Positions 1-64,000 of a stretch of 64,000 nt of DNA are shown here, in pieces (within the stretch, counting starts at the first letter, position 1; each line of letters begins with the position of its first letter). Source of the DNA: Planctomycetota bacterium (lineage in GTDB: Bacteria; Planctomycetota; UBA1135; UBA2386); contig JADJPQ010000004.1 in the NCBI GenBank assembly GCA_016713175.1, positions 372,278-436,277 of the forward strand, written 5' to 3'. Under the pieces are notes generated by a model. The model did no database searches. It was not told where the DNA came from and saw only the letters and a program-made list of their open reading frames with translations. The translations under genes were made by a program, and so were the position numbers.

Positions 1-11
1 TCGCCGTTGTT

Positions 12-1634
12 GTGGTGGTTGCAGTTTTCGTGATTGCGACGCAAGCAACCCCAGACATGAGTCGCCAAGGGCTTGCTGGTCAGACCAGGGCGGCGTCGGC
101 AGGCGCGGGTGTTTCAGCCGAGGTATCAGCGTCTGCGGCGGATGACCGCGAAAAGCCGTCGATTGGCCCAGATACAATCGTCGTCGTGCAGGTTGCGGAC
201 TCATCAGGCAGTCCAATCGAGGGCGCTTCCGTGTGCACCACCAACAGCCACGCGCGCCTGATCGCATCCGGCCAACTGACATCCCTTGGGGTGACTGACG
301 CAACCGGGAGCGTGCTTGTGGCGCAGAGCCGCCTGGGGCCGTTGCTGGAGCCACACTCCAGTCGCGTTGCTGCTGTTCACGGAGGCGTCCTGTACAGTGC
401 GGCACGATTGCACGATACGCATTACCTCTGTACGGTTGAACGTCCCGAGACTGACTGTCAAATCCAGTGTCTTGATGAGTCGGGGCGGGCAGTTCCCGGT
501 GTCGTCGTCATGATGTCCAGGGCTGCGGTGCCGGCGGATCCGTCGTGGGAAGTGGCAGGGCCGGCGTCCCTCGTGAGTAATTCAAGCGCCGGAGACTATT
601 GCGTCCATTACGGCGTGAGTGATGGCGCTGGCGCCATTCTTGTCTCGAATCTGGCGGCCGGGCTGTACCACTTCGACTTGTCTTGCGAGACTCATGTGTG
701 TGTTGGAGGTTCGAGCCCGGGAGACTCACAGATCGCCGTCCCTGGGGGAGTTGTTCGTGTTGTCATGCGGGAGGCTATTGCCGTTGTTGCGAACCTGGCT
801 GACGACTATGAAGTCCTGGCGGTACGGACGGTAGTGCCTGGAGCTGTTGACCTGCAAAACACCTTTTCCCCTCGCGAACTGCCCCGGCTGAACAGGCGCC
901 TGCTGAAGAAATGGCCTGAAGCAACTGTATGTCTGGCAGGTGTGAGAGTTGGCGGCGGCATCGGCTCTGCAATGGAGGCGAGGACGCGAATGTTGCTGAG
1001 ACAAGGATCAAGCCACGGCTGGGCTGAGGTGACGACTGAGTTCGTCAAGTTGGAGCACGCTGTCCCGAGATTATTGCGTCCGGAACTGGTTCCCGATAAC
1101 GGAGAAGAGGTTCATGTGGCTCTCGTCGACGCCGGCGGTAACGAGTATCGCGGGGTTGAACTGGCGCTGCGACATAAGGCGGCATCGAAACAGTTGCCCG
1201 ATGTTCCGGTGCTTAGCGGGTCTGCGACTTGGCTGCCAACGGGTACCTATCTCGTGAGATGCAGGAACCAGAGCATGAGGCAGTTCTTTGACCAAGCGTA
1301 TGAGATTGACGTCGACGGAGTGGGCGAGCCGCTGCAGGTGAAGTGCAGGGTCGGCCAGAGGTTGGTCGGTTGGCGACTGGAGATAGAGACAGAGTTTGGC
1401 GCTATCGGTACCGGTGGGGTCTTCGTGCGGCCGACTCCCTTTGGCTTGAAATCAAGCGTGTTTGGATTTGATGGTAAGTCGACTGTGGAGGATCTGTGGG
1501 GACCGGTCGGGAGAATGGCCGTAGAGGTGTCAACGCCAGGGTTCTTGCCAGCCGAGGCTGTGGTGGACCTGGTCGATGGTGGGGCACCGCAGCTCGTCGC
1601 TATCAAACTGATGAGGGCGAACGGTGGGAAGTAG
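12..1634 (+). CDS. Hypothetical protein with repeated beta-sandwich (carboxypeptidase-regulatory-like) segments; 5' end probably truncated at the window edge or start misplaced
   Basis: The ORF is open back to nt 3 and the first codon is GTG. Repeated motifs of the type DATGSVLV, DESGRAVPGVVV and GLYHFDL resemble CarbopepD_reg-like repeats. No clear signal peptide is visible. Confidence 0.4.
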   Translation: MVVAVFVIATQATPDMSRQGLAGQTRAASAGAGVSAEVSASAADDREKPSIGPDTIVVVQVADSSGSPIEGASVCTTNSHARLIASGQLTSLGVTDATGSVLVAQSRLGPLLEPHSSRVAAVHGGVLYSAARLHDTHYLCTVERPETDCQIQCLDESGRAVPGVVVMMSRAAVPADPSWEVAGPASLVSNSSAGDYCVHYGVSDGAGAILVSNLAAGLYHFDLSCETHVCVGGSSPGDSQIAVPGGVVRVVMREAIAVVANLADDYEVLAVRTVVPGAVDLQNTFSPRELPRLNRRLLKKWPEATVCLAGVRVGGGIGSAMEARTRMLLRQGSSHGWAEVTTEFVKLEHAVPRLLRPELVPDNGEEVHVALVDAGGNEYRGVELALRHKAASKQLPDVPVLSGSATWLPTGTYLVRCRNQSMRQFFDQAYEIDVDGVGEPLQVKCRVGQRLVGWRLEIETEFGAIGTGGVFVRPTPFGLKSSVFGFDGKSTVEDLWGPVGRMAVEVSTPGFLPAEAVVDLVDGGAPQLVAIKLMRANGGK

Positions 1635-2082
1635 CGGTCTTCCGTGGCGGTTCTGGATAATCCGGACTTTCATGATAAGCGTACTGCTGTTCGTCGCCGG
1701 TGGGAAACTACAGTCGCTGGTCCTTGGAGTGGAGCATGATGGCACAACATGGGCCGCGGGACTGGGCTTGATCCTCGAGTTGGTCGCGCTCGCGATGCTG
1801 GTCGACGGCCGCACAGTGGCTCTCGCGTATGTTGGGTGCGCGGTCTTTGCTGCCGTTGCTATTGCTTGGCACTGGACTCACCCTGGGCGGGTCTGCGGGT
1901 GCCTTGGTGCGTGGGCTCGTTTGGCGGGAACCGAGGTTGCCGTCGCGGCCTTGATCGGGTGCACTGCCTGTCTCGGCGCGATGCTGGATTCGGGTGTCAC
2001 CCGGCGACACCCAAGGAACCAGCCAGACCGCCGGAATCACCCGGATCCTGACCGCCGTCTGCAACGAAGAGTCCTTCCATGA
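1624..2082 (+). CDS. MauE/DoxX-like small integral membrane protein with a CGC motif
   Basis: About four hydrophobic helices and a conserved-looking GRVCGCLGAW motif. Size and topology are typical of the MauE/DoxX family. The true start may be the internal Met at about 1676. Confidence 0.4.
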   Translation: MGSSGLPWRFWIIRTFMISVLLFVAGGKLQSLVLGVEHDGTTWAAGLGLILELVALAMLVDGRTVALAYVGCAVFAAVAIAWHWTHPGRVCGCLGAWARLAGTEVAVAALIGCTACLGAMLDSGVTRRHPRNQPDRRNHPDPDRRLQRRVLP

Positions 2083-2633
2083 AGTGGTGGTCGACGATGG
2101 TCGCCGCGATGTTGGCTGTCGCGAGCTTCTTGCCGTGTGTTTGGTGGCGCTGCTGTTCGATTGCCGACCTCCTGGCTGCCCACCCGCGGTTGCCAGAGGC
2201 CGGCATCCGCGTTGCGCTCAGGCATGCCGCCGCGGTTCTGCAGTGTGAGGTCCTCGTCACTCCCGTGCCTCGCGCCGTCGTCGCATCAGTCCTACTGCAC
2301 GACGCGTGCGATCGCATTGCCGAGTCGTGGCCCGCTGACCGGCTCTGGCGCGAACCAAAGCGCCCGCGACTTGCGCGTGCTCCTCAGTCCACCAGCACCG
2401 CAAACTCGGCACACGACGCCCACGGCCGGCCGGCGACTTCCCGGTGCGCAACCAGCCGGACCATCCGCACCCCGGCCGCTTTGGCCGCCAGCCGCACCGT
2501 CTGTGCCACCGGGTTGTTCTCGATGTTCGAGAACGTGCCCTTGCCGACCGACCGCCATTGCCGGCCATCACTGCTGACCGCGAACTCCCAATCGGCGACC
2601 GTGCCATTGCTGCCCGAAGCGCGCGGCAGATAG
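2079..2633 (+). CDS. Hypothetical small protein with an N-terminal hydrophobic segment; possibly spurious
   Basis: ATGA start/stop overlap with the upstream MauE-like gene suggests translational coupling. The N-terminus MKWWSTMVAAMLAVASFLPCVWW is hydrophobic. However, the last 250 nt overlap the fucosidase gene in antisense. Confidence 0.2.
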   Translation: MKWWSTMVAAMLAVASFLPCVWWRCCSIADLLAAHPRLPEAGIRVALRHAAAVLQCEVLVTPVPRAVVASVLLHDACDRIAESWPADRLWREPKRPRLARAPQSTSTANSAHDAHGRPATSRCATSRTIRTPAALAASRTVCATGLFSMFENVPLPTDRHCRPSLLTANSQSATVPLLPEARGR

Positions 2634-4468
2634 ACGAATCCCGTGACCTCGACCACTTCGCCGAGATCGATCGTCAGATGATGCGGGTGGGATGGCGTGT
2701 CCGGCCGATAGCGCGTGTGCCAGATCGTGTTCGGATCGCCGTCGATCGCGTGCTCCTGCGCTTCGCCCGGCGCCTGCTGGCTCGAGGAATCGAGGATCGT
2801 CCATTTGCTCGCACACAGACCGAACGTCGCCGAAGCCGAGGCGCCGGTCGTCAGCGCCAACGCGGTGCTGTCCGCCTTGGCGAATGTCGATGCGCGCACC
2901 GTGCCGCCGCGCGGCAGCGGGAACGGCCGGTCATACCGAGCTGACGCGGTCGTCGGCGTCGAGCCGTCGGTCGTGTAGTGGATCACGCCGGCCGTCGCTT
3001 GCAGGGTCACCTTGCCGTCGCGATCGCGCCGGATCGTCGGCGGCGACAGCAGGTCGGGGGAACGGTGCACCGAGAAGTGATGGATCGCCGCCTTGCCGCG
3101 CGTCTGCTCGAGCCAATAGCGGACGCCGTTGGCCTCGAGCCTGGGCAGCCGGAGCAGCCGACGATGGCCGATCGTGCCGCCGCGTTCCAGTTCGCGCCAG
3201 GACTGGCCATCCCAGACATCGATCCGGAACGCTTCGACGCGCTGCCCGGAAGTGGCGGTGTCTTCGCGCAAGTCGAGCACGTCGAACTCGGTCGGCGAGT
3301 TGAAGTAGATCTCGCCGGCCTTGGCGTAGGTCTTGCGCATGGCGCCGGCGGCGAGGTCGTTGCCGAACGTCGCGTCCAGCACGGCGCCGAGGTCCTGCAG
3401 TACCGCGACATCGGGATCGGGGATCCTGCCACGGCGATCGGCCGGCACGTTCAGCAGCAGCACGGCGTTGCCGCCGACCGCGCCGTACCAGTAGTCGAGC
3501 AGCGTCGCGAGCGGCTTGACCTGCGTGTCCTCGCGCGGATGCCAGAACCAACCCGGCCGGATCGAGACGTCGGTCTCCGCCGGCCACCAGGTCAGCCGGC
3601 GGGCGCCGCGCAGGCGTTGCCGGCTGCCCAGATCCTGCTCCTGATTGCGTTCGCGCAGTTGCCAGAGCGCTTGCCAGGCCGCGCGCGACTCGACCAGGGA
3701 GCCCGCGTCGTCGGTGGACAGCGGCAGCACGCTCCATTCCGCGGCCCGCGTGTGGCCGCCTTCGTTGCCGACCCAGCGAACGTCTGGACCGGTGATCGCG
3801 ATCACGGCGTCGGGTTGCAGTTGCCGGATCAGCCGGAAGTGGCCCTGCCAGTCGAACAGGGCGGGATCGTCGGCCGGACAATGCGCGCCGTCGAACCAGA
3901 CCTCGAACAACGGGCCATAGCCGGTCAGCAGTTCGCGCAGTTGGGTCGCGAACACCGCGTTGTAGTCCTTGCTGCCGAACGTCGGCTGGTGCCGATCCCA
4001 CGGCGACAGATAGACGCCGAACTGCAGACCATGCGTCCTGCACGCGTCGGCAACCGCGCGGACGACGTCGCCCTGGCCGTTCTGCCAAGGACTGCTGCGA
4101 ACACTGTGCGCGGTGGTCGCGGTCGGCCACAGGCAGAAGCCATCGTGATGCTTGCAGGTCAGGATCAGTCCCTTCATGCCGGCAGCGGCGAACGCGCGGA
4201 CCCATTGATCGGCGTCGAGAGCGGTCGGCGCGAACGTGGTCGCCGACTCGGTGCCCTCACCCCATTCGCGGTCGGTGAACGTGTTCATGCCAAAGTGCAC
4301 GAACGCGGTGAAGCCGAGCGACTGCCAGCGCACCTGGCGCGGCTCCGGGCGCAGTGCGGCCGCAGCGGCGATCGTGTCGGCATCGCTGGCACCGGCTGCC
4401 AGCAGGGCCGGTTGCTGGGCGGGCAACAGGAATGTCAGCAGGGAGAGCAGCGGGAGGCACGGACGCAT
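2384..4468 (-). CDS. Alpha-L-fucosidase (GH29) with a C-terminal F5/8 type C (discoidin) domain, secreted
   Basis: GH29 motifs are present (FGMNTFTDREWG, HHDGFCLWPT, GVYLSPWDRH). Signal peptide MRPCLPLLSLLTFLLPAQQPALLAAG. The C-terminal beta-rich domain carries the WHT..DLG discoidin-like motif. Start chosen at the signal-peptide Met, since the ORF track begins 45 codons earlier. Confidence 0.8.
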   Translation of the reverse strand: MRPCLPLLSLLTFLLPAQQPALLAAGASDADTIAAAAALRPEPRQVRWQSLGFTAFVHFGMNTFTDREWGEGTESATTFAPTALDADQWVRAFAAAGMKGLILTCKHHDGFCLWPTATTAHSVRSSPWQNGQGDVVRAVADACRTHGLQFGVYLSPWDRHQPTFGSKDYNAVFATQLRELLTGYGPLFEVWFDGAHCPADDPALFDWQGHFRLIRQLQPDAVIAITGPDVRWVGNEGGHTRAAEWSVLPLSTDDAGSLVESRAAWQALWQLRERNQEQDLGSRQRLRGARRLTWWPAETDVSIRPGWFWHPREDTQVKPLATLLDYWYGAVGGNAVLLLNVPADRRGRIPDPDVAVLQDLGAVLDATFGNDLAAGAMRKTYAKAGEIYFNSPTEFDVLDLREDTATSGQRVEAFRIDVWDGQSWRELERGGTIGHRRLLRLPRLEANGVRYWLEQTRGKAAIHHFSVHRSPDLLSPPTIRRDRDGKVTLQATAGVIHYTTDGSTPTTASARYDRPFPLPRGGTVRASTFAKADSTALALTTGASASATFGLCASKWTILDSSSQQAPGEAQEHAIDGDPNTIWHTRYRPDTPSHPHHLTIDLGEVVEVTGFVYLPRASGSNGTVADWEFAVSSDGRQWRSVGKGTFSNIENNPVAQTVRLAAKAAGVRMVRLVAHREVAGRPWASCAEFAVLVD

Positions 4469-4499
4469 GGCCGCGACGTTAGCGCGGCGATGGCCCTGG

Positions 4500-6359
4500 T
4501 CACGCGCCGACGGCGACTTCACGCAGGCGGCGCAGCAGGTCGGCAAACGCGAACGGCTTGCTGACGATCGGCGCCCGGCATCGGCGCGCGAACGCCGCGG
4601 CATCGGGCGAGGTCAGGTCGCCGGTGACGAAGACCAGCCGGCGGAGCAGGTCCGGTGCGTGCCGGGACAGGTGGTCGTAGAGCCCGCTGCCCGCCATGCC
4701 GGGCATCCGCAGATCGCACAACAGCGCGTCGAAGCGTTCGGTCTGCAGCAGCGGCAGGGCGCTCTCGGCGGAATCGGTGGCGGTGGTTCGCCAGCCGGCG
4801 GTCCTGGCGTGGCGCTCGATCGACGAGCGGACCTGGGGTTCGTCATCGATGATCAGCAGGCGCAGCGGGCTACCATCGGCGGCGTGGGGTGGCGGGGCCG
4901 GTGCTGGTGGTGCCGCGGGCATCGGCGCCGCGGCCGGCGCGCACGGCAGTTCGACGGTGAACTGCGCGCCGCCGCAGTCGGCGTCGCCGACCTGGATCGT
5001 GCCGCCGTGCGCGGTGACCATCGCCTGCGCAACCGGCAATCCGAGGCCGGAACCGCAACCCGGCGGCTTGGTGGTGAAGAACGGTTCGAAGATGCGCCCG
5101 CGGTCGGCGAGCGGGACGCCACGACCCTGGTCGGCGATCTGCACGATCCAGCGATCTGCGGCCGTGCGGGTCGTCACCGTGACGGTGCCAGGCCGCGGCG
5201 ACGCATGCAGCGCGTTGACCAGCAGATTGGTCAGCACCTGCTCGATACCGGCCGCGTCGCCAATCAGCGTCGTCGTCGCCGCGTTGGCGGTGGTGCGGAG
5301 CGTCAACCCCGCCTGGGCGAACTGCGGCCGCAGCCCGGCGACCACACGTTCCACCAAGGCATCGGCGTCGATCCGGTCGCGCGTCTGCACCGGTTGGCGA
5401 CCGAGCACCGACAGCCGTTGCACGATCGCGCGGCAACGGTCGGCCTGTTCGAGCACGATGCGGGCAGCTTCGCGGCGTGTGGGGCCATCGGCGGCGTCGA
5501 GGTCGGCGGCAAAGCCGAGGATCGCCGTCAGCGGGTTGTTGATCTCGTGGGCGACGCCGGACACCAGGGTCGACAGGGCGCGGAGGCGTTCATCGCGCTG
5601 GACCTGGGCCCGCAGCCGATCGCGTTCCGCAGCGGCCTGCAAGGCCTGCCGCTGCACGTCCTGGACGACGACGACGATCAGCGCGGCGCCGAGTGTCACC
5701 TGCATGACGACATCGATCAGCGAGTTGCACCGCAGCAGGAAGGACCAGGACGAGTCCACGCGCGGATGCACCGGGTCGACACCGATCACCGTGACGGCAT
5801 AAGCACACCAGATCGCGGCCCAGGTGAGCATCGTGGCCGCCGCCACGCGGCAGCCGAGTTCCTCGGGCGATGGCCCCTGGCGCAGCGCGCGCGCGGCCAG
5901 CACGAATGCGGTGATGGCCAGGGGTGCCTGGACCAGCAGCGTCGATTCGATGGAAGGGAGCATCGCGGCCAAGGCCGCCAGCAACGCCACGGTCGGGCCG
6001 GTCCAGCGCACCCAGGTCGTCGGCCACGGCTGGCCCCGGAGGGCCCGTGCGCCACCGAGCAGGTACCAGAAGAACCCGACCTTGCCGACGAAGTAGATCG
6101 CGTAGCAGGCACGCGTCAGCAGGTGGTTCTCCGTCAGCGGCTCGCCGAGGACATGGTGGTGCGCGCCAAGAAAGCGCACGGTGATCGCGCTGAGCCCGAC
6201 CGCGAGCAGCAGGAATGCGGTGGACCAACGACGAAGCCAGGCCGACGGCTGCAGTCGGCGGCCGAGCAGCATCAGGAAACCGGCGACGATCCAGGCGAGG
6301 ATGCACTGGATCAACAGGGACACGAGGCTGAAGAACCCCGTGCTGTCGAGGAAGAACAT
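4500..6359 (-). CDS. Hybrid sensor histidine kinase/response regulator with a multi-pass membrane sensor domain
   Basis: N-terminal region with 6–7 TM helices, an H-box (SGVAHEINNPLTAI), HATPase G-boxes (GRGVPL, GSGLGL), and a C-terminal receiver domain (LLIIDDEP...DALLCDLRMPGMAG). Start placed at MFFLDSTGFF. The longer track ORF 4500..7034 includes an out-of-frame upstream extension. Confidence 0.8.
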   Translation of the reverse strand: MFFLDSTGFFSLVSLLIQCILAWIVAGFLMLLGRRLQPSAWLRRWSTAFLLLAVGLSAITVRFLGAHHHVLGEPLTENHLLTRACYAIYFVGKVGFFWYLLGGARALRGQPWPTTWVRWTGPTVALLAALAAMLPSIESTLLVQAPLAITAFVLAARALRQGPSPEELGCRVAAATMLTWAAIWCAYAVTVIGVDPVHPRVDSSWSFLLRCNSLIDVVMQVTLGAALIVVVVQDVQRQALQAAAERDRLRAQVQRDERLRALSTLVSGVAHEINNPLTAILGFAADLDAADGPTRREAARIVLEQADRCRAIVQRLSVLGRQPVQTRDRIDADALVERVVAGLRPQFAQAGLTLRTTANAATTTLIGDAAGIEQVLTNLLVNALHASPRPGTVTVTTRTAADRWIVQIADQGRGVPLADRGRIFEPFFTTKPPGCGSGLGLPVAQAMVTAHGGTIQVGDADCGGAQFTVELPCAPAAAPMPAAPPAPAPPPHAADGSPLRLLIIDDEPQVRSSIERHARTAGWRTTATDSAESALPLLQTERFDALLCDLRMPGMAGSGLYDHLSRHAPDLLRRLVFVTGDLTSPDAAAFARRCRAPIVSKPFAFADLLRRLREVAVGA

Positions 6360-6399
6360 GAGGCGGACCTGGGGACTGCCAGGATAGCGCGGCAGGTTG

Positions 6400-7827
6400 C
6401 TACTTTCGCGGTGTCGCGGCGAGGGTGGTGTCGAAGAACGCGAACACGTCCGGCAGCGCGAGTTGCACGATCGCGAAGTGCTCGACGCCTTCGTACTCGC
6501 GCAACTGGCTGGCGGCACCGGCGGACTCGAGGGCGGTGGCCAGGGATCGGGCTGCGGACCGGGCGAAATCGCGCGTGCCGACGCCGACGAAGGCCGGCAG
6601 GCCCGCCAGCCCCTTGGCGCCGCGGGCGTTGCCGCCGCCGCCGAGCGGTGCGATCGCGGCGACCCGTCGCGGCGAACGGACGGCGGCGGCGATGACCTGC
6701 GCGGCGCCCATCGAGTGGCCGACCAGCAGCACCTTGCTCTTGTCGATCGGGTAGCGCGCGGCCAGCGCGTCGACCAGTGCGAACACATCGCTGCCGGCGA
6801 ACGCCTCGACGCGCGGCGCCACCAGCAGCCAGCCGCGGGCGGTGCACAGGCGGACGATCTCGCCGTCGCCGTAGCCGTCGAAGAACAGGTTCTCGGAGCC
6901 GCCGGCGCCGTGCAGCGCGACGACCAGCGGGCAGCGTTCGCCGTTGCCCGCGTCGGCCGGAACCGCCAGCCGGACCGCCATCGTCCTCGAGCCGACCGGG
7001 ACGCGCAGCCAGAACTGTCCGGTCCGCGTCGCATCGAACCAGTGGCTGTCGGCCGGCAGCTTCGCCAGCGCCTCCGCCTCGGCGAGCAACACGGCGCCGG
7101 GCAACGGGGTTTCCTCGGCGCGTCTCCTCGTCATGCCGAGCAGCGTGCGAGCGTGCGCTCGCAAGGTCGCCGACTCGATCGTCGGCTTCGCCTCGCGGTC
7201 GCCGTCCGGGGTCACTGCGGCGAGGCGCGCCTGCAGGTCGTCGACGATCGACAGGGCGGTCGTGCGAGCCACCAGTTCGCGGTCGCCGCGGCTGATCGAC
7301 CAGCGCAGCTCATGGTCACCCGCAGGCAGATCGCGCAGCGGCAGTTCGATGGTCTGCGGCAGCTCACCGATCCGGACGGACACAGGGGCCCAGGCCGGGT
7401 GCTGCGCAGCGGCGATCTGAAGAACGAGGTCGCCCGGCGGTTCTTCGTCGATCGTGTAGGCCGCGCGCAGCTCGGCCGTCGCCGCCGGGCTCGCGCGGTC
7501 GATCAGCCGGGAGGTCAGCGCCAATTGCAGCGTGTGGGCGTGCCGTTCGTCGGCGTCCGGGGGCTCTGTGCGCAGGGCGAAGTTCGCGCGATCGATCGCC
7601 TGCACGACGGCCTTGGTGTCGAGCCGGAAGAACGACTGGACGGCCAGGTTCATCTCGACCATGGCGGGATCGCGGCGCGCCGGATCGGTCACGCGCGCCA
7701 GTTCGCGTTCGAACGCGCGCAGTCGCAGGCCGAGTTCGAGGCGATCGACCTGGGCGGGCAGCGCGGCGGCGAACAGGAGCAGGCAGGTGCACGCAGACTC
7801 AGCCACGGGCGTTCGACGGGCCATCAT
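6400..7827 (-). CDS. Secreted alpha/beta-hydrolase (esterase/dienelactone-hydrolase-like)
   Basis: N-terminal signal-like segment. GHSMGA nucleophile elbow, a HGAGGSE oxyanion region and a C-terminal His. The start overlaps the upstream symporter gene by about 29 nt. Confidence 0.6.
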   Translation of the reverse strand: MMARRTPVAESACTCLLLFAAALPAQVDRLELGLRLRAFERELARVTDPARRDPAMVEMNLAVQSFFRLDTKAVVQAIDRANFALRTEPPDADERHAHTLQLALTSRLIDRASPAATAELRAAYTIDEEPPGDLVLQIAAAQHPAWAPVSVRIGELPQTIELPLRDLPAGDHELRWSISRGDRELVARTTALSIVDDLQARLAAVTPDGDREAKPTIESATLRAHARTLLGMTRRRAEETPLPGAVLLAEAEALAKLPADSHWFDATRTGQFWLRVPVGSRTMAVRLAVPADAGNGERCPLVVALHGAGGSENLFFDGYGDGEIVRLCTARGWLLVAPRVEAFAGSDVFALVDALAARYPIDKSKVLLVGHSMGAAQVIAAAVRSPRRVAAIAPLGGGGNARGAKGLAGLPAFVGVGTRDFARSAARSLATALESAGAASQLREYEGVEHFAIVQLALPDVFAFFDTTLAATPRK

Positions 7828-9265
7828 GGGTACCTCGGTTGCGGCGTCGCTCCAGCAGCAGGCCGATCAACAGGCCGACAGCCGCGGCGCCAAGCGACGT
7901 CAGATACGGGTGCGGAATCGACACCGGCGTCTGGTCGTCCGTCGGCGCCAGGACGTAGCGGCCCAGCACCCAGGTGATCCCGCCGGCGAGCAGGCACAGA
8001 TTGGCGGCCAGCGCGCCGCCGCGGCGCGAGAACAACGCCAGGGTGACGATCAGGAAGATGCCGGCGCTGCCAAAACCCGACGCCTGCTCGACCAGGTCGC
8101 TGACATCGGCCACGGCCAACGCCAGCCACCAGGCGATGACGCCGCAGGCGGCGACGCCGATGCGCACCGCCCACAGCCGGGCGCGGTCGCTGCGCGGCGC
8201 GGCGTTGCTGAACAACAGATTGCGCGTCAGCACCGACGAGGCGACCAGGAGACAGGAATCGACGGTGGACAGGATCGCCGACACCAGCGCGCCTGCGAAC
8301 ATCGCGTTGATCCACCAGGGCAGGTGCTGGCCGGCGAGGCGCGGCAGCAGCTGCTCGGGATCGGTGAGATCGGGCAGCAGCGTCGGCCCGAGCAGGCCGA
8401 GCGTCACCGGGATCAGACCGATCAGCACATACAGGCCGCCGCCGACGAGGCCGGCCGCGCGCGCGGTGCCGGCCGAACGCGCGGCGAGGCTGCGCGAGAC
8501 GACTTCCTGGGCGACGACCGAACCGACCAGCACGACGGCCCACTGTTCGATCAGATCCATTGCCGGCGGTGTCCTTCCGGGTGTGAAGCCGATCCTGGCG
8601 TTCGCCAGTGCCTCGGCGGTCGGAGCGAAACCGCCGAGATGCCAGATGGCGCCGCACAGCAGCGCCAACAGGCCGAGCACCAGTGCCACGCCCTGCACGA
8701 CGTCGGTGATCACGTCGGCCAGCAGACCGCCGCTGCCGGTGTAGATCACCGCAACGATCGCCGCGATCGCGATGCCGACGTTCTCACTCAGCAGGTCATC
8801 CGAGTTGACGTGCAGCACATGGCCGAACGCGCGGATCTGCGCGCCGGCCCACAGCAGCGACGTCGGGATCAGCAGCACCGCCGCGAGCCGTTCGGTCGAG
8901 CGGCCGTAACGGTCGTGGAACAGGTCGGCGAGGGTCGTGACCCTGCTGCGCCAGAACCGGCTGGCGAACACCAGGCCCATCACGACGAGGCATAGCCCGT
9001 ACGCGAATGGTTCGACCGAGCCGAGGTTGAGGCCGTCGGTGTAGATCGAGCCGGCGGCACCGGTGCAGCTCTCGGCGCCGAACCAGGTCGCGAAGATGCT
9101 GGTCGACGCGAGGATGGGGCCGAGGCTCCGGCCGGCGACCAGGTAGTCGTCTTCGTTGCGGATCCGCCGCGACGCCCAGACGCCGATGCCGAGTTGCACC
9201 GCGACGTAGAGAAACAGCACGAACAGCACGTTGCGGGTGTAACCGGTCGCGTGCGGTGGCGCCAT
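7799..9265 (-). CDS. Sodium:solute symporter family (SSF) transporter
   Basis: About 13 TM segments. The N-terminal helix NVLFVLFLYVAVQLGIGVW is followed by GRSLGP, FATWFGAESCTGAAG and SGGLLADVITD, typical of SSF/PutP-like carriers. Start chosen at MAPPHATGY, because the track ORF extends 71 codons upstream into an implausible leader. Confidence 0.7.
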   Translation of the reverse strand: MAPPHATGYTRNVLFVLFLYVAVQLGIGVWASRRIRNEDDYLVAGRSLGPILASTSIFATWFGAESCTGAAGSIYTDGLNLGSVEPFAYGLCLVVMGLVFASRFWRSRVTTLADLFHDRYGRSTERLAAVLLIPTSLLWAGAQIRAFGHVLHVNSDDLLSENVGIAIAAIVAVIYTGSGGLLADVITDVVQGVALVLGLLALLCGAIWHLGGFAPTAEALANARIGFTPGRTPPAMDLIEQWAVVLVGSVVAQEVVSRSLAARSAGTARAAGLVGGGLYVLIGLIPVTLGLLGPTLLPDLTDPEQLLPRLAGQHLPWWINAMFAGALVSAILSTVDSCLLVASSVLTRNLLFSNAAPRSDRARLWAVRIGVAACGVIAWWLALAVADVSDLVEQASGFGSAGIFLIVTLALFSRRGGALAANLCLLAGGITWVLGRYVLAPTDDQTPVSIPHPYLTSLGAAAVGLLIGLLLERRRNRGTHDGPSNARG

Positions 9266-9275
9266 CTGGCAGCAT

Positions 9276-10823
9276 GTGTCGATGCGCGTTGCTGCGGTTG
9301 CCGCATGGCTTGCCCCTGTCCTGCTGACGCAGGAGCCGACGATGTTCGAAACCGGTTCGGTCGCGATCGGCGACGTGACGTATCCGTACCGGCTGCTGCC
9401 GCCGTTCGGCGAACGACCGGCGGCGGGTTGGCCGGTGGTAGTGTTCTTGCACGGCGCCGGCGAACGCGGCACCGACAACGAACGGCAGTTGACGTGGCTG
9501 GCCCGGCCGATGGCGCAATCGCCGCTGCGCGAACGTTTCCCCTGCCTGTTGCTCGCCGTGCAGTGTCCGCAAGGCGCGATGTGGGTCGAGCGGCCTTGGG
9601 CCGACCGCCGTTCGACACCGATGGCCGCCGCGGCGGCGCCGGCGCTGCAGGCGGTGCAGAAGGCGCTGGCGACCCTGTTGACGCGGCCGGATGTCGATCA
9701 GGACCGCGTCTACCTGACCGGCCTGTCGATGGGCGGCTACGGCTCGTGGGAACTCGCGATGCGGATGCCGGAGACGTTCGCCGCGGTGCTGCCGGTCTGT
9801 GGTGGCGGTGACGAGCGGGAGGCGTGGCGACTGCTCGCCCTGCCGATCTGGGCCTGGCACGGCGCCGCCGACAAAGTGGTGCCGCCGGAACGTTCGCGCC
9901 ACCTGGTCGAGCGTCTGCGTCTGCTCGGCAGCGAGGTGCGCTACGACGAACTGGCGGGCGTCGGCCACGATTCGTGGAAGCAGGCCTACGGTGCCGAGGG
10001 CGCGCTGGCGTGGCTGTTCGCCCAACGGCGCAGCCGGCCGCGCCCGGCGACCCAGATCGGGCTTCGCGGCTGGAGCACGGACCCGGTGGCTGTGCTCCCT
10101 GCCGCGATCGGTCCGCCGACCATCGGCGCCGACGGTGAACTCGGCGACCTCGCGGCGGCTGCGGCGCAGGTCTGGCAGGGGGCCCTGGGCGCGACGGCCC
10201 CGGCAGCCGGATCGGGTGAGCCATCGATCACCCTGCGGCTGGAACCGGAGTCGCCGCACCCCTGGCGGGTCGACGTCGGTGACCGGATCGCGATCAGCGG
10301 TCACGATCGGCGCGCAATCGCCGACGGCCTGGCGATGGTGCTCGGTGCAATGGCTGCGGGCGAACTTGGCCGACGGCAGCATCGCGGCAGCAGTGCGCGT
10401 CACCCTGGCTTCGTCTTGTCGCTGCAGGGATCGGCGGCGAACGCAACAGCGGCACCAGCAATCGCCCGATACAGCTGGCTGTGTGGGATCCGTTGGATCG
10501 AGTTGCCCGCGGACGTCGACGCGGCAGCCTGGCGGCAGGCGGCGGGGGTGTTCGGTATCGAAGTGGTACCGTCTGGAACCGCGATCCATGGTCACGAGTG
10601 GGAGAGCCCCGATGCCTTGCGTTGGAGCGGTGACCCGCAGCGGCTGCCGTCGCTGTCGGCGTTGTCGCAATGGCACCGTTCCCCGAACAAGCTGATCCGC
10701 ATCCAGGTCGATCTGGACCCGGTGGTCTTGCCATCGACGTTGCCGGCGCGCCTCTTGGTGGTGACGTGCGGCGTGCCGCTCGAGCATGTGCCGGCGTTCG
10801 GCAGGTTGTTCTGGCCGCAGTGA
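9276..10823 (+). CDS. Alpha/beta-hydrolase fold esterase/peptidase (phospholipase/carboxylesterase-like) with a roughly 270-aa C-terminal domain of unknown function
   Basis: Signal-like N-terminus. HGAGERG, GLSMGGYG (nucleophile elbow) and a C-terminal GHDSW His motif. Start ambiguous (9276, or Met at about 9342). Confidence 0.55.
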   Translation: MSMRVAAVAAWLAPVLLTQEPTMFETGSVAIGDVTYPYRLLPPFGERPAAGWPVVVFLHGAGERGTDNERQLTWLARPMAQSPLRERFPCLLLAVQCPQGAMWVERPWADRRSTPMAAAAAPALQAVQKALATLLTRPDVDQDRVYLTGLSMGGYGSWELAMRMPETFAAVLPVCGGGDEREAWRLLALPIWAWHGAADKVVPPERSRHLVERLRLLGSEVRYDELAGVGHDSWKQAYGAEGALAWLFAQRRSRPRPATQIGLRGWSTDPVAVLPAAIGPPTIGADGELGDLAAAAAQVWQGALGATAPAAGSGEPSITLRLEPESPHPWRVDVGDRIAISGHDRRAIADGLAMVLGAMAAGELGRRQHRGSSARHPGFVLSLQGSAANATAAPAIARYSWLCGIRWIELPADVDAAAWRQAAGVFGIEVVPSGTAIHGHEWESPDALRWSGDPQRLPSLSALSQWHRSPNKLIRIQVDLDPVVLPSTLPARLLVVTCGVPLEHVPAFGRLFWPQ

Positions 10824-10861
10824 GCGCCGGGCCCGCTCGGGGGTATCCTGCGGCGGTCCCC

Positions 10862-11451
10862 ATGACCGCGATCGACGACGTCCTGCTCGAACGGCTGCGC
10901 ACCGGTGACGACAGTGCGCTCGGCCCGATCTTCGCCTGCCAACGCGATAAATTGCTGCGGATGGTGCAGTTCCGGCTCGATCCACGCCTCGTCGGCCGGA
11001 TCGATGCCGAGGACGTGTTGCAGGAAGCCTACGTCGATGCGCAAAAGCGGCTGTCTGCCTGGCGCGCCGATCCGCGGCCGTTCCACGTGTGGTTGCGGCT
11101 GGTGACGCAGCAGACGATGGTCGACATCCACCGTCGGCACCTCGGCGCCAAGATGCGCGACGCGGGTCGCGACCGGATGGCGCCGCAGAGCCAGAGCCTG
11201 TCCGGGTTCCTGGTCGGGACGATGACGTCGCCGAGCCAGGCGGCGATGCGCGAGGAACTGAAAGTCCAGCTCGAACAGGCGCTCCAGAGCATGGAGGAGA
11301 TCGATCGCGAGGTGCTGGTGTTGCGGCACTTCGAGGAACTGTCCAACAAGGAAGTCGCCGAACTGCTCGGCATCGGCGAGAACGCCGCCAGCAACCGCTA
11401 CGTGCGGGCACTCGGCCGGCTGAAGGGGCTGCTGTCGCGGCTGCAGGAACC

Positions 11452-11455
<4 letters not shown>
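10862..11455 (+). CDS. ECF-type RNA polymerase sigma factor
   Basis: Region 2 (DVLQEAYVDAQKRL...FHVWLRLVTQQTMVDIHR) and region 4 HTH (REVLVLRHFEELSNKEVAELLGI...NRYVRAL). Its stop overlaps the GTG start of the downstream kinase (GTGA). Confidence 0.8.
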
Positions 11456-14133
<2,678 letters not shown>

Positions 14134-15570
14134 TCAGGCCAGGATCGCGTGCGCGACCTTGCCGGCGACGTCCGTCAGCCGGAAGTCGCGGCCGGCGTGG
14201 CGGAAGGTCAGCCGTTCGTGGTCGAGCCCGAGCAGATGCAACAGGGTCGCGTGCAGGTCGTGCACGTGCATCTTGTCGTGCGTCGCGTAGTAGCCGTAGT
14301 CGTCGGTGGCGCCGTACGAGAACCCCTGCCGGACGCCGCCGCCGCACAGCCAATGGGTGAACGCATGCGGGTTGTGGTCGCGACCGGTGCCGCCTTCGCT
14401 GGTCGGCGTGCGCCCGAACTCGCCACCCCACCAGACGAGCGTGTCTTCCAGCAGTCCGCGCTGTTCCAGATCGGTCAACAAGCCGGCGATCGGGCGGTCG
14501 ACCTCGAGCGCATTGCTGCGGTGGTCCTTTTCCAGGTTGCCGTGCTGGTCCCACTTGTACGAGTGCGTGCACTGCACGAACCGGACACCGGTCTCCAGCA
14601 GCCGGCGCGCCATCAGGCACTGGCGTCCGAAGTTCTCGGTCTTGGGGTCATCCAGGCCGTACAGGGTCTTCGTCGCGGCGCTCTCCCGCTCGACGTCGAG
14701 CACTTCCGGGGCCCGGGCCTGCATCCGGAACGCCAATTCGAACGATTCGCTGCGCGCCGGCAGCGCCGAGTCCTCGCTGCGCGCCGCGGCGTGTTCGCCG
14801 TTGATCGCCGCCAGCAGATCGAGCTGTGCGCGTTGCTGATCGCGGGGGCGATCGGGATGCCGCAGATGCTGCACCATCGCCTGCCGGGCCGGCACCGAGG
14901 CATTGCCGAGCGGCGTGCCCTGGAACACCGCCGGCAGGAAGGCCGACGACCAGTTGTTGACGCCGCCGTGCCCGAGCGTCGGGCACAGCGTCACGAAGCC
15001 GGGCAGATCCTGGTTCTCGGTGCCGAGCCCATAGGTGACCCACGAGCCGATGCTCGGTCGCACGAACGTGTCGCTGCCGGTGTGCACCTTCAGCAGCGCG
15101 CCGCCGTGCGCGTCGTTGCTGCCGTGCAGGCTCTTCAGGAAGCACAGCTTGTCGACGCAGGCGGCGACGTGCGGCCACAGTTCACTGACCCAGGCGCCGG
15201 ACTGGCCGTGCTGCTTGAAGCGGTATGGCGAACCCATCAGCGCGCCGGTCTCGGCGAAGGTCACCCGTGGCTTGGCGAACGGCAACGGCTTGCCGTGGTC
15301 TCGCTGCAGCAGCGGTTTGTAGTCGAAGGTGTCGACCTGCGACGGTCCGCCGTGCATGAACAGGAACAGGATGCGTTTGGCCCGCGGGGCGAAGTGCGGC
15401 TGGCGTGGCGCCAGCGGCGATTCCTGGCCTGATCGCAATGCCCCGCGCAGCAGACTGGCGGCCCGCAACTCGTCGGCGAATGCGAACATGCCCACGCCGG
15501 CAGCGCCGTGCAGCAAGAGCTGCCGCCGCGAGACTCCGGGACCGCGGGGATGGTCGTGGTGGTCGGTCAT
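14134..15570 (-). CDS. DUF1501 (sulfatase-like) family protein with a Tat signal
   Basis: Twin-arginine motif SRRQLLLHGAAGVG. Conserved DUF1501 blocks (ILFLFMHGGPSQVDTFD, GRDHNPHAFTHWLCGGGV). Lies downstream of the DUF1549/DUF1553 gene, the canonical planctomycete pairing. Confidence 0.8.
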   Translation of the reverse strand: MTDHHDHPRGPGVSRRQLLLHGAAGVGMFAFADELRAASLLRGALRSGQESPLAPRQPHFAPRAKRILFLFMHGGPSQVDTFDYKPLLQRDHGKPLPFAKPRVTFAETGALMGSPYRFKQHGQSGAWVSELWPHVAACVDKLCFLKSLHGSNDAHGGALLKVHTGSDTFVRPSIGSWVTYGLGTENQDLPGFVTLCPTLGHGGVNNWSSAFLPAVFQGTPLGNASVPARQAMVQHLRHPDRPRDQQRAQLDLLAAINGEHAAARSEDSALPARSESFELAFRMQARAPEVLDVERESAATKTLYGLDDPKTENFGRQCLMARRLLETGVRFVQCTHSYKWDQHGNLEKDHRSNALEVDRPIAGLLTDLEQRGLLEDTLVWWGGEFGRTPTSEGGTGRDHNPHAFTHWLCGGGVRQGFSYGATDDYGYYATHDKMHVHDLHATLLHLLGLDHERLTFRHAGRDFRLTDVAGKVAHAILA

Positions 15571-15575
15571 GGGAC

Positions 15576-18464
15576 TCAGTCGATGTACAGGAACTCGTTG
15601 CTGGCCAGGGCGATCTGGCACAGTTGCGGCCACGGCTCGGTCACCCCGGACGCCCTGGCCTGTTGCAGCCATTCCGCGATCCGCGAGCGCTCGTTGACGG
15701 ACGGTGTGCGGCCGAGCGCCTGCCGCCAGATCCAGTCGATCCGCGGGCCCGCCTCGGCGATTGCCGCAGCCGCCGCGGCGAACGCGCGCGCCTGCTCGTT
15801 GGCGAACGGACTGTTCAGCAGCAGCAGCGCCTGCGGCGCGACGGCACTGGCCGGACGTTGTTCGATGTGGACGCTCGGATCGCAGAAGTCGAATGCGGTG
15901 AAGAAATCGAACATCGCATTGCGGATCACCGGCAGATAAAGCGATCGCCGTGGTGCCGAGTAATGCGCGCCGTTGCCCGACTGGTCGTTGGTGACGTAGT
16001 CGCGGTCCTTGACTGTCAACAGCGTGCCGCCGACGGTGCGATCCAGGGTGCCCGCCACCGCCAGCATCGCGTCGCGGACGATCTCCGCTTCGAGGCGGAC
16101 GCGGTTCTGACGCCACAGCAAGCGGTTCTCGGGATCGACGGCAGCAGCCGCCGGATCGTGGGACGACGCCAGTTGCCAGGTCCGCGACAACAGGATGCGG
16201 CGGAACAGCCGCTTCTGCGACCAGCCATCGGCGATCAGTTCGCGCGCCAGCCAGTCGAGCAGTTCGGGATGGCTCGGTCGGTCGCCGCGGACGCCGAAGT
16301 TGGATGGCGACCGCACGAGGCCGTGGCCGAACAGATGCTGCCAGGTGCGATTGACCTGCACGCGCGCGGTCAGCGGATGGCGTGGATCGAACAGCCACCG
16401 CGCCAGTTCGCGGCGGCCGCTCCCGTTTGGCGGCATCGCGGGTCCCGGCACGATCGACGCCAGCTCCGCGAGATAGCCGCGCGGCGTCGCCACTTCGGCC
16501 AGCGCCAGGTGGTTGCCGCGGATGTGCAGTTGCAGGTCGACCGGCTTGCCGTCGCGGACGCACATCGCCACTGGAGCCTGTGGCGGCACGGCGGCCTTGG
16601 CAGCGTCGCGCGCGGTCGTCAGTTCGTGCAGTCGCGCCTGCAGCGGCGCCGGCAATGCCTGCCGCAGCGCGTCATCCTGCACCGCCAAGAGCCCTCCGGG
16701 CTCGAACAGCAGCGCGCGAGCGCTCTCCAGCAGCGCGTCGCCGAGTTGCCTGGGTGGCTTGTCCTTGTCGGCTGCCGCGAGCGCGCGTTGCCACGCATCG
16801 GCCGCGGTGGCGAACAGGGTCTGGTAGCGGGCCGCGAGTTCGCGCCGCGATTGCGGCGGCAGGCCGCCCAGCAGCACCGCGAATGGTCCGCCCTTGCCCT
16901 GCTGCGCGCTGGCGCGTTCGGCGAACGTCGCGTCGTCGGCGTCGGCGAGCCGTTGCCACGGCTCGAGCAGCGGCGCATCGGCCCGCGTCAGCAGGGAATC
17001 GGCGACTTGCCGGATCACCGGCGCGATCAGGCCGTCGGCGAGCGGTGAGTTCGCCGGCCACGGGCGCGTCGAGCCGTCGCCCAGGTGCAGCAGCAGCAGC
17101 TTGTCGAGATGTGGCGTGGAGCCGTGCAGTCCCTGCAGCCGCAGCGTGTGGCGCCCTGGCGCGAGGTCGAACTCGGCGGCGACGAACCAACGCTGCTGCG
17201 CCGGGAACCAGTCGCCGGTGGTGTGTTCGAGCGTGCGATCGGCAATGACCTTGCCGTCGATCGAGAGCTGCAGCGGACGCGACTCCTTGCCGGCCATCCG
17301 GACTTCGAGTCGATGGCGGCCGGCGTGCGCGACGTCGACCTCGTACTCGGCGAACTGCGTGCCGCCCTGATGCGTGTGCAGCACGATGCAAGCCGGTGAC
17401 CCCCAGTGCTCGCGGTCGGCGCGCAGATTGGTCCGGGCCGCGGATTCGGCTTCGATGAAGTTGGCATCGGCGAGCGCCGCCTGGGCGGCGAGCAGGTAGC
17501 GGCCGATGTCGGCGACGGTCGCCTGGCGCAGTTCCTGCGTCACGGCGCGTTCGGTCTGTTCCAGCTCGGCTGCCTTGGCATCGGCGAGGCCCTGCAGGCG
17601 CTTGCGCTCGGCGATCTCGGCGTCGGTCGCCAGTTCGCGATCGACCCAGCGCGAGACGTGGTCGAGGTTGGCGAACGTGTCGGTGCTCTTGAAGATGCCG
17701 GCCAGCGCGAAGTAGTCGCGCTGCGACACCGGGTCGAACTTGTGGTCATGGCAGCGCGCGCAGCCGATCGTCAAGCCGACGAACGTGCGGCCGACCAGAT
17801 CCAACTGTTCATCGACGGTGTCGAACAGCAGCTTGTCCTTGTCCTGCTCGGCGAGCATTTTCGGGCCGAGCGCGAGGAAACCGGTGGCGACGATGCGATC
17901 CGGCAGCGGCGCGGGATCGTCGGCCGGCAGCAGGTCGCCGGCGATCTGCAGGCTGCCGAACCGGTCGAACGGCAAGTCGTCGTTGAACGCGCGGACGACC
18001 CAGTCGCGGTAACGGAACGCTTGTGCGAACGCGAGGTTCTCGTCGAGGCCGTTGCTGTCGCTGTAACGCGCCAGGTCGAGCCAATGCCGCGCCTGCCGCT
18101 CGCCGAAGTGCGGTGACGCGAGCAGGCGGTCGACGACCTTGGCGAAGGCATCGGGCGCCGGATCGGCCACGAACGCGTCGACTTCGGTCGGAGTTGGCGG
18201 CAGGCCGGTCAGCGCGAAGTGGGCGCGGCGCAGCAGCGTGCGGCGGTCGGCGACCGCGGCCGGCGTGACGCCGGCTGCCACTTGGGCCTGGCGGACGAAG
18301 CGGTCGATCGGCGTGCTGTTCCACGCTGGTTCGGCGACGGTCGGTGGCGACGCTTCCGCCAGCGGCCGGAACGACCACAGCGACGGCTCATCGGCGCGTT
18401 GGGCGACCAACCACGACGACAACAGGACGGCCGCAGCGACGAAGCGCTCTGGTTTGGCAACCAA
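15576..18464 (-). CDS. DUF1549/DUF1553 (PSCyt2/PSD1) family secreted protein
   Basis: Signal peptide. DUF1549 blocks (HWLDLARYSDSNGLDEN, CARCHDHKFDP) and a C-terminal DUF1553 block (RPSHPELLDWLA...DGWSQKRLFRRILLSRTWQ). Confidence 0.8.
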   Translation of the reverse strand: MVAKPERFVAAAVLLSSWLVAQRADEPSLWSFRPLAEASPPTVAEPAWNSTPIDRFVRQAQVAAGVTPAAVADRRTLLRRAHFALTGLPPTPTEVDAFVADPAPDAFAKVVDRLLASPHFGERQARHWLDLARYSDSNGLDENLAFAQAFRYRDWVVRAFNDDLPFDRFGSLQIAGDLLPADDPAPLPDRIVATGFLALGPKMLAEQDKDKLLFDTVDEQLDLVGRTFVGLTIGCARCHDHKFDPVSQRDYFALAGIFKSTDTFANLDHVSRWVDRELATDAEIAERKRLQGLADAKAAELEQTERAVTQELRQATVADIGRYLLAAQAALADANFIEAESAARTNLRADREHWGSPACIVLHTHQGGTQFAEYEVDVAHAGRHRLEVRMAGKESRPLQLSIDGKVIADRTLEHTTGDWFPAQQRWFVAAEFDLAPGRHTLRLQGLHGSTPHLDKLLLLHLGDGSTRPWPANSPLADGLIAPVIRQVADSLLTRADAPLLEPWQRLADADDATFAERASAQQGKGGPFAVLLGGLPPQSRRELAARYQTLFATAADAWQRALAAADKDKPPRQLGDALLESARALLFEPGGLLAVQDDALRQALPAPLQARLHELTTARDAAKAAVPPQAPVAMCVRDGKPVDLQLHIRGNHLALAEVATPRGYLAELASIVPGPAMPPNGSGRRELARWLFDPRHPLTARVQVNRTWQHLFGHGLVRSPSNFGVRGDRPSHPELLDWLARELIADGWSQKRLFRRILLSRTWQLASSHDPAAAAVDPENRLLWRQNRVRLEAEIVRDAMLAVAGTLDRTVGGTLLTVKDRDYVTNDQSGNGAHYSAPRRSLYLPVIRNAMFDFFTAFDFCDPSVHIEQRPASAVAPQALLLLNSPFANEQARAFAAAAAAIAEAGPRIDWIWRQALGRTPSVNERSRIAEWLQQARASGVTEPWPQLCQIALASNEFLYID

Positions 18465-18509
18465 GGGAAGACCGGGGCTTGGGACCGCCAGACGATAGCG
18501 GTCGATGGG

Positions 18510-18959
18510 TCAGCGCGACAGGCGCGCCAGCACTCTTTGCCAATAGCGTTCGGTCTGCGGCCGGGTCGGGCCCGACGGTCCGCCGTTGTGGGTGCGGGCG
18601 ATGATCTCGGCGTCACCGATCGCCCAGGCACCGGGAACGTAGCGTTCCATGTAGGCGGTGAGGACCCGTTCGGCGTAACTGCGATCGCGACAGTCCTGGT
18701 AGGTGCCGCCGAGGTGCTTGCGGAAGGCGGTGGCGTCGCGCCAGTAGACTTCGTGGATCTGGTACGGGCCGATGGCGCGGCCGTCGTCGCCATCGGGAGG
18801 GTTTGGTCGGTCGCCGCTCTCGACGAAGCGGATGGCGGCGAGGATCTGGTCGCGGGGCCAGGTGGGGTGGGGGCGGGTGCTGCAGCGATGGATGGTCAGC
18901 AGGATCGCGATGACGACGCCGGTAGCGGCGAAAACGTGTTCCAGGCGCAGACGTCGCAT
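18510..18959 (-). CDS. Small membrane-anchored protein with a destabilase/i-type-lysozyme-like motif
   Basis: Signal-anchor VFAATGVVIAILLTI followed by AIRFVESGDRPNPPDGDDGRAIGPYQIHEVYWRDA and NGGPSG, reminiscent of invertebrate-type lysozyme/destabilase domains. Start chosen at MRRLRLEH, because the track ORF begins 119 codons earlier in an Arg-rich non-protein-like region. Confidence 0.4.
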   Translation of the reverse strand: MRRLRLEHVFAATGVVIAILLTIHRCSTRPHPTWPRDQILAAIRFVESGDRPNPPDGDDGRAIGPYQIHEVYWRDATAFRKHLGGTYQDCRDRSYAERVLTAYMERYVPGAWAIGDAEIIARTHNGGPSGPTRPQTERYWQRVLARLSR

Positions 18960-19045
18960 CAGGCGCGAAAGCGATCGGTTGCGGCGGCCTCGCTGGTCGC
19001 CCTCGGCATTGCTCGGGGACCGGCGCGTTTCCTGCTCGTTGTGAG

Positions 19046-20335
19046 TCAGCGGATCAGGATCGACAGGGCGTCGCTGAACGCGAAACCGAACGCATTGACT
19101 CCGGACGAGGTGGCTCCTTGGGCAAACACTAGCATGCCTGCCAGTGCGGGATCGGCAGGGACGGGAATCGGGAAGCGATCGCGGCCATTGCTGTCGGCGA
19201 CACCGACAAACGACACGTCCGGTGAAGCCCACAGGGCACATCCAGGGGCGCCAACCTGTGCGCCCAGAAACGGCAGAGCCCAGCCGGACCACGCGGCATC
19301 GCTTGTGCCAAGCCAAAACACCGAGAGTGAGCCCGCCTGGAGTTGTCGCAGAGTCAGCTGGAACGTCTGTCCAGGCCGTGGCAGCCCAGAAGAACCCATG
19401 CGCGGCTCGAGGCCAGCGCTGGTCACGCAGCCGCGCCCATACGACTCGAAGGGGCGCGGCGCCGCGGCGACAAGCGCTATCTGGACGCCACTACCAAAGG
19501 CGATCAGATGCCAGGCACTGCCGGGGACCTTTCGCCACAACGAGAGATAGGTGCTCCACGGCGCTGCGGCCAGTTCGGATGTCCACGGATCGATGACGAC
19601 ACTGCCGCCGCCGGTGGCGAACGCAGGGTCGCTCGGGGCAACCTCGGTCGCAAGAACGGCGCCCGAGTCGATGTCGATGCGGAGCACGCTGGTATGATCG
19701 AGAATCAGCAGGTCGCGATCGGCGCCCAGGGAAATAGTCGGTCCAATGCGTGGCTGGTGAGCCTGCGGCAGCACCAACAGTGGCCGGAACACCGGCCCCG
19801 CGGGCACGAAATCGACTGCCCACACGTGCGCAGGGTTCGTGACCGTGACGTCGACTGCGAAGAACACTTCACGCCCGTCCGTCGCAAGGCCGGACACGCG
19901 GCCAGTCAGACCCAGTGTCGCCAACATGCCATTGTGCATCAGCATCGCGGGGCCGATCCCCTGCTTGGGTGTGAAGCCGAGTTCGCCTTGGATCCCTATT
20001 TGCCAGATCGCGTGACGCGCCGCGGCGATGTGTCGTCCGGTGAACGGTAGCGACGGCAGGCTCGAGCCAGGTGCGAACGCCCGGGATGTCGGGTCGAACC
20101 AGAGTTGATCGACTGAACTCCGATCTGCGTAAATGTAGCCATCGCCACCGGACGCAAGGGAGATCGCGCCGGCCGGGTCACTTCCAAGCAGGCGGCCGTC
20201 CGGCGCGAACACCAAGATGTAGTTCACGCCACCGGCCACCCAGCCCGTCGAGGGGAGCTGCGTCGAACCCGCAACGGCCAACCCTGCGACAGCCAAGGCG
20301 CACTTACACAGAGCTGTCAACGAGGCCGGTATCAT
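19046..20335 (-). CDS. Hypothetical secreted protein
   Basis: Signal peptide MIPASLTALCKCALAVAGLAVAG. Start codon overlaps the upstream gene stop (ATGA). Gly/Ser/Pro-rich beta-type composition. No recognisable catalytic motif. Confidence 0.5.
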   Translation of the reverse strand: MIPASLTALCKCALAVAGLAVAGSTQLPSTGWVAGGVNYILVFAPDGRLLGSDPAGAISLASGGDGYIYADRSSVDQLWFDPTSRAFAPGSSLPSLPFTGRHIAAARHAIWQIGIQGELGFTPKQGIGPAMLMHNGMLATLGLTGRVSGLATDGREVFFAVDVTVTNPAHVWAVDFVPAGPVFRPLLVLPQAHQPRIGPTISLGADRDLLILDHTSVLRIDIDSGAVLATEVAPSDPAFATGGGSVVIDPWTSELAAAPWSTYLSLWRKVPGSAWHLIAFGSGVQIALVAAAPRPFESYGRGCVTSAGLEPRMGSSGLPRPGQTFQLTLRQLQAGSLSVFWLGTSDAAWSGWALPFLGAQVGAPGCALWASPDVSFVGVADSNGRDRFPIPVPADPALAGMLVFAQGATSSGVNAFGFAFSDALSILIR

Positions 20336-22239
20336 GGACATATCCCTATCCAAGCACCGCGCGAGGCGGCGGCGATTCCGGTCTCTTCGTATACGCCCCC
20401 TGGCTGTTTCCGGAACTCCTCGACGATCATCTGCGCGTACCAGATCGGTTGCTGGGGCGGTAGGTTCAGCACGAACACATCGTCGCCCATGCTGTTCGTG
20501 ATAGTGCCGGTCAGCGTCGAAGTCAAGTCAATGTTCAGCGTAATCCCAGTCAGGGATGGGTGCGGCGCGGCGGTTTGTGGAGGAGTTGGTGTAATGTGCA
20601 GAGTCCAGACACAGTTGAGGTGGCTATAGAGATGCCTGTTCCCGTCTCGGACCACGAATGGGTGCCCTACTCTCGGGGGCCCATAGGGGGCGATGATTCT
20701 TGGGTGGGCGCCTGCTGGGTGCGCGGTGCCGGCGCCGAACGGCGTGGCGCTCCAGAACCGATTGAATCGGCCACGATTGACACGGAACACGAACCCGTTC
20801 TCGCGGCCTGCGCTGGCCAAGACGAAGCCTGAATCACTTGCAGTCGACACATCCCAGATCCCCAAGAACCTCTCCCAAGCGTACATGGTGCCGCTGGAGC
20901 CATCGAGTGTCGTCGTGTCAAAGCTGGCTAAGACTGACATCGGGACTGAAGGATTTGATAGGTCTACTTGATCAATTCCATCCATCTGGTGGGCTATGTA
21001 TCCGGTTCTGCCGTCGGCCCGCAAATGATGTGCAACCGATGGTTGGACGGAAGCTGTCGGGTAGTTTGGGTTGTCAGGTATCATTGAGACGAGCGAGCCT
21101 GTCTGCGCAAGCGATGGCAGCTGAATTGTCAGTGGTATTGCGGGTATGTTGGGAAAATTGACTTGCGAAATGTTGACGGCGTCAATATTGCGGAACGGCG
21201 ACTCTTGTAGGATCCACATCGTCGCCGGCGATACGGACTCATCGACCCAAACCGAATGCGGCGCCGCAGCGAAGAGGGGGTACGTTGGGGTCGCGCCAAG
21301 GACTGATGGAGGGAGCAGCGGTGCGACCGGAGGTGGGACCACATGACGTCTAGGTCGCCATTGCCCCGGGTTTGACAGTGATAGCTGCGCCAAGTCCAGT
21401 ATTGTGACTTGGCGTCCAACCCAATCACATGCGTAGAGTCGATTGTTGAAAATCATGCTGTCGTGGATGCTAACGGGCTGCCACAAGTCTGACGAACCGG
21501 ATGTCCAGGTATGAAGAGCGGTTGGGGTCGAAGGGTTGATGAGCGATAGCAGATAAACGTCGTGGAGCGCCGTCTGAATGAAAAGCAGTGACCGGCTCGA
21601 GTCAATCGTAATAGTGTGGCAAAAACTAGGTAGGGCCATCCAGGAGTTCGCTACATGGGCGAGGGTGTTCTGTGTTCCTGCACGCTGGAGCTCGATTATC
21701 CAAAGACCGGGTCGAAGGTTGTTAATGGCGTACAGGAATGTGCGTTGCGACGGGCCGTGAAAGTGCGCGACGATCTCTCGATTTGTGCATAGGTTGGAGT
21801 CGATTGGGACCGGACCCTGGCAGTAGGGTGTCGCTCCGTTCAGGGCAGCCTGGAGGGCAGGGTTGCTCACTGGGATTGGGGCTTCCGCCACAAATATTGG
21901 CGTTGGTGGAGTCAGGCTCTGAAGATGGACGTTGGCGGGAACTGCGACTCTCGGGGCCGTGACATCGACCACCATGACTCCGTTGTTGCGGCCAAGCGCC
22001 AGGTACTCGCGATCATCGTTTGGATCCGCTGGATTCAGTGGGTCGGCGAAAGCCGCTAGGCCGGACGTCCAAGGATAAGGGCAAGGTCCTGGGGCGGGCA
22101 CGGGTGCCTGATAGATTATGGAAAAAGTGCCATCTCCTGAGCTTCCCGCCAAATGGCCGGGCGGGTTCGTCGCTGGTCCATTCTGTCCCAGGGCTAGTCC
22201 AGCAAGCAGATGCACCGCGAGTATGAAGAGCGATCTCAT
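20332..22239 (-). CDS. Hypothetical secreted protein (636 aa), encoded in a lower-GC segment
   Basis: Signal peptide MRSLFILAVHLLAGLALG. The coding region is visibly less GC-rich than its surroundings, with relaxed third-position GC. No recognisable domain by eye. Translationally coupled to the downstream gene. Confidence 0.5.
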   Translation of the reverse strand: MRSLFILAVHLLAGLALGQNGPATNPPGHLAGSSGDGTFSIIYQAPVPAPGPCPYPWTSGLAAFADPLNPADPNDDREYLALGRNNGVMVVDVTAPRVAVPANVHLQSLTPPTPIFVAEAPIPVSNPALQAALNGATPYCQGPVPIDSNLCTNREIVAHFHGPSQRTFLYAINNLRPGLWIIELQRAGTQNTLAHVANSWMALPSFCHTITIDSSRSLLFIQTALHDVYLLSLINPSTPTALHTWTSGSSDLWQPVSIHDSMIFNNRLYACDWVGRQVTILDLAQLSLSNPGQWRPRRHVVPPPVAPLLPPSVLGATPTYPLFAAAPHSVWVDESVSPATMWILQESPFRNIDAVNISQVNFPNIPAIPLTIQLPSLAQTGSLVSMIPDNPNYPTASVQPSVAHHLRADGRTGYIAHQMDGIDQVDLSNPSVPMSVLASFDTTTLDGSSGTMYAWERFLGIWDVSTASDSGFVLASAGRENGFVFRVNRGRFNRFWSATPFGAGTAHPAGAHPRIIAPYGPPRVGHPFVVRDGNRHLYSHLNCVWTLHITPTPPQTAAPHPSLTGITLNIDLTSTLTGTITNSMGDDVFVLNLPPQQPIWYAQMIVEEFRKQPGGVYEETGIAAASRGAWIGICP

Positions 22240-22374
22240 CGAGGCGAACTCTAGTGAACGGTTCGTCAACCGGTCAACTCCCGGCGAACCGGAGCGCGAT
22301 TGCGGTAGAGCGGAATGAGAAGCCATTCGTGACAGCCTCAAAGCACGTTGCGGCGTTAGGTTGGGTTCCAGTCG

Positions 22375-22565
22375 GTTCCGCACCACCAGGAAGTCCGGCG
22401 ATCACCAACCCCGTGCCGACGATCGTCGCTGCATCGATCTTCCCATCGCCGACCGCGACTCCGAGCAGCGTCGCCAGCACCGGCGTCACCAACGAGATTA
22501 GACTCAACTCGCCGGCCGGCTGGTGCCGCAAGAGCCAGAAGTCGGCTGCCAGCGCCCTGGCCATT
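22375..22565 (-). repeat. Decayed direct copy (copy A) of the 3' ~200 nt of the EamA transporter gene (24679–24900)
   Basis: Direct nucleotide comparison: the ccaccagg..gatcaccaaccccgtgccgacgatcgtcgc..cgccgaccgc..gagcagcgtcgccagcaccggcgtcac block is shared with the 24.7 kb gene end. It encodes the fragment LISLVTPVLATLLGVAVGDGKIDAATIVGTGLVIAG. Confidence 0.75.
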
Positions 22566-22583
22566 GGAGCAAGGAAGCGGTGT

Positions 22584-22880
22584 TCAGCCCTTCGGCTCCC
22601 GCGCCACCAGACAGACTCCGGCGATCACCAACCCGTGCCGACAATCGTCACCGCATCGATCTTCCGATCTTCCCATCACCGACCGCGACCCCGAGCAACG
22701 TCGCCAGCACCGGCGTCACATACGAAATCAGGCTCAGCTTCCCCGCCGGCATGTACCGCAACAGCCAGAAACAGGTCGAGAACGCGAACCCCGTGCCGAT
22801 CAGCGCGAGCAACGCCATCGACATGACACCCTGCGTCATCCAAACCTCCGGCTGCCAGCCCGCGCGCAGCAGCGGGTGGC
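22584..22880 (-). repeat. Decayed direct copy (copy B) of the 3' ~285 nt of the EamA transporter gene (24679–24962)
   Basis: About 85–90% nucleotide identity to the EamA gene end, with a small internal duplication (gatcttccgatcttcc). It encodes FAFSTCFWLLRYMPAGKLSLISYVTPVLATLLGVAVGDGK. Confidence 0.8.
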
Positions 22881-22887
22881 CAAGGCG

Positions 22888-24024
22888 TCATCGCTCGGGG
22901 ATCACCCCAAACTCCCGCGCATCTTCAACGACCCAGGTCCGGCCGGCCCGATGCAACGTGCCCATGCAGCGGACGACGGCGCCGGTCCGGTGCGCAGTGA
23001 TCGCGGCCTGGTAGTCGTTGCCATCGAGCGCGATGGCGACGTGCCTCCAGCCAGTGTCGACTTCCGTGTGCACGATGGCGGTGCCGCCAACGGCGGCCGC
23101 TGTGCTGTCGAGTCGGACGACGTGACCCTTCACTTCGAAACTGACGTAGGTTGCGGCCTCGCGGAGACCCGTCGCGGCTTCGCGCAGCTGGCCGGCGACG
23201 TCGGCGCTGAACACGACGCTGCCGGGGGTGGGGTCGAGGTTGGGGCGTTGCGTGGCGAACGAGAAGGAGGCGCGCAGTGTTTCGGCCTCGGTCGCGTCGA
23301 AGACCTCGGCGATGGCGTCGCAGAGGTTGGCGTTGACGCCTTGACCGATCCGGCGGCGGAACGGCTCGAGCGTCGCCTCGGCTGCCGCTTCGCGGCTGGC
23401 ATCGCCGACGCCGCTCAGTGCGTGGGCCAGGCGAACACAGGCCAGACGTTCCAGGGGTTCGTGGCCGATGTCCTCGGTCGTCGTGTCGTCGAGCAAGCGC
23501 TGCGGAACCTCGCATTCGATCGTGAGCACGAAGCTGCCGACCTCCGGCTGCCCGAACCTGGCGCGCCGGATCAGGTCCATCGCCTCGGCCGTTTTTCGGC
23601 GGGGGAACGATGCGCGCGGCTCCCGCACCGAGCAAGCTGCCGAAAGCAGCATGTCGCGGGCGGCCTCGTAGACCCGGTGGCCCGCTTCGACGGAGATTCG
23701 GCCATCTCGAGTGATCCGGCTTTCGATGCCCAACCGGACGACGTCCAGCGAGCAAGCCCGGATGTCGCTCAGGATGGGCGTGGGAGGTCGTTCTTCGAAC
23801 CTGGCCAGGTCGGCCAGCAGCAGGTCCACGGCGCGAGAGTAGCCGCCGCCATGCGCCTGCATCGGGATCTCGAGATCGAGGATCGCACCGCCGCGTGACA
23901 AGGTCGCGGTCGCCCAGGTGGCAGCCGAGCTCGTGATCGTCCAGCCGCGGCTGCGCAGATACGCGACGATCTGGCCCGGCGTCGGTACGGCGACGCGATG
24001 CGGCACCCACACGAACGGGCTCAC
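22888..24024 (-). CDS. Hypothetical protein (378 aa), unknown function, in the islet between the EamA 3'-end copies
   Basis: Long ORF with protein-like composition and no TM or signal. No motif recognised. Lies about 100 nt downstream of the PD-(D/E)xK-like small ORF in a different frame. Confidence 0.45.
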   Translation of the reverse strand: MSPFVWVPHRVAVPTPGQIVAYLRSRGWTITSSAATWATATLSRGGAILDLEIPMQAHGGGYSRAVDLLLADLARFEERPPTPILSDIRACSLDVVRLGIESRITRDGRISVEAGHRVYEAARDMLLSAACSVREPRASFPRRKTAEAMDLIRRARFGQPEVGSFVLTIECEVPQRLLDDTTTEDIGHEPLERLACVRLAHALSGVGDASREAAAEATLEPFRRRIGQGVNANLCDAIAEVFDATEAETLRASFSFATQRPNLDPTPGSVVFSADVAGQLREAATGLREAATYVSFEVKGHVVRLDSTAAAVGGTAIVHTEVDTGWRHVAIALDGNDYQAAITAHRTGAVVRCMGTLHRAGRTWVVEDAREFGVIPER

Positions 24025-24121
24025 GGGGCGTCTCCCTGGTCAATGCGGTTCATCAGGATCTGCAGGTTCGTCGGGTGGAAGCAGTTGGCCTGCGGTATGT
24101 GGACACGAACTGTAGCAGTGT

Positions 24122-24529
24122 TCAGCGACGCCGGCATGCCTCGCAGGGAGCGCCAGTAGCCGCAGTGCCGCAGTGCCGCAGTACCAGTTCTGCCGCCGTG
24201 GCGGAGGCCCAATTCGCGCGCTCGGCCGGCAGCGCGACGACGACGAGGATCCGTGGCGGGATCGCGGTGTCGTCGCGGAGTTCGTCGTAGTTCTTGATTC
24301 CCAGGTCGAAAGGGAAGGGGTCTTGGGTGATCGGCTGGGTCGTGGCCTTCAGTTGCAGTTCGAGCCGTGGCCCCCTCGTCGACCCGCTCGGTGATCTCGC
24401 GAAGAGCACCGCGTCGACGCCGTCGGCGTCCATCATTCGGTTGCTTTCTTGAACGAAGTAGCCTGCGGCGTGGGCGACTGCCCGAACGTAGGCGTGACTG
24501 AATTCCGACTTCAGGTCGTTGGAGGTCAT
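24122..24529 (-). CDS. Small protein with a PD-(D/E)xK nuclease-like N-terminal module (DUF4365-like by recollection), possibly a fragment
   Basis: MTSNDLKSEFSHAYVRAVAHAAGYFVQESNRMMDADGVDAVLFAR...RLELQLKATT follows the E..a.a..g...D.GiD...(E/Q)xK pattern of restriction-endonuclease-like folds. Only 135 aa, so it may be the N-terminal piece of a frameshifted larger gene that continues into 22888..24024. Confidence 0.35.
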   Translation of the reverse strand: MTSNDLKSEFSHAYVRAVAHAAGYFVQESNRMMDADGVDAVLFARSPSGSTRGPRLELQLKATTQPITQDPFPFDLGIKNYDELRDDTAIPPRILVVVALPAERANWASATAAELVLRHCGTAATGAPCEACRRR

Positions 24530-24675
24530 GTTGCGGCGAGCGCGTTGCAACGCGAACAGGCGGCGGGTGGCGCAAGGTGGCAGGGGGCGCGCAGGTCCTT
24601 CTTCGAGCCCCAAGACCGTTGTGCATGGTAGCTGCAGGGTCGCCGACTGCCAGCAATCTGACCGAGCGAGTGGTC

Positions 24676-25551
24676 TTAGCCCTTCGGCTTCCGAACCACC
24701 AGGCAGACCCCCGCGATCACCAACCCCGTGCCGACGATCGTCGCTCCATCGAGCTTGCCATCGCCGACCGCAACCCCGAGCAGCGTCGCCAGCACCGGCG
24801 TCACATACGAAATCAGGCTCAGCTTCCCCGCCGGCATGTGCCGTAACAGCCAGAAGTAGGTCGAGAACGCGAACACCGTGCCGACCAGCGCCAGGGCCGC
24901 CATCGACACGACACCCTGCGTCGTCCAGACCTCCGGGCGCCAGCCTTCGCGGAGCAGCGCCGCACCGCCGAGCAGCACCGCGCCGAGCACCATGCCGTTC
25001 CGGTTCAGCACGATCGAACTGGTCTTGCTGCCGTGTTTCTTGATCAGCACCGTGCCGACCGCCGACACGATTGGCGAGCCGAGCAGCAGCAGCGCCATCG
25101 GCAGCGCTTCCGGACCAACCCCGAGATCGCCGGAGAACATCGCGACGATGCCGCTGAACGACAGCAGAAGGCCGCCGGTCTGTCGCCGCGATAGCGTCTC
25201 GCCAAGCCACACCGTGCCCGCGATCGCCATCAAGACCGGAAAGATCGCCCACAGCACCGCAGCGACACCGGAGGGGACCACCGTCTCGGCGACATACAGG
25301 ATCCCGTACGAACCGGCGAAATTGGTGACGGCGGCGGTGACCCACAGCCAGGTCGGTGGCGGCGGCGCGCCCTCGAGGCGCCGCAGCGTCGGCGTGATGA
25401 CGATCATCACCAGACCCGCGAGCGCAAAGCGCGCGCCGGCGGCGGTCAGCGGCAGTTCTTGTGGTCCGAGCCGGATGCCGAGCCAGGTGCTGCCCCAGAT
25501 CAGGCACAGCACGGCGATCAGCAGCGGTCGCAACCAGGCAGGTCCGTTCAT
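24676..25551 (-). CDS. EamA/DMT-family (drug/metabolite exporter) 10-TM transporter
   Basis: Two EamA repeats. The C-terminal segment FAFSTYFWLLRHMPAGKLSLISYVTPVLATLLGVAVGDGKLDGATIVGTGLVIAG is typical of the family. Start at MNGPAWLRPLL, forming an ATGA overlap with the upstream aldehyde dehydrogenase-like gene. Confidence 0.8.
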   Translation of the reverse strand: MNGPAWLRPLLIAVLCLIWGSTWLGIRLGPQELPLTAAGARFALAGLVMIVITPTLRRLEGAPPPPTWLWVTAAVTNFAGSYGILYVAETVVPSGVAAVLWAIFPVLMAIAGTVWLGETLSRRQTGGLLLSFSGIVAMFSGDLGVGPEALPMALLLLGSPIVSAVGTVLIKKHGSKTSSIVLNRNGMVLGAVLLGGAALLREGWRPEVWTTQGVVSMAALALVGTVFAFSTYFWLLRHMPAGKLSLISYVTPVLATLLGVAVGDGKLDGATIVGTGLVIAGVCLVVRKPKG

Positions 25552-27089
25552 GGGCGCAATCCGTGGGCGAGCACCGGCAGCAGCCGGAGGCGGGAGCCCG
25601 TGGCGTAGAAGGTCGCGAGCGCGCGCAGGGTGTCGAGGCCGCGGCGATGCCACGGGAACTGCGGCGGCAATGGGCTTGGGATCGGCGGTCCGCGCAGGAT
25701 CACCTGATCGACCGGCAACAGCGCGACGCGCGGTCCATGCACGAAGCCGCGACCGGACCCGCGCGCATCGTCGATGGCGTGTTCGCCGCCGAACGCACCC
25801 CACGGCGTGTTCATCAGCGCATAGCTGAGCCCTGGGTTGGCGTTGATGGCCACGGTGCCCTTCCGCAGCGCGCGCGCGGCGCGTTCGAGATGCGGTTGGT
25901 CGGTGGCGCGGAGCGTGGATGGCACCGCAAGCTGCGCCGCGAGCGTGCCGAGGCAGTCATTGGCCAGGCTCGTGGCCGCACCCAGGAACGACGCGACATC
26001 GTCACCGGGCAGCGGCACCTCGAGCAGCACCGGCGCGAAGCGTTCGGCCATCAGGTGCGTGGCATCGCGGCTGGCTGAGCCGTCGGTGCGCAACAGGCCG
26101 GGCAAGCGCCCATCGGCGGGAACGGGCCGTTCGGCAGCCGCCTCGAACCAGGTCGCCGCCGCCGGATAGAATGGTCGGCGCGGCGGCAGTTCGGCCAGCG
26201 TCACCTGGATCCGGTCGAGGAACGCGCGCCGCTGCGGCCAGCTGCTGGCGGTCAGCAGCACCCTCGGCGTCACGCAGTTGCAGCCGGCATTGAAGAGCAG
26301 TTGGGCCGCGAGGGCACGCGCCTGCCAGTCGAGTTCGCGTTCGGGCCAGTTGCCGGGTAGCACGATGACCGGCGTGACGTTGCCGAGTTCGGCGGTCCAG
26401 CGCTTGTTGGCGAGATGCGGACCGGCGCGGAGCGCAGCAGCGGTGGCATGACTGCCGGTCAGATGCACGGCGGCGATCCTGGTGTCACCGGCAAGCGCCT
26501 GACCGAGTCCGGCGTCGCCGACGCGGAAGGACAGATGGCGTTGGGTCACCAGCGGCGCGAACGCGCGCTCGAGGATCGGTTGCAGGGAGGCGTGCAGCGG
26601 GCTCAGCTTGCAGAGCACGGCCTGGCCATGCACGAACAGCGCATGCAGCGCATCGGCGACCGGCATGCTGCTGACATTGCCGGCGCCGAGCACCAACGTG
26701 ATGCCGGGCGGCGGTCGGTGCGTCGCCGGGCGATGACCGAAGAGCGCATCGGCCCGATGGCCAGCGAACAACCAGCGATCGGCGAACGCCGGGTCGGGAA
26801 ACAACTGCAGCGAACGGCCGGCCGGCGTCATCGCGATCGGCGGTGCGTCCAGGCAGCGCAGCAGCCGCAGGACCGGCAGCGGACCGGTGGCCCATTCTTC
26901 GGTCAGGATCGTCCGATCGTCGGCGCCGTGCTTTCTGGCGGCGGCGGCGGCGACCCATTCGTCGGCGGCGGCATGGACGCTGCGGCGGCAGGCGGCAAGC
27001 AACTGGCGACGTGCGGCGGCATCGCCGGGTGGCGGTTGCAGCGCAGAGAGCGCAGCGTCGACCTCGACGGGCAGCGGGGCGGGCGGCAC
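25548..27089 (-). CDS. Aldehyde dehydrogenase superfamily-like protein
   Basis: ALDH-like blocks: GAGNVSSMP (cofactor loop), ELGNVTPVIV (catalytic Glu region) and NAGCNCVTPR (catalytic Cys region). Overall length is 513 aa. Confidence 0.55.
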   Translation of the reverse strand: MPPAPLPVEVDAALSALQPPPGDAAARRQLLAACRRSVHAAADEWVAAAAARKHGADDRTILTEEWATGPLPVLRLLRCLDAPPIAMTPAGRSLQLFPDPAFADRWLFAGHRADALFGHRPATHRPPPGITLVLGAGNVSSMPVADALHALFVHGQAVLCKLSPLHASLQPILERAFAPLVTQRHLSFRVGDAGLGQALAGDTRIAAVHLTGSHATAAALRAGPHLANKRWTAELGNVTPVIVLPGNWPERELDWQARALAAQLLFNAGCNCVTPRVLLTASSWPQRRAFLDRIQVTLAELPPRRPFYPAAATWFEAAAERPVPADGRLPGLLRTDGSASRDATHLMAERFAPVLLEVPLPGDDVASFLGAATSLANDCLGTLAAQLAVPSTLRATDQPHLERAARALRKGTVAINANPGLSYALMNTPWGAFGGEHAIDDARGSGRGFVHGPRVALLPVDQVILRGPPIPSPLPPQFPWHRRGLDTLRALATFYATGSRLRLLPVLAHGLRP

Positions 27090-27147
27090 GCCGGCAGCAG
27101 AGCCGGACGGGACGTCGGCTGCAAGCGCTCGCCGCAGCGGTGCCGGG

Positions 27148-29202
27148 TCAGTTGCTGCGCAACGCGAAGTCCTGCACGACGCGATCCGTGCCCTCTGCGA
27201 TCACCAGCGGCCGCTGCGTCTGCTTCTGCTGGACGAGGATGTCGAACGGATTCTCTGTGCCAGCCCGCCGGACTGCATGGATCGTCCAAGTGCCCGGTGG
27301 CACGCGCTGCGTGAACGTGTAGGTGCCGTTGCCGTCACTGGTCGCATTCGCCTGGAAGAACTCCGTTGGCGGCGCGGCACCGGCGGGGGCCGGTGGTGTC
27401 GTCAGCGTGACGTTGATCTGGCCCATTGGCTGCCCATCGAGCGTCGTGGTGCCGGTGACGATCGTCCCGCGCCGGAGCCGCAATTCGCCGGCGTCGACGC
27501 GCTGCCCTTCGCTGCCGATCGTCACGATCTGGCTTTGTGCCCCGCAGAAGTCCGGGTGCCGCACGCGAATGAGGTAGTCGGCGAACGCCAGGCGCGTCAG
27601 CCGGAAGCGCCCGTCGGCGTCGGTTCGCGCGCTCGCCGTCGAGTGCTTCTCCGGCATGAACTGCCGCAGCATCTGGCCGAACGCGTTGCCTGGGTCGAGC
27701 AGCATGCCGCTGCTGTGATCGGTCACGACCACCGCACCGCTGACCGGTCGGCCTTGGTCGTCGACGACGTGACCTTCGATCACGCCGCCCAGCGTCAGTC
27801 GGCAGACGACCTCCGGCGACGTGCCGTTGGCGACGACCTGGAACGGTTCGCTGAGGCTCTTGGCGTGCTGGCCGTTGTCTTCGATCTGGAACACGAAGTC
27901 GCCGATCGGTACGCCGCGGATCACGGCCCATTCGCCGGAGAACTCCGGTGGGTAGTCGCCCGGCGTGATCCGGAGATCGCGGAACTCCGGAACGTTGCCG
28001 ATGCCGAGCGGGTTGTCCGGAAAGAAGCGCTTCAGCGCCAGCTTGTAGGCCTTGATCGGCGCGCCGTTGGCGGCAAGGACTTTCAGTTTGGCGAACGCTC
28101 GTGGCTCCAGCGCGACGCCGAGATCCAGCATGCCGGCCGGCACCGGCTTCTGTTGGTGTTCTTCGTAGCCTTTGGCGGTGAACGCGAGCTGGAACTCGCC
28201 CTCACGGAGGCCCTCAAGGCGGAACCGGCCATCGGTGTCGCTGCTCGCCGTGCCGGTCTGCGGCGCTTTGGCCGACAGCGCCGTGGCCAGGATCGTGCAG
28301 CCGCGGATCGGATTGCCTTGGTTGTCGGTGACGACGCCGGCGATCGGCAGGCCGACCGCCAGTTCGAGCACGAACTCGTTGGTGGTCGTGGCGGCGATCT
28401 GCAGGTTGTGCTTCTCGACACGGCAGAAGCTCTGCGCTTGTGCGGCCAGGTGGATCAGCCCCAGCCGCGGTGCATTGGCGAAGCGGAACAGGCCGGCGGC
28501 ATTCGTGCGCGCCGTGATGCCCTGTTCGCGCCCCGGTGTCGGCAGCATCTGGTGCGTCGCATTCGCTTCGTTGAGGAACACCTGTGCGTCGGCGATCGGT
28601 TGGCCGGTGCCTTCCTGGACGACGCGACCGACCACGATCAGCCCCTGCTCGAGCTGCAGGGTGCCGGCGTCGTACCAATCGTCGGCGCGGATCTTGATGC
28701 CCTTGTGGTGCAGTTCCGGATGCAGGTCGCTGACGACGCGCAGATCGATCGGGGTGTCGATCTTCTTGACGCCGAGCGCGAACGTGCCGTCTGCCGCCGT
28801 CGCACTGAAGGCAAGCGGCGGTGTGCGGATGCCCGACTTGCTCTTCAGGTAGGTGTCGATCGGGTCGTGCATCGTATTCGGCATCAAGAACACCGGAATG
28901 CCGGCGGCCGGTGCGCCGCCTGGCAGCAGCACGCGACCGCGAATGCCCTGGCCGGCGTCGACCTGGCTGTCGTCGACCAGCCGTTCGACCTGCTGCCGCT
29001 GGTGGTCTGCCGCCGTCGAAGGTGCGGCGGTGCTGGTGGCGGGGGCCGGCGGCGAGGGTTCCGGCGTTGCGGGCGACTGCGGACTCTGGCGCGCGGCATC
29101 GGGCGATGCCGGTGCGGGCGGAGTCGGGCCGCCAATCAGCAACAGGAAGGTGATGCCGGCCAATGCCAGCAACGACAGAACGGTCCACCGGGTGGCGTTC
29201 AT
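27148..29202 (-). CDS. Secreted protein made of repeated carboxypeptidase-regulatory-like (CarbopepD_reg) beta-sandwich domains
   Basis: Signal anchor MNATRWTVLSLLALAGITFLLLIGG and a Pro/Ala/Ser-rich linker. There are more than five repeats of the G.V.D..G.PI.GA.V...........TDA.GRFRL..L..G.Y type. Confidence 0.6.
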   Translation of the reverse strand: MNATRWTVLSLLALAGITFLLLIGGPTPPAPASPDAARQSPQSPATPEPSPPAPATSTAAPSTAADHQRQQVERLVDDSQVDAGQGIRGRVLLPGGAPAAGIPVFLMPNTMHDPIDTYLKSKSGIRTPPLAFSATAADGTFALGVKKIDTPIDLRVVSDLHPELHHKGIKIRADDWYDAGTLQLEQGLIVVGRVVQEGTGQPIADAQVFLNEANATHQMLPTPGREQGITARTNAAGLFRFANAPRLGLIHLAAQAQSFCRVEKHNLQIAATTTNEFVLELAVGLPIAGVVTDNQGNPIRGCTILATALSAKAPQTGTASSDTDGRFRLEGLREGEFQLAFTAKGYEEHQQKPVPAGMLDLGVALEPRAFAKLKVLAANGAPIKAYKLALKRFFPDNPLGIGNVPEFRDLRITPGDYPPEFSGEWAVIRGVPIGDFVFQIEDNGQHAKSLSEPFQVVANGTSPEVVCRLTLGGVIEGHVVDDQGRPVSGAVVVTDHSSGMLLDPGNAFGQMLRQFMPEKHSTASARTDADGRFRLTRLAFADYLIRVRHPDFCGAQSQIVTIGSEGQRVDAGELRLRRGTIVTGTTTLDGQPMGQINVTLTTPPAPAGAAPPTEFFQANATSDGNGTYTFTQRVPPGTWTIHAVRRAGTENPFDILVQQKQTQRPLVIAEGTDRVVQDFALRSN

Positions 29203-29410
29203 GGCAACTCCAGGGGCAATGAGATCGCACCGCGCCGCAGGTCGGGCGGTCGTGATCATTCCGGTGCGGCACGCGCAACCGGGCAGGTTGTCCCTGCGAC
29301 GTCGCCGTTGCCGCGGTTCTTCCAGGAAGGTCGCGAAATCGTCGCGCGGGTGTCCGGGTTGCCGCCGTGTGGCGATTGAGTTTGCCGGCGTTGCGCGCGA
29401 CGCTGTCGCC

Positions 29411-31174
29411 ATGCTGCGTTCTGTCGCGTGGGTGGCGGTGTTGGTGACGGTGGCGGTGGCCCAGGAGACTCCAGTGGTGCTGGGTACCCAGGTGACTGCG
29501 GCGTTCACCGACCTGCGCTGGCAACCGCGCACGCTCGCGGACCTCGGCGACGTGCCTGCGACCGTGGTGTGGTTTGCGACGATCGAATGTCCACTGGTGC
29601 AGCGCTATCTGCCGCGCGTGCAGGAACTGGCGAAGGACCTGGCGGCTCGGCGGGTCCCGGTGCTGATCGTCAACGTCGGTCCAGGCGACTCGCTGGTCGA
29701 TGCCACCGCCCAGGTGGTGGAAGGCGCACCGGCAGCGATCGCGGCCAAGGACTTCGATCTGTCGTTCGCGCGCGCCTGCGGCGTCGAGCGGACCGTGACT
29801 GCGGTCGTGCTCGATGCCCAACGCAGGATCGTCTACCGCGGTCGGATCGATGCCCAGTACGGCTACGGCGGTGTCGCGCAAGAGCGGGGTCGCGAGGACC
29901 TGCGCGCCGCGATCGACGAGGTGCTGGGCGGGCGGCCGGTGACAGTGGCGACGACGCCGGTGGCCGGCTGCAAGATCACGCCGCCGGCAGTGGTTGCCGG
30001 AACGGTGCCGACGTGGAGTCGCGACGTCGCGCCGCTGTTCCAGCAGCACTGTCAGGAGTGCCATCGGCAGGGTGGCGAAGGGCCGTTCCCGCTCGCGACC
30101 GTGCATGAGGCGAGAAAGCACGCAGCGATGATCGCCGAGGTGGTTCTGCAGGGCCGGATGCCGCCGTGGTATGGCAGTTCGCGGCATGGCACGTTCGTCA
30201 ACTGGCGCGGTCTGGATGCGGCGCAGAAGCAGACGATCGCTGCCTGGGTGGCGGGCGGCATGCCGGAAGGCGAGGCTGCGACGGCACCAGCGCCGCGGTC
30301 ATGGCCGAACGACGAGTGGCGGATCGGCAAACCGGATCTGATCCTGAAGCCGGTGGCGCCGATGCGGGTGCCGGCCGAGGGGTCGGTGCCGTATCAGTAC
30401 TTCGTGCTGCCGTACCGATTCGAGCACGACACCTGGGTCGAAGCGATCGAGATCCTGCCGAGCAACAAACGCGTGCTGCATCACTGCAACATGGCGCGCG
30501 TCAAGTTCGGCGAACGCTGGTCGCAGGATGGCTTCATCACCGGCTACGTGCCCGGTGGCGATGCGATGGTGCTCGACCCCGGCACGGCGGTGAAGATCCC
30601 GGCCGGCTCGGTGCTGGTGCTGCAGGCGCACTACGTGACCACCGGCCAGCCCGAAGAGGACCGGCTGCGCGTCGGCCTGCGATTCCCTCGTGTCGTGGTC
30701 GAGCAGGAAGTGCGGGTCTTGATCGCCGCCGATTTCCGCTTCGAGATCCCAGCGGGCGCGAACGCGCATCCGGTGCGGGCGCGGCGGCAGTTCAAGGCGG
30801 ACGCGGTCGGCATCGGGCTGTTCGTGCACATGCACGTGCGCGGTCGCGACATGGCGGTGTTCGCGGAGCCGGAAGGCGGCGAACGCCAGCCACTGCTGCT
30901 GGTGCCGAATTACAACTTCGACTGGCAGCAGTCCTACCGTTGGGCGCCCGGGACGCAGAAGTTCGCCGCCGGGACCCGGATCGCTGCGTTGGCGCACTTC
31001 GACAACTCGCGGTTCAACCCGTTCAATCCGGACGCGGACGTTGCGGTGAAGTTCGGGCTCGAGACGACCGACGAGATGATGTACGCGTTCTTGTTCTACG
31101 TGCACGAACACGAACGGCTCGCACTGCGCGTCGACCCGGCGACCGGTCGGGTCGCCGGCGACGCGCCGCGCTGA
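29411..31174 (+). CDS. Secreted redoxin (thioredoxin-fold)–planctomycete cytochrome c–copper-monooxygenase-like fusion protein
   Basis: Signal peptide. N-terminal thioredoxin-like region (WFATIECPLVQRYLP). A CQECHRQGGEGPF haem-binding CxxCH motif. The C-terminal half has His-rich blocks (HHCNM, HYVTTG, HMHVRGRDM) resembling the Cu2 monooxygenase fold. Confidence 0.55.
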   Translation: MLRSVAWVAVLVTVAVAQETPVVLGTQVTAAFTDLRWQPRTLADLGDVPATVVWFATIECPLVQRYLPRVQELAKDLAARRVPVLIVNVGPGDSLVDATAQVVEGAPAAIAAKDFDLSFARACGVERTVTAVVLDAQRRIVYRGRIDAQYGYGGVAQERGREDLRAAIDEVLGGRPVTVATTPVAGCKITPPAVVAGTVPTWSRDVAPLFQQHCQECHRQGGEGPFPLATVHEARKHAAMIAEVVLQGRMPPWYGSSRHGTFVNWRGLDAAQKQTIAAWVAGGMPEGEAATAPAPRSWPNDEWRIGKPDLILKPVAPMRVPAEGSVPYQYFVLPYRFEHDTWVEAIEILPSNKRVLHHCNMARVKFGERWSQDGFITGYVPGGDAMVLDPGTAVKIPAGSVLVLQAHYVTTGQPEEDRLRVGLRFPRVVVEQEVRVLIAADFRFEIPAGANAHPVRARRQFKADAVGIGLFVHMHVRGRDMAVFAEPEGGERQPLLLVPNYNFDWQQSYRWAPGTQKFAAGTRIAALAHFDNSRFNPFNPDADVAVKFGLETTDEMMYAFLFYVHEHERLALRVDPATGRVAGDAPR

Positions 31175-31192
31175 GCGCGGCGCGGGCGAGCC

Positions 31193-32809
31193 TCAGGCCT
31201 TCGGCGGCGTCTTCGGGGCCGGGCCTGCGGCCGGCGGCGGCATCGGCACGGCGCCGGTCGGCATGGCCGCTGGCGGTTCGCTGAGCTTGCCGAGGAACTG
31301 GGGCATCTCGACGCCGCCGATGTCCTTCATCATCTGCAGCATCGGCGGCAGGCTGCCGGCCAGGCCCTGCAGGAAGTTGGCCGTCGCGTTCTTGCCGTTC
31401 TGGCTGCCGCCGTCCCAGACGACCACCTTGTCGAACTTGACGTTGGCGATCGCCTTGGCCGCGGTCTCGGCCAGCTCCGGCAGGTGCTCGAGCATCAGCA
31501 TCTGGAACGCCTGCTGCGCGCCGCCGCAACCTTCGACGATCCGCTTCAAGCCCTCGGCCTTCTTGGCCAGCATCTCGTACTCGCCGCGCGCTCGGGCCTC
31601 GAGGCGGGCAAAGGTCGCCGCCGCTTCGGCCTGGGCCTGCAGCCGGATCTGTTCGGCCTGGGCCTCGGCGTCGACGATGATCCGCGCCTTCTGCGCCTTG
31701 GCCGCCGCTTCGAGTTCGGCGCGCTGTTCGTTCTCGATCTTCTGCGCCATCGCTTCGGCGGCGCGCGCTTCGGCCAGGTACTGCAGCTCGCGGACCTTGG
31801 CATCGGCCTCGCGCTTTCGCGATTCGGTCAACTGGTAGGCTTCGGCCTGCTTGACCTTCAGCGTCGCTTCGGCTTCGACCGCCTTGGCGCGTGCCGTGTT
31901 CTCACCGGTTACCGCCGCGGCTTCGTTCTCGGCAACGGTGACACGCATCTGCCGTTCTTGTGCCTTGACCAGCGCCTGTTGCTCGAACGTCGCCTGGCTC
32001 TTGCCGACCTGGGCGTCCTTGTCGAGTTCGGCCAACCGGACGATCTGTTCCCGTTCGGCTTCCTTGGTGCCGATCGTGCGCGACTTGTCGGCGTTGGCGA
32101 CCTGCACGTCCTGCTCGCGCCGCGCCTCGGCGACGCCGATCGAGCCCTTCTTCTGCTGCTGCGCGACGTCGATCTCGGCCTGCTGGATCGCTTCGCTCGC
32201 TGCCTTCCTGCCCATCGCTTCGATGTAGCCCGACTCGTCGGTGATGTCGGTGATGTTGACGTTGATCAACACCAGGCCGATCTTCTCGAGTTCGGGCGTC
32301 AGCGACTTTTGCACGCTGTCGAGGAACTTGTCGCGGTTGCGGTTGATCTCCTCGATCGTCATCGATGCGATCACCTGGCGCAGCTGGCCGAGGATGATGT
32401 CCTCGGCCTGTTTGGTGACCTGGCGCACGTCGAGGCCGAGCAGGCGGATCGCCGCCGTCTGCATCACCGCCGAATCGGTACCGACCGCAACGGTGAACAC
32501 GCTCGGCACGTTGACGCGGATGTTCTCGGCCGACAGTGCACCGCGCAGCGGGATCTCGATCTGCATCGGATCGAGCGACAGATAGGCATAGTCCTGGATC
32601 AACGGCCAGACGAACGCGCCGCCGCCGTGCAGGCAACGGGCGGACTGACCGGAGGCGACCTTGCCGTAGATGACCAGGATCTTGTTGCTCGGGCAGCGCT
32701 TGTAGCGCTTGACGACGAGCAGGATCAGGCTGAAGACGACGACGCCGACGGCGGCGACGATCCACCACAGGTAGTCGATGCTCTGCAGGCCTTGCAGCAA
32801 CAGGATCAT
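31193..32809 (-). CDS. Flotillin/SPFH (band 7) family protein
   Basis: N-terminal TM segment, an SPFH domain, and a long EA-rich coiled-coil (AEAxxKA repeats) typical of bacterial flotillins (YqiK/FloT-like). Confidence 0.85.
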   Translation of the reverse strand: MILLLQGLQSIDYLWWIVAAVGVVVFSLILLVVKRYKRCPSNKILVIYGKVASGQSARCLHGGGAFVWPLIQDYAYLSLDPMQIEIPLRGALSAENIRVNVPSVFTVAVGTDSAVMQTAAIRLLGLDVRQVTKQAEDIILGQLRQVIASMTIEEINRNRDKFLDSVQKSLTPELEKIGLVLINVNITDITDESGYIEAMGRKAASEAIQQAEIDVAQQQKKGSIGVAEARREQDVQVANADKSRTIGTKEAEREQIVRLAELDKDAQVGKSQATFEQQALVKAQERQMRVTVAENEAAAVTGENTARAKAVEAEATLKVKQAEAYQLTESRKREADAKVRELQYLAEARAAEAMAQKIENEQRAELEAAAKAQKARIIVDAEAQAEQIRLQAQAEAAATFARLEARARGEYEMLAKKAEGLKRIVEGCGGAQQAFQMLMLEHLPELAETAAKAIANVKFDKVVVWDGGSQNGKNATANFLQGLAGSLPPMLQMMKDIGGVEMPQFLGKLSEPPAAMPTGAVPMPPPAAGPAPKTPPKA

Positions 32810-32843
32810 GAGGGATCTCCTTCTCGGACGGGTCAGGGGAAGT

Positions 32844-33386
32844 TCAGGCGAGCGGGCCGACGACCAACAGGTCGTCGGCGGCGCGGGCGAGCACGCGGAC
32901 GCGGTCGCCGGTGGCGAACTCGGCGGCCTGGCTGACGGCCTTGACCTCGAGCTTGCGACCTTGCACGGTCACCAGCACGCGGCCGTTGCCTTCGCCGGCG
33001 GCGGGAATGCGCAGATAGACACTGGCTTCCTGGCCGATGGCGTTGGCGAGGTCGACATTGCCCGACGACTGCAAGCGCAGCAGCGTCGACGTCGCCTTGG
33101 TGACAGCCCACAGCGCGACCACGCCGGCGACCACCGCGGCGAGCGTCGCCATCGCCGGCGACCAGCCGGCGTTCTGCGTCGCCAGCCCGGTCAGGCCGAA
33201 GAACGTCGCGAACGCGGCGACCGTCTGCAGCGACAGGTACTTCAGGAACAACGCGTCGTGCGCCGACCCGTCGACCGACGGCGGGCCATCGCTGGCGTCG
33301 CCATTGCCGCCGATCGCCAGCAGCACGAACTGGATGACCAGCAGGGCCCCGCCGATCGCTGCGCAGTAGAGATAGAGGCTGTCCAT
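32844..33386 (-). CDS. NfeD-like membrane protein (flotillin partner)
   Basis: Two N-terminal TM helices followed by a soluble OB-fold-like C-terminal domain (GRVLVTVQGRKLEVKAV...GDRVRVL). Lies immediately upstream of and co-oriented with the flotillin gene. Start chosen at MDSLYLYCAAIGG; the track ORF is longer. Confidence 0.65.
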   Translation of the reverse strand: MDSLYLYCAAIGGALLVIQFVLLAIGGNGDASDGPPSVDGSAHDALFLKYLSLQTVAAFATFFGLTGLATQNAGWSPAMATLAAVVAGVVALWAVTKATSTLLRLQSSGNVDLANAIGQEASVYLRIPAAGEGNGRVLVTVQGRKLEVKAVSQAAEFATGDRVRVLARAADDLLVVGPLA

Positions 33387-33483
33387 CGTGGTTCTCCGCG
33401 GCAGGCCGGCTGCCGCTCCGCCAGACGTCATGCGCTGTTGCGCACTTGGACTGGATTTACCGGGAAGTGACGTCGGTATTCCA

Positions 33484-34737
33484 TCAGGTAGCCGAGGCCG
33501 TCTTGCCGTCGTCGGCCGGCAGCCGGTCGATCCGCACCCGTTCCGCACGCTTGTTGTTGGCCTTGGTGACGGTGAAGCGATAGCCGGCGATCTCGACCTC
33601 GGCCCCAGCCCACGGCACGCTGCCGAGGCGTTCGGCCAGGAAGCCCGACAGCGTCTGGCTGTCGGTCGACACCTCGTGGATCTGCAGTCGGGCGAACAAC
33701 CGGCGGGTCTCGGCGATGCCGCGGCACAGCAGGGAGCCGTCGCGGCGCGCCAGCACATGCGTCTCCTCGGCGTCGAGTTCGTCCTCGATCTCACCGACGA
33801 TCTCCTCGAGCACGTCTTCGAGCGTGACCATGCCCTGCACGCCGCCGTACTCGTCGACGACGATCGCCAGGTGGCGCTTCTCGCGCTGGAACCCGCGCAG
33901 CACGTGGTTCAGCGTGTTGGTCTCGGGCACCACCAGCAGCGGGATCAGCAGGTCCTGCAGGTCGGTCGCGGCATCGTCGCGCAGCGCGAACAGCAGTTCC
34001 TTGGCCAACAGCACACCCTGGACCTGATCGAGTTCGCCGTTCGGCGTGAACGGGAAGCGGCTGTGGCCGGTGCGCCGGACGACTTCCAGGATCTTGTCGA
34101 TCGACCAGGTGCCCGACAGGAACGTCATCCGCGAGCGCGGCACCATGACGTCGCGGACGCGCGTCTCGCGCAGGCGGGTGGCGTTGGCGATGATGCTGCC
34201 GGTCAGCGCACCGAACACTCCCTGGGCCTGACCCGCGGTGGCGAGCAGCCGGATCTCCTCGAGGGAAGTCGTCGTCGAGTGATTGTGCGAGCCCAGCGCC
34301 CGGGCCAGGACGCGCGTGATCACCAGCACCGGGCGCAGCAAGATCGCCATGCCGTGCACGGTCCAGGCCACCGGCACCGCCAGCCGGTTGGCGTGCAGCA
34401 CGCCGAGGGTCTTGGGTGTGATCTCGGTGAACAGCAGCACGGCGATCGTGAACACGCCGGCGAACCAGGCGGCATGGATGCCGGGAAACGCCCCTTCGAA
34501 CTCATGGCCGGCGACGACGCCCCCGGCGGTGTTGGCGATCGTGTTCAGCACCAGGATCGCCGCGATCGGCTCGTCCGGCTGCTGCTTGAACCGGCGCAGG
34601 ATCGCGCCGACGCGGTGGCCGGTGCGTGCCAGCGCCTCGACCCGCGCATGGCCGACACTCAGCAGTGTCGCCTCGGCGATCGAGCACACGAACGAGATGA
34701 TCAGCGCCAGCGAGACGGCGGTCAGGAACAACAGCAT
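33484..34737 (-). CDS. Hemolysin/CorC-HlyC family protein (DUF21 membrane domain, CBS pair, CorC_HlyC C-terminal domain)
   Basis: Four TM helices with ITPKT, tandem CBS domains (RVRDVMVPRSRM..., AIVVDEYGGVQGMVTLEDVLEEIVGEIEDE) and a C-terminal transporter-associated domain. Start at MLLFLTAVSL. The 1229-aa track ORF fuses this gene with out-of-frame FadE antisense sequence. Confidence 0.8.
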   Translation of the reverse strand: MLLFLTAVSLALIISFVCSIAEATLLSVGHARVEALARTGHRVGAILRRFKQQPDEPIAAILVLNTIANTAGGVVAGHEFEGAFPGIHAAWFAGVFTIAVLLFTEITPKTLGVLHANRLAVPVAWTVHGMAILLRPVLVITRVLARALGSHNHSTTTSLEEIRLLATAGQAQGVFGALTGSIIANATRLRETRVRDVMVPRSRMTFLSGTWSIDKILEVVRRTGHSRFPFTPNGELDQVQGVLLAKELLFALRDDAATDLQDLLIPLLVVPETNTLNHVLRGFQREKRHLAIVVDEYGGVQGMVTLEDVLEEIVGEIEDELDAEETHVLARRDGSLLCRGIAETRRLFARLQIHEVSTDSQTLSGFLAERLGSVPWAGAEVEIAGYRFTVTKANNKRAERVRIDRLPADDGKTASAT

Positions 34738-34769
34738 GGGGTCGCGGCCGGCGGGCCGCACCCCGCAGC

Positions 34770-37283
34770 CTACGATCCCGCGTGACTCGTTGCCACCGTC
34801 GCCGTCCGTCCCGGCGCCGAAACCGCAGCCTGCGCCGGGCTCGCCGCGTGCAGGTACTCGTCGAGGGTGAAGGAGTCCACGGCAATGGCCTCGGCGCGGG
34901 CGGACTCGGCGTCCCGCAGCAGCCGTCGTTCGTTCTCGGTCAGGATGCCGGCTTCGACCGCCGGGTCGAGCAGGTGTTCGGGACGGGCCTTCGGCAGCCG
35001 ACCGCTCTTGACGGCTTCGCGCAGCTTCTTTTGGATCGGTTCGGCATCGGCGCAGAGTTGCAGCGCGCGTTCGAGCCGGCCGAGGGCCGACGTCGGATCG
35101 CCTGGCACCCAGATCCGTTCGGTCAGACGTTCGCGGGCGGAGCCCGGCGTCAGCAGCGAACGCGCCAGCCGCGAGCCGAGCCGGTCGCTGGGCTCGCTGC
35201 CCAGCGGGTTCAACCGGCGCAACCAGCGCAACGGACCGCGGACCAGCCAGGTGAGTCCGGGCAGTTCCAGATTGCCCATCAGGCCGAGCATCCCTTCCTG
35301 CATCCGGGCGAACGCGTACTCCATCGCCCAACGCATCGCCGCGACATCGTCGGGCTTGCGGCCGTCGGCCTCGAAGCGGCGCAGCGTGGCCGTGCCCAGG
35401 TACAACCAGGAGAATACGTCGGCGAAGCGACCGGTCAGCTTCTCCTTGCGCTTCAGGTTGCCGCCGAGCGTGCCCATCGCGACGTCGGCCCACAGCGCGA
35501 ACGTCGCCGAGGCCCAGCTCAGTCGCCGCCAGTACGGCGCGGCGGCGCCGCCGACCGGGCTCCTGGCAAGCCGACCGCGCGTCAGGCCGAGCAGCAGCGC
35601 CCGCGTGCCGTTCCTGATCACGTGGCCGACGTGACCCCAGAACGCGCGGTCGAAAGCCCGCACGTCGTTGCCGCCGATCGCCTCGAGTTCGGCGAACGCG
35701 AACGGATGGCAGCGGATCGCGCCCTGCCCGAAGATCATCAGCGTGCGCGTCAGGATGTTGGCGCCTTCGACGGTGATGCAGATCGGCGTGCCGGCATAGG
35801 CTTGCGCCAGCAGGTTGCGCGGCCCGCGCGAGATCGCCGCGCCGCCGAGCACGTCCATGCCGTCGTTGATGATCTTGCGCCACAGTTCGGTCGCGTTGTA
35901 CTTCGCGATCGCAGTGACGACGGCCGGCTTGGCGCCGGTGTCGAGGCCGCCACAGGTGAGCCGCCGCGCGGCCTCCAGCACGTAGGTGAAGCCGGCAATC
36001 CGCGCCAGCGGTTCCTCGATGCCCTCGAACTTGCCGATCGCCATGCCGAACTGCTGACGGACGGCGGCGTAGGCACCGACGGCGCGGGCGACCAGCTGCG
36101 CACCGCCGGTGGCGGTGGCGGGCAACGAGATGCCACGGCCGGCGGCCAGGCATTCCATCAACATCTGCCAGCCGCGGCCGGCGCCAGCGGCGCCGCCGAT
36201 GATGGCGTCTTCCAGCGCGACGACCACGTCCTTGCCGGAGGTCGGGCAGTTGTAGAACGGCACGCCGAGCGGATCGTGACGCCGACCAAGCTGGACGCCG
36301 GCGAGGCCGGTCGGGATCAGCGCGCAGGTGATGCCGGGGAACGGGCCCTTGCCGAGCAGGTTCTCCGGGTCGTGCAGCTGGATCGCCAGACCGAGCACGG
36401 TCGCGATTGCCGCCAGCGTGATGTAGCGTTTGTTCCACGACAGCCGCAGCATCAGGCGGCCATCCGTGCCGGCGAACACCACGCCGGTGGCCGAGATCGC
36501 ACCGGCGTCGGAACCGGCACCGGGCTCGGTCAGCGCAAAACACGGGATCTCGGCGCCGCTGGCCAGCGCCGGCAGCCAGCGTTGTTTCTGTGCCTCGGTG
36601 CCGTAGTGGGTCAGCAGCTCGGCGGGGCCCAGGGAATTGGGCACCATCACCGTGATCGCCAGTGGCAGGGAGCGCGAAGCCAGCATCGTCACGACGGCCG
36701 AGTTGGCGGAGGCCGATAGCCCGAGCCCGCCGTACTCGCGCGGGATGATCATGCCGAAGAAGCGTTGTTCCTTCAGGAACGACCACAGCTCCGCCGACAG
36801 GTCCTTCTGGCAGTGGATCTGCCAGTCGTCGGCCAGCGCGCAGGCCTGGGCGCAGGGGCCGGTGACGAACGCGCGTTCTTCCGCAGTCAGATCGGGGAAC
36901 GTTGCCGACGCCAGGCGTCGGAGGTCGGGTCGGCCGGAGAACAGTTCGCCATCCAGCCACACCGTACCGGCGGCGATCGCCGTGCGTTCGGTGTCGGAGA
37001 TCTGCGGCAGGAAGCCGGCGTTGCGCAGCAGACGCAGCACGCGGGCACTCAGTACGGCCCGCCGGAACGGCGCGATCGTGACCGCCAGCAATGGACCGAG
37101 CAGCAGTGGCCACAGCCACCATGGCGCGGCCAGGGTCCACAGGGACAGCGTCACCGTGGTCGTCCACAGCCACAGCCGGGCGCCGGTGTGGCCCAGCGTG
37201 GCGAACACCACGACCACCGTCGCTGCTGCCGCGAACGGCGGCAGGGCGGTCGCGGCCCCGTACGTCTCCAGGATCAGGTTCAT
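34770..37283 (-). CDS. fadE: Large (FadE-type) acyl-CoA dehydrogenase with an N-terminal membrane region
   Basis: About 840 aa, as in E. coli FadE. N-terminal TM helices. ACAD blocks (FGMIIPREYGGLG, EPGAGSDAG) and the C-terminal FadE-specific domain. Start at MNLILETYG. Confidence 0.75.
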   Translation of the reverse strand: MNLILETYGAATALPPFAAAATVVVVFATLGHTGARLWLWTTTVTLSLWTLAAPWWLWPLLLGPLLAVTIAPFRRAVLSARVLRLLRNAGFLPQISDTERTAIAAGTVWLDGELFSGRPDLRRLASATFPDLTAEERAFVTGPCAQACALADDWQIHCQKDLSAELWSFLKEQRFFGMIIPREYGGLGLSASANSAVVTMLASRSLPLAITVMVPNSLGPAELLTHYGTEAQKQRWLPALASGAEIPCFALTEPGAGSDAGAISATGVVFAGTDGRLMLRLSWNKRYITLAAIATVLGLAIQLHDPENLLGKGPFPGITCALIPTGLAGVQLGRRHDPLGVPFYNCPTSGKDVVVALEDAIIGGAAGAGRGWQMLMECLAAGRGISLPATATGGAQLVARAVGAYAAVRQQFGMAIGKFEGIEEPLARIAGFTYVLEAARRLTCGGLDTGAKPAVVTAIAKYNATELWRKIINDGMDVLGGAAISRGPRNLLAQAYAGTPICITVEGANILTRTLMIFGQGAIRCHPFAFAELEAIGGNDVRAFDRAFWGHVGHVIRNGTRALLLGLTRGRLARSPVGGAAAPYWRRLSWASATFALWADVAMGTLGGNLKRKEKLTGRFADVFSWLYLGTATLRRFEADGRKPDDVAAMRWAMEYAFARMQEGMLGLMGNLELPGLTWLVRGPLRWLRRLNPLGSEPSDRLGSRLARSLLTPGSARERLTERIWVPGDPTSALGRLERALQLCADAEPIQKKLREAVKSGRLPKARPEHLLDPAVEAGILTENERRLLRDAESARAEAIAVDSFTLDEYLHAASPAQAAVSAPGRTATVATSHAGS

Positions 37284-37382
37284 GCTTGCTCCGACGCGCT
37301 GTTGCGCTTTCGGCAGTCGCGCGTGCGGCACTTGGGCCGAACCTTCCTAGTGACCGGCGGGGCCTTGGCTACGGCTCCGTGG

Positions 37383-37676
37383 CTACCCGACTTCGTAGCG
37401 TACGATCTGGCCGTTGCACTTGTAGACCATGACCGACGGCCCATCGAAGTACAGGAAGACGCAGTTCGGGTTGTCATCGCACGGTGTCGCCCCGCCGCTT
37501 GCGTTCGGCGGTGATTTCGCTGCTCCTTTCGGTTCCTGGAGCGCGGCCTCGAGCAGTGCCAGGGCCGCCGCGCGCAGGGCTTTGCCGCGCAGCTTCGAAC
37601 CGCTGCTGTCGAGACGAAGACGCAGGATGTCGAACTTCGCCTTGTTGAACTGACTCTTCTTCTTCTTCGCAGCCAT
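37383..37676 (-). CDS. Small hypothetical protein (97 aa) with a lysine-rich N-terminus and a Cys-containing C-terminal beta region
   Basis: MAAKKKKSQFNKAKFDILRLRL...CDDNPNCVFLYFDGPSVMVYKCNGQIVRYEVG. Codon usage is distinct from spurious GC-frame ORFs. Sits 21 nt downstream of the kinase–FGE gene on the same strand. Confidence 0.4.
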   Translation of the reverse strand: MAAKKKKSQFNKAKFDILRLRLDSSGSKLRGKALRAAALALLEAALQEPKGAAKSPPNASGGATPCDDNPNCVFLYFDGPSVMVYKCNGQIVRYEVG

Positions 37677-37697
37677 CGTGATTTCCCGATCGGGCGG

Positions 37698-39884
37698 TCA
37701 ACGATGCAGCGGTATCCGATACCTCACCAACCGGATGCCGTGCCTCTCCTGGGTCGCGGTCTGGGTGATGCCACCGGGGCCATTCGCCCCTGGGAACGCC
37801 ACCAGCGGCGGCGCCCGGTACGTGTCCGCCATCAGCCACTCGCTGGCATTGCCGCGGATCCAATGCGCGCCGCACGTCGACTTGTCCGTGTGCGGCGGAG
37901 CGTCGACCGGCAGGCGCTCGCCAGGGGGCCGGGTTTCGCCGATGGCCCCCGCGGCGGCCCGTTCCCAATGCCCTCGCGTCGGCAGCATGGCACCCAGGGA
38001 GGTCGCCAGGCGCCACGCTGCCCAGAAGTCGGCAAGTGCCGGCAGCGTGGACCTGATTCCGGCGGCAGGCGTCGCCAGCATGGCGGGCAACGCGTCGGCG
38101 GGTTCTTGCGGGTGCGCGTTGTTCGACAGGTGGTCACCCGCCAGCGCTTCGCGGGTGTGCAGCTTCAAGAACGCGCCAAAGGGCCCTTCTCCGAACTCAT
38201 GACGGAGCACGAAGAGGGGCGCACCATCGGTTGCGATGCCGACCGTCGGCGCGGGCGGAACCGGCAGCCAGGGTTCGCCGGGAAGCCAGTTGCGCAGGCC
38301 CTCGAGCGTGTGGCGGACCGCGGTCCAGGGGGCCTGGGCTGCAGCGGGTTCCTCGGTCGGGCCGGCGGGTGCGAACTCGCGCAGATAGAACAGGCACAGT
38401 GGGTCTTGTTCGTCCCACCACAGCGAAGCGTGAACCGGCACGACCAGCAGCCAGGTGTAGCCGGGCCGTGCCAGCAGCGTCGTGCCGGCGATGGGCCTGA
38501 CGAACGTATCCAGTGACGGCGGCGGGTCGGTGACACTGCACAACGCGACCTGGAACGTGTCGGTGGCAGCGATTTCGACGGCCGCGAGGCCGCAGGTCCG
38601 GGCCATGTGTCGCAAGGCGTCCGGGGCATCGGCGAGCCGCTCGTTCAGCGGTTGCAGCAGGTCGTCCTGACGGCGCGGCGACAGTGCGTGCCACATCCGC
38701 AGCAGGTCCGGATCGCGGTCGCGGGCCGCAGTGGCGAGGCTGGCGGCGCGGTTGCGATCGAGCAGCCAGTCGCGGACCAGGAGCCCACCGACGGCCAGCG
38801 CAGCCACGGTCAGCGTGAGCAGCACCGCGCGCCGATGGTGACGCCAGGTCCGGCCGACCGAGAACGGAATGTGGATCGGCAGCTGCCGCTCGCAGCGCAG
38901 CAGATCGGCCAGCAAGGCCGCGGCATCGGGGTAGCGATCGCGCGGGTCGAGCTCGAGTGCCCGCGTCAGCACCTGCGTCAGTGGCCGCGGCAGGTCCGGC
39001 CGGAGGCGGGACAGGCGGGGCAGCCGCCAGGTCGACGGTGGTTCCATCGGCCGTTGGTGCAGTGGCGACCAGCCCGTCAGGCAGTCGAACAATGTTGCGC
39101 CGAGGGAGAACACATCGGACGCGGCCGTGCACCGGCCGGCGCCGGCCTGTTCCGGGCTCCAATAGTGCGGCGTGCCCGAACGGTGGTCGACGCGCGTGAT
39201 GGTCGACACTCCCTCCTGGTGCGCCATGCCGAAGTCGGTGATCACGGCGCGAATGCCGTCGTCGACCAGCATCACGTTGGCCGGCTTGATGTCGCGATGG
39301 ATCAGGTTGATCGCATGCAGGTGGTCGAGGCCACGGGCGATCTGCAGGCCGATGCCGATCACCCAGTCGGTGTGGTCCTTGGTTCGCAGGCCAGCAGGCA
39401 CGTCGTCGGGGCGGAGTGTTCGCGACGGGGCGATGCGTTCGCGCTCATCCGGCGACAACACGCGGGTCGCGTCGGGATCGCTCGGCGGAGTGGTCGTCGG
39501 TGTGACCTGCGCGGCGTCTGCTGGCAGCGGCATCCGGGCGATGCCGGCGCGCCGGTTGCACTCCTTCGCCAGGCTCTCGCCGGCCAGCAGGTCCATCACC
39601 AGATAGGAAGCACTCGCCGTGGTCAGCAGTTCGTGCACGGCGACGACATGTGGTGAGTCGACGGTCTGCAGCAGCCGGGCCTCACGGCGCAAGCGGGCGA
39701 TCGCGTCGGGCTGGTGGCGGTCGAGATCGTCGTGGCGGACGACCTTGATGGCGAATCGCCGTTCGTCGGCCAGTCGAACGCCGAGCATCACGTCGGCCTG
39801 GGCACCGCGGCCGAGTCGACCGAGCAGGCGGTAGCCGGGCGGATCCTGTTCGGGCTGTTGCCGTTCGTGCGCGCTCACCATCAC
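37698..39884 (-). CDS. Ser/Thr protein kinase with a TM helix and a C-terminal formylglycine-generating-enzyme (FGE/SUMF1)-like domain
   Basis: Kinase motifs (AIKVV, HRDIKPANVML, DFGMA, GTPHYWSPEQ). TM segment AVLLTLTVAALAVGGLLV. C-terminal GHWERAAAGA...CGAHWIRGNASEWLMADTY matches the FGE GxxDMsGNvwEW signature. Confidence 0.75.
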   Translation of the reverse strand: MMVSAHERQQPEQDPPGYRLLGRLGRGAQADVMLGVRLADERRFAIKVVRHDDLDRHQPDAIARLRREARLLQTVDSPHVVAVHELLTTASASYLVMDLLAGESLAKECNRRAGIARMPLPADAAQVTPTTTPPSDPDATRVLSPDERERIAPSRTLRPDDVPAGLRTKDHTDWVIGIGLQIARGLDHLHAINLIHRDIKPANVMLVDDGIRAVITDFGMAHQEGVSTITRVDHRSGTPHYWSPEQAGAGRCTAASDVFSLGATLFDCLTGWSPLHQRPMEPPSTWRLPRLSRLRPDLPRPLTQVLTRALELDPRDRYPDAAALLADLLRCERQLPIHIPFSVGRTWRHHRRAVLLTLTVAALAVGGLLVRDWLLDRNRAASLATAARDRDPDLLRMWHALSPRRQDDLLQPLNERLADAPDALRHMARTCGLAAVEIAATDTFQVALCSVTDPPPSLDTFVRPIAGTTLLARPGYTWLLVVPVHASLWWDEQDPLCLFYLREFAPAGPTEEPAAAQAPWTAVRHTLEGLRNWLPGEPWLPVPPAPTVGIATDGAPLFVLRHEFGEGPFGAFLKLHTREALAGDHLSNNAHPQEPADALPAMLATPAAGIRSTLPALADFWAAWRLATSLGAMLPTRGHWERAAAGAIGETRPPGERLPVDAPPHTDKSTCGAHWIRGNASEWLMADTYRAPPLVAFPGANGPGGITQTATQERHGIRLVRYRIPLHR

Positions 39885-40302
39885 TTCCGACTCTTCTCCC
39901 GCACTGCGGGACTGCCGAGAGCATAGCCGGATGTGCGCTTCCCGCCAGGGGATGGCCCCGCGCGTCTCGTGTGCGCGTCAGTTCCCTGCGCCGCGAGTGC
40001 TGGCGCTGTCCGCTCTGGCTACGCCGCTTGCTGGCGTGCCGCCGTTCGACGCCAGAACAACAGGCCGAGGCCGAACGCGAACGGCAGCAGCGGGAACAGC
40101 AACGGCCAGGTCGCTGACGGTTCGTTGTCGAGCGTGCACTGCGTCGACCCGACCGTCGCTCGTCGACCTGAACGTCGTGCACGGCGCCACCACGACCGGG
40201 GGCGCGGAGCGGCGGGGCAGCGGGAGGCAACCTACCGGCGGCGGTCGGGATTGTTCTCCCTGCCCGCAACTCGCCGGAAATCGGTACTATCGGACCGCGA
40301 AC

Positions 40303-41613
40303 ATGCGGGTCGCTGCGATGGTGTTGTGGTCGTGCGTCGCCGTACCGGCTCAGGGCAGTACCGTACCCGGCAAGCCGTTCGCGATCCGCGTGCACTTCCA
40401 GGACGATGCGATCGCGCAGCACGCGGCCGAACTGGCGGCAGCGACCTGGGCGTTCGGCAAGACCGCGTTGCGGCTGGATCCGGCAACGGTCGATCGCAGC
40501 AAATTCGAGGTCCACATCTACCGCGATGCCAAGGCCTACCATGCGGCGGGCGAACGGCTGCGGTCGGTGCACCATCGCGATGCCCCGGGTTTCGCCGACT
40601 TCAAGTCGAAGTCCGCACACTTCCTGCTCGAGGAAGCGCTCGACGAGCCGGGTTTGCCCGAGCATGCGCAGCGGCTGTTGGTGCACGAGTGCATGCACCT
40701 GGCGACCTATGCCGGCAATCCGGGTTCGGCGTTCCTGCCCGAGTGGTACATCGAGGGCCTGGCGCTGTGGACGGAAGGCGAAGTGTTGCGGCAGCGGCTG
40801 GCGCTGGCTGCGGTCGACGATGACCCGTATGAACAGCGCTACAACCAGCACGCGCAGAAGGCGATCGCGGCGGGGGAGTTCCCGACGCTGCGGCAGATCA
40901 TGGCGCAAGACCTGAAGGGCGTGACCCGCCGGCAACGCTATGTGGTCTACCGGCAGTTGCTGCGGTTCCTGCACGGTCGCGGCGATCTCGCGGCGCGGTT
41001 GTGGGGCGCCAGCAACATTGCGTGGGGGCCTGCGGTCGTCGAGCGCTTGCGCGACCTGGTCGCCGCGGAGACGAACGGTGGGCTCGATGCGCTCGACGAG
41101 GAACTGCGGGCGTTCGTCGGCAAGCGTGCGGTGCCGGCGCCACAACCGGCGGTGCCGGTGCCGGTCGCCGATGCGCAGGGTCAGCCGGGGCAGCCGGGGT
41201 TCTTGCCGGGATCACCACAGGTTCGCTGGGTCGGGACGCATGGTCGGCGCGAACTGGAGTTCTCGGCCTCGGTGACGCTGCGCGGACAGGTGCCGCAGGC
41301 GGACCTGGCGTTCGAACGCGGCGGCGAACGTTGGCTGCGCGTGACGATCCATGGTGGCGACGGGATCCACGTCAGCGAACGACAACCAGACGGCGCGTGG
41401 CGCGAACTCGGTGTCCACCTCGCAGCGGCGGAAGTGGTGGCCGACAAGCCGATCCAGATCCGCGTGCTGGCCCGCGCCGGCAAGCTGGAGGTCGAACTGG
41501 CGAAGAAGCGCGTGCTGGCGATCCCGATCGCCGGCCTCGATCTGCAGTGTCGCTGGGGACTCGGCGGGCCGATCGGCAGCAGGGCGCGCTGGTCGGATGT
41601 CCGCGTGAAGTGA
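40303..41613 (+). CDS. Hypothetical secreted protein with an HEXXH motif (possible zinc metallopeptidase)
   Basis: Signal peptide MRVAAMVLWSCVAVPAQG. A LVHECMHLATY (HExxH) motif followed by EWYIEGLALWTEG, which may supply the third ligand. Start chosen at the signal-peptide Met, because the track ORF extends upstream. Confidence 0.45.
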   Translation: MRVAAMVLWSCVAVPAQGSTVPGKPFAIRVHFQDDAIAQHAAELAAATWAFGKTALRLDPATVDRSKFEVHIYRDAKAYHAAGERLRSVHHRDAPGFADFKSKSAHFLLEEALDEPGLPEHAQRLLVHECMHLATYAGNPGSAFLPEWYIEGLALWTEGEVLRQRLALAAVDDDPYEQRYNQHAQKAIAAGEFPTLRQIMAQDLKGVTRRQRYVVYRQLLRFLHGRGDLAARLWGASNIAWGPAVVERLRDLVAAETNGGLDALDEELRAFVGKRAVPAPQPAVPVPVADAQGQPGQPGFLPGSPQVRWVGTHGRRELEFSASVTLRGQVPQADLAFERGGERWLRVTIHGGDGIHVSERQPDGAWRELGVHLAAAEVVADKPIQIRVLARAGKLEVELAKKRVLAIPIAGLDLQCRWGLGGPIGSRARWSDVRVK

Positions 41614-41616
41614 CGC

Positions 41617-43653
41617 TCACCCTTCCCGCAGCACCTGCTGCAGCGCTTCGATCGCCGGCAGCAGATCCTGCCGATCTTCCAACAGCGGCCGCAGCAGATC
41701 ACCGCGTTCGCTCACCCGGCCCGGCATGTTGAAGATCGAGAAGCGCGACGGATGCAGATCGTCGTCCTCGAGTTCATCCCACGCCAGCGGCGCCGACACT
41801 TGCGCTCCGCGGACCGGCCGCGCCGAATATGGCGGCACGATCGTCTGGCTGCGCCGGTTCTGCAGGAAGTCGAGGTAGACCTTGCCATCGCGAGCGTCGG
41901 GCAGCCGTTCGACCGTCGCGATCGACGGCAGTTGCCGCACCAGCACGCGCGCCACCGCCTCGGTGAACATCTTGCTGTGGTCGTAGGAGTAGCCCGGCTG
42001 CAGCGGGATCACGATGTGGATGCCCTTCTTGCCCGAGGTCTTCAGCAGCGGCCGCAATCCGATCCCGCGCAGCAGCTTGCCGGCCGCGCGCGCGATCCGC
42101 ACCACGTGTGGCCAAGGCGCTTCCTTGGGATCGAGGTCGAGCAGTGCGAAGTCCGGCGCGTCCGGCGTCGCCGCGCGCGACAGCCACGGATGCAGGTCGA
42201 TCGAGCCCAGATTGATCGCGTACAGCAACTGTTCGCGCGTGTCGATCACATGGTGCGGTGTGACGCCGCCATCGTGCGGGACCGGTGTGGTCCGGACCCA
42301 ATCCGGCGTGCCATCCTTGGCCTCGCGTTGATAGAACGATTTGCCGTCGATGCCGTCGGGAAAGCGGTTCAGGTGCACCGGCCGGTCGCGCAGATGCGGC
42401 AACAGCACGTCGGCGATCTGGTCGTAGTAGGCCAGCAGGTCGCCTTTGGTGTAGCCCTCGGCCGGCCACCAGACCTTGTCGAGGTTGGTCAGCCGCACGC
42501 GCGAACGGGCGGTCGGCGGTCGTGTCGCGGTGGGCGCGGCTCGCGGGGCCGCCGCGGGGTTGCTGCCGACCGGGATGCGCAACCAGTCGGCGGACGGACC
42601 GTCGACGAAGGCGCCGGTTGCGCGCTTGCCGACTGCCGCCGGCAATCCTGCTTGGGCGATCACGTCGAGCAGTTGCGGGCCGCTGCCGGTGACGTGGTCG
42701 ACGTACAGTACCCCAGGGTTTGGCGCGACGATCGCACGGAGCGCCGCCTTGCGATCGAGCAGCGGCAACGGCCGCAGGTCGTAGTCCTCCCAGAACAGCA
42801 GATCGAAGGCGTAGAACACGACGCCGTGGCCATCGCCGGCCAGCGCGCGGGCGAGGGACTCGCGACAGGGTCGTTGCGCCGCATCGAGGGCCACCAGCAC
42901 TCCATCGAGCACCGCCGATTCGGCCCGCAGGCGAAGTGCGCCATGAGCGACTGCGGGCGGCAATGGGACTCCGCGCACGTCGATCGCATCGCCGCGCTTC
43001 TGCAGCAACGCGCGCTGGCCGATGAACTCCATCTCGAACAACCAGCCCGGATCGACGAACGGACCGGCGGTGCCGCCGATGCGTTGTTGGCCTGGAGCTG
43101 CGAGGAACGGCGACTCCGGCGCATGGCCGAGTTCGACTCCGAGCGCGCTGTCGCGCGAGGTTCCGGCGTAGCGGTCCTTGCTCTTGAACAGCAGCCAGGT
43201 GTTCTTGCCCTGCGTCGTCTTGACCAGATGCCACTCGCCGCGCAGCCGGCGCCCGCGCAGCACGATCTTGACTTCGCCGAGCTGCATCGCCGTTGGCCAG
43301 TCCGGCACCTTGACCAGGTCGTAACGGCCGCGATCCCAGATCTGCATCGTGCCGGCGCCGTACTGTCCCCGCGGGATGCGGCCGTGGAAATGTTCGTATT
43401 CCAACGGATGGTCCTCCGTCTGCACCGCCAGTCGCTTGTCGCCGGGGTCGTACGAGAACCCCTTGGGCACGGCCCACGAACGCAACACGCCGCCGGTCTC
43501 GAGCCTGAGGTCGTAGTGCAGGTTGCGGGCTTCGTGACGGTGTACGACGAACACCGGCGCGCGCGGCGCGGCCGCGTCGGCCGGACCGCCAGTCGGTTCG
43601 GGCGTCGCGTCGAAGTCGCGCTTCTTGCGGTAGTCGTCGAGCGGGTCGGCCAT
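41617..43653 (-). CDS. ligD: LigD-like NHEJ protein: 3'-phosphoesterase domain + degenerate ligase nucleotidyltransferase module + primase-polymerase domain
   Basis: Phosphoesterase domain (DPLDDYRKKRDFDATPEP, FVVHRHEARNLHYDLRLE, VKIVLRGRRLRGEWHLVKT). Polymerase domain (RLTNLDKVWWP...KSFYQRE...IDLHPW...LLDLDP...KTSGKKGIHIVIPL). The central region aligns to ligase motifs I–V, but motif I reads FEMEFIGQR instead of FExKxDGxR. Start at MADPLDDY. Confidence 0.75.
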   Translation of the reverse strand: MADPLDDYRKKRDFDATPEPTGGPADAAAPRAPVFVVHRHEARNLHYDLRLETGGVLRSWAVPKGFSYDPGDKRLAVQTEDHPLEYEHFHGRIPRGQYGAGTMQIWDRGRYDLVKVPDWPTAMQLGEVKIVLRGRRLRGEWHLVKTTQGKNTWLLFKSKDRYAGTSRDSALGVELGHAPESPFLAAPGQQRIGGTAGPFVDPGWLFEMEFIGQRALLQKRGDAIDVRGVPLPPAVAHGALRLRAESAVLDGVLVALDAAQRPCRESLARALAGDGHGVVFYAFDLLFWEDYDLRPLPLLDRKAALRAIVAPNPGVLYVDHVTGSGPQLLDVIAQAGLPAAVGKRATGAFVDGPSADWLRIPVGSNPAAAPRAAPTATRPPTARSRVRLTNLDKVWWPAEGYTKGDLLAYYDQIADVLLPHLRDRPVHLNRFPDGIDGKSFYQREAKDGTPDWVRTTPVPHDGGVTPHHVIDTREQLLYAINLGSIDLHPWLSRAATPDAPDFALLDLDPKEAPWPHVVRIARAAGKLLRGIGLRPLLKTSGKKGIHIVIPLQPGYSYDHSKMFTEAVARVLVRQLPSIATVERLPDARDGKVYLDFLQNRRSQTIVPPYSARPVRGAQVSAPLAWDELEDDDLHPSRFSIFNMPGRVSERGDLLRPLLEDRQDLLPAIEALQQVLREG

Positions 43654-43756
43654 CGGATCGGCAGTTCGGCACCGGTGCATGCCTGTTGCAACCGTCCACG
43701 TGGGGCGGCGGCGGGCGTGGCCGTAATCGCCAGTGGACCACGATACGGAACCAGAC

Positions 43757-44380
43757 ATGAAACGACTGCTCCTTGTGTGTGCGATGTTCGCCGGCCTGCT
43801 GTCGGCCCAGGAAGAACCCCGGCAGAAGCCCGAGCGCGAGGCGCCGCGGGCCGAGATCCGCGAACGGGTGCGCGAGCGCCTGGAAGCCGTGCGCGAGCGG
43901 GCCGCGGCGGGGCAGGAACGCGCCGGCGAATGGCGTGAGCGGGCCGAGAAGCTGCGCGAGCAGCTCCGGCAACGCCAAGACCAGCGCGCCGGCGGTGAGC
44001 CGGGCGCTCGGCCGGGCCGCGGCTTCGGTCCGGTGCGGGCGGGCGGTTTCGGCGGTCCGGGCCGGGGCGCGTTCGGTCGACCGGGTCAGGGCGGTCCGCC
44101 GCCGGAGGTGATCGAGCGACTGCGTCGGATGGAGCGCCGCCTGGCCGAACTCCGGCAGCGCCTCGAGCAGCGGCAGGGTGGTGAAGCATCGCGCGGCGGT
44201 CGCGGCGAACGCGGCCGGCGCGGTGGCGACCGACGGCCTGGCGAACGTGGTCAGCGGGGCGAGCGCCGCGGCGGCAGCGAGCGCGGTCCCGGCGCCGAGC
44301 GCGGTGACCGGCGCGGCGGCCAGCAGCGCGGCCGCAGCGAGCGCCGCCGCGGTGGCGGCGATGAGGTGGTGGCGGTCTGA
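43757..44380 (+). CDS. Secreted low-complexity Arg/Glu/Gly-rich protein
   Basis: Signal peptide MKRLLLVCAMFAGLLSAQ followed by RE-rich helical repeats (RERVRERLEAVRERAAAGQERAGEWRERAEKLREQLRQRQ) and RGG/GRG-rich segments. Divergent from ligD. Confidence 0.45.
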   Translation: MKRLLLVCAMFAGLLSAQEEPRQKPEREAPRAEIRERVRERLEAVRERAAAGQERAGEWRERAEKLREQLRQRQDQRAGGEPGARPGRGFGPVRAGGFGGPGRGAFGRPGQGGPPPEVIERLRRMERRLAELRQRLEQRQGGEASRGGRGERGRRGGDRRPGERGQRGERRGGSERGPGAERGDRRGGQQRGRSERRRGGGDEVVAV

Positions 44381-44482
44381 GCGATTGCCGACCGCCTGGC
44401 CCAAAATGGGCCGACCGGATTTCGCGCGCGCCGGGCGCCGTTCGTAGACTCGGCGCCCTTCCCAACCTCTGCGCAATCCGGC

Positions 44483-46141
44483 ATGAACCTGACTGCTCCG
44501 TCGACCGCCAAGGTCGCCTTCCTCGGCGCGCTGCTCTGCGCGCCGGTCTTCGCCCAGCAACACAAGGATCTGGGCCGCATGTGGACCTTCGAGAACGCGC
44601 CGATGGCGTGGTTCCAGGAGGCTTATGACTTCAAGCCATCCAAGGAGTGGCTCGAGCACGCGCAACTGTCGGCGCTGCGCTTTGGTCGCGGCTGTTCGGC
44701 GTCGTTCGTCAGCCCCGAAGGGCTGATCATGACCAACCACCACTGCGCCCGTGACAACATCGCGCAGGTCAGTGCCAAGGATCAGGACTGGTTGCGCGAC
44801 GGCTTCTATGCCGGCAGCTACGACAACGAAGTGAAACTGCCGGGACTGACCGTGCAGCAACTGCTGGCGACCAAGGACATCACCGCCGACATCAACGGCA
44901 AGATCGCCGCCGGCAAGTCGGTCGCCGATGCGACCGCCGAGGCGCAGAAGGAGGCCGAGACCGCCGATCCGACGCGTACGCACCAGATCGTCACGCTGTA
45001 CCAGGGCGGCATGTTCCAGCTCTACAGCTACCGGATCTGGGACGACATCCGACTGGTCTGTGCGCCGCACGGCCAGAGCGCGCATTTCGGCGGCGATCCG
45101 GACAACTTCTGCTTCCCGCGCTGGGGCCTCGACTTCACGTTCGTCCGCGCCTACGTCGACGGCAAGCCGGCCGACACCAGCCAGCACTTCTTCGGCTGGA
45201 ACACTGCGGGCGCCAAGGAGGGCGAACTGGTGTTCGTGGTCGGCAATCCGGGGCGCACCGGTCGCCTGCAGACCTTTGCGCAGTGCGAGTTCCTGCGCGA
45301 TCACTTCTATCCGACGCAGCTCGCCGGCATCCGCAGTCGGCTCGCCGATCTGAACGCCGCCGAGGACAAGGACGATCCGAAGAAGCGCGCCGAGATTCTG
45401 CGCTTCGAGAACACGCGCAAGGCGTTCGAGGGCTTCCTCGCTGGTCTGCAGGACGAGCGGATCATGGGCATCAAGCGCGCGGCCGAGGCGGCGATCCGGA
45501 AGGCGGTCAGCGAGAATGCCGAACTGCAGAAGAAGTACGGCGACGCCTGGGACAAGATCGCGGAGCTGCAGGCCAAGAAAGCCGAAGTGTTCGGCACTCC
45601 TGAGGCCGCCAAGGCGATGCCCGGTCTGCAGGACCAGGAACGCCTCGAGCAGAAGCGCATCGGCGAAGCGTTCTTCGCGGTGCATGGCACCAACATTCCG
45701 CCCGACGCGACGCTGACGCTGCGGCTGTCGGATGGCGTCGTCAAGGGCTACAAGATGAACGGCACGGTGGCGCCGCACTTCACGTCGCTGTACGGCCTGT
45801 TCGCGCGGCACACCGAGTTCGGCGGCAAGTATCCGTTCGACCTGCCCAAGGCCTGGCTCGATGCCAAGGACAAGCTCGACCTGACCACGCCGTTCAACTT
45901 TGCGCACACCAATGACATCATCGGCGGCAACTCCGGTTCGCCGGTGCTCGACAAGGACCTGAAGGTGATCGGCCTGATCTTCGATGGCAACATCGAGAGC
46001 CTCGGCAACAACTACGTCTTCGACGACGAGGTCGCCCGCTCGGTCTCGGTGCACCCGGCAATCATCATCGAGTCGCTGCGCAAGATCTACGGCGCCGGCA
46101 AGCTGGCGGACGAGATCGAGAACGGCGGCAAGAAGCAGTAG
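44483..46141 (+). CDS. Peptidase S46 family dipeptidyl-peptidase (DPP7/DPP11-like), secreted
   Basis: Signal peptide. S46 hallmarks: the His region MTNHHCA, an Asp region, and catalytic Ser in IIGGNSGSPVLD. Overall length is 552 aa. Confidence 0.85.
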   Translation: MNLTAPSTAKVAFLGALLCAPVFAQQHKDLGRMWTFENAPMAWFQEAYDFKPSKEWLEHAQLSALRFGRGCSASFVSPEGLIMTNHHCARDNIAQVSAKDQDWLRDGFYAGSYDNEVKLPGLTVQQLLATKDITADINGKIAAGKSVADATAEAQKEAETADPTRTHQIVTLYQGGMFQLYSYRIWDDIRLVCAPHGQSAHFGGDPDNFCFPRWGLDFTFVRAYVDGKPADTSQHFFGWNTAGAKEGELVFVVGNPGRTGRLQTFAQCEFLRDHFYPTQLAGIRSRLADLNAAEDKDDPKKRAEILRFENTRKAFEGFLAGLQDERIMGIKRAAEAAIRKAVSENAELQKKYGDAWDKIAELQAKKAEVFGTPEAAKAMPGLQDQERLEQKRIGEAFFAVHGTNIPPDATLTLRLSDGVVKGYKMNGTVAPHFTSLYGLFARHTEFGGKYPFDLPKAWLDAKDKLDLTTPFNFAHTNDIIGGNSGSPVLDKDLKVIGLIFDGNIESLGNNYVFDDEVARSVSVHPAIIIESLRKIYGAGKLADEIENGGKKQ

Positions 46142-46189
46142 CTCGGGTCCCGGCGTCGAAACGAACGGCGCCGATTCACGCCGTCGCGC

Positions 46190-47149
46190 TCAGGGCAGCG
46201 GCGCGCGCAACGCCGCCCGCAGCCGTTCTTGCTCGGCAGGCGACAGTTCGTCGGCGAGCAGACCGTGTCGCAGCAGGAAGTCGATCACGACCAGGCTGCA
46301 GTTCGGCTTGAACCGCTGACTGTCCCGCGCGATCGCAAGGACCTCGGTGGCCGCGAGCAGGCGAAAGCCGGCCATCTCGCCATCGATCGGCCTGGGCACG
46401 AAGTCAGCCGGCAGCTCGAGGTCGAAGCAGAACAACGTGTCCGGCTTCAGTCGCCGTTCGTCCTGGGTCACGTAGGTGATCGTGCTGGCCAGGACGGCCT
46501 GCTGCACCAGCGCCGCGCCGATGCCTGCCTCTTCCGCACATTCCTTCTGGAGGTTTTCGCGCAGCGTCAGGCCGAACGGCTGACCGCCGGCCACCAGGTT
46601 GTCGAGGCGACCGGGGAACGTCGGTTTGTCGTGCGCGCGCTCGCCGAGCCACAGCCAGAGGCCACCGTTGCGGCGCACGAAACCGTTCAGGTGCACGCCA
46701 GACGGCCGGACGCCAAGCCACGGCACCGCGACGCGTTCGACCGTCGCCAGCGGATCGGCGCCGAAGGTCGTGGCGACCGGGTAGCGTTCGCCGGTCGGCT
46801 GGCGGATGCGGCGTGCGCGCGCCAACGCCGCCGTCAGACGGTCGAGCGCCGCCACGCACTCGGCGAAGCCGGTGGCCTGCAGCCGCAGCGCTGCGCCGTC
46901 GCGAACGAACTCGGGCGCCAGCCGCTGCAGTTCGTCGACGTGCGCTTCGTGTACGAAGCCGGCGACCTGCGCGCCGATCGTCCACGGGACGAACTGCCGC
47001 AGGTCGGCGTTGTGATTGTCGGCAATGCGATCGAAGTAACCGATGGCCGCAGCTTGCCGCGGCGCCGCGTCCGGCGCCAGCCGTTCAGCGGCGGCGCTGC
47101 GCGCGCGCCTGGCCGCCGGCGAGTCCCTGCAGGCCGGAGAACACCGCAT
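46190..47149 (-). CDS. NUDIX hydrolase family protein
   Basis: Nudix box GGQPFGLTLRENLQKECAEEAGI (GX5EX7REUXEEXGU). Start uncertain: the track start overlaps the upstream gene end (47085) by 65 nt, so a downstream TTG/GTG start near 47083 is plausible. Confidence 0.55.
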   Translation of the reverse strand: MRCSPACRDSPAARRARSAAAERLAPDAAPRQAAAIGYFDRIADNHNADLRQFVPWTIGAQVAGFVHEAHVDELQRLAPEFVRDGAALRLQATGFAECVAALDRLTAALARARRIRQPTGERYPVATTFGADPLATVERVAVPWLGVRPSGVHLNGFVRRNGGLWLWLGERAHDKPTFPGRLDNLVAGGQPFGLTLRENLQKECAEEAGIGAALVQQAVLASTITYVTQDERRLKPDTLFCFDLELPADFVPRPIDGEMAGFRLLAATEVLAIARDSQRFKPNCSLVVIDFLLRHGLLADELSPAEQERLRAALRAPLP

Positions 47150-47999
47150 CGAACTCGGCCTGCGTCTTGGCCGCGGCGAACTGCTTCAGCACGCTGTCGG
47201 CCATGCCGAGCCCCATCCGCATCTGCGCCTGATCCTCCTGGTTGCCGCCGGCCGGCATCGCCGCGAGCGCCATCTTGGCCTGCTTGATCACCGTCGGCCA
47301 CTTGCGCACCAGTTCGACCGGCACCCACTTGCCCTCGACTTGCAGGTACTCTTCCTTGCTCGGCTTCTGGCCCGGGACCGTGAACTGGAGCAGCACGCGG
47401 TTGCCGTTCTGCGCCAGCGTCTTCACCGACATGCCGGCGAGCATGTCGGCGCCGGTGGAGCCATCGGCCTGTGTGGCCTGCATCAGTTGCTGCAGCAACG
47501 CGCTGCCGCCGCTCTTGCAGAACCTGGCCCCGTCGAACTTCTGCAACGCCGAGTGCTTGCCGAGTTCGCTGCCGCCGATCGCTCGCAGTGCTTGCACCAG
47601 CTGGTCGTACCCCGCTTCCATCTGGGCCTTCTGGGCGCCCGGTGACAACTGCTTCAATGCCGGCGTGTTCAGCACGAACTGCTTCTTGTCGGCGAGCACC
47701 TCGGCGGCCTGCTGGAGGATGACGAACGCCTGCTCGTACAGCCGCGCATCGACCTTGTCGGCCATCGTCCGGACGGTGGTGTTGACGTCGGTCTGCCAGC
47801 TCTTGGGCAGGAACTCCCACAGCGCGGCGCCCTGGCCATCCCGCAGGCTGGCGATCAGGTTCTTGCAGGCCTGCTCGGCGGCGCTGCCAGCGGTGGTGGC
47901 GGCGCCGCCTGGCGCGGCTGGAGGCTGTTGGTCCTGGGCGGGCAGGACAGTGGCGAACAGGGCGGTGGCAACGGACAACAGGCCGCGGTGCAGATGCAT
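47085..47999 (-). CDS. Hypothetical secreted protein
   Basis: Signal peptide MHLHRGLLSVATALFATVLPAQ. Helical, Gln/Ala/Lys-rich. No motif recognised. Start chosen at the signal-peptide Met. Confidence 0.5.
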   Translation of the reverse strand: MHLHRGLLSVATALFATVLPAQDQQPPAAPGGAATTAGSAAEQACKNLIASLRDGQGAALWEFLPKSWQTDVNTTVRTMADKVDARLYEQAFVILQQAAEVLADKKQFVLNTPALKQLSPGAQKAQMEAGYDQLVQALRAIGGSELGKHSALQKFDGARFCKSGGSALLQQLMQATQADGSTGADMLAGMSVKTLAQNGNRVLLQFTVPGQKPSKEEYLQVEGKWVPVELVRKWPTVIKQAKMALAAMPAGGNQEDQAQMRMGLGMADSVLKQFAAAKTQAEFDAVFSGLQGLAGGQARAQRRR

Positions 48000-48166
48000 G
48001 GTCTCCTTCCCTCGAAGTGCGCACGGCGACTGCCGCCGCGTGCTGTCGGGGAATCGGACGCTGCGTGCCGCCGCTGGAGCGTTGCTCGACAAGTTCCCGC
48101 AGCGGGACGTGGCGGGCGTGGCGTCTGGCGACGCCTGGCGCCGTCGGTGCGGCGGGACGCGGCGGT

Positions 48167-48877
48167 TCAGTCGTTGCGCCACAACCAGGCGCCGCCGCGG
48201 ATGCCAGCGACGTTGTCGACGAGCGTGATGTCGGCGGTCGTCGGCTTCGGCAGCAAACGCGAGTTGCCGCCGCCGATGTACAGGTGGTCGAACAGCGTCA
48301 GCGTGCGCATCGCCTGCACGGCGAGTTCGACCCGCTGGCGCCAGGCGTCGTCGCCGAGCCGTTTGCGCGCGGCGTCGCCGACCTGCTGGTTGTAGGTCTC
48401 GTTGTCGCGGAACGGATGGTGCGCGAGTTCGAGGTGTGGTCCGAGGCGGCCGTTCTCGTATAGCGCCGAGCCAAAGCCGGTGCCGAGCGTGATGACCAGC
48501 TCGAGGCCCTTGCCGGCGATGACGGCAAAGCCCTGGATGTCGGCGTCGTTGCCGAGGCGGCAGGGCTGGCCGAGGCGCTGCGCGAGGGCGTCGGCGAGCG
48601 GGAAGCCGGGCCAGTCGGCGTGATGCAGCAGGGGCGCCGAGCGGACCCGGTGGCCGCGAACGACCCCGGGCCAGCCGACCGCGATCCGATCGAACGGCGG
48701 TAGGCGGGACGCGAGTCGGGCGAGTTCTTCGACCAGCTGCTGCGGCGGTGCGTTGACCGGGGTGTCGAAGCGCAGTGGCTCGTGGAGGAGGTTGCCCGCC
48801 GGATCCAGCACGGAGGCCTTGGTGTGGGTGCCGCCGATGTCGACGGCGAAGATGGCGGTGGGGGGCTGCGCGGGCAC
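48167..48877 (-). CDS. ROK-family sugar kinase/regulator-like protein (glucokinase-like)
   Basis: N-terminal ATPase motif IFAVDIGGTHTKASVLD. A ROK-like Cys/His region (GHRVRSAPLLHHADWPGFPL...GNDADIQG). Proposed GTG start at 48877 just before the DIGGT motif. The 102-codon upstream extension in the track is Arg/His-rich junk that would overlap the divergent gene. Confidence 0.55.
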   Translation of the reverse strand: MPAQPPTAIFAVDIGGTHTKASVLDPAGNLLHEPLRFDTPVNAPPQQLVEELARLASRLPPFDRIAVGWPGVVRGHRVRSAPLLHHADWPGFPLADALAQRLGQPCRLGNDADIQGFAVIAGKGLELVITLGTGFGSALYENGRLGPHLELAHHPFRDNETYNQQVGDAARKRLGDDAWRQRVELAVQAMRTLTLFDHLYIGGGNSRLLPKPTTADITLVDNVAGIRGGAWLWRND

Positions 48878-48925
48878 CCGGTCACGAAAGCGGATCGTCA
48901 GAGCTTGCGCCAGTGGCCAGCGTCG

Positions 48926-49981
48926 ATGCGCAGCGAATCGACGGCGGGGCCCTCGTTGTTGCCTGGACCATGCCCGAACTTCGGGAGCCTGAGGATCCGT
49001 GAACCGGCGCGCCGCGGTACCGTTCCTGTCGTCGTGCCCTTGCCGGTGTCCTTGCCCTGGTTGCTGCTGATGCTGTCGACCGTGGCGTCGGCGCAGTCGT
49101 TCTTCGAGAGTGCGCGACGAGCCGACGGGTCCTGGCCGGTCGTCGATCACGGGGGTCGGCCGGAGGCCGAACTGCGCGTGCAAGCGTTGGTCGTGCTGAT
49201 GTACGTCAACGATGGGTCGAACAGCCGTTCCGGCCCATGGCGAGAGATCGTGCGACCGTCAGTGGCCTGGTTGCAACGCACCCAGGATCGGCAAGGGCGA
49301 CTTGGGCTGCGGTCCGATCCAGACTGGCTGCTGGATCATGCCTTCGCCACTTGCGCGCTGGTCGAACATGCGCGGCATGCCGGGTGGCAGGCGCGCAAGA
49401 ACTGGTCGTCTGCGCTCGCCGCGGTCGCCGCCCTGCGGGTCCAGCTCGGGTACCAGCGGCACGGGATCGCCGCAGAGTTGGCCTTGTGGACGCGATGGAT
49501 CGCGATGGCGTTGGCCGCCGCTTCGCGTTCTGTCGGCAACGCGCGCGAGGTCGTGGCGCCAACCCTCGAGGCGGCCGCGTGCCAGCTGCGAACTGCGCTG
49601 GCGTTGCAGCGCCTGCAACACCCCGAGTCGGTGCGCGATCGAGCGGCGGCGTTCTTGCTGGCCGAGGTCACGGGCTGGCAGTCGATGAGATTGTCGGTCG
49701 CGCCGTGGCCCGAAGATCCCGTCGCCGAGCCACTGGCGGCGTTCTACGTGCTACTCGCACGCTTCCGGATCGGTGGACACCCGTGGATGCCGGCGAGTCG
49801 ATGGGCCAGACAACAGTTGGTTCGCAAGTTCGGCGCGGGGGAGCCCGCGCACTTGCGCGACACCCTCGCACCAACGGGGGCATTCGGGGCCGAGAACGGC
49901 CGGATCGGCACGACTGCGGCCGGGATCCTGGCCACGACGGTCTACTACCGCTACTGCCGGTTCGCGCTGCTCGAGGACTGA
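48926..49981 (+). CDS. Secreted prenyltransferase/squalene-oxidase-repeat (terpenoid cyclase-like alpha/alpha toroid) protein
   Basis: Signal-like VPVVVPLPVSLPWLLLMLSTVASAQS. The DGSWP...DHG and QDRQGRLG...W motifs recur, as in squalene-cyclase-type repeats. Start uncertain (48926, or a later start near the hydrophobic segment). Confidence 0.5.
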   Translation: MRSESTAGPSLLPGPCPNFGSLRIREPARRGTVPVVVPLPVSLPWLLLMLSTVASAQSFFESARRADGSWPVVDHGGRPEAELRVQALVVLMYVNDGSNSRSGPWREIVRPSVAWLQRTQDRQGRLGLRSDPDWLLDHAFATCALVEHARHAGWQARKNWSSALAAVAALRVQLGYQRHGIAAELALWTRWIAMALAAASRSVGNAREVVAPTLEAAACQLRTALALQRLQHPESVRDRAAAFLLAEVTGWQSMRLSVAPWPEDPVAEPLAAFYVLLARFRIGGHPWMPASRWARQQLVRKFGAGEPAHLRDTLAPTGAFGAENGRIGTTAAGILATTVYYRYCRFALLED

Positions 49982-49982
49982 G

Positions 49983-51323
49983 TCACTGCACCGGTTGCCA
50001 CGCGGTTGCGTCCGGTTCGGTCGTCAGGTCGATCTTGCCGGCGGGGAACACGGCCCTGGGCGACAGCGGTTCGGTGAACGGCTCGGCGGCGGCGGTGCGG
50101 CGCAGCACGACGCCCGCTTGCGTGACCAGGAAGGCATCGACGCCGCTCTTGCCTCGTTCGATCGGCCAGGCCAGCACCAGGAAGTGCTGTTCGGCGAGGC
50201 CGGCATCGATCGGCGCGGCGGCATCCGCGCCGTCGGCGGCGATCGGCACCCCGTCCTTGCCGGGCAGCCAGACCTGGAAGCAGTAGCCGGCGCGCGTGAC
50301 GACGCCGTTCTCGGCTTTCGCCAGGGCCTTGCTGAGCACCGGCGGCGAGATCCTCGTCGACTCGGAGCCGCGGACCACGGTCGTGCCGGTCAGTTCGAGG
50401 AAACCGCCGAACTCGCCTTTGCCGTCGCGATCGACGTCGATCACGCTGCTCGCCAGGCACTGCATCTGCGCTGATGCGATGTTGCGCAGCGTCGCGATCG
50501 CCGCGCTTTCGTTGCGGAACGCGATCCTGGGCACGAGCGCATCGCTCTGGATCACGACGACCAGTCGTTCGTTCCGGCTCTCCAGTCGCACGCCGGCGGC
50601 ACGCACGGCGTCGTCGCCGAGTCCGAGCAGCAGCGCGGTGGCGCCGCAGCGCGGGCCGTGCAGGCGGGCGCTGCCGGCGGTGTCGGCGCGCGCCTGGGCG
50701 ATCGGCAGCGGTCGCGGCGACGCGATCGTGTGCTGGTAGCCCTGTCCCTGGGGCACGACCTGTACCTGCACGTTCGCGAGTGGCTTGCCGTCGGCGTCGA
50801 CGAACAGGATCTCGTCGCGGGCGCTGACCTGATCGAGCCAGAGCCACAGATGGCCTTGTTCGCCGGTGCCCGGCTGCCGCAGCACGTCCGCGAACGTGCC
50901 CACGCTGCCCTTGGCGAGCGCGAGCTCGGCGGCGGGCTCGATGGCGCTGCCGGATTCCAGTTCGCAGACGAGGGTCGTGCCGTCCGCATGCAGCAACAGC
51001 CCACGCTGCGCGGTTGCGTCGGCGGTCGTCGGCCAGGCCAGCGCGAACCACGGGGTGCCGGGACCCAGTTCGGCTGCAGGGACGATCGCTTGTTCTTCGG
51101 CGCGGAAGAACAGGATGCGGTATTGGCGGATGCCGACGCCTTCGCGCGGCATCGGCGTCGTCTTGGTCTGCAGTTCGGTGCGGCGTTGCTGCAGCCAGGT
51201 CAGTGCCTGGGCCTCGACCGGCGACCAGTCGCCGCTGCGGACCTCGCCGGCGGGCACTGGGTCCTGGCCGCTGGCCGCGACAACCACCAGGGCGAACACG
51301 AGGGCGGCGGATCCGATCGGCAT
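49983..51323 (-). CDS. Hypothetical secreted protein
   Basis: Signal peptide MPIGSAALVFALVVVAASGQ. 446 aa, beta-rich. No recognisable motif. Confidence 0.5.
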   Translation of the reverse strand: MPIGSAALVFALVVVAASGQDPVPAGEVRSGDWSPVEAQALTWLQQRRTELQTKTTPMPREGVGIRQYRILFFRAEEQAIVPAAELGPGTPWFALAWPTTADATAQRGLLLHADGTTLVCELESGSAIEPAAELALAKGSVGTFADVLRQPGTGEQGHLWLWLDQVSARDEILFVDADGKPLANVQVQVVPQGQGYQHTIASPRPLPIAQARADTAGSARLHGPRCGATALLLGLGDDAVRAAGVRLESRNERLVVVIQSDALVPRIAFRNESAAIATLRNIASAQMQCLASSVIDVDRDGKGEFGGFLELTGTTVVRGSESTRISPPVLSKALAKAENGVVTRAGYCFQVWLPGKDGVPIAADGADAAAPIDAGLAEQHFLVLAWPIERGKSGVDAFLVTQAGVVLRRTAAAEPFTEPLSPRAVFPAGKIDLTTEPDATAWQPVQ

Positions 51324-51406
51324 GGCCCTGTCATCGGCATTCGGTCATCGCGAGCGCAACAAGTTGCCGCTGGGTGGAGGCGTTGGCGGGGTTCTCCGGG
51401 CGTGCC

Positions 51407-52684
51407 TCACCAGATGGGAACCGGCTCGCCGCGTTCACAGGCCGCGAGCCGTCGTTCCAGCAGCCGGCGCTCTGGTTCAGAACACGGTTGCGCCAGGGCC
51501 ATCCGCAGCGCCGTCGTCGCCGCCGCCAGATTCCCGAGTTCCCAGTGCATCTGCGCGCGTACCGCGCCGAACAGGAAGTAGTCGTCGAGCGCCTTGTCCT
51601 GTTCCAGATCGGCGAGCGTGGCCAGGCCGGCCGTCGCCCCGTGCACCTTGCCGACGGCGACCGCGCGGTTGAGGCGCACGATCGGCGAGGGCGCCAGCGC
51701 CAGCAGGCGATCGTACTCCCGCAGGATGCGCTCCCAGTTCGTCGCCGCGTAGCTCGGCGCCGCCGCGTGCAGCGAGGCGATCGCGGCCTCGACATGGAAG
51801 GCCGTCAGGGTCGCGTCGCCGATCGACCTCTGGAAGTGCAGGAACCCGTATTCGATCCAGGTGCGGCGCCAGCGAGAACGATCCTGTTGCGCCAGCGGCA
51901 CCAGATCGCCCTGGTCATCGCTGCGGGCCGGGATGCGAGCGCCGAGCAACAGCATCAGCGCCATCAACGCATGCGCCTGCCTGGTCGCGGTCACCGGCAT
52001 CTCCAGCACCAGGGCCACCAGCCGGATCGCTTCGTCGATCAGGTCGGCCCGGACCAGATCGGCTCCGGCATGGCTGCGATAGCCTTCGTTGAACACCAGG
52101 TAGATCACCTGCAGCACCAGATCGAGGCGGGCTGCGAGTTCCGCCGGTCCCGGCAGTTCGAAAACCGCATCGCTGGCCTGCAGCTTCGCCTTCGCTCGCA
52201 CCAGCCGCTGCGCAATCGTGCCTTCCTTCTGCAACAGCGCGCGTGCGATCGCCGGCACGCCGAAGCCGCAGACCGTCTTCAGGATCAGCGGCACGCGGGC
52301 GTCGGCGGGTACTTCGGGATGGCTGCAGACGAACAGCAGGCGCAGCGTGTCATCGGCGAGGGGCTCGGTCTCGGCGGGGGTGTCGCCGGTCGGCACTTCG
52401 CGGCTGGCCCATTGCCGCAGTTGCTCGTCGACTTTGGCGGCGATCTTCTGGCGGCGCAGCGAGTCGAGCGCGAGGTTGCGCGCGACGCGGAACACCCAGG
52501 CCTCGGGCTGATCGGGAACACCTTCGGCGGGCCAGACCCGCAGGGCCCGCAGTAGCGCTTCCTGCACGACGTCCTCGACGAGGTCGAGGCGGCCGGGCCC
52601 GAGCACATGGCACAGGCCGGCGACCATGCGGGCATAGCGGTGCCGAAACAGCTCGGCGACCAGGTCCGGCGGCAGCGGGGCCAT
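51407..52684 (-). CDS. ECF-type sigma factor with a long C-terminal extension (the type found next to YciI-like genes)
   Basis: Region 2 (VQEALLRALRVWPAEG...EAWVFRVARNLALDSLRR) and region 4 (LLFVCSHPEVPADARVPLILKTVCGFGVPAIARAL), plus about 230 aa of C-terminal extension. Adjacent to a YciI/DGPF gene, as is typical. Confidence 0.75.
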   Translation of the reverse strand: MAPLPPDLVAELFRHRYARMVAGLCHVLGPGRLDLVEDVVQEALLRALRVWPAEGVPDQPEAWVFRVARNLALDSLRRQKIAAKVDEQLRQWASREVPTGDTPAETEPLADDTLRLLFVCSHPEVPADARVPLILKTVCGFGVPAIARALLQKEGTIAQRLVRAKAKLQASDAVFELPGPAELAARLDLVLQVIYLVFNEGYRSHAGADLVRADLIDEAIRLVALVLEMPVTATRQAHALMALMLLLGARIPARSDDQGDLVPLAQQDRSRWRRTWIEYGFLHFQRSIGDATLTAFHVEAAIASLHAAAPSYAATNWERILREYDRLLALAPSPIVRLNRAVAVGKVHGATAGLATLADLEQDKALDDYFLFGAVRAQMHWELGNLAAATTALRMALAQPCSEPERRLLERRLAACERGEPVPIW

Positions 52685-52701
52685 CGTTCGGCCCGGGTTG
52701 T

Positions 52702-53067
52702 CTAGTTCTCGGGACCGCCGAGGAAGTCCAGTTCGCGCACTTCGATGCTGCCGAAGATCAGGTTGGGGTGGCCGTCACACAGCTTCACGGCGTGCTCGTA
52801 GCTGTCGGCTTTGACGATGTAGATGCCGCCGACGACTTCCTTGGACTCGACGTACGGGCCGTCCTTGACCTCGACCTTCTTGCCGCGGGGCCAGATCACC
52901 TTGCCGCCCTGGTCGGTCAGCTTCTGGCCGAACTGCAGGCGGCCCTCGGCGCCGAGCCTGGTCGCCCAGGCTTCGTATTCGCCCAGGATCCGGGCGAAGT
53001 CATCGGGCGTGAACTGGCTGTAGTCGGCGGCAGCGTCGCCGCGCAGGATCAGCATGAACTTGGGCAT
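52702..53067 (-). CDS. YciI-like (DGPF/Dabb-fold) protein
   Basis: MPKFMLILRGD...GPYVESKEVVGGIYIVKADSYEHAVKLCDGHP. Size (121 aa), motif and the sigma-factor neighbourhood are classic. Confidence 0.75.
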   Translation of the reverse strand: MPKFMLILRGDAAADYSQFTPDDFARILGEYEAWATRLGAEGRLQFGQKLTDQGGKVIWPRGKKVEVKDGPYVESKEVVGGIYIVKADSYEHAVKLCDGHPNLIFGSIEVRELDFLGGPEN

Positions 53068-53199
53068 CGTCGTATCGGGGTTGCGCCGGGGGTGCCGGCT
53101 GGGGCAAAGCTGACGATCGGCGGCGATGCGGGACGACTGCGACTTCGGAAATCGCGTGGATTCGCGGCCGCGCGAACAGGCGAAATCGCCTCGGGACGA

Positions 53200-56268
<3,069 letters not shown>

Positions 56269-56385
56269 GGTGGGGGGAAGGGTTCTATCCGCGCGCCCGG
56301 CACGGGGCAAAAGCCAGCGGTCGCGGCGCTGGATTTCTCCACAACGCTCCAGTCGGACGGGGAATCTGCCGATGCCATCGGGGCG

Positions 56386-57099
56386 ATGACCAAGCGACTC
56401 CTGGCCGTGCCGTTCTCGACCGTGCTCATGTTGCTGGCTGCTTGCGAGACGCAGCAGCGGGCGGATCTGGCGACCAACTCGACGATCTACGAGGGGCGGC
56501 CCTACGTGGCGCGCGAGCCGGGGGACCGGGCGATCTACGTGCTGCCGGTTGCCGATGGCCGGTCGGCGGTGGAGCCGGCAGCCGGTCAGGACGGGTTCCC
56601 GGTCGCCTACGACGGCGATGCGCGCTGGGACCGGCCGGTGGACGCGATGGTGGCCGAAGTGCTGCAGCGCGAACTGATCGATTCGGGGGTGTTCAGCCGC
56701 CTGCTCGACGAACCGGATCGCTGCGAACTGATCCTGCGGCCGACGCTGACGTCGTTCGTCACCGGCGCGATGGAGGTGGACACCGGTGGTCGTTCGCTGG
56801 CGGAGATCGGTTTGCGCATCGAGATCTTCGGACCACAGGAAGCGACCGGGCAGCGGCCGCTGCTGCACGATCAGGTCTACGGCGATCGGCAGATGTCGTC
56901 ACCGGCGCTGTTGCCGCCGAGTTCGTACCTGATGGCGGGGCGGGCGCTGCGGATGACGATGGCGCAGGCCCTGGCTGCACTCGACAAGAACGGCGTGGCG
57001 CGATCGCTGCCGTCGCCGCTGGCGCCGGAGCGGTTGCTGCAGCTCGGCATTCCGGCGACGCCGGCGGCGCCGGCGACACCGGCGTCGCCAGCGAAATGA
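56386..57099 (+). CDS. Lipoprotein of unknown function
   Basis: Lipobox LMLLAAC after [13 protein letters not shown]. 237 aa with a C-terminal Pro/Ala-rich tail. Confidence 0.5.
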
Positions 57100-57491
57100 A
57101 CGTCACTCTCGGGGGAGGCCAGCGCCACCGGTGCATGCGGCAAGGCTTCGCTGGGCGCCGCGGCGAAGGGCGCTGAGCCTTCGCTGACCCGACTCTGGCT
57201 GAACGGCCTGGTCGGGTGCGGACTGGTGACCGCGCCAGGTGAGGGCGCCCGCACGGAGTCGAAGGCGCTGCGGCTGCCGACTCGACCGGCCACTTTCTTC
57301 AGGATTCCTGGCCGGACTTGGCAGTGGGGAACGGAGAAGGCCATGGGCCAACCGCCCTGGCATGCACCCACACTTCGCGCACCGTAGCGATTCCAGCGCA
57401 GCATCGGCACCGAAGGCCCCACGGGAACGCTTTGGCGGCTGGCGGCGGTCGGTCGAACACTGCACACTGCTCGAAGCGGAAGTGGGTAGTC

Positions 57492-59690
57492 ATGTGGTCT
57501 TGTGACCTCTGCAACCAGTCTGTCGACGGGGTTCAAGGCGCCATGTATGCTCCTGGTCAGTTCCGCCAACTCGTCGCTGCCGGCTACTCGCCGGCCGATC
57601 GAATGGCATATCTGGCCGTTACCGCGCAGATCGCCGCCCTGCCGGTCGACGTTCTGCTCGAACGCTGGCGAACCAACGTGGTTGCCGGCCGCACGACCGA
57701 CTGGCGGCTATGCCCCGGGTGTGCCGAGGGGGCCTCGAAGTTCGTCCAGGATCGTGATCCGCTCGCCGCGGCGATCGATGCGCTGTATCACGCGGAGGAA
57801 CGGGGCGAGGCTGCGGCCAGCTACCGTCTCGTCGGCGAAGAGTCGGCAGGCGTCGAAGTCACGGTCCGGGGTCTCCGCAAGCTGATCCTCGGCCCGACCT
57901 TGCGCCAAGGAGCGTGGGAGTGTTGCCTCGGGAAAGCAGGGCCATGGCTACCGGTAGGCCTGCTTCGGGACTCGTTGCTGGTGGCCATGCCGACTGCGGC
58001 TGTCGCCCCTCGCCAGCCGCCACCGTTGCCAACGACGCCACCAAGCGGTGGTGGCGACGCGCAGAGGCCGAATCGTGCGGCCATGGAGGCGACGGCACCG
58101 GTGCTGATTGTCGCGCCGCCGCAAGTCGAGGCGGCGATGGCGCCACCTGAGAAGTCATCGTTGGCGACCCAAGGCAACCACCACGCTCCCATCGTGGCCG
58201 CGGGCGCGGCTTCGTCGCATGAACACGCGTTTCGCGACCTGGTAGCCGAGCAGCTGCGCCGTTCGCCGTGGCTTGGTCTGTTGCTGGCGATGCATGGGGT
58301 GGCAATCGTTGCGCTGTGGTTGCTCTCCCCAGTAGCCAACGAAGCAGTTCGATCGGCCCGTACTGCGATCGTGTTGAACCCTGCCGACGTCGTCGTGCTG
58401 TCGCCCCAGGCGACCCTGCCGCCGATCAATGCAGAAACTTCAGATGTGCCGACCGAGCTGGAGGCCCAGTTGCTGTCGGAGGAGGCGCAGATACCTTTCG
58501 TCGACGAGATCGAACCCTTCACCGACTTCGAAGCCGATGAGATCGGTCAGGACGAGACCGGGTGGGGCGCCGCGATTGCGCCGACCGGCCGCATCGGGGC
58601 GGAAGCCAGCGCCCGCGTGCGCCGCAAGCAGGCAAGCAACCCGGCGTTTGCTGCCGCGATCGATGCCGGTCTGCGTTGGTTGCGAAACCACCAGGACGAG
58701 GACGGTCGCTGGGATTGCGGCGGGTTCATGAAGCACGACAAGAACGGCGTGCCGGGCGACGGTGGTGGCAACGCTGCGTACGACGTGGGCGTGACCGCGT
58801 TGGCTCTGTTGGCATTCCTTGGCGATGGGCACACGCTGCGCGAAGGCACCTATCGCGATGTTGTTCAAAAGGCCGTGAAATGGCTGCGATCGCAGCAGCA
58901 GCCGGTTGGTCGATTCGGTGCAGGCAACCATGGAAAGGAGTTCTACAATCACGCGGTTGCGAGTTATGCGATCTGCGAGGCCCAAGGGTTGTCTGGCTAC
59001 GAGTCGCTGCGCCCGATGGCACAGATGGCGCTGGACTATCTGGTCAGTCGCCGGAATCCGGGTGCGGCGTGGCGATATTCGCCCTTCGACCGGGACAACG
59101 ATCTGTCGGTCACCGGCTGGTGTATCATGGCCTGCAAATCGGGGCAGCACTTTGGTCTGCAGGTGGACCCTGAAGCGCTGGCGCAGCCCGAGCGTTGGAT
59201 CGATAGTGTGACGGACGAGTACGGCGTCCACGAATACATGCCCGGCTGGCCCTGGGCGCGCGAGGGCGAGGCTGCCCTCGCGCGGTATCCCGGAGACAAA
59301 TGCGCGACCATGACCGCGGTCGGTTTGTTCTGTCGTTTCTTCCTCGGCCAGGATCAGAAGCGGAATCCGTGCATGCGCCTGGCTGCGGACGAGATCCTCT
59401 CCAAGCCGCCGACCTGGGACGAAGCCGGTGGCTCGATCGACTGCTACTATTGGTACTACGCCACCTACGCGCTGTATCAGATGGGAGGAGCGCGCTGGGA
59501 CAAATGGCGCCAGCCGCTGACGACGGCGGTGGTGCGGACGCAGATCAAAGATGGCCGGCGGCCCAACGTGTTCGGTTCATGGGATCCGCACAACGATGTG
59601 TGGGGCGAGGCCGGTGGACGTGTCTACATGACCGCGATGTTGACGCTCACTCTCGAGGCCTACTACCGTTACACGAGGCTGATCCGATGA
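57492..59690 (+). CDS. Membrane-anchored protein with an N-terminal Cys-rich (zinc-ribbon-like) segment and a C-terminal prenyltransferase/squalene-cyclase-repeat domain
   Basis: MWSCDLCNQ...CPGC zinc-ribbon-like region. TM helix WLGLLLAMHGVAIVALWLL. The C-terminus has repeated (D/Q)xDGRW/GxW motifs (NHQDEDGRWDCGG, SQQQPVGRFGAG, GWCIMAC, YYWYYATYALYQMG), as in terpenoid cyclases. Stop overlaps the start of the ECF sigma gene (ATGA). Confidence 0.6.
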   Translation: MWSCDLCNQSVDGVQGAMYAPGQFRQLVAAGYSPADRMAYLAVTAQIAALPVDVLLERWRTNVVAGRTTDWRLCPGCAEGASKFVQDRDPLAAAIDALYHAEERGEAAASYRLVGEESAGVEVTVRGLRKLILGPTLRQGAWECCLGKAGPWLPVGLLRDSLLVAMPTAAVAPRQPPPLPTTPPSGGGDAQRPNRAAMEATAPVLIVAPPQVEAAMAPPEKSSLATQGNHHAPIVAAGAASSHEHAFRDLVAEQLRRSPWLGLLLAMHGVAIVALWLLSPVANEAVRSARTAIVLNPADVVVLSPQATLPPINAETSDVPTELEAQLLSEEAQIPFVDEIEPFTDFEADEIGQDETGWGAAIAPTGRIGAEASARVRRKQASNPAFAAAIDAGLRWLRNHQDEDGRWDCGGFMKHDKNGVPGDGGGNAAYDVGVTALALLAFLGDGHTLREGTYRDVVQKAVKWLRSQQQPVGRFGAGNHGKEFYNHAVASYAICEAQGLSGYESLRPMAQMALDYLVSRRNPGAAWRYSPFDRDNDLSVTGWCIMACKSGQHFGLQVDPEALAQPERWIDSVTDEYGVHEYMPGWPWAREGEAALARYPGDKCATMTAVGLFCRFFLGQDQKRNPCMRLAADEILSKPPTWDEAGGSIDCYYWYYATYALYQMGGARWDKWRQPLTTAVVRTQIKDGRRPNVFGSWDPHNDVWGEAGGRVYMTAMLTLTLEAYYRYTRLIR

Positions 59691-60448
59691 AGCTGCACTG
59701 CCGCTCGGGATCCGACCGCTCAGCGGGCGTCCAACCGCGAACTGACGCGGTGACGCCGCTTCGTACTCCATGCTTGTTTCCCTGCCTCGGCGTGCTACCT
59801 TCGCCAGCCCAACGGAGGTTGGTTCCGAACGTGGCGATCCCAGATTACCAGCGTTGGCAGTCGGAGCTGGCCGGAACTGCAGAACAACGCCGGTCTGCGT
59901 GCGGCGAGATCTGTGAACACGCCTGGGCGATCGCCGGTCGGCGGATTCGCACTCGGCTGCACACTTCGATGGCCCAGCGGTGGGAACAGACCGGGGATCT
60001 GTGGTCCGACATCTCCACCCGGCTCTGGAACATGCTGCGAACCGGCAGCGTGCCATTGAAGGACGACCGCCACCTGCTCAACCTGACGAACCAGGTGGCG
60101 GGGCGTGTGCTCGTGGACATGTTGCGACGGCACTACGGAGAACGCGGCATGGGGAACCTCGAGACCCGGGCCGCAGTGAGAAGTGGCGACGGTGCAAGTG
60201 AGGCTCCGACGGCGGAGGCGGTCGAGCGGGACTCGGTCATCGATCTGATGATGTGTCGCGAGTTCCACGAGTGGGTCGCGAAGTTGGAAGAGCCGGCACG
60301 GGAGCTTTGCTACCTGAAGTTCTACTCGGGCATGACTGACGACGAAGCCGCAGCGATCGTCATCGAATCCGCTCGAAACGTGCGGCGCGATTGGGCGTTG
60401 ATCAGAGTGAGGATTGCGGAAGCGGCCGCAGAACGCTGGCCGGACTGA
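59687..60448 (+). CDS. ECF-type sigma factor
   Basis: Region 2-like (QRWQSELAGTAEQRRSACGEICEHAWAIAGRRIR) and a region 4 HTH (ARELCYLKFYSGMTDDEAAAIV). ATG overlaps the upstream gene stop. The track ORF begins 129 codons earlier, inside the upstream gene. Confidence 0.65.
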   Translation: MKLHCRSGSDRSAGVQPRTDAVTPLRTPCLFPCLGVLPSPAQRRLVPNVAIPDYQRWQSELAGTAEQRRSACGEICEHAWAIAGRRIRTRLHTSMAQRWEQTGDLWSDISTRLWNMLRTGSVPLKDDRHLLNLTNQVAGRVLVDMLRRHYGERGMGNLETRAAVRSGDGASEAPTAEAVERDSVIDLMMCREFHEWVAKLEEPARELCYLKFYSGMTDDEAAAIVIESARNVRRDWALIRVRIAEAAAERWPD

Positions 60449-60515
60449 AGCACATCTGCTGACCAAGTTCGGTCTCCTGGTGTGCCGGCGGTGTTCTCTT
60501 TTGGATCGGAGGCAG

Positions 60516-63500
60516 CATGACTTCGACGACACCCGAGGATCCCGTCCTGGCAATGCTCGACGAATGGCAGTTGGCGCGAGACGCTGGCGCGCCGCGCGCG
60601 CCGGAGGAGATCTGGGCCAGGCACGTGGAGTGGCATCACCTGCAACCGTCGCCGTGGCCACAGTTTGTCGCCAAGGTCGCGCTGCTGCTGAAGGCCGAGG
60701 GGATGGGCTTGCATGGCAATGCAAGTCTCGCCCCCCCGATTCCCGTCGAGCAGATGCCGGCGCCTGCACTCGGGCCGGCCATCACCCATTTCCGTGACCT
60801 GAAGCACGTCGATCACGGTGGACTCGGCGTGGTGTATTCGGCGATGCATGACGAGTCCGGCCGTCGGGTGGCGATCAAGGTGCCGCGACCGGACAAGATC
60901 ATGCTGCGGGAGACCGAGGAGCGGTTTCGACAGGAGGCGGTGCTGACAGCAAGGCTGGATCACCCGGGGATCGTGGCCGTCCTGGGCCAGGGATGTACAG
61001 GTGACGGGCGACCGTACTACGCGATGCAACTGGTCGAGGGCCGGTCGCTGCAGGACTGCATCGAGGAGCACTTCCAGGACTTCCCGGTGGGCGCGAAGTC
61101 TGTCGACCAGAGCCTGAGGTTCCGGCAGCTCGTTGGCTACATGGTGATGGTCTGCAACACGGTGGCCTATGCGCACGAGCAAGGTGTCCTGCATCGGGAT
61201 CTGAAGCCGGCCAACATCCGGATCGGCACGTTCGAGCGTGTGCACGTGCTCGACTGGGGCCTGGCGAAGAGCCGCGATGCCGGCAATCAGGGTGACGATG
61301 GGGTCACGGGCCCGACGCCACCGGGACACACCACACCCGGGCGAGCCATGGGAACCGTGTCGTTCGCGAGTCCGGAACAGGCGGCCGGCGACACCGACGC
61401 CATCGACCATCGCAGTGACGTGTATGGACTGGGCGCGACGCTCTACTGCATCCTGACCGGCAAGCCACCGTTCGGCGAGGAGTCGCACTCGAAAACCAAG
61501 CGGCGAGTCCTGAGCGGGGATTTCCCAAGACCGCGGTCGGTGAATCCATCGGTGGACCGGGCCCTGGAGCGGATCTGTCTCGTCGCCATGGCGCTGCGAC
61601 GGGAAGATCGATATGCGGCGGTGGCGAAGCTCGGAGACGACCTGCGCCGTTGGCTTGCGGACGAGCTGATCAGCGTGGAGAAGGACAACTGGCTTCGCTG
61701 GACGGTGCGGTGGCGGCGGCGCAACCGAGCGGTCGCGCGGGTGATCGACGGGGGGCTGGTGGTGGCCACCGTGGCGGTGATCGCCCTGGCGACGGTGTGG
61801 GGAGAGTATTCGCGCAAAGCCGAGACAAGGCAGCGGGTCGAGGCGCTCCTGCGCGACGGCGATGCGAAGCTCTTGGCCCACCAGTATGACGGTGCGCGTG
61901 CTGACTACGTGGCGGCGCAACGATTGTCGAGCACCGAGACGGACCTCGAGGAGCTGGTGCAGCGGGTTCGTGGCGCGACGGACCGTCTTGGTGTGCATTG
62001 GCGGGGTCGTGAGTTCCTTCGTCGAGCCGAGGAGGTGGAGTTCCAGATCATGGGCAGCTACTGGAAGCTGCTGCCATCCGAAGAGACCCCGGACCGCCGA
62101 GCGATCCACTATCCCGGGGAACGCCTCGGCGACCTCGCGACGGGCGAGGCCGGGGCTCGCCAGGCGCTCTTGGACCTCGGGATTGGCCCGGTTCAGGATC
62201 CGTTCTCGGAGCTTGCCAAGGCGCAGGTTCCGGCGCCGGAGGTGGCGAAGGTGCGCCGCCGAGCTGCCGAGATCACCTTCCTGGCCGGAATCGCTCATGA
62301 GCGCTTGGGTCAGGCCGAGCCGGAACCCGCGCAGGTGGTTTGCCGGCAGCAGGCGCTGGCGGATCTCGACGCCGCCAAGTCACTTGGCATGCGCGACCGC
62401 GTGGTCGACTGGTTCCGCGCGGAGATTCTGGAGCGGAGTGGCGCAGCCGACGAGGCAAAGACAATCCGTGAGACCCTGAACCAACGCCCTTACGAGAGTA
62501 TCCTCGATTTCCAGTTCGCTGCGGTGGAGCATGCTCGCGGATTGCGCTGGGAGGAGTCGATCGAGGCCTATCTCGTGTCCGGCGTGATGCAGTCCAAGAA
62601 CTACTGGACATTCTACCGGACCGCGAAGGCCCTGGAGCGGGCAGGACGGCCCAAGCATGCCGAAGCCGTGTTTCGAGCGTGTCTGCGACTGGTTCCGGGT
62701 GACGCAACATCGCAGAACAGTCTTGGCTCGCTGCTTTCGGATCAGAAGCGGTACGCCGAGGCGGTCGTCGAGTTGGAGGCTGTGATTCGGCACAACCCTG
62801 ACTACCTGATGGCCTACACCAACTTGATGCTCGCCCATGCCGAGTTGCGCGATTTGAACAGCGTGCTTGCCGTGCATCAACAGCTGCTGGCGCGGCCGAT
62901 CGACAAACACACCGAAGCCATTGCCTGGGAGAATCTCGGCATTGTTCATGAGCGGCTTGGCGATAACGCCATGGCGTTGGCCAACTACGACAAGGCGGTG
63001 GTGGCCGATCCGCAATCGAAGAGTGCGAAGCGCAATCGGGCAGTTGCGCTGACGAAGCTACGCCGTTACGAAGATGCCGAGGCCGAATTGGCGAGCGCGA
63101 TTGCTTTGGCGCCGAGGGACGGCGAGCTGCGCTACCTGCTGGGCAATGTGTTTGCGGAAAACGAGCAGCTTGCCAGAGCCGTCAGCGAGTACACCGCGGC
63201 CTTGTCGCTGGCACCGGGTTTCGTGGCCGCTCGGCACAACCGAGCGCTCATGCTGAGCAAGCTCGACCGGTTCGAGGAGGCGATCCTGGATCACCGTGCC
63301 GTACTCCAGGCAGAGCCAGCGCATGCGACGGCGCTGCCGGACATCGGCAGTCTGTACGCCAGAATGGCCCGGACCCAGCGGGAACCCTTGCGCCGTAGGA
63401 CCCTGCTCCGAGCGCAGGCGGTCTACCTCGAGCTTCTCGACAAAGAGCCGCGCAACGTCGAGGTGCTCCTCGATGCGGGCCAGATTCACGGGGACTTGGG

Positions 63501-64000
63501 CCAGTTTGTCGAAGGGCACGGACCGGACGCGGACCTTCGCCGGAGCGAGGATCTGCTGTCGCGCGCAATCGAGCTGCAGCCGGCAGACGCGCGGAACTTC
63601 CGCGCCCGCGGGGTCACCAGGCTCAGGGCCCAGGAATGGCGCGGCGCCATCGACGACTGGCAGGAGTACCTGCGTCTGAAGCCGGATGCGCAGGATCGCG
63701 ACGGGATCCTCAACGACTCAAGCAATGCCTGGTTGGGTCTCGGCGACGCGGCCAGGGCTGTCGATGCTCTCGATTCGATCGACGGGCGTCTGCACGACTC
63801 GCGGTACCTGGGCAACCTGGGCAACGCCAGGCTGCAGGCGGGCGATCTGATTGCCGCGATTGCGGCCGTCGAGCAGGCAATCGCCGAGGGGAAGCCGGAC
63901 GACCCGGACGCCCGGCCATGGGCGCTGCGAGGGCTCGCGCGCCTGCGGCAGGGTCGGTTTGCCGAGGCGGCCGACGACTTCGACGTCGCGCTCGAAATAG
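60516..64000 (+). CDS. Ser/Thr protein kinase with a TM helix and a long C-terminal TPR-repeat region (3' end runs off the window)
   Basis: Manual translation from ATG 60516 is open to the window end. Kinase motifs are present (GGLGVVY, VAIKV, HRDLKPANIRI, DWGLAK, GTVSFASPEQ). The TM segment GGLVVATVAVIALATVW is followed by more than 700 aa of TPR-like repeats. It is absent from the ORF track, presumably because it has no stop codon. Confidence 0.75.

What the first reader, a model, noticed from the sequence alone, without database searches (positions are those of the whole stretch)
22240..24700. Tandem triplication of the EamA gene 3' end flanking a small cargo islet: footprint of repeated site-specific integration into a protein-coding gene
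The intact EamA transporter gene ends at 24676. Two further direct copies of its last 200–290 nt lie at 22584–22880 and 22375–22565. They are progressively more decayed and still encode recognisable LISLVTPVLATLLGVAVGDGK peptide fragments. This layout is what results when integrative elements insert into the 3' end of a target gene while carrying a replacement gene end, and then do so again. Here the target is a protein-coding gene, not a tRNA, and no integrase remains. The 1.8 kb segment between copy C and copy B carries only two genes: a 135-aa PD-(D/E)xK nuclease-like ORF and a 378-aa ORF with no recognisable motifs. Copies B and A are separated by only about 20 nt. This suggests deletion of an intervening element, or that the low-GC operon beyond copy A was the cargo. 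Small nuclease-like plus unknown-partner islets sitting at integration hotspots are a common context for anti-phage and other accessory modules. The pair is therefore a candidate uncharacterised two-gene system, or a decayed one.
Basis: seen in the sequence. Interest (0 to 1): 0.75.

Follow-up and report, generated by a model that had tools for sequence, protein, structure and literature searches.

The report
Decayed defence-gene insertion in EamA gene end
A planctomycete transporter gene is followed by two broken extra copies of its own last 200–300 bases and a 1.8-kb insert holding an already-catalogued but untested candidate anti-phage gene pair, now frameshifted; this looks like an old insertion scar of a familiar kind, not a new system.

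Summary
The EamA gene (24676–25551, minus strand) has two extra direct copies of its 3' end: B at 22576–22874 and A at 22372–22545. Both are about 85% identical to the intact end by BLASTN (86–88% by ungapped column counts) and both carry indels. All three homology blocks stop at the stop codon.

The 1.8 kb between the intact end and copy B holds two genes. PADLOC already lists them as the untested candidate defence system PDC-M02: a DUF4365 PD-(D/E)xK nuclease (M02A) and a 378-aa partner (M02B). The partner's AlphaFold model ends in an OB fold.

The 135-aa nuclease ORF is a pseudogene. An 8-nt unit is present three times instead of twice. Removing one unit restores a 166-aa protein that overlaps M02B by 4 nt, as in all homologues examined. 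The two ORFs do not fuse.

In the five loci that keep a destabilase homologue, all among the closer EamA relatives (50–59% identity), EamA is directly followed by the destabilase gene. Here the two are about 5.7 kb apart.

No integrase, transposase or tRNA was found in the 64-kb window. No close relative exists in public data.

The best reading is a decayed, recombinase-less remnant of successive insertions that each brought a replacement gene end. The mechanism is inferred, not shown.

The parts
25548..27089 (-). Aldehyde-dehydrogenase-like gene directly upstream of EamA; serves as a synteny anchor
   Evidence: Pfam Aldedh 6.9e-13. The same gene precedes EamA in L006.
24676..25551 (-). Intact EamA/DMT transporter gene (291 aa)
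   Evidence: Pfam EamA 2.2e-33. Identical to NCBI protein P0049. ATG at 25551.
24669..24959 (-). Copy C: the working 3' end of EamA, i.e. the segment that is repeated
   Evidence: BLASTN against the window. Homology ends 7 nt past the stop codon.
24530..24668 (-). 139-nt non-coding spacer between the EamA stop and the M02A start; the left end of the islet
   Evidence: Read from the sequence. No significant similarity to the sequence after copies B or A.
24021..24529 (-). PDC-M02A: DUF4365 PD-(D/E)xK nuclease gene, frameshifted pseudogene (135-aa ORF ends at 24122; the remainder is in another frame down to 24021)
   Evidence: As it stands: Pfam DUF4365 4.4e-15, profile positions 2–106 of 139. 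Repaired: 4.1e-21, positions 2–138 of 139. PADLOC PDC-M02A 1.6e-52. Alignment with 166–195-aa homologues.
24159..24182 (-). ACTGCGGC present three times in tandem; two copies give the intact reading frame
   Evidence: The same three units are in Logan contig L001.
22888..24024 (-). PDC-M02B: intact 378-aa partner protein; its GTG start overlaps the restored M02A stop (GTGA)
   Evidence: PADLOC PDC-M02B 1.1e-91. 48 homologues of 251–394 aa, most of them 371–394 aa. Retains every invariant column of a 42-sequence alignment. AF2 model pLDDT 87.7. C-terminal OB fold.
22576..22874 (-). Copy B: displaced EamA 3' end (last ~285 nt plus stop), pseudogene fragment starting about 12 nt after the M02B stop
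   Evidence: 85% over 300 columns, E 1e-93. 8-nt duplication and 1-nt deletion.
22372..22545 (-). Copy A: older and shorter EamA 3' end fragment, 10–30 nt downstream of copy B
   Evidence: 85% over 177 columns, E 8e-52. Indels.
20332..22239 (-). p684: 635-aa predicted secreted protein, GC 58% against 68% for the window; part of the extra DNA between EamA and destabilase
   Evidence: GC. Only two homologues, 41–42% identical, in unrelated contexts. Weak LVIVD hit.
19046..20353 (-). p435: 435-aa predicted secreted protein with no Pfam family; also lies between EamA and destabilase
   Evidence: Its C-terminal domain weakly resembles ORFs near EamA in L020 and L008.
18510..18959 (-). Destabilase-like (i-type lysozyme) gene; EamA's conserved immediate downstream neighbour in related genomes
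   Evidence: Pfam Destabilase 3.1e-7. Homologues of 59–65% identity begin 93–183 nt after EamA in L002, L004, L006, L009 and L013. Fused to EamA in P0135 and P0152.

Best explanation
This locus is an old, recombinase-less scar of at least two successive insertions of circular DNA into the 3' end of the EamA gene.

Each incoming element carried its own copy of the gene's last ~200–300 nt up to the stop codon. The gene therefore stayed intact, and the previous end was pushed downstream as a dead fragment: first A, then B.

The last insertion brought a compact 1.8-kb cassette made of a 139-nt leader, M02A, M02B and about 12 nt. This cassette is the PADLOC candidate defence system PDC-M02.

Of the earlier element only 10–30 nt remain between B and A, which implies a deletion that also trimmed A.

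Inferred way the pair works:
- M02A is a DUF4365 PD-(D/E)xK nuclease. This domain is the collateral DNase effector of SPARDA short-Argonaute systems.
- M02B is made with it through translational coupling, and probably acts as its sensor or regulator through a C-terminal OB fold.
- On infection the nuclease would be released or activated to degrade DNA.

In this genome the system is most likely dead, because a +8-nt slippage duplication truncates M02A.

Shown: the repeats, their boundaries, the identity of the two genes, the frameshift, and the conserved EamA–destabilase adjacency elsewhere.
Inferred: the recombination mechanism (integrase acting in trans or since lost), the order of events, and the defence mechanism.
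For: 1. There are three direct copies (E 1e-93 and 8e-52), and no others in the window.
2. Every copy's homology stops within -8 to +7 nt of the stop codon, and the flanks beyond are unrelated. That is expected for an element-borne replacement gene end. A random duplication gives no reason for it.
3. The DNA between C and B is filled almost entirely by an accessory module that is mobile elsewhere. It occurs embedded in type I R-M loci, on plasmids and on IMG/VR viral contigs, and has PHROG hits.
4. In the five loci that keep a destabilase homologue (EamA 50–59% identical), EamA is directly followed by destabilase. Some proteins are EamA–destabilase fusions. Here the two genes are ~5.7 kb apart.
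5. None of 80 other EamA loci has an extra copy of its own gene end, so this is not a family-wide internal duplication.
6. In the B and A lineages 6/10 and 8/15 substitutions are synonymous. This is more than neutral decay predicts and fits each copy having once been the working end. The evidence is weak.
7. PADLOC hits PDC-M02A/B. The D39…Q59-x-K61 motif is intact, matching active-site residues Q62/K64 of the SPARDA DUF4365 nuclease (PMC10810196). M02B has an OB fold.
8. The framework of decayed elements that keep their att sites but have lost their integrase (CIMEs), and of tandem accretion at gene 3' ends, is established (PMC5704250).
Against: - No integrase, resolvase or transposase family was found anywhere in the 64-kb window.
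- No tRNA or Rfam RNA was found.
- No element carrying this gene end turned up in JGI metagenome or IMG/VR contigs.
- Apart from the MAG itself, the closest EamA in 5.8 billion proteins is 63% identical. No empty or alternatively filled site can therefore be shown at nucleotide level.
- The p684–p435 block is not bounded by a further EamA copy, so at least that insertion needs another route.
- PDC-M02 pairs elsewhere have no flanking repeats.
- The excess of synonymous changes could partly reflect C>T bias at GC-rich third positions.
- PDC-M02 has never been shown experimentally to defend (bioRxiv 10.1101/2024.01.29.577857).
Confidence: 0.55

Rival explanations
1. The structure is the same, but it arose by RecA-dependent single-crossover (Campbell-type) homologous recombination. 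A circular DNA carrying an EamA 3' fragment plus the M02 pair would have recombined with the resident gene, for example a circle excised from a sister strain by recombination between such repeats. No dedicated integrase would ever have been involved.
For: No recombinase gene was found in 64 kb. The three copies are far closer to each other (84–89% nt) than to any other EamA known (at most 63% aa), so the donors were close kin with enough homology. The repeat lengths of 175–290 nt are adequate for RecA.
Against: Homologous recombination gives no reason for all three homology blocks to end at the stop codon. The present 12–15% divergence would have to have built up after insertion while M02B stayed fully intact. 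It does not explain how the first repeat-flanked unit arose.
Confidence: 0.15
2. Local rearrangement. The EamA 3' end, or whole EamA paralogues, was duplicated in tandem by slippage or unequal crossing-over and then eroded by deletions. The M02 pair and the p684–p435 block were inserted independently into this variable intergenic zone.
For: B and A lie head-to-tail only 10–30 nt apart, as in a tandem duplication. The locus shows slippage elsewhere, with two separate +8-nt duplications. The region downstream of EamA varies among planctomycetes, e.g. a p435-like ORF in L020.
Against: It needs more events: two duplications, deletions, and an insertion that happens to fill exactly the gap between two copies. 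The copy lengths differ (about 290 vs about 175 nt). The flanks after the stop codon are not co-duplicated. There are 12–15% three-way differences in a star-like pattern.
Confidence: 0.15
3. Assembly or sequencing artefact. The repeats or the frameshift would come from a mis-assembled MAG.
For: The source is a metagenome-assembled genome (NCBI 'MAG: Planctomycetes bacterium'). One homopolymer difference to a short-read contig exists at about 21843.
Against: The copies differ by 12–15% and by indels, so they are not collapsed or duplicated reads. Logan short-read contigs reproduce 24742–22725 at 100%, including the three 8-nt units, and 22427–18526 at 99.97%.
Confidence: 0.02

Closest known systems
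PADLOC phage defence candidate PDC-M02 (Payne et al., 'New antiviral defences are genetically embedded within prokaryotic immune systems', bioRxiv 10.1101/2024.01.29.577857)
   Same: Both proteins hit the PDC-M02A and PDC-M02B HMMs full length (1.6e-52 and 1.1e-91). The gene order, strand and 4-nt overlap match the homologous pairs. Those pairs are often embedded between hsdM/hsdS and hsdR of type I R-M loci.
   Different: Here the pair is not embedded in another defence system. It sits alone after a transporter gene, flanked by copies of that gene's end. M02A is frameshifted. The candidate system itself is untested.
Decayed integrative elements (CIMEs, cis-mobilizable elements) and tandem accretion at the 3' end of a target gene, as described for streptococcal ICE/IME families (review PMC5704250). 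From my own knowledge, the classical cases are phage 21 and e14 in the E. coli icd gene, which carry a replacement gene end.
   Same: Direct repeats consist of the target gene's 3' end. The gene is kept intact by an element-borne end. Three att-like copies lie in tandem. Cargo is present without integration or transfer genes.
   Different: No cognate integrase or parent element is known. The cassette is only 1.8 kb. The middle 'element' is reduced to 10–30 nt. The host is an uncultured planctomycete with no close relatives. Excision was not tested.
SPARDA (short prokaryotic Argonaute with DUF4365/DREN nuclease-APAZ effector; PMC10810196, PMC12205087, bioRxiv 10.1101/2023.06.08.544223)
   Same: M02A is a stand-alone DUF4365 PD-(D/E)xK domain. 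It carries the QxK motif whose equivalent (Q62/K64) was mutated to inactivate TmuRE. In SPARDA this domain is a sensor-activated, non-specific DNase.
   Different: There is no Argonaute and no APAZ domain. The partner is an unrelated 378-aa protein with an OB fold. Activation and substrate are unknown.
Integron gene cassettes
   Same: A compact unit with a short leader, flush against a recombination-site-like repeat, carrying a defence candidate.
   Different: No attC-like imperfect palindrome follows M02B; only about 12 nt lie between its stop and copy B. No IntI or attI is present. The repeat is a gene end.

Membership tests
PADLOC PDC-M02 candidate defence system | Protein matching the PDC-M02A HMMs (DUF4365 nuclease) | tested here: met
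   The repaired 166-aa product scores 1.6e-52 over positions 1–165 of 167. The ORF as it stands is truncated to 135 aa.
PADLOC PDC-M02 candidate defence system | Protein matching the PDC-M02B HMMs | tested here: met
   1.1e-91 over positions 15–376 of 380.
PADLOC PDC-M02 candidate defence system | Both genes adjacent, on the same strand, and intact | tested here: inconclusive
   The genes are adjacent and co-oriented with a GTGA overlap once repaired. However, M02A carries a +8-nt frameshift, so the system is probably non-functional here.
PADLOC PDC-M02 candidate defence system | Protection against phage | not testable with these tools
   PDC systems are stated to be untested candidates.
Site-specific integrative element remnant (CIME-like) with tandem accretion | Cargo flanked by direct repeats made of the 3' end of the target gene, with the gene reconstituted | tested here: met
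   Copies C and B flank the islet. EamA is intact. Homology ends at the stop codon.
Site-specific integrative element remnant (CIME-like) with tandem accretion | Three or more att-like copies in tandem | tested here: met
   Copies C, B and A.
Site-specific integrative element remnant (CIME-like) with tandem accretion | A cognate tyrosine or serine recombinase, in cis or in a related element using the same site | tested here: not met
   None in the 64-kb window. No element with this gene end in metagenome or viral collections. The rest of the genome could not be examined.
Site-specific integrative element remnant (CIME-like) with tandem accretion | Empty or differently occupied site in related genomes | tested here: inconclusive
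   Five distant relatives (50–59% aa identity) have EamA directly followed by destabilase. No close relative exists for a nucleotide-level empty site.
Site-specific integrative element remnant (CIME-like) with tandem accretion | Excision or circularisation at the repeats | not testable with these tools
   This needs raw reads or an experiment.
Integron cassette | attC site after the cassette ORF and an IntI/attI platform | tested here: not met
   Only about 12 nt separate the M02B stop from copy B. No notable inverted repeat lies there. No integrase is present.
SPARDA | Short pAgo plus an APAZ domain fused to the DUF4365 nuclease | tested here: not met
   M02A is DUF4365 only. M02B has no Pfam hit and no Argonaute-like fold.

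The most novel reading that the evidence does not exclude
The 2-kb unit (gene-end repeat plus leader plus M02A plus M02B) may be a minimal defence cassette without an integrase that still moves. It would excise and re-insert through its own EamA-end repeat, using a recombinase encoded elsewhere or RecA, among a narrow clade of planctomycetes. The 8-nt repeat in the nuclease gene (2 vs 3 units) would then act as a slippage ON/OFF switch for a potentially self-toxic effector rather than being a dead-end mutation.
Probability: 0.07. Interest if true: 0.6.

Novelty: new member of a known kind. Interest (0 to 1): 0.3.

Why it matters
It shows a catalogued but untested candidate defence pair (PDC-M02) outside its usual setting inside R-M operons. 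Here it was delivered as a very small cassette into the end of a housekeeping-type transporter gene, in a poorly sampled planctomycete lineage.

The analysis adds a structural hint about the partner protein (a C-terminal OB fold and an N-terminal small α/β domain). It also shows that the nuclease is the same domain that SPARDA uses as a collateral DNase. Together these give a testable model for PDC-M02.

The locus itself is a decayed scar and is unlikely to teach a new principle.

Tried and rejected
- **Merging the two ORFs by a frameshift.** Rejected. The repair restores a separate 166-aa DUF4365 protein.
- **Fourth EamA-end copy bounding the low-GC block.** None found by BLASTN, Smith-Waterman with shuffles, or relaxed TBLASTN.
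- **Empty site in close relatives.** The 5.8-billion-protein search gave at most 63%. An exact look-up of the EamA protein is not on record.
- **Exact 29-nt core shared by all three copies.** Zero hits in JGI metagenome contigs and in IMG/VR.
- **Recurrent hotspot test.** None of 80 other EamA loci carries an extra copy of its own 3' end.
- **Flanking repeats as a property of PDC-M02.** No repeats lie around the pair in eight other loci.
- **Homology beyond the stop codons.** Only a marginal 20-nt match, reached by 35 of 500 shuffles.
- **Codon-position and synonymous tests to separate horizontal origin from in-situ decay.** They lean towards past function of B and A, but the samples are too small and are confounded by GC3 and C>T bias.
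- **Whole-chain structural relatives of M02B.** None found, only domain-level OB-fold hits. The afdb50 library was unavailable.
- **Cultured phage genomes.** No M02B homologue.
- **Literature search for 'PDC-M02'.** No paper found.


Full report
**Observation**

The window is high-GC (68%) chromosomal DNA. It comes from an uncultured planctomycete: the 378-aa protein and the EamA protein are identical to NCBI entries from 'MAG: Planctomycetes bacterium' on a 700,437-bp contig.

On the minus strand, EamA (24676–25551, 291 aa, Pfam EamA 2.2e-33) ends with TAA at 24676. BLASTN of the gene against the whole window gives exactly two further matches:
- Copy B, 22576–22874: 85% over 300 columns, E 1e-93.
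- Copy A, 22372–22545: 85% over 177 columns, E 8e-52.

A more sensitive alignment with shuffled controls and a relaxed TBLASTN found no fourth copy. B carries an 8-nt tandem duplication and a 1-nt deletion. A carries several indels and is shorter.

Two short-read contigs from run SRR11674035 match the window. One matches 24742–22725 at 100% and the other matches 22427–18526 at 99.97%. Both break inside the repeats, as expected for a real repeat.

**Anatomy of the repeats**

In all three copies homology stops at the gene's stop codon. For C/B it ends 7 nt after the stop. For A it ends 8 nt before the end of the stop codon. The sequences further downstream are unrelated, apart from a marginal 20-nt match that 35 of 500 shuffles also reach.

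Upstream, C/B homology starts about 285 nt before the stop, and B begins only about 12 nt after the M02B stop codon. A begins 10–30 nt after B ends.

Within the 171 nt shared by all three, identities are 88.8% (C–B), 86.4% (C–A) and 84.5% (B–A). The pattern is star-like, with 8, 11 and 15 lineage-specific differences for C, B and A.

When the differences that fall in gap-free codons are polarised by majority rule:
- The C lineage has 6 synonymous of 8 changes.
- The B lineage has 6 of 10, and 7 of the 10 are C>T.
- The A lineage has 8 of 15.

This is somewhat more synonymous than neutral decay predicts. It fits B and A having each served as the working gene end for a time. However, the numbers are small and GC-rich third positions bias the test, so I treat this as weak support only.

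**The cargo**

The 135-aa ORF (24122–24529) is DUF4365, but it matches only profile positions 2–106 of 139. At 24159–24182 the unit ACTGCGGC occurs three times in tandem. Deleting one unit gives a 166-aa protein that matches DUF4365 end to end (4.1e-21). Its TGA overlaps the GTG start of the 378-aa gene.

The repaired protein aligns over its full length with the 166–195-aa homologues that precede M02B homologues elsewhere, including the conserved LVLRHCGYW.SLRG stretch across the repair point. The nuclease gene is therefore a frameshifted pseudogene.

Both proteins hit PADLOC models full length: PDC-M02A at 1.6e-52 and PDC-M02B at 1.1e-91. PDC systems are 145 untested 'phage defence candidates' predicted by guilt-by-embedding (bioRxiv 10.1101/2024.01.29.577857).

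The contexts I retrieved agree with that origin:
- The pair sits between hsdM/hsdS and hsdR of type I R-M loci, beside Abi_C, YhcG and RhuM genes, always with a 4-nt overlap.
- It also occurs between an IMS-family (Y-family) DNA polymerase gene and a YqeY-family gene.
- It occurs on four IMG/VR contigs.
- M02B homologues occur on ten plasmids.
- PHROG families exist for both proteins.

The M02B family is large and uniform. A profile search gave 5,484 representatives at E ≤ 1e-3, and the best 150 listed are nearly all about 360–400 aa. It has no Pfam or NCBIfam model.

**Likely function of the pair**

DUF4365 is the PD-(D/E)xK nuclease domain of SPARDA systems. There it degrades DNA non-specifically once the Argonaute sensor is triggered, and Q62/K64 are the residues mutated to inactivate it (PMC10810196). 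M02A keeps the matching D39…Q59-L-K61 motif.

My inference is that M02B is the sensor or regulator, possibly binding nucleic acid, and that M02A is the effector DNase. Translational coupling suggests they form a complex that acts by abortive infection or by degrading invader DNA. None of this is shown. In this genome the truncated M02A probably makes the system inactive, although M02B retains all invariant residues.

**Surroundings and a proxy for the empty site**

No integrase, resolvase or transposase family was detected in any sizeable ORF of the 64-kb window. No tRNA or Rfam RNA was found either.

The lineage is isolated. Apart from the MAG itself, the best EamA in 5.8 billion proteins is 63% identical, and the best M02B is 56% identical. 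A nucleotide-level empty site is therefore unobtainable.

Gene order still helps. The gene at 18510–18959 is a destabilase-like lysozyme. In five of the 80 related EamA loci (L002, L004, L006, L009, L013; EamA 50–59% identical), a destabilase homologue of 59–65% identity begins 93–183 nt after the EamA match on the same strand. In L006 the EamA stop and a possible destabilase start abut, and the aldehyde-dehydrogenase-like upstream neighbour is also conserved. Some database proteins are EamA–destabilase fusions.

In the window the two genes are about 5.7 kb apart. The interval holds the M02 pair, copies B and A, and two predicted secreted proteins:
- p684 has 58% GC and only two homologues anywhere, both in unrelated contexts.
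- p435 has no Pfam family.

The whole interval is therefore extra DNA relative to the conserved arrangement. One caveat is that L020 has a weakly p435-like ORF after its EamA. None of the 80 other EamA loci has a second copy of its own gene end, and PDC-M02 pairs elsewhere lack flanking repeats. The triplication is thus specific to this locus.

**Interpretation**

Three features together are the classical signature of elements that integrate into a gene's 3' end while carrying a replacement end:
- Gene-end repeats that stop at the stop codon.
- Accessory cargo that exactly fills the space between two of them.
- A conserved neighbour gene displaced downstream.

Decay of such elements into integrase-less, att-flanked remnants, and their accretion in tandem, is documented (PMC5704250). 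I rate this reading at about 0.55.

It cannot be separated here from RecA-mediated Campbell insertion of a circle carrying the gene end (0.15), or from local duplication plus independent insertion (0.15). An assembly artefact is essentially excluded.

The p684–p435 block lacks a bounding copy and probably arrived by another route, or its boundary has been lost.

**Verdict**

This is a real and well-defined feature. It is a decayed example of known phenomena that carries an already catalogued, untested candidate system whose nuclease gene is broken. It is of modest interest. The most useful products are the corrected gene model, the synteny-based evidence of insertion, and a structural lead for PDC-M02B.

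Noticed in passing
window 18510-18959 and 24676-25551; L002, L004, L006, L009, L013; proteins P0135, P0152: EamA/DMT transporter and a destabilase-like (i-type lysozyme, PF05497) gene form a conserved adjacent pair in Planctomycetota MAGs. In some proteins of 450–452 aa the two are fused. The functional link between a DMT permease and a lysozyme-like domain is unexplained.
   Followed up: partly
window 24159-24182 and about 22660-22675: Two independent +8-nt tandem duplications lie within 1.6 kb. ACTGCGGC x3 breaks M02A, and GGAAGATC x2 lies in EamA copy B. Both look like slippage at short pre-existing repeats.
   Followed up: partly
window 20332-22239 (p684); about 21843; L102: p684 is a 635-aa predicted secreted protein with 58% GC. 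It has only two homologues (41–42% identity) among 5.8 billion proteins. The Logan short-read contig has CC where the window has CCC at about 21843, which splits the ORF there. This is either strain heterogeneity or a homopolymer error in one assembly.
   Followed up: partly
window 22248-22277 (minus strand): The only sigma-70-like promoter match in 18.8–25.9 kb (TTGACC-18-TAGAGT) lies just upstream of the likely p684 start at 22239. One match against 0.5 expected is not significant.
   Followed up: no
L089 9543-11149 versus L090 5269-9841: The identical M02B protein (P0012) occurs once with its DUF4365 partner. It also occurs once directly after an NTase_sub_bind gene, with hsdS, Abi_C and M02A missing. 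This is an apparent deletion variant leaving an orphan M02B inside a type I R-M locus.
   Followed up: no
L020 2230-3768; L008 16827-17237: ORFs near EamA homologues in two other planctomycete MAGs share a C-terminal domain of about 130 aa with p435 (32–34% identity). The zone downstream of EamA may therefore be generally variable, or the domain may simply be common in secreted planctomycete proteins.
   Followed up: no
window, whole 64 kb: The window is otherwise ordinary planctomycete chromosome. It encodes aconitase, LigD primase-polymerase plus phosphoesterase, PSCyt2/PSD1 and DUF1501 pairs, Ser/Thr kinases, ECF sigma factors and peptidase S46. No mobile-element genes, tRNAs or Rfam RNAs were found.
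   Followed up: yes

Follow-up and report, generated by a model that had tools for sequence, protein, structure and literature searches.

[quoted passage not shown] The protein would derive from an ancestral LigD of the P. aeruginosa type with the domain order PE-Lig-Pol; its 3'-phosphoesterase (PE) domain would heal 3'-ends, and its primase-polymerase (Pol) domain would fill gaps and extend ends. Sealing would be carried out by a ~300 aa LigD-type ligase, consisting of a nucleotidyltransferase (NTase) and an OB domain and encoded directly downstream of Ku. The ligase domain between PE and Pol is reduced to an NTase remnant, which would be kept as a non-catalytic module under purifying selection.

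Domain organisation and loss of ligase residues

The open reading frame is uninterrupted and, although an upstream extension to position 43758 is possible, homologues start at the ATG corresponding to position 43653. Domain scans, alignments and structure prediction divided the protein into a PE domain, an ordered connecting segment, an NTase remnant of 164 aa without OB domain, a disordered linker and a Pol domain (Table 1). The divergently oriented neighbor (43733-44380, plus strand), previously described from the letters as an odd secreted RE/RGG-rich protein, is indeed a Glu/Arg- and Gly/Arg-rich open reading frame with a hydrophobic N-terminus. No RNA gene was detected in the window by Rfam or tRNA scans.

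Table 1. Features of the PE/NTase remnant/Pol gene, in window coordinates and residues of the encoded protein.
Feature	Residues	Position	Strand	Basis
Whole CDS, PE/dead-NTase/Pol protein, 678 aa + stop	1-678	41617..43653	-	ORF list, domain scans, exact match to MBK8097905.1
LigD 3'-phosphoesterase (PE) domain	1-165	43159..43653	-	Pfam LigD_N (PF13298) at residues 38-145, E 5e-40
Connecting segment from PE to NTase remnant, predicted ordered	166-198	43060..43158	-	pLDDT 84-90 in full-length model; conservation moderate
Ligase adenylyltransferase (NTase) domain, predicted dead	199-362	42568..43059	-	TIGR02779 E 1e-17, AF2, Foldseek; catalytic residues lost family-wide
Motif I remnant FEMEFIGQR; Lys->E209, Asp->I211; E207, G212, R214 kept	206-214	43012..43038	-	Alignments
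Motif III remnant LDGVLV; Glu->V252	249-254	42892..42909	-	Alignments
Motif IIIa FYAFDLL, retained	280-286	42796..42816	-	Alignments
Helix DRKAALR; R301, K302, L305 invariant; R306 nearly invariant	300-306	42736..42756	-	Family conservation, alignment to 1vs0
Motif IV remnant GLPAAVGKR; Glu->P338, Gly->A339; K343 kept	336-344	42622..42648	-	Alignments
Motif V remnant DWLRIP; Lys->R359, Lys->P361	356-361	42571..42588	-	Alignments
Ala/Pro/Thr-rich disordered linker in place of the OB domain	363-385	42499..42567	-	pLDDT <50 at residues 368-381
LigD primase-polymerase (AEP) domain	386-678	41620..42498	-	Pfam LigD_Prim-Pol (PF21686) at residues 402-653, E 4e-84

The PE domain matches the P. aeruginosa LigD structures 2lj6 and 3n9b at E ~1e-43, and in a gapless alignment the active-site residues H42, H48, D50, R52, H84 and Y88 of that protein fall on H40, H46, D48, R50, H82 and Y86, all of which are invariant in the family of homologues. 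The Pol domain matches P. aeruginosa 2fao at E ~1e-42. Its metal ligands D506, D508 and D595 and the SGKKGIH motif are likewise invariant in the family (alignments to 2iru, 2fao and 5dmu) and align with D137, D139, D227 and motif II of the M. tuberculosis enzyme. Judged by these residues, both domains, which the sequence-only reading had called intact, look catalytically competent.

For the middle region, the Pfam model DNA_ligase_A_M (PF01068) reached 18.7 bits and so missed its gathering score (26.2). Homology to ligase NTase domains, as claimed from the letters, was nevertheless recovered by profile, alignment and fold. The NCBIfam model of the LigD ligase domain (TIGR02779) matched residues 199-360 with its positions 11-183 of 302 (E 1e-17), which is the NTase half only. 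For an AlphaFold2 model of residues 165-385 (pLDDT 92.7), the best Foldseek matches (E 6e-12 to 1e-9; probability 1.00 at E 6e-12) were ATP-dependent DNA ligases, in their adenylation domains, M. tuberculosis LigD (1vs0 and 6nhx) among them. The M. tuberculosis LigD ligase domain shares this fold at ~23% identity and has in common with the remnant E207, G212, R214, D250/G251, F283/D284, R301, K343 and W357.

The residues of phosphoryl transfer are gone. In the phmmer alignment to 1vs0, E209 is aligned with K481 of FEGKWDGYR and I211 with the Asp of the motif, so that the replacement of the adenylated lysine by Glu and of the motif Asp by Ile, together with the position of FEMEFIGQR, had been read correctly from the letters. 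Altogether, six residues with a role in ligation by M. tuberculosis LigD are replaced (K481->E209, R501->V229, E613->P338, R629->P353 or a gap, K635->R359 and K637->P361), and the motif III Glu is substituted as well (V252). In M. tuberculosis LigD, K481 is the nucleophile, E613A and K637A proteins did not seal nicks, R501A and R629A lowered sealing, and K635 aids in positioning ATP (PMC8656161). Eight positions (209, 211, 229, 252, 338, 339, 353 and 359), among them the equivalents of K481, R501, E613, R629 and K635, are replaced in the family of the window protein, while neither canonical LigD ligase domains nor stand-alone ligases vary at them. The nucleotide-pocket residues E207, G212, R214, D250, G251, F283, D284 and K343 are retained, and D201, F210, A247, L271 and R306 are newly conserved, family-specific positions.

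In addition, the OB domain is missing, in agreement with the earlier reading: PF04679 gave no match in the Pfam scan of the window protein, and only 24 residues lie between motif V and the Pol domain (16-38 aa across the family), compared to 142-191 in canonical LigDs. Motif VI, on which adenylylation of ATP-dependent ligases depends, is located in the OB domain. Because both this domain and the phosphoryl-transfer residues are lost, the internal ligase is almost certainly unable to self-adenylylate or to seal nicks.

Conservation of the remnant across phyla

The architecture is shared by at least 160 homologues, from Planctomycetota, Spirochaetota, Acidobacteriota and further phyla. Among 120 homologue clusters, the position of the motif I lysine is occupied by Glu in 89, Arg in 12 and Gln in 11, and never by Lys, which extends the loss of the lysine seen in the window to every homologue compared. 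Purifying selection acts on the dead domain (dN/dS 0.17-0.56, versus 0.05-0.35 for PE and Pol), whereas the C-terminal linker evolves at or near neutrality in most pairs (dN/dS ~0.3-1.4 for 11 pairs out of 12, the remaining outlier giving 3.9). The evolutionary rate of the dead domain exceeds that of PE and Pol ~1.5-2-fold, which would also fit a purely structural role. Taken together, the protein belongs to a large conserved family that spans several phyla, and represents neither a one-off lesion nor a decaying gene.

Two readings are difficult to reconcile with these data. That the gene is a pseudogene, a product of misassembly or a frameshift, or a meaningless lineage-specific lesion could be suspected from its origin in a metagenome-assembled genome and from the failure of Pfam to call the middle domain; it was rejected as hardly credible, given the uninterrupted reading frame, the confident structure prediction, the recurrence of the architecture in at least 160 independent sequences of several phyla, and dN/dS values below 1 in every domain. 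The other reading is that the middle domain is still a working ligase, relying on a relocated nucleophile (e.g. K302 or K343, both invariant) or on a mechanism that is non-canonical. Its fold is intact and confidently predicted, the nucleotide-pocket residues listed above survive, and two lysines are invariant; yet all phosphoryl-transfer and phosphate-binding residues were lost together, along with the OB domain, and an internal ligase is not needed where an intact one accompanies Ku, as in this genome and, beside the gene, in relatives. A working ligase is therefore very unlikely, and a hidden catalytic lysine elsewhere in the middle region was rejected, since every other catalytic residue and the OB domain are gone.

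Ku and a stand-alone ligase

In tblastn searches of the 64-kb window with proteins of relatives, neither Ku (as the sequence-only reading had noted) nor a separate ligase was detected; only the dead domain itself was matched. The relatives' neighboring genes UbiE, DUF72, GlgP and those for ~1000-aa proteins were not found in the window by the same method, and a single weak TPR-repeat match was obtained at 62719-63051 (E 7.6e-4, 26% identity). The surroundings of the gene are different in the relatives' loci: in most of them, the gene lies beside an operon of Ku, a stand-alone LigD-type ligase and an HTH-TPR protein, with Ku/ligase/TPR genes adjoining it in ~24 Planctomycetota loci and in 9 of 11 Spirochaetia loci. 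Canonical three-domain LigDs recovered in the same search have Ku nearby and no stand-alone ligase. Acidobacteriota members have no nearby Ku or ligase.

Both Ku and a separate ligase are, however, encoded outside the window. Ku (MBK8098078.1; 243 bits on TIGR02772) is directly followed by a stand-alone ligase of 300 aa (MBK8098079.1), which carries PF01068 and PF04679, i.e. NTase and OB domain, scores 211.8 bits on TIGR02779 and has intact motifs (FELKWDGVR, DGELV, FDLL, LEGIVAKR and WQKIK). The contig recorded for the pair has the same length (700,437 bp) as that of MBK8097905.1, and the accession numbers are near-consecutive, which suggests that Ku, ligase and window gene share one contig, with the pair ~173 genes away from the window gene. 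The separate ligase that had been predicted to be needed thus appears to be available beside Ku, and the same pair adjoins the gene in most relatives. Stand-alone LigD-type ligases beside Ku in the same lineages are 33-39% identical to the dead domain over the NTase region but, unlike the latter, have kept all motifs and the OB domain and form their own clade in a neighbor-joining (NJ) tree, which is distance-based, carries no support values and serves as a rough guide only. Genome co-occurrence and synteny in relatives suggest that the window protein cooperates with Ku in this organism, and that the stand-alone ligase is its partner.

Public databases annotate MBK8098079.1, which looks intact, as 'hypothetical protein', and members of the PE/Pol family as 'non-homologous end-joining DNA ligase' or 'bifunctional LigD'. 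Because PF01068 stays below threshold, domain-based surveys of NHEJ would score the window protein as PE+POL and overlook the remnant, so that whole lineages would be mis-scored.

Relation to known systems and possible roles of the dead domain

Compared to the P. aeruginosa-type LigD (PE-Lig-Pol, ~840 aa), the order of domains is the same and PE and Pol are homologous, whereas the OB domain is deleted and substitutions affect Lys and Asp of motif I, Glu of motifs III and IV, and the Lys residues of motif V; ligation must come from another protein. Relative to M. tuberculosis LigD, K481, R501, E613, R629, K635 and K637 are all substituted here and the OB domain is missing. In the NHEJ system of the archaeon Methanocella, which is similar to the split systems, Ku, Lig, Pol and PE are separate proteins. 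The 'non-conventional' split NHEJ of bacteria likewise combines Ku and a stand-alone ligase with Pol and PE activities from separate genes (Sharda et al., 2020; PMC7719229), while in the window protein PE and Pol stay fused through the conserved dead ligase domain. This points to inactivation in situ over simple gene fission. In a literature search on degenerate, inactive or pseudo-ligase domains in LigD and on NHEJ in Planctomycetes, covering at most a minority of the subscription journals, this architecture was not described.

The retention of the dead domain probably reflects a function in structure, DNA binding or Ku docking. It would likely connect PE and Pol as a rigid spacer or scaffold, or bind DNA and/or the C-terminus of Ku, as the live NTase does in M. 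tuberculosis LigD. There, the Ku C-terminus contacts the NTase part, with K579, L580 and D522 as contact residues, and mutations in this part alter polymerase activity (bioRxiv 10.64898/2025.12.12.693941). The helix DRKAALR of the window protein aligns with R577-E582 of M. tuberculosis LigD, which contains K579 and L580, while D522 is opposite a gap when the protein is aligned to 1vs0; by analogy to this one mycobacterial study, the helix may be linked to Ku docking. Going further, the dead NTase might have become a pseudoenzyme with a new selected role, namely a docking and hand-off platform that couples PE and Pol to the ligase acting in trans, and in-situ inactivation would have given rise to a four-component NHEJ machine. 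Such a platform, which we regard as a tentative proposal, would bind the C-terminal arm of Ku and/or a nicked or 5'-phosphate DNA end, and possibly also the stand-alone ligase or the HTH-TPR protein.

Two other roles compete with these. The protein could have been repurposed away from Ku-dependent NHEJ, e.g. for stand-alone end-healing and gap-filling in base-excision or single-strand-break repair, which would apply especially to unlinked copies such as the one in the window, where no NHEJ gene lies within 64 kb, and those of Acidobacteriota. Roles in base-excision repair have been postulated for mycobacterial LigD, LigC and PrimC (PMC8068969), and a potential one for B. subtilis LigD (PMC4770248). 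We nevertheless consider repurposing unlikely, because the window protein is 64-72% identical over its full length to members beside Ku and ligase, nests inside the Planctomycetota clade of the (rough) NJ tree, and comes from a genome that has kept Ku and ligase, apparently on the same contig. The alternative offered by the sequence-only reading, that a LigD unable to seal may have been repurposed, is not needed, although it keeps a small probability for this unlinked copy. The dead NTase could also be a regulatory pseudoenzyme that senses nucleotides, binding ATP, AMP or NAD without catalysis and thereby gating PE or Pol. This would account for the retention of E207, R214, F283 and K343, whose counterparts in active ligases line the pocket for adenine and ribose, and for the new conserved positions D201, F210, A247, L271 and R306; the phosphate-binding Arg and Lys residues are gone, however, making tight nucleotide binding doubtful and a sensor quite unlikely.

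Under the favored reading of a split system sealing in trans, the family would represent a natural experiment, in which ligase activity resides on a separate polypeptide and the empty ligase shell is still under selection. Non-catalytic roles of the LigD ligase domain, such as Ku docking, positioning of DNA ends and allosteric control of Pol, could be addressed in this system, while studies of mycobacterial LigD pursue such roles through point mutants (bioRxiv 10.64898/2025.12.12.693941). The conserved HTH-TPR protein is a candidate for an extra NHEJ component.

Domain architecture and active sites of the LigD-like protein

The open reading frame at 41617-43653 (-) encodes a LigD-like protein of 678 aa. 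The frame can also be read from 43758, and a 713-aa version is recorded in ENA, but 43653 is the likely start since all homologues begin at MxDPLDDYR. The 3'-phosphoesterase (PE) and primase-polymerase (Pol) domains were both identified by Pfam (see the table). Alignment of the PE domain to that of P. aeruginosa LigD (2lj6) was gap-free and matched all six active-site residues (H42/H48/D50/R52/H84/Y88) to H40/H46/D48/R50/H82/Y86 of the window protein. The Pol domain aligned to the NHEJ polymerases of M. tuberculosis, P. aeruginosa and Methanocella with intact motifs DxD (D506, D508), SGKKGIH and D595. These PE and Pol residues are invariant among homologues of the same architecture (the dead family), and both active sites are complete.

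Features of the LigD-like protein and its surroundings in the window
Feature	Position	Description
LigD 3'-phosphoesterase domain	residues 38-145	Pfam, E 5e-40
LigD primase-polymerase domain	residues 402-653	Pfam, E 4e-84
Divergent neighbour	43733-44380 (+)	215-aa ORF; probable start at the Met of MKRLLL, 43757
Convergent neighbour	39931-41613 (+)	560-aa ORF with HECMH (HExxH-like) motif
Two large Ser/Thr protein kinases, one with TPR repeats	11089-14133 (+); 37698-39884 (-)	
PSCyt2/PSD1 protein	15576-18464 (-)	DUF1549/DUF1553

Between these domains, TIGR02779 (NCBIfam, LigD ligase domain) matched residues 199-360 (E 1e-17), but aligned to no more than positions 11-183 of the 302 in the profile; these make up its adenylyltransferase (NTase) half, and the OB half is left unmatched. 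The profile check proposed in the sequence-only reading, with PF01068 in Pfam, gave a sub-threshold match (18.7 bits, cut-off 26.2); the replacements were read from an alignment to M. tuberculosis LigD (1vs0). Motif I, FEMEFIGQR, lies exactly at 43012-43038. Its lysine, the nucleophile K481 of M. tuberculosis LigD, is replaced by E209 and its Asp by I211, as had been claimed, while V252 stands at the motif III Glu. E613 and K637, without which nick sealing is absent (E613A, K637A), correspond to P338 and P361; R501 and R629, whose mutation to alanine reduces sealing, correspond to V229 and P353 or a gap; and K635, which aids ATP positioning, corresponds to R359 (mutant data and residue roles reviewed in PMC8656161). 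Only 24 residues, rich in Ala, Pro and Thr, separate motif V from Pol, compared with 142-191 in canonical LigDs, and disorder is predicted for residues 368-381.

An AlphaFold2 model of residues 165-385 was confident (pLDDT 92.7), and the top Foldseek matches to it were adenylation domains of ATP-dependent DNA ligases, LigD among them (E 6e-12 to 1e-9). In the full-length model (pTM 0.76) the PE-NTase connection is ordered and the NTase-Pol linker disordered. The middle domain is a ligase fold without catalytic apparatus and without an OB domain. Because the active-site, OB, fold and coordinate checks agree, the sequence-only reading of two intact end-processing domains flanking a dead, OB-less ligase module is confirmed in every detail. 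Because it has neither a lysine in motif I nor an OB domain, two defining features of DNA ligase D, the window protein should not be classed as a functional DNA ligase D.

Conservation and origin of the dead ligase domain

A search of ~5.8 billion proteins matched at least 120 clusters of 646-717 aa, most of them from Planctomycetota MAGs. One was the window protein itself, and the other 119 shared 58-72% identity with it from end to end. At the motif I lysine position the cluster alignment holds E (89), R (12) or Q (11) and never K. Invariant in the middle domain are E207, G212, R214, A247, G251, D284, L293, R301, K302, L305, R306 (invariant or nearly so), D319, H320, L328 and W357. Further members, from Spirochaetota, Acidobacteriota (Marinacidobacterales) and one Gemmatimonadota, came from a scan of GTDB species representatives, which also returned the canonical 838-897-aa LigDs that were used for comparison. 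Two active groups, 17 canonical LigD ligase domains and 119 stand-alone ligases, were set against 161 dead domains. Eight positions that never vary in either active group were lost in the dead group (209, 211, 229, 252, 338, 339, 353, 359), while fold and adenine-pocket residues were kept (E207, G212, R214, D250, G251, F283, D284, R301, K343, Y349, W357). D201, F210, A247, L271 and R306 are conserved in the dead group only.

Among the 12 closest pairs, pairwise dN/dS was 0.17-0.56 for the dead domain, 0.05-0.35 for PE and Pol, and ~0.3-1.4 in 11 of 12 pairs for the C-terminal linker (one outlier, 3.9). The dead domain is under purifying selection, with weaker constraint than the catalytic domains, and the dead architecture is that of a family rather than a chance lesion.

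With the middle domain alone, phmmer against 1.84 billion representatives gave nine matches at E <= 1e-30. Beyond about the first 20, nearly all matches were ordinary K/DGE ligases at 35-40% identity; this makes ATP-dependent ligases that keep motifs I and III intact, many of which sit inside LigD-sized proteins, the nearest active relatives of the dead domain. In a neighbor-joining tree of NTase domains, taken as a rough guide, the dead domains of Planctomycetota, Spirochaetota, Acidobacteriota and Gemmatimonadota formed one clade and the stand-alone ligases another. Two Anaeromyxobacter LigD-like proteins of 731-746 aa (L051:3786-5981; L052:2472-4712) nested among canonical LigDs. Both are without an OB domain, have lost the Glu of motif IV and the Lys of motif V and keep DGE at motif III, with motif I FEVKYDGYR (L052) or FEPRYDGYR (L051, K to R); they look like an independent, earlier or intermediate stage of the same decay. 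Four Myxococcales/Polyangiaceae proteins (loci L055, L057, L060, L061) form a further, very divergent degenerate group, and the LigD-like proteins P0405, P0483 and P0489 have such domains too. Motif I sequences across all of these include YDAELDGLR and HEIELVGLR; other degenerate motif I variants (HEIE..G.R) are scattered among unrelated LigD-like proteins. These groups suggest that the internal ligase was inactivated more than once, so its loss may be recurrent.

Ku and a stand-alone ligase in the same genome and in relatives

The sequence-only reading had noted that Ku is missing from the window and that such a protein would need a separate ligase or might have been repurposed. In agreement on Ku, tblastn with the relatives' proteins detected no Ku, active ligase or credible HTH-TPR homologue within the window, only a weak TPR-repeat match at 62719-63051. 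The window protein (MBK8097905.1) is recorded on a 700,437-bp contig. Outside the window, a Ku (P0191, MBK8098078.1) and a 300-aa ligase (P0247, MBK8098079.1) are recorded on a contig whose length is exactly the same, under consecutive accession numbers 173-174 above that of the window protein. On a Logan contig with an identical Ku, the ligase gene begins 19 bp after Ku with motifs I-V intact, and the full P0247 carries the OB domain. With 211.8 bits, P0247 falls narrowly short of the TIGR02779 cut-off of 227.75, which may be why NCBI left it unnamed. In the annotation, the intact-looking P0247 (L084:3798-4385) is a 'hypothetical protein' (IPK26_13290), whereas the non-ligating window protein is a 'non-homologous end-joining DNA ligase'.

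At ~24 Planctomycetota and 9 of 11 Spirochaetia loci, the LigD-like gene is followed by a convergent operon encoding Ku, a ~295-aa ligase (PF01068 and PF04679) and a ~290-aa protein with a MerR-type HTH and TPR repeats. Motifs of these ligases are intact (e.g. FEIKWDGVR, LDGELV, FDLL, LEGIVGKR, WQKIK). Thus, as far as the sequences indicate, an intact Ku-linked ligase is present in the same genome, and beside the gene in relatives. Canonical three-domain LigDs of that scan are accompanied by an adjacent Ku, often together with the TPR gene, and no stand-alone ligase was found near them. This complementary distribution is consistent with sealing having passed to a separate polypeptide. Systems whose LigD domains are spread over several proteins are already recognised as split or 'non-conventional' NHEJ (PMC7719229), and at that level the present system is a member; a literature search found no description of a dead, OB-less ligase domain kept between PE and Pol.

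The HTH-TPR gene is the third of the operon (e.g. L003:12016-12876 (-), L001:16113-16988 (-)), and its start overlaps the stop codon of the ligase gene. Its product has an N-terminal MerR-type HTH (PF13411, 22.9 bits) and four TPR repeats. Homologues adjoin Ku beside canonical LigDs (L064, L067, L068, L073, L074, L076, L077, L081) and in Anaeromyxobacter (L051, L052). The protein, on which a literature search returned no paper, could be a so far undescribed accessory protein or a regulator of NHEJ. In one relative (7.19-Mb contig), a reverse transcriptase gene (PF00078, 472 aa; L001:14174-15592 (-)) and an FAD-oxidoreductase gene are inserted between the LigD-like gene and the operon.

Possible role of the remnant and surroundings of the gene

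We propose that the window protein would be recruited to Ku-bound ends, where PE would heal 3' ends and Pol would fill or extend them, with the stand-alone ligase sealing last. A structural role is the most economical explanation for the remnant. In M. tuberculosis, Ku binds through its C-terminus to the ligase domain, with contacts in the NTase part (D522, R567, T572, K579, L580), and mutations at these contacts change Ku affinity, DNA affinity and polymerase rate (bioRxiv 10.64898/2025.12.12.693941). In the alignment, K579 and L580 fall beside the DRKAALR helix (residues 300-306) of the window protein, where the dead family shows no or almost no variation at R301, K302, L305 and R306. By analogy, the remnant may keep non-catalytic functions of the LigD ligase domain, which is a lead, not a demonstration.

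The neighbours in the window (a Ser/Thr kinase, an unknown 560-aa protein, a Glu/Arg- and Gly/Arg-rich protein, an S46 peptidase and a NUDIX protein) are not obviously connected with DNA repair. Only 4 bp separate the end of the convergent neighbour from the LigD-like stop codon; this ORF matched no Pfam family and is not the counterpart of any of the TPR, ligase or Ku genes at that position in relatives. The divergent neighbour begins 80 bp from the LigD-like start codon and has no significant Pfam family; after a hydrophobic N-terminus its sequence is of low complexity and rich in Glu/Arg and Gly/Arg. tRNA and Rfam scans of the entire window gave no matches. G+C falls to 0.59 over 20-22 kb of the window, compared with ~0.69 elsewhere; the two long ORFs of this region (19046-22386 (-); 435 and 684 aa) had no Pfam match, and the region is possibly of foreign origin.
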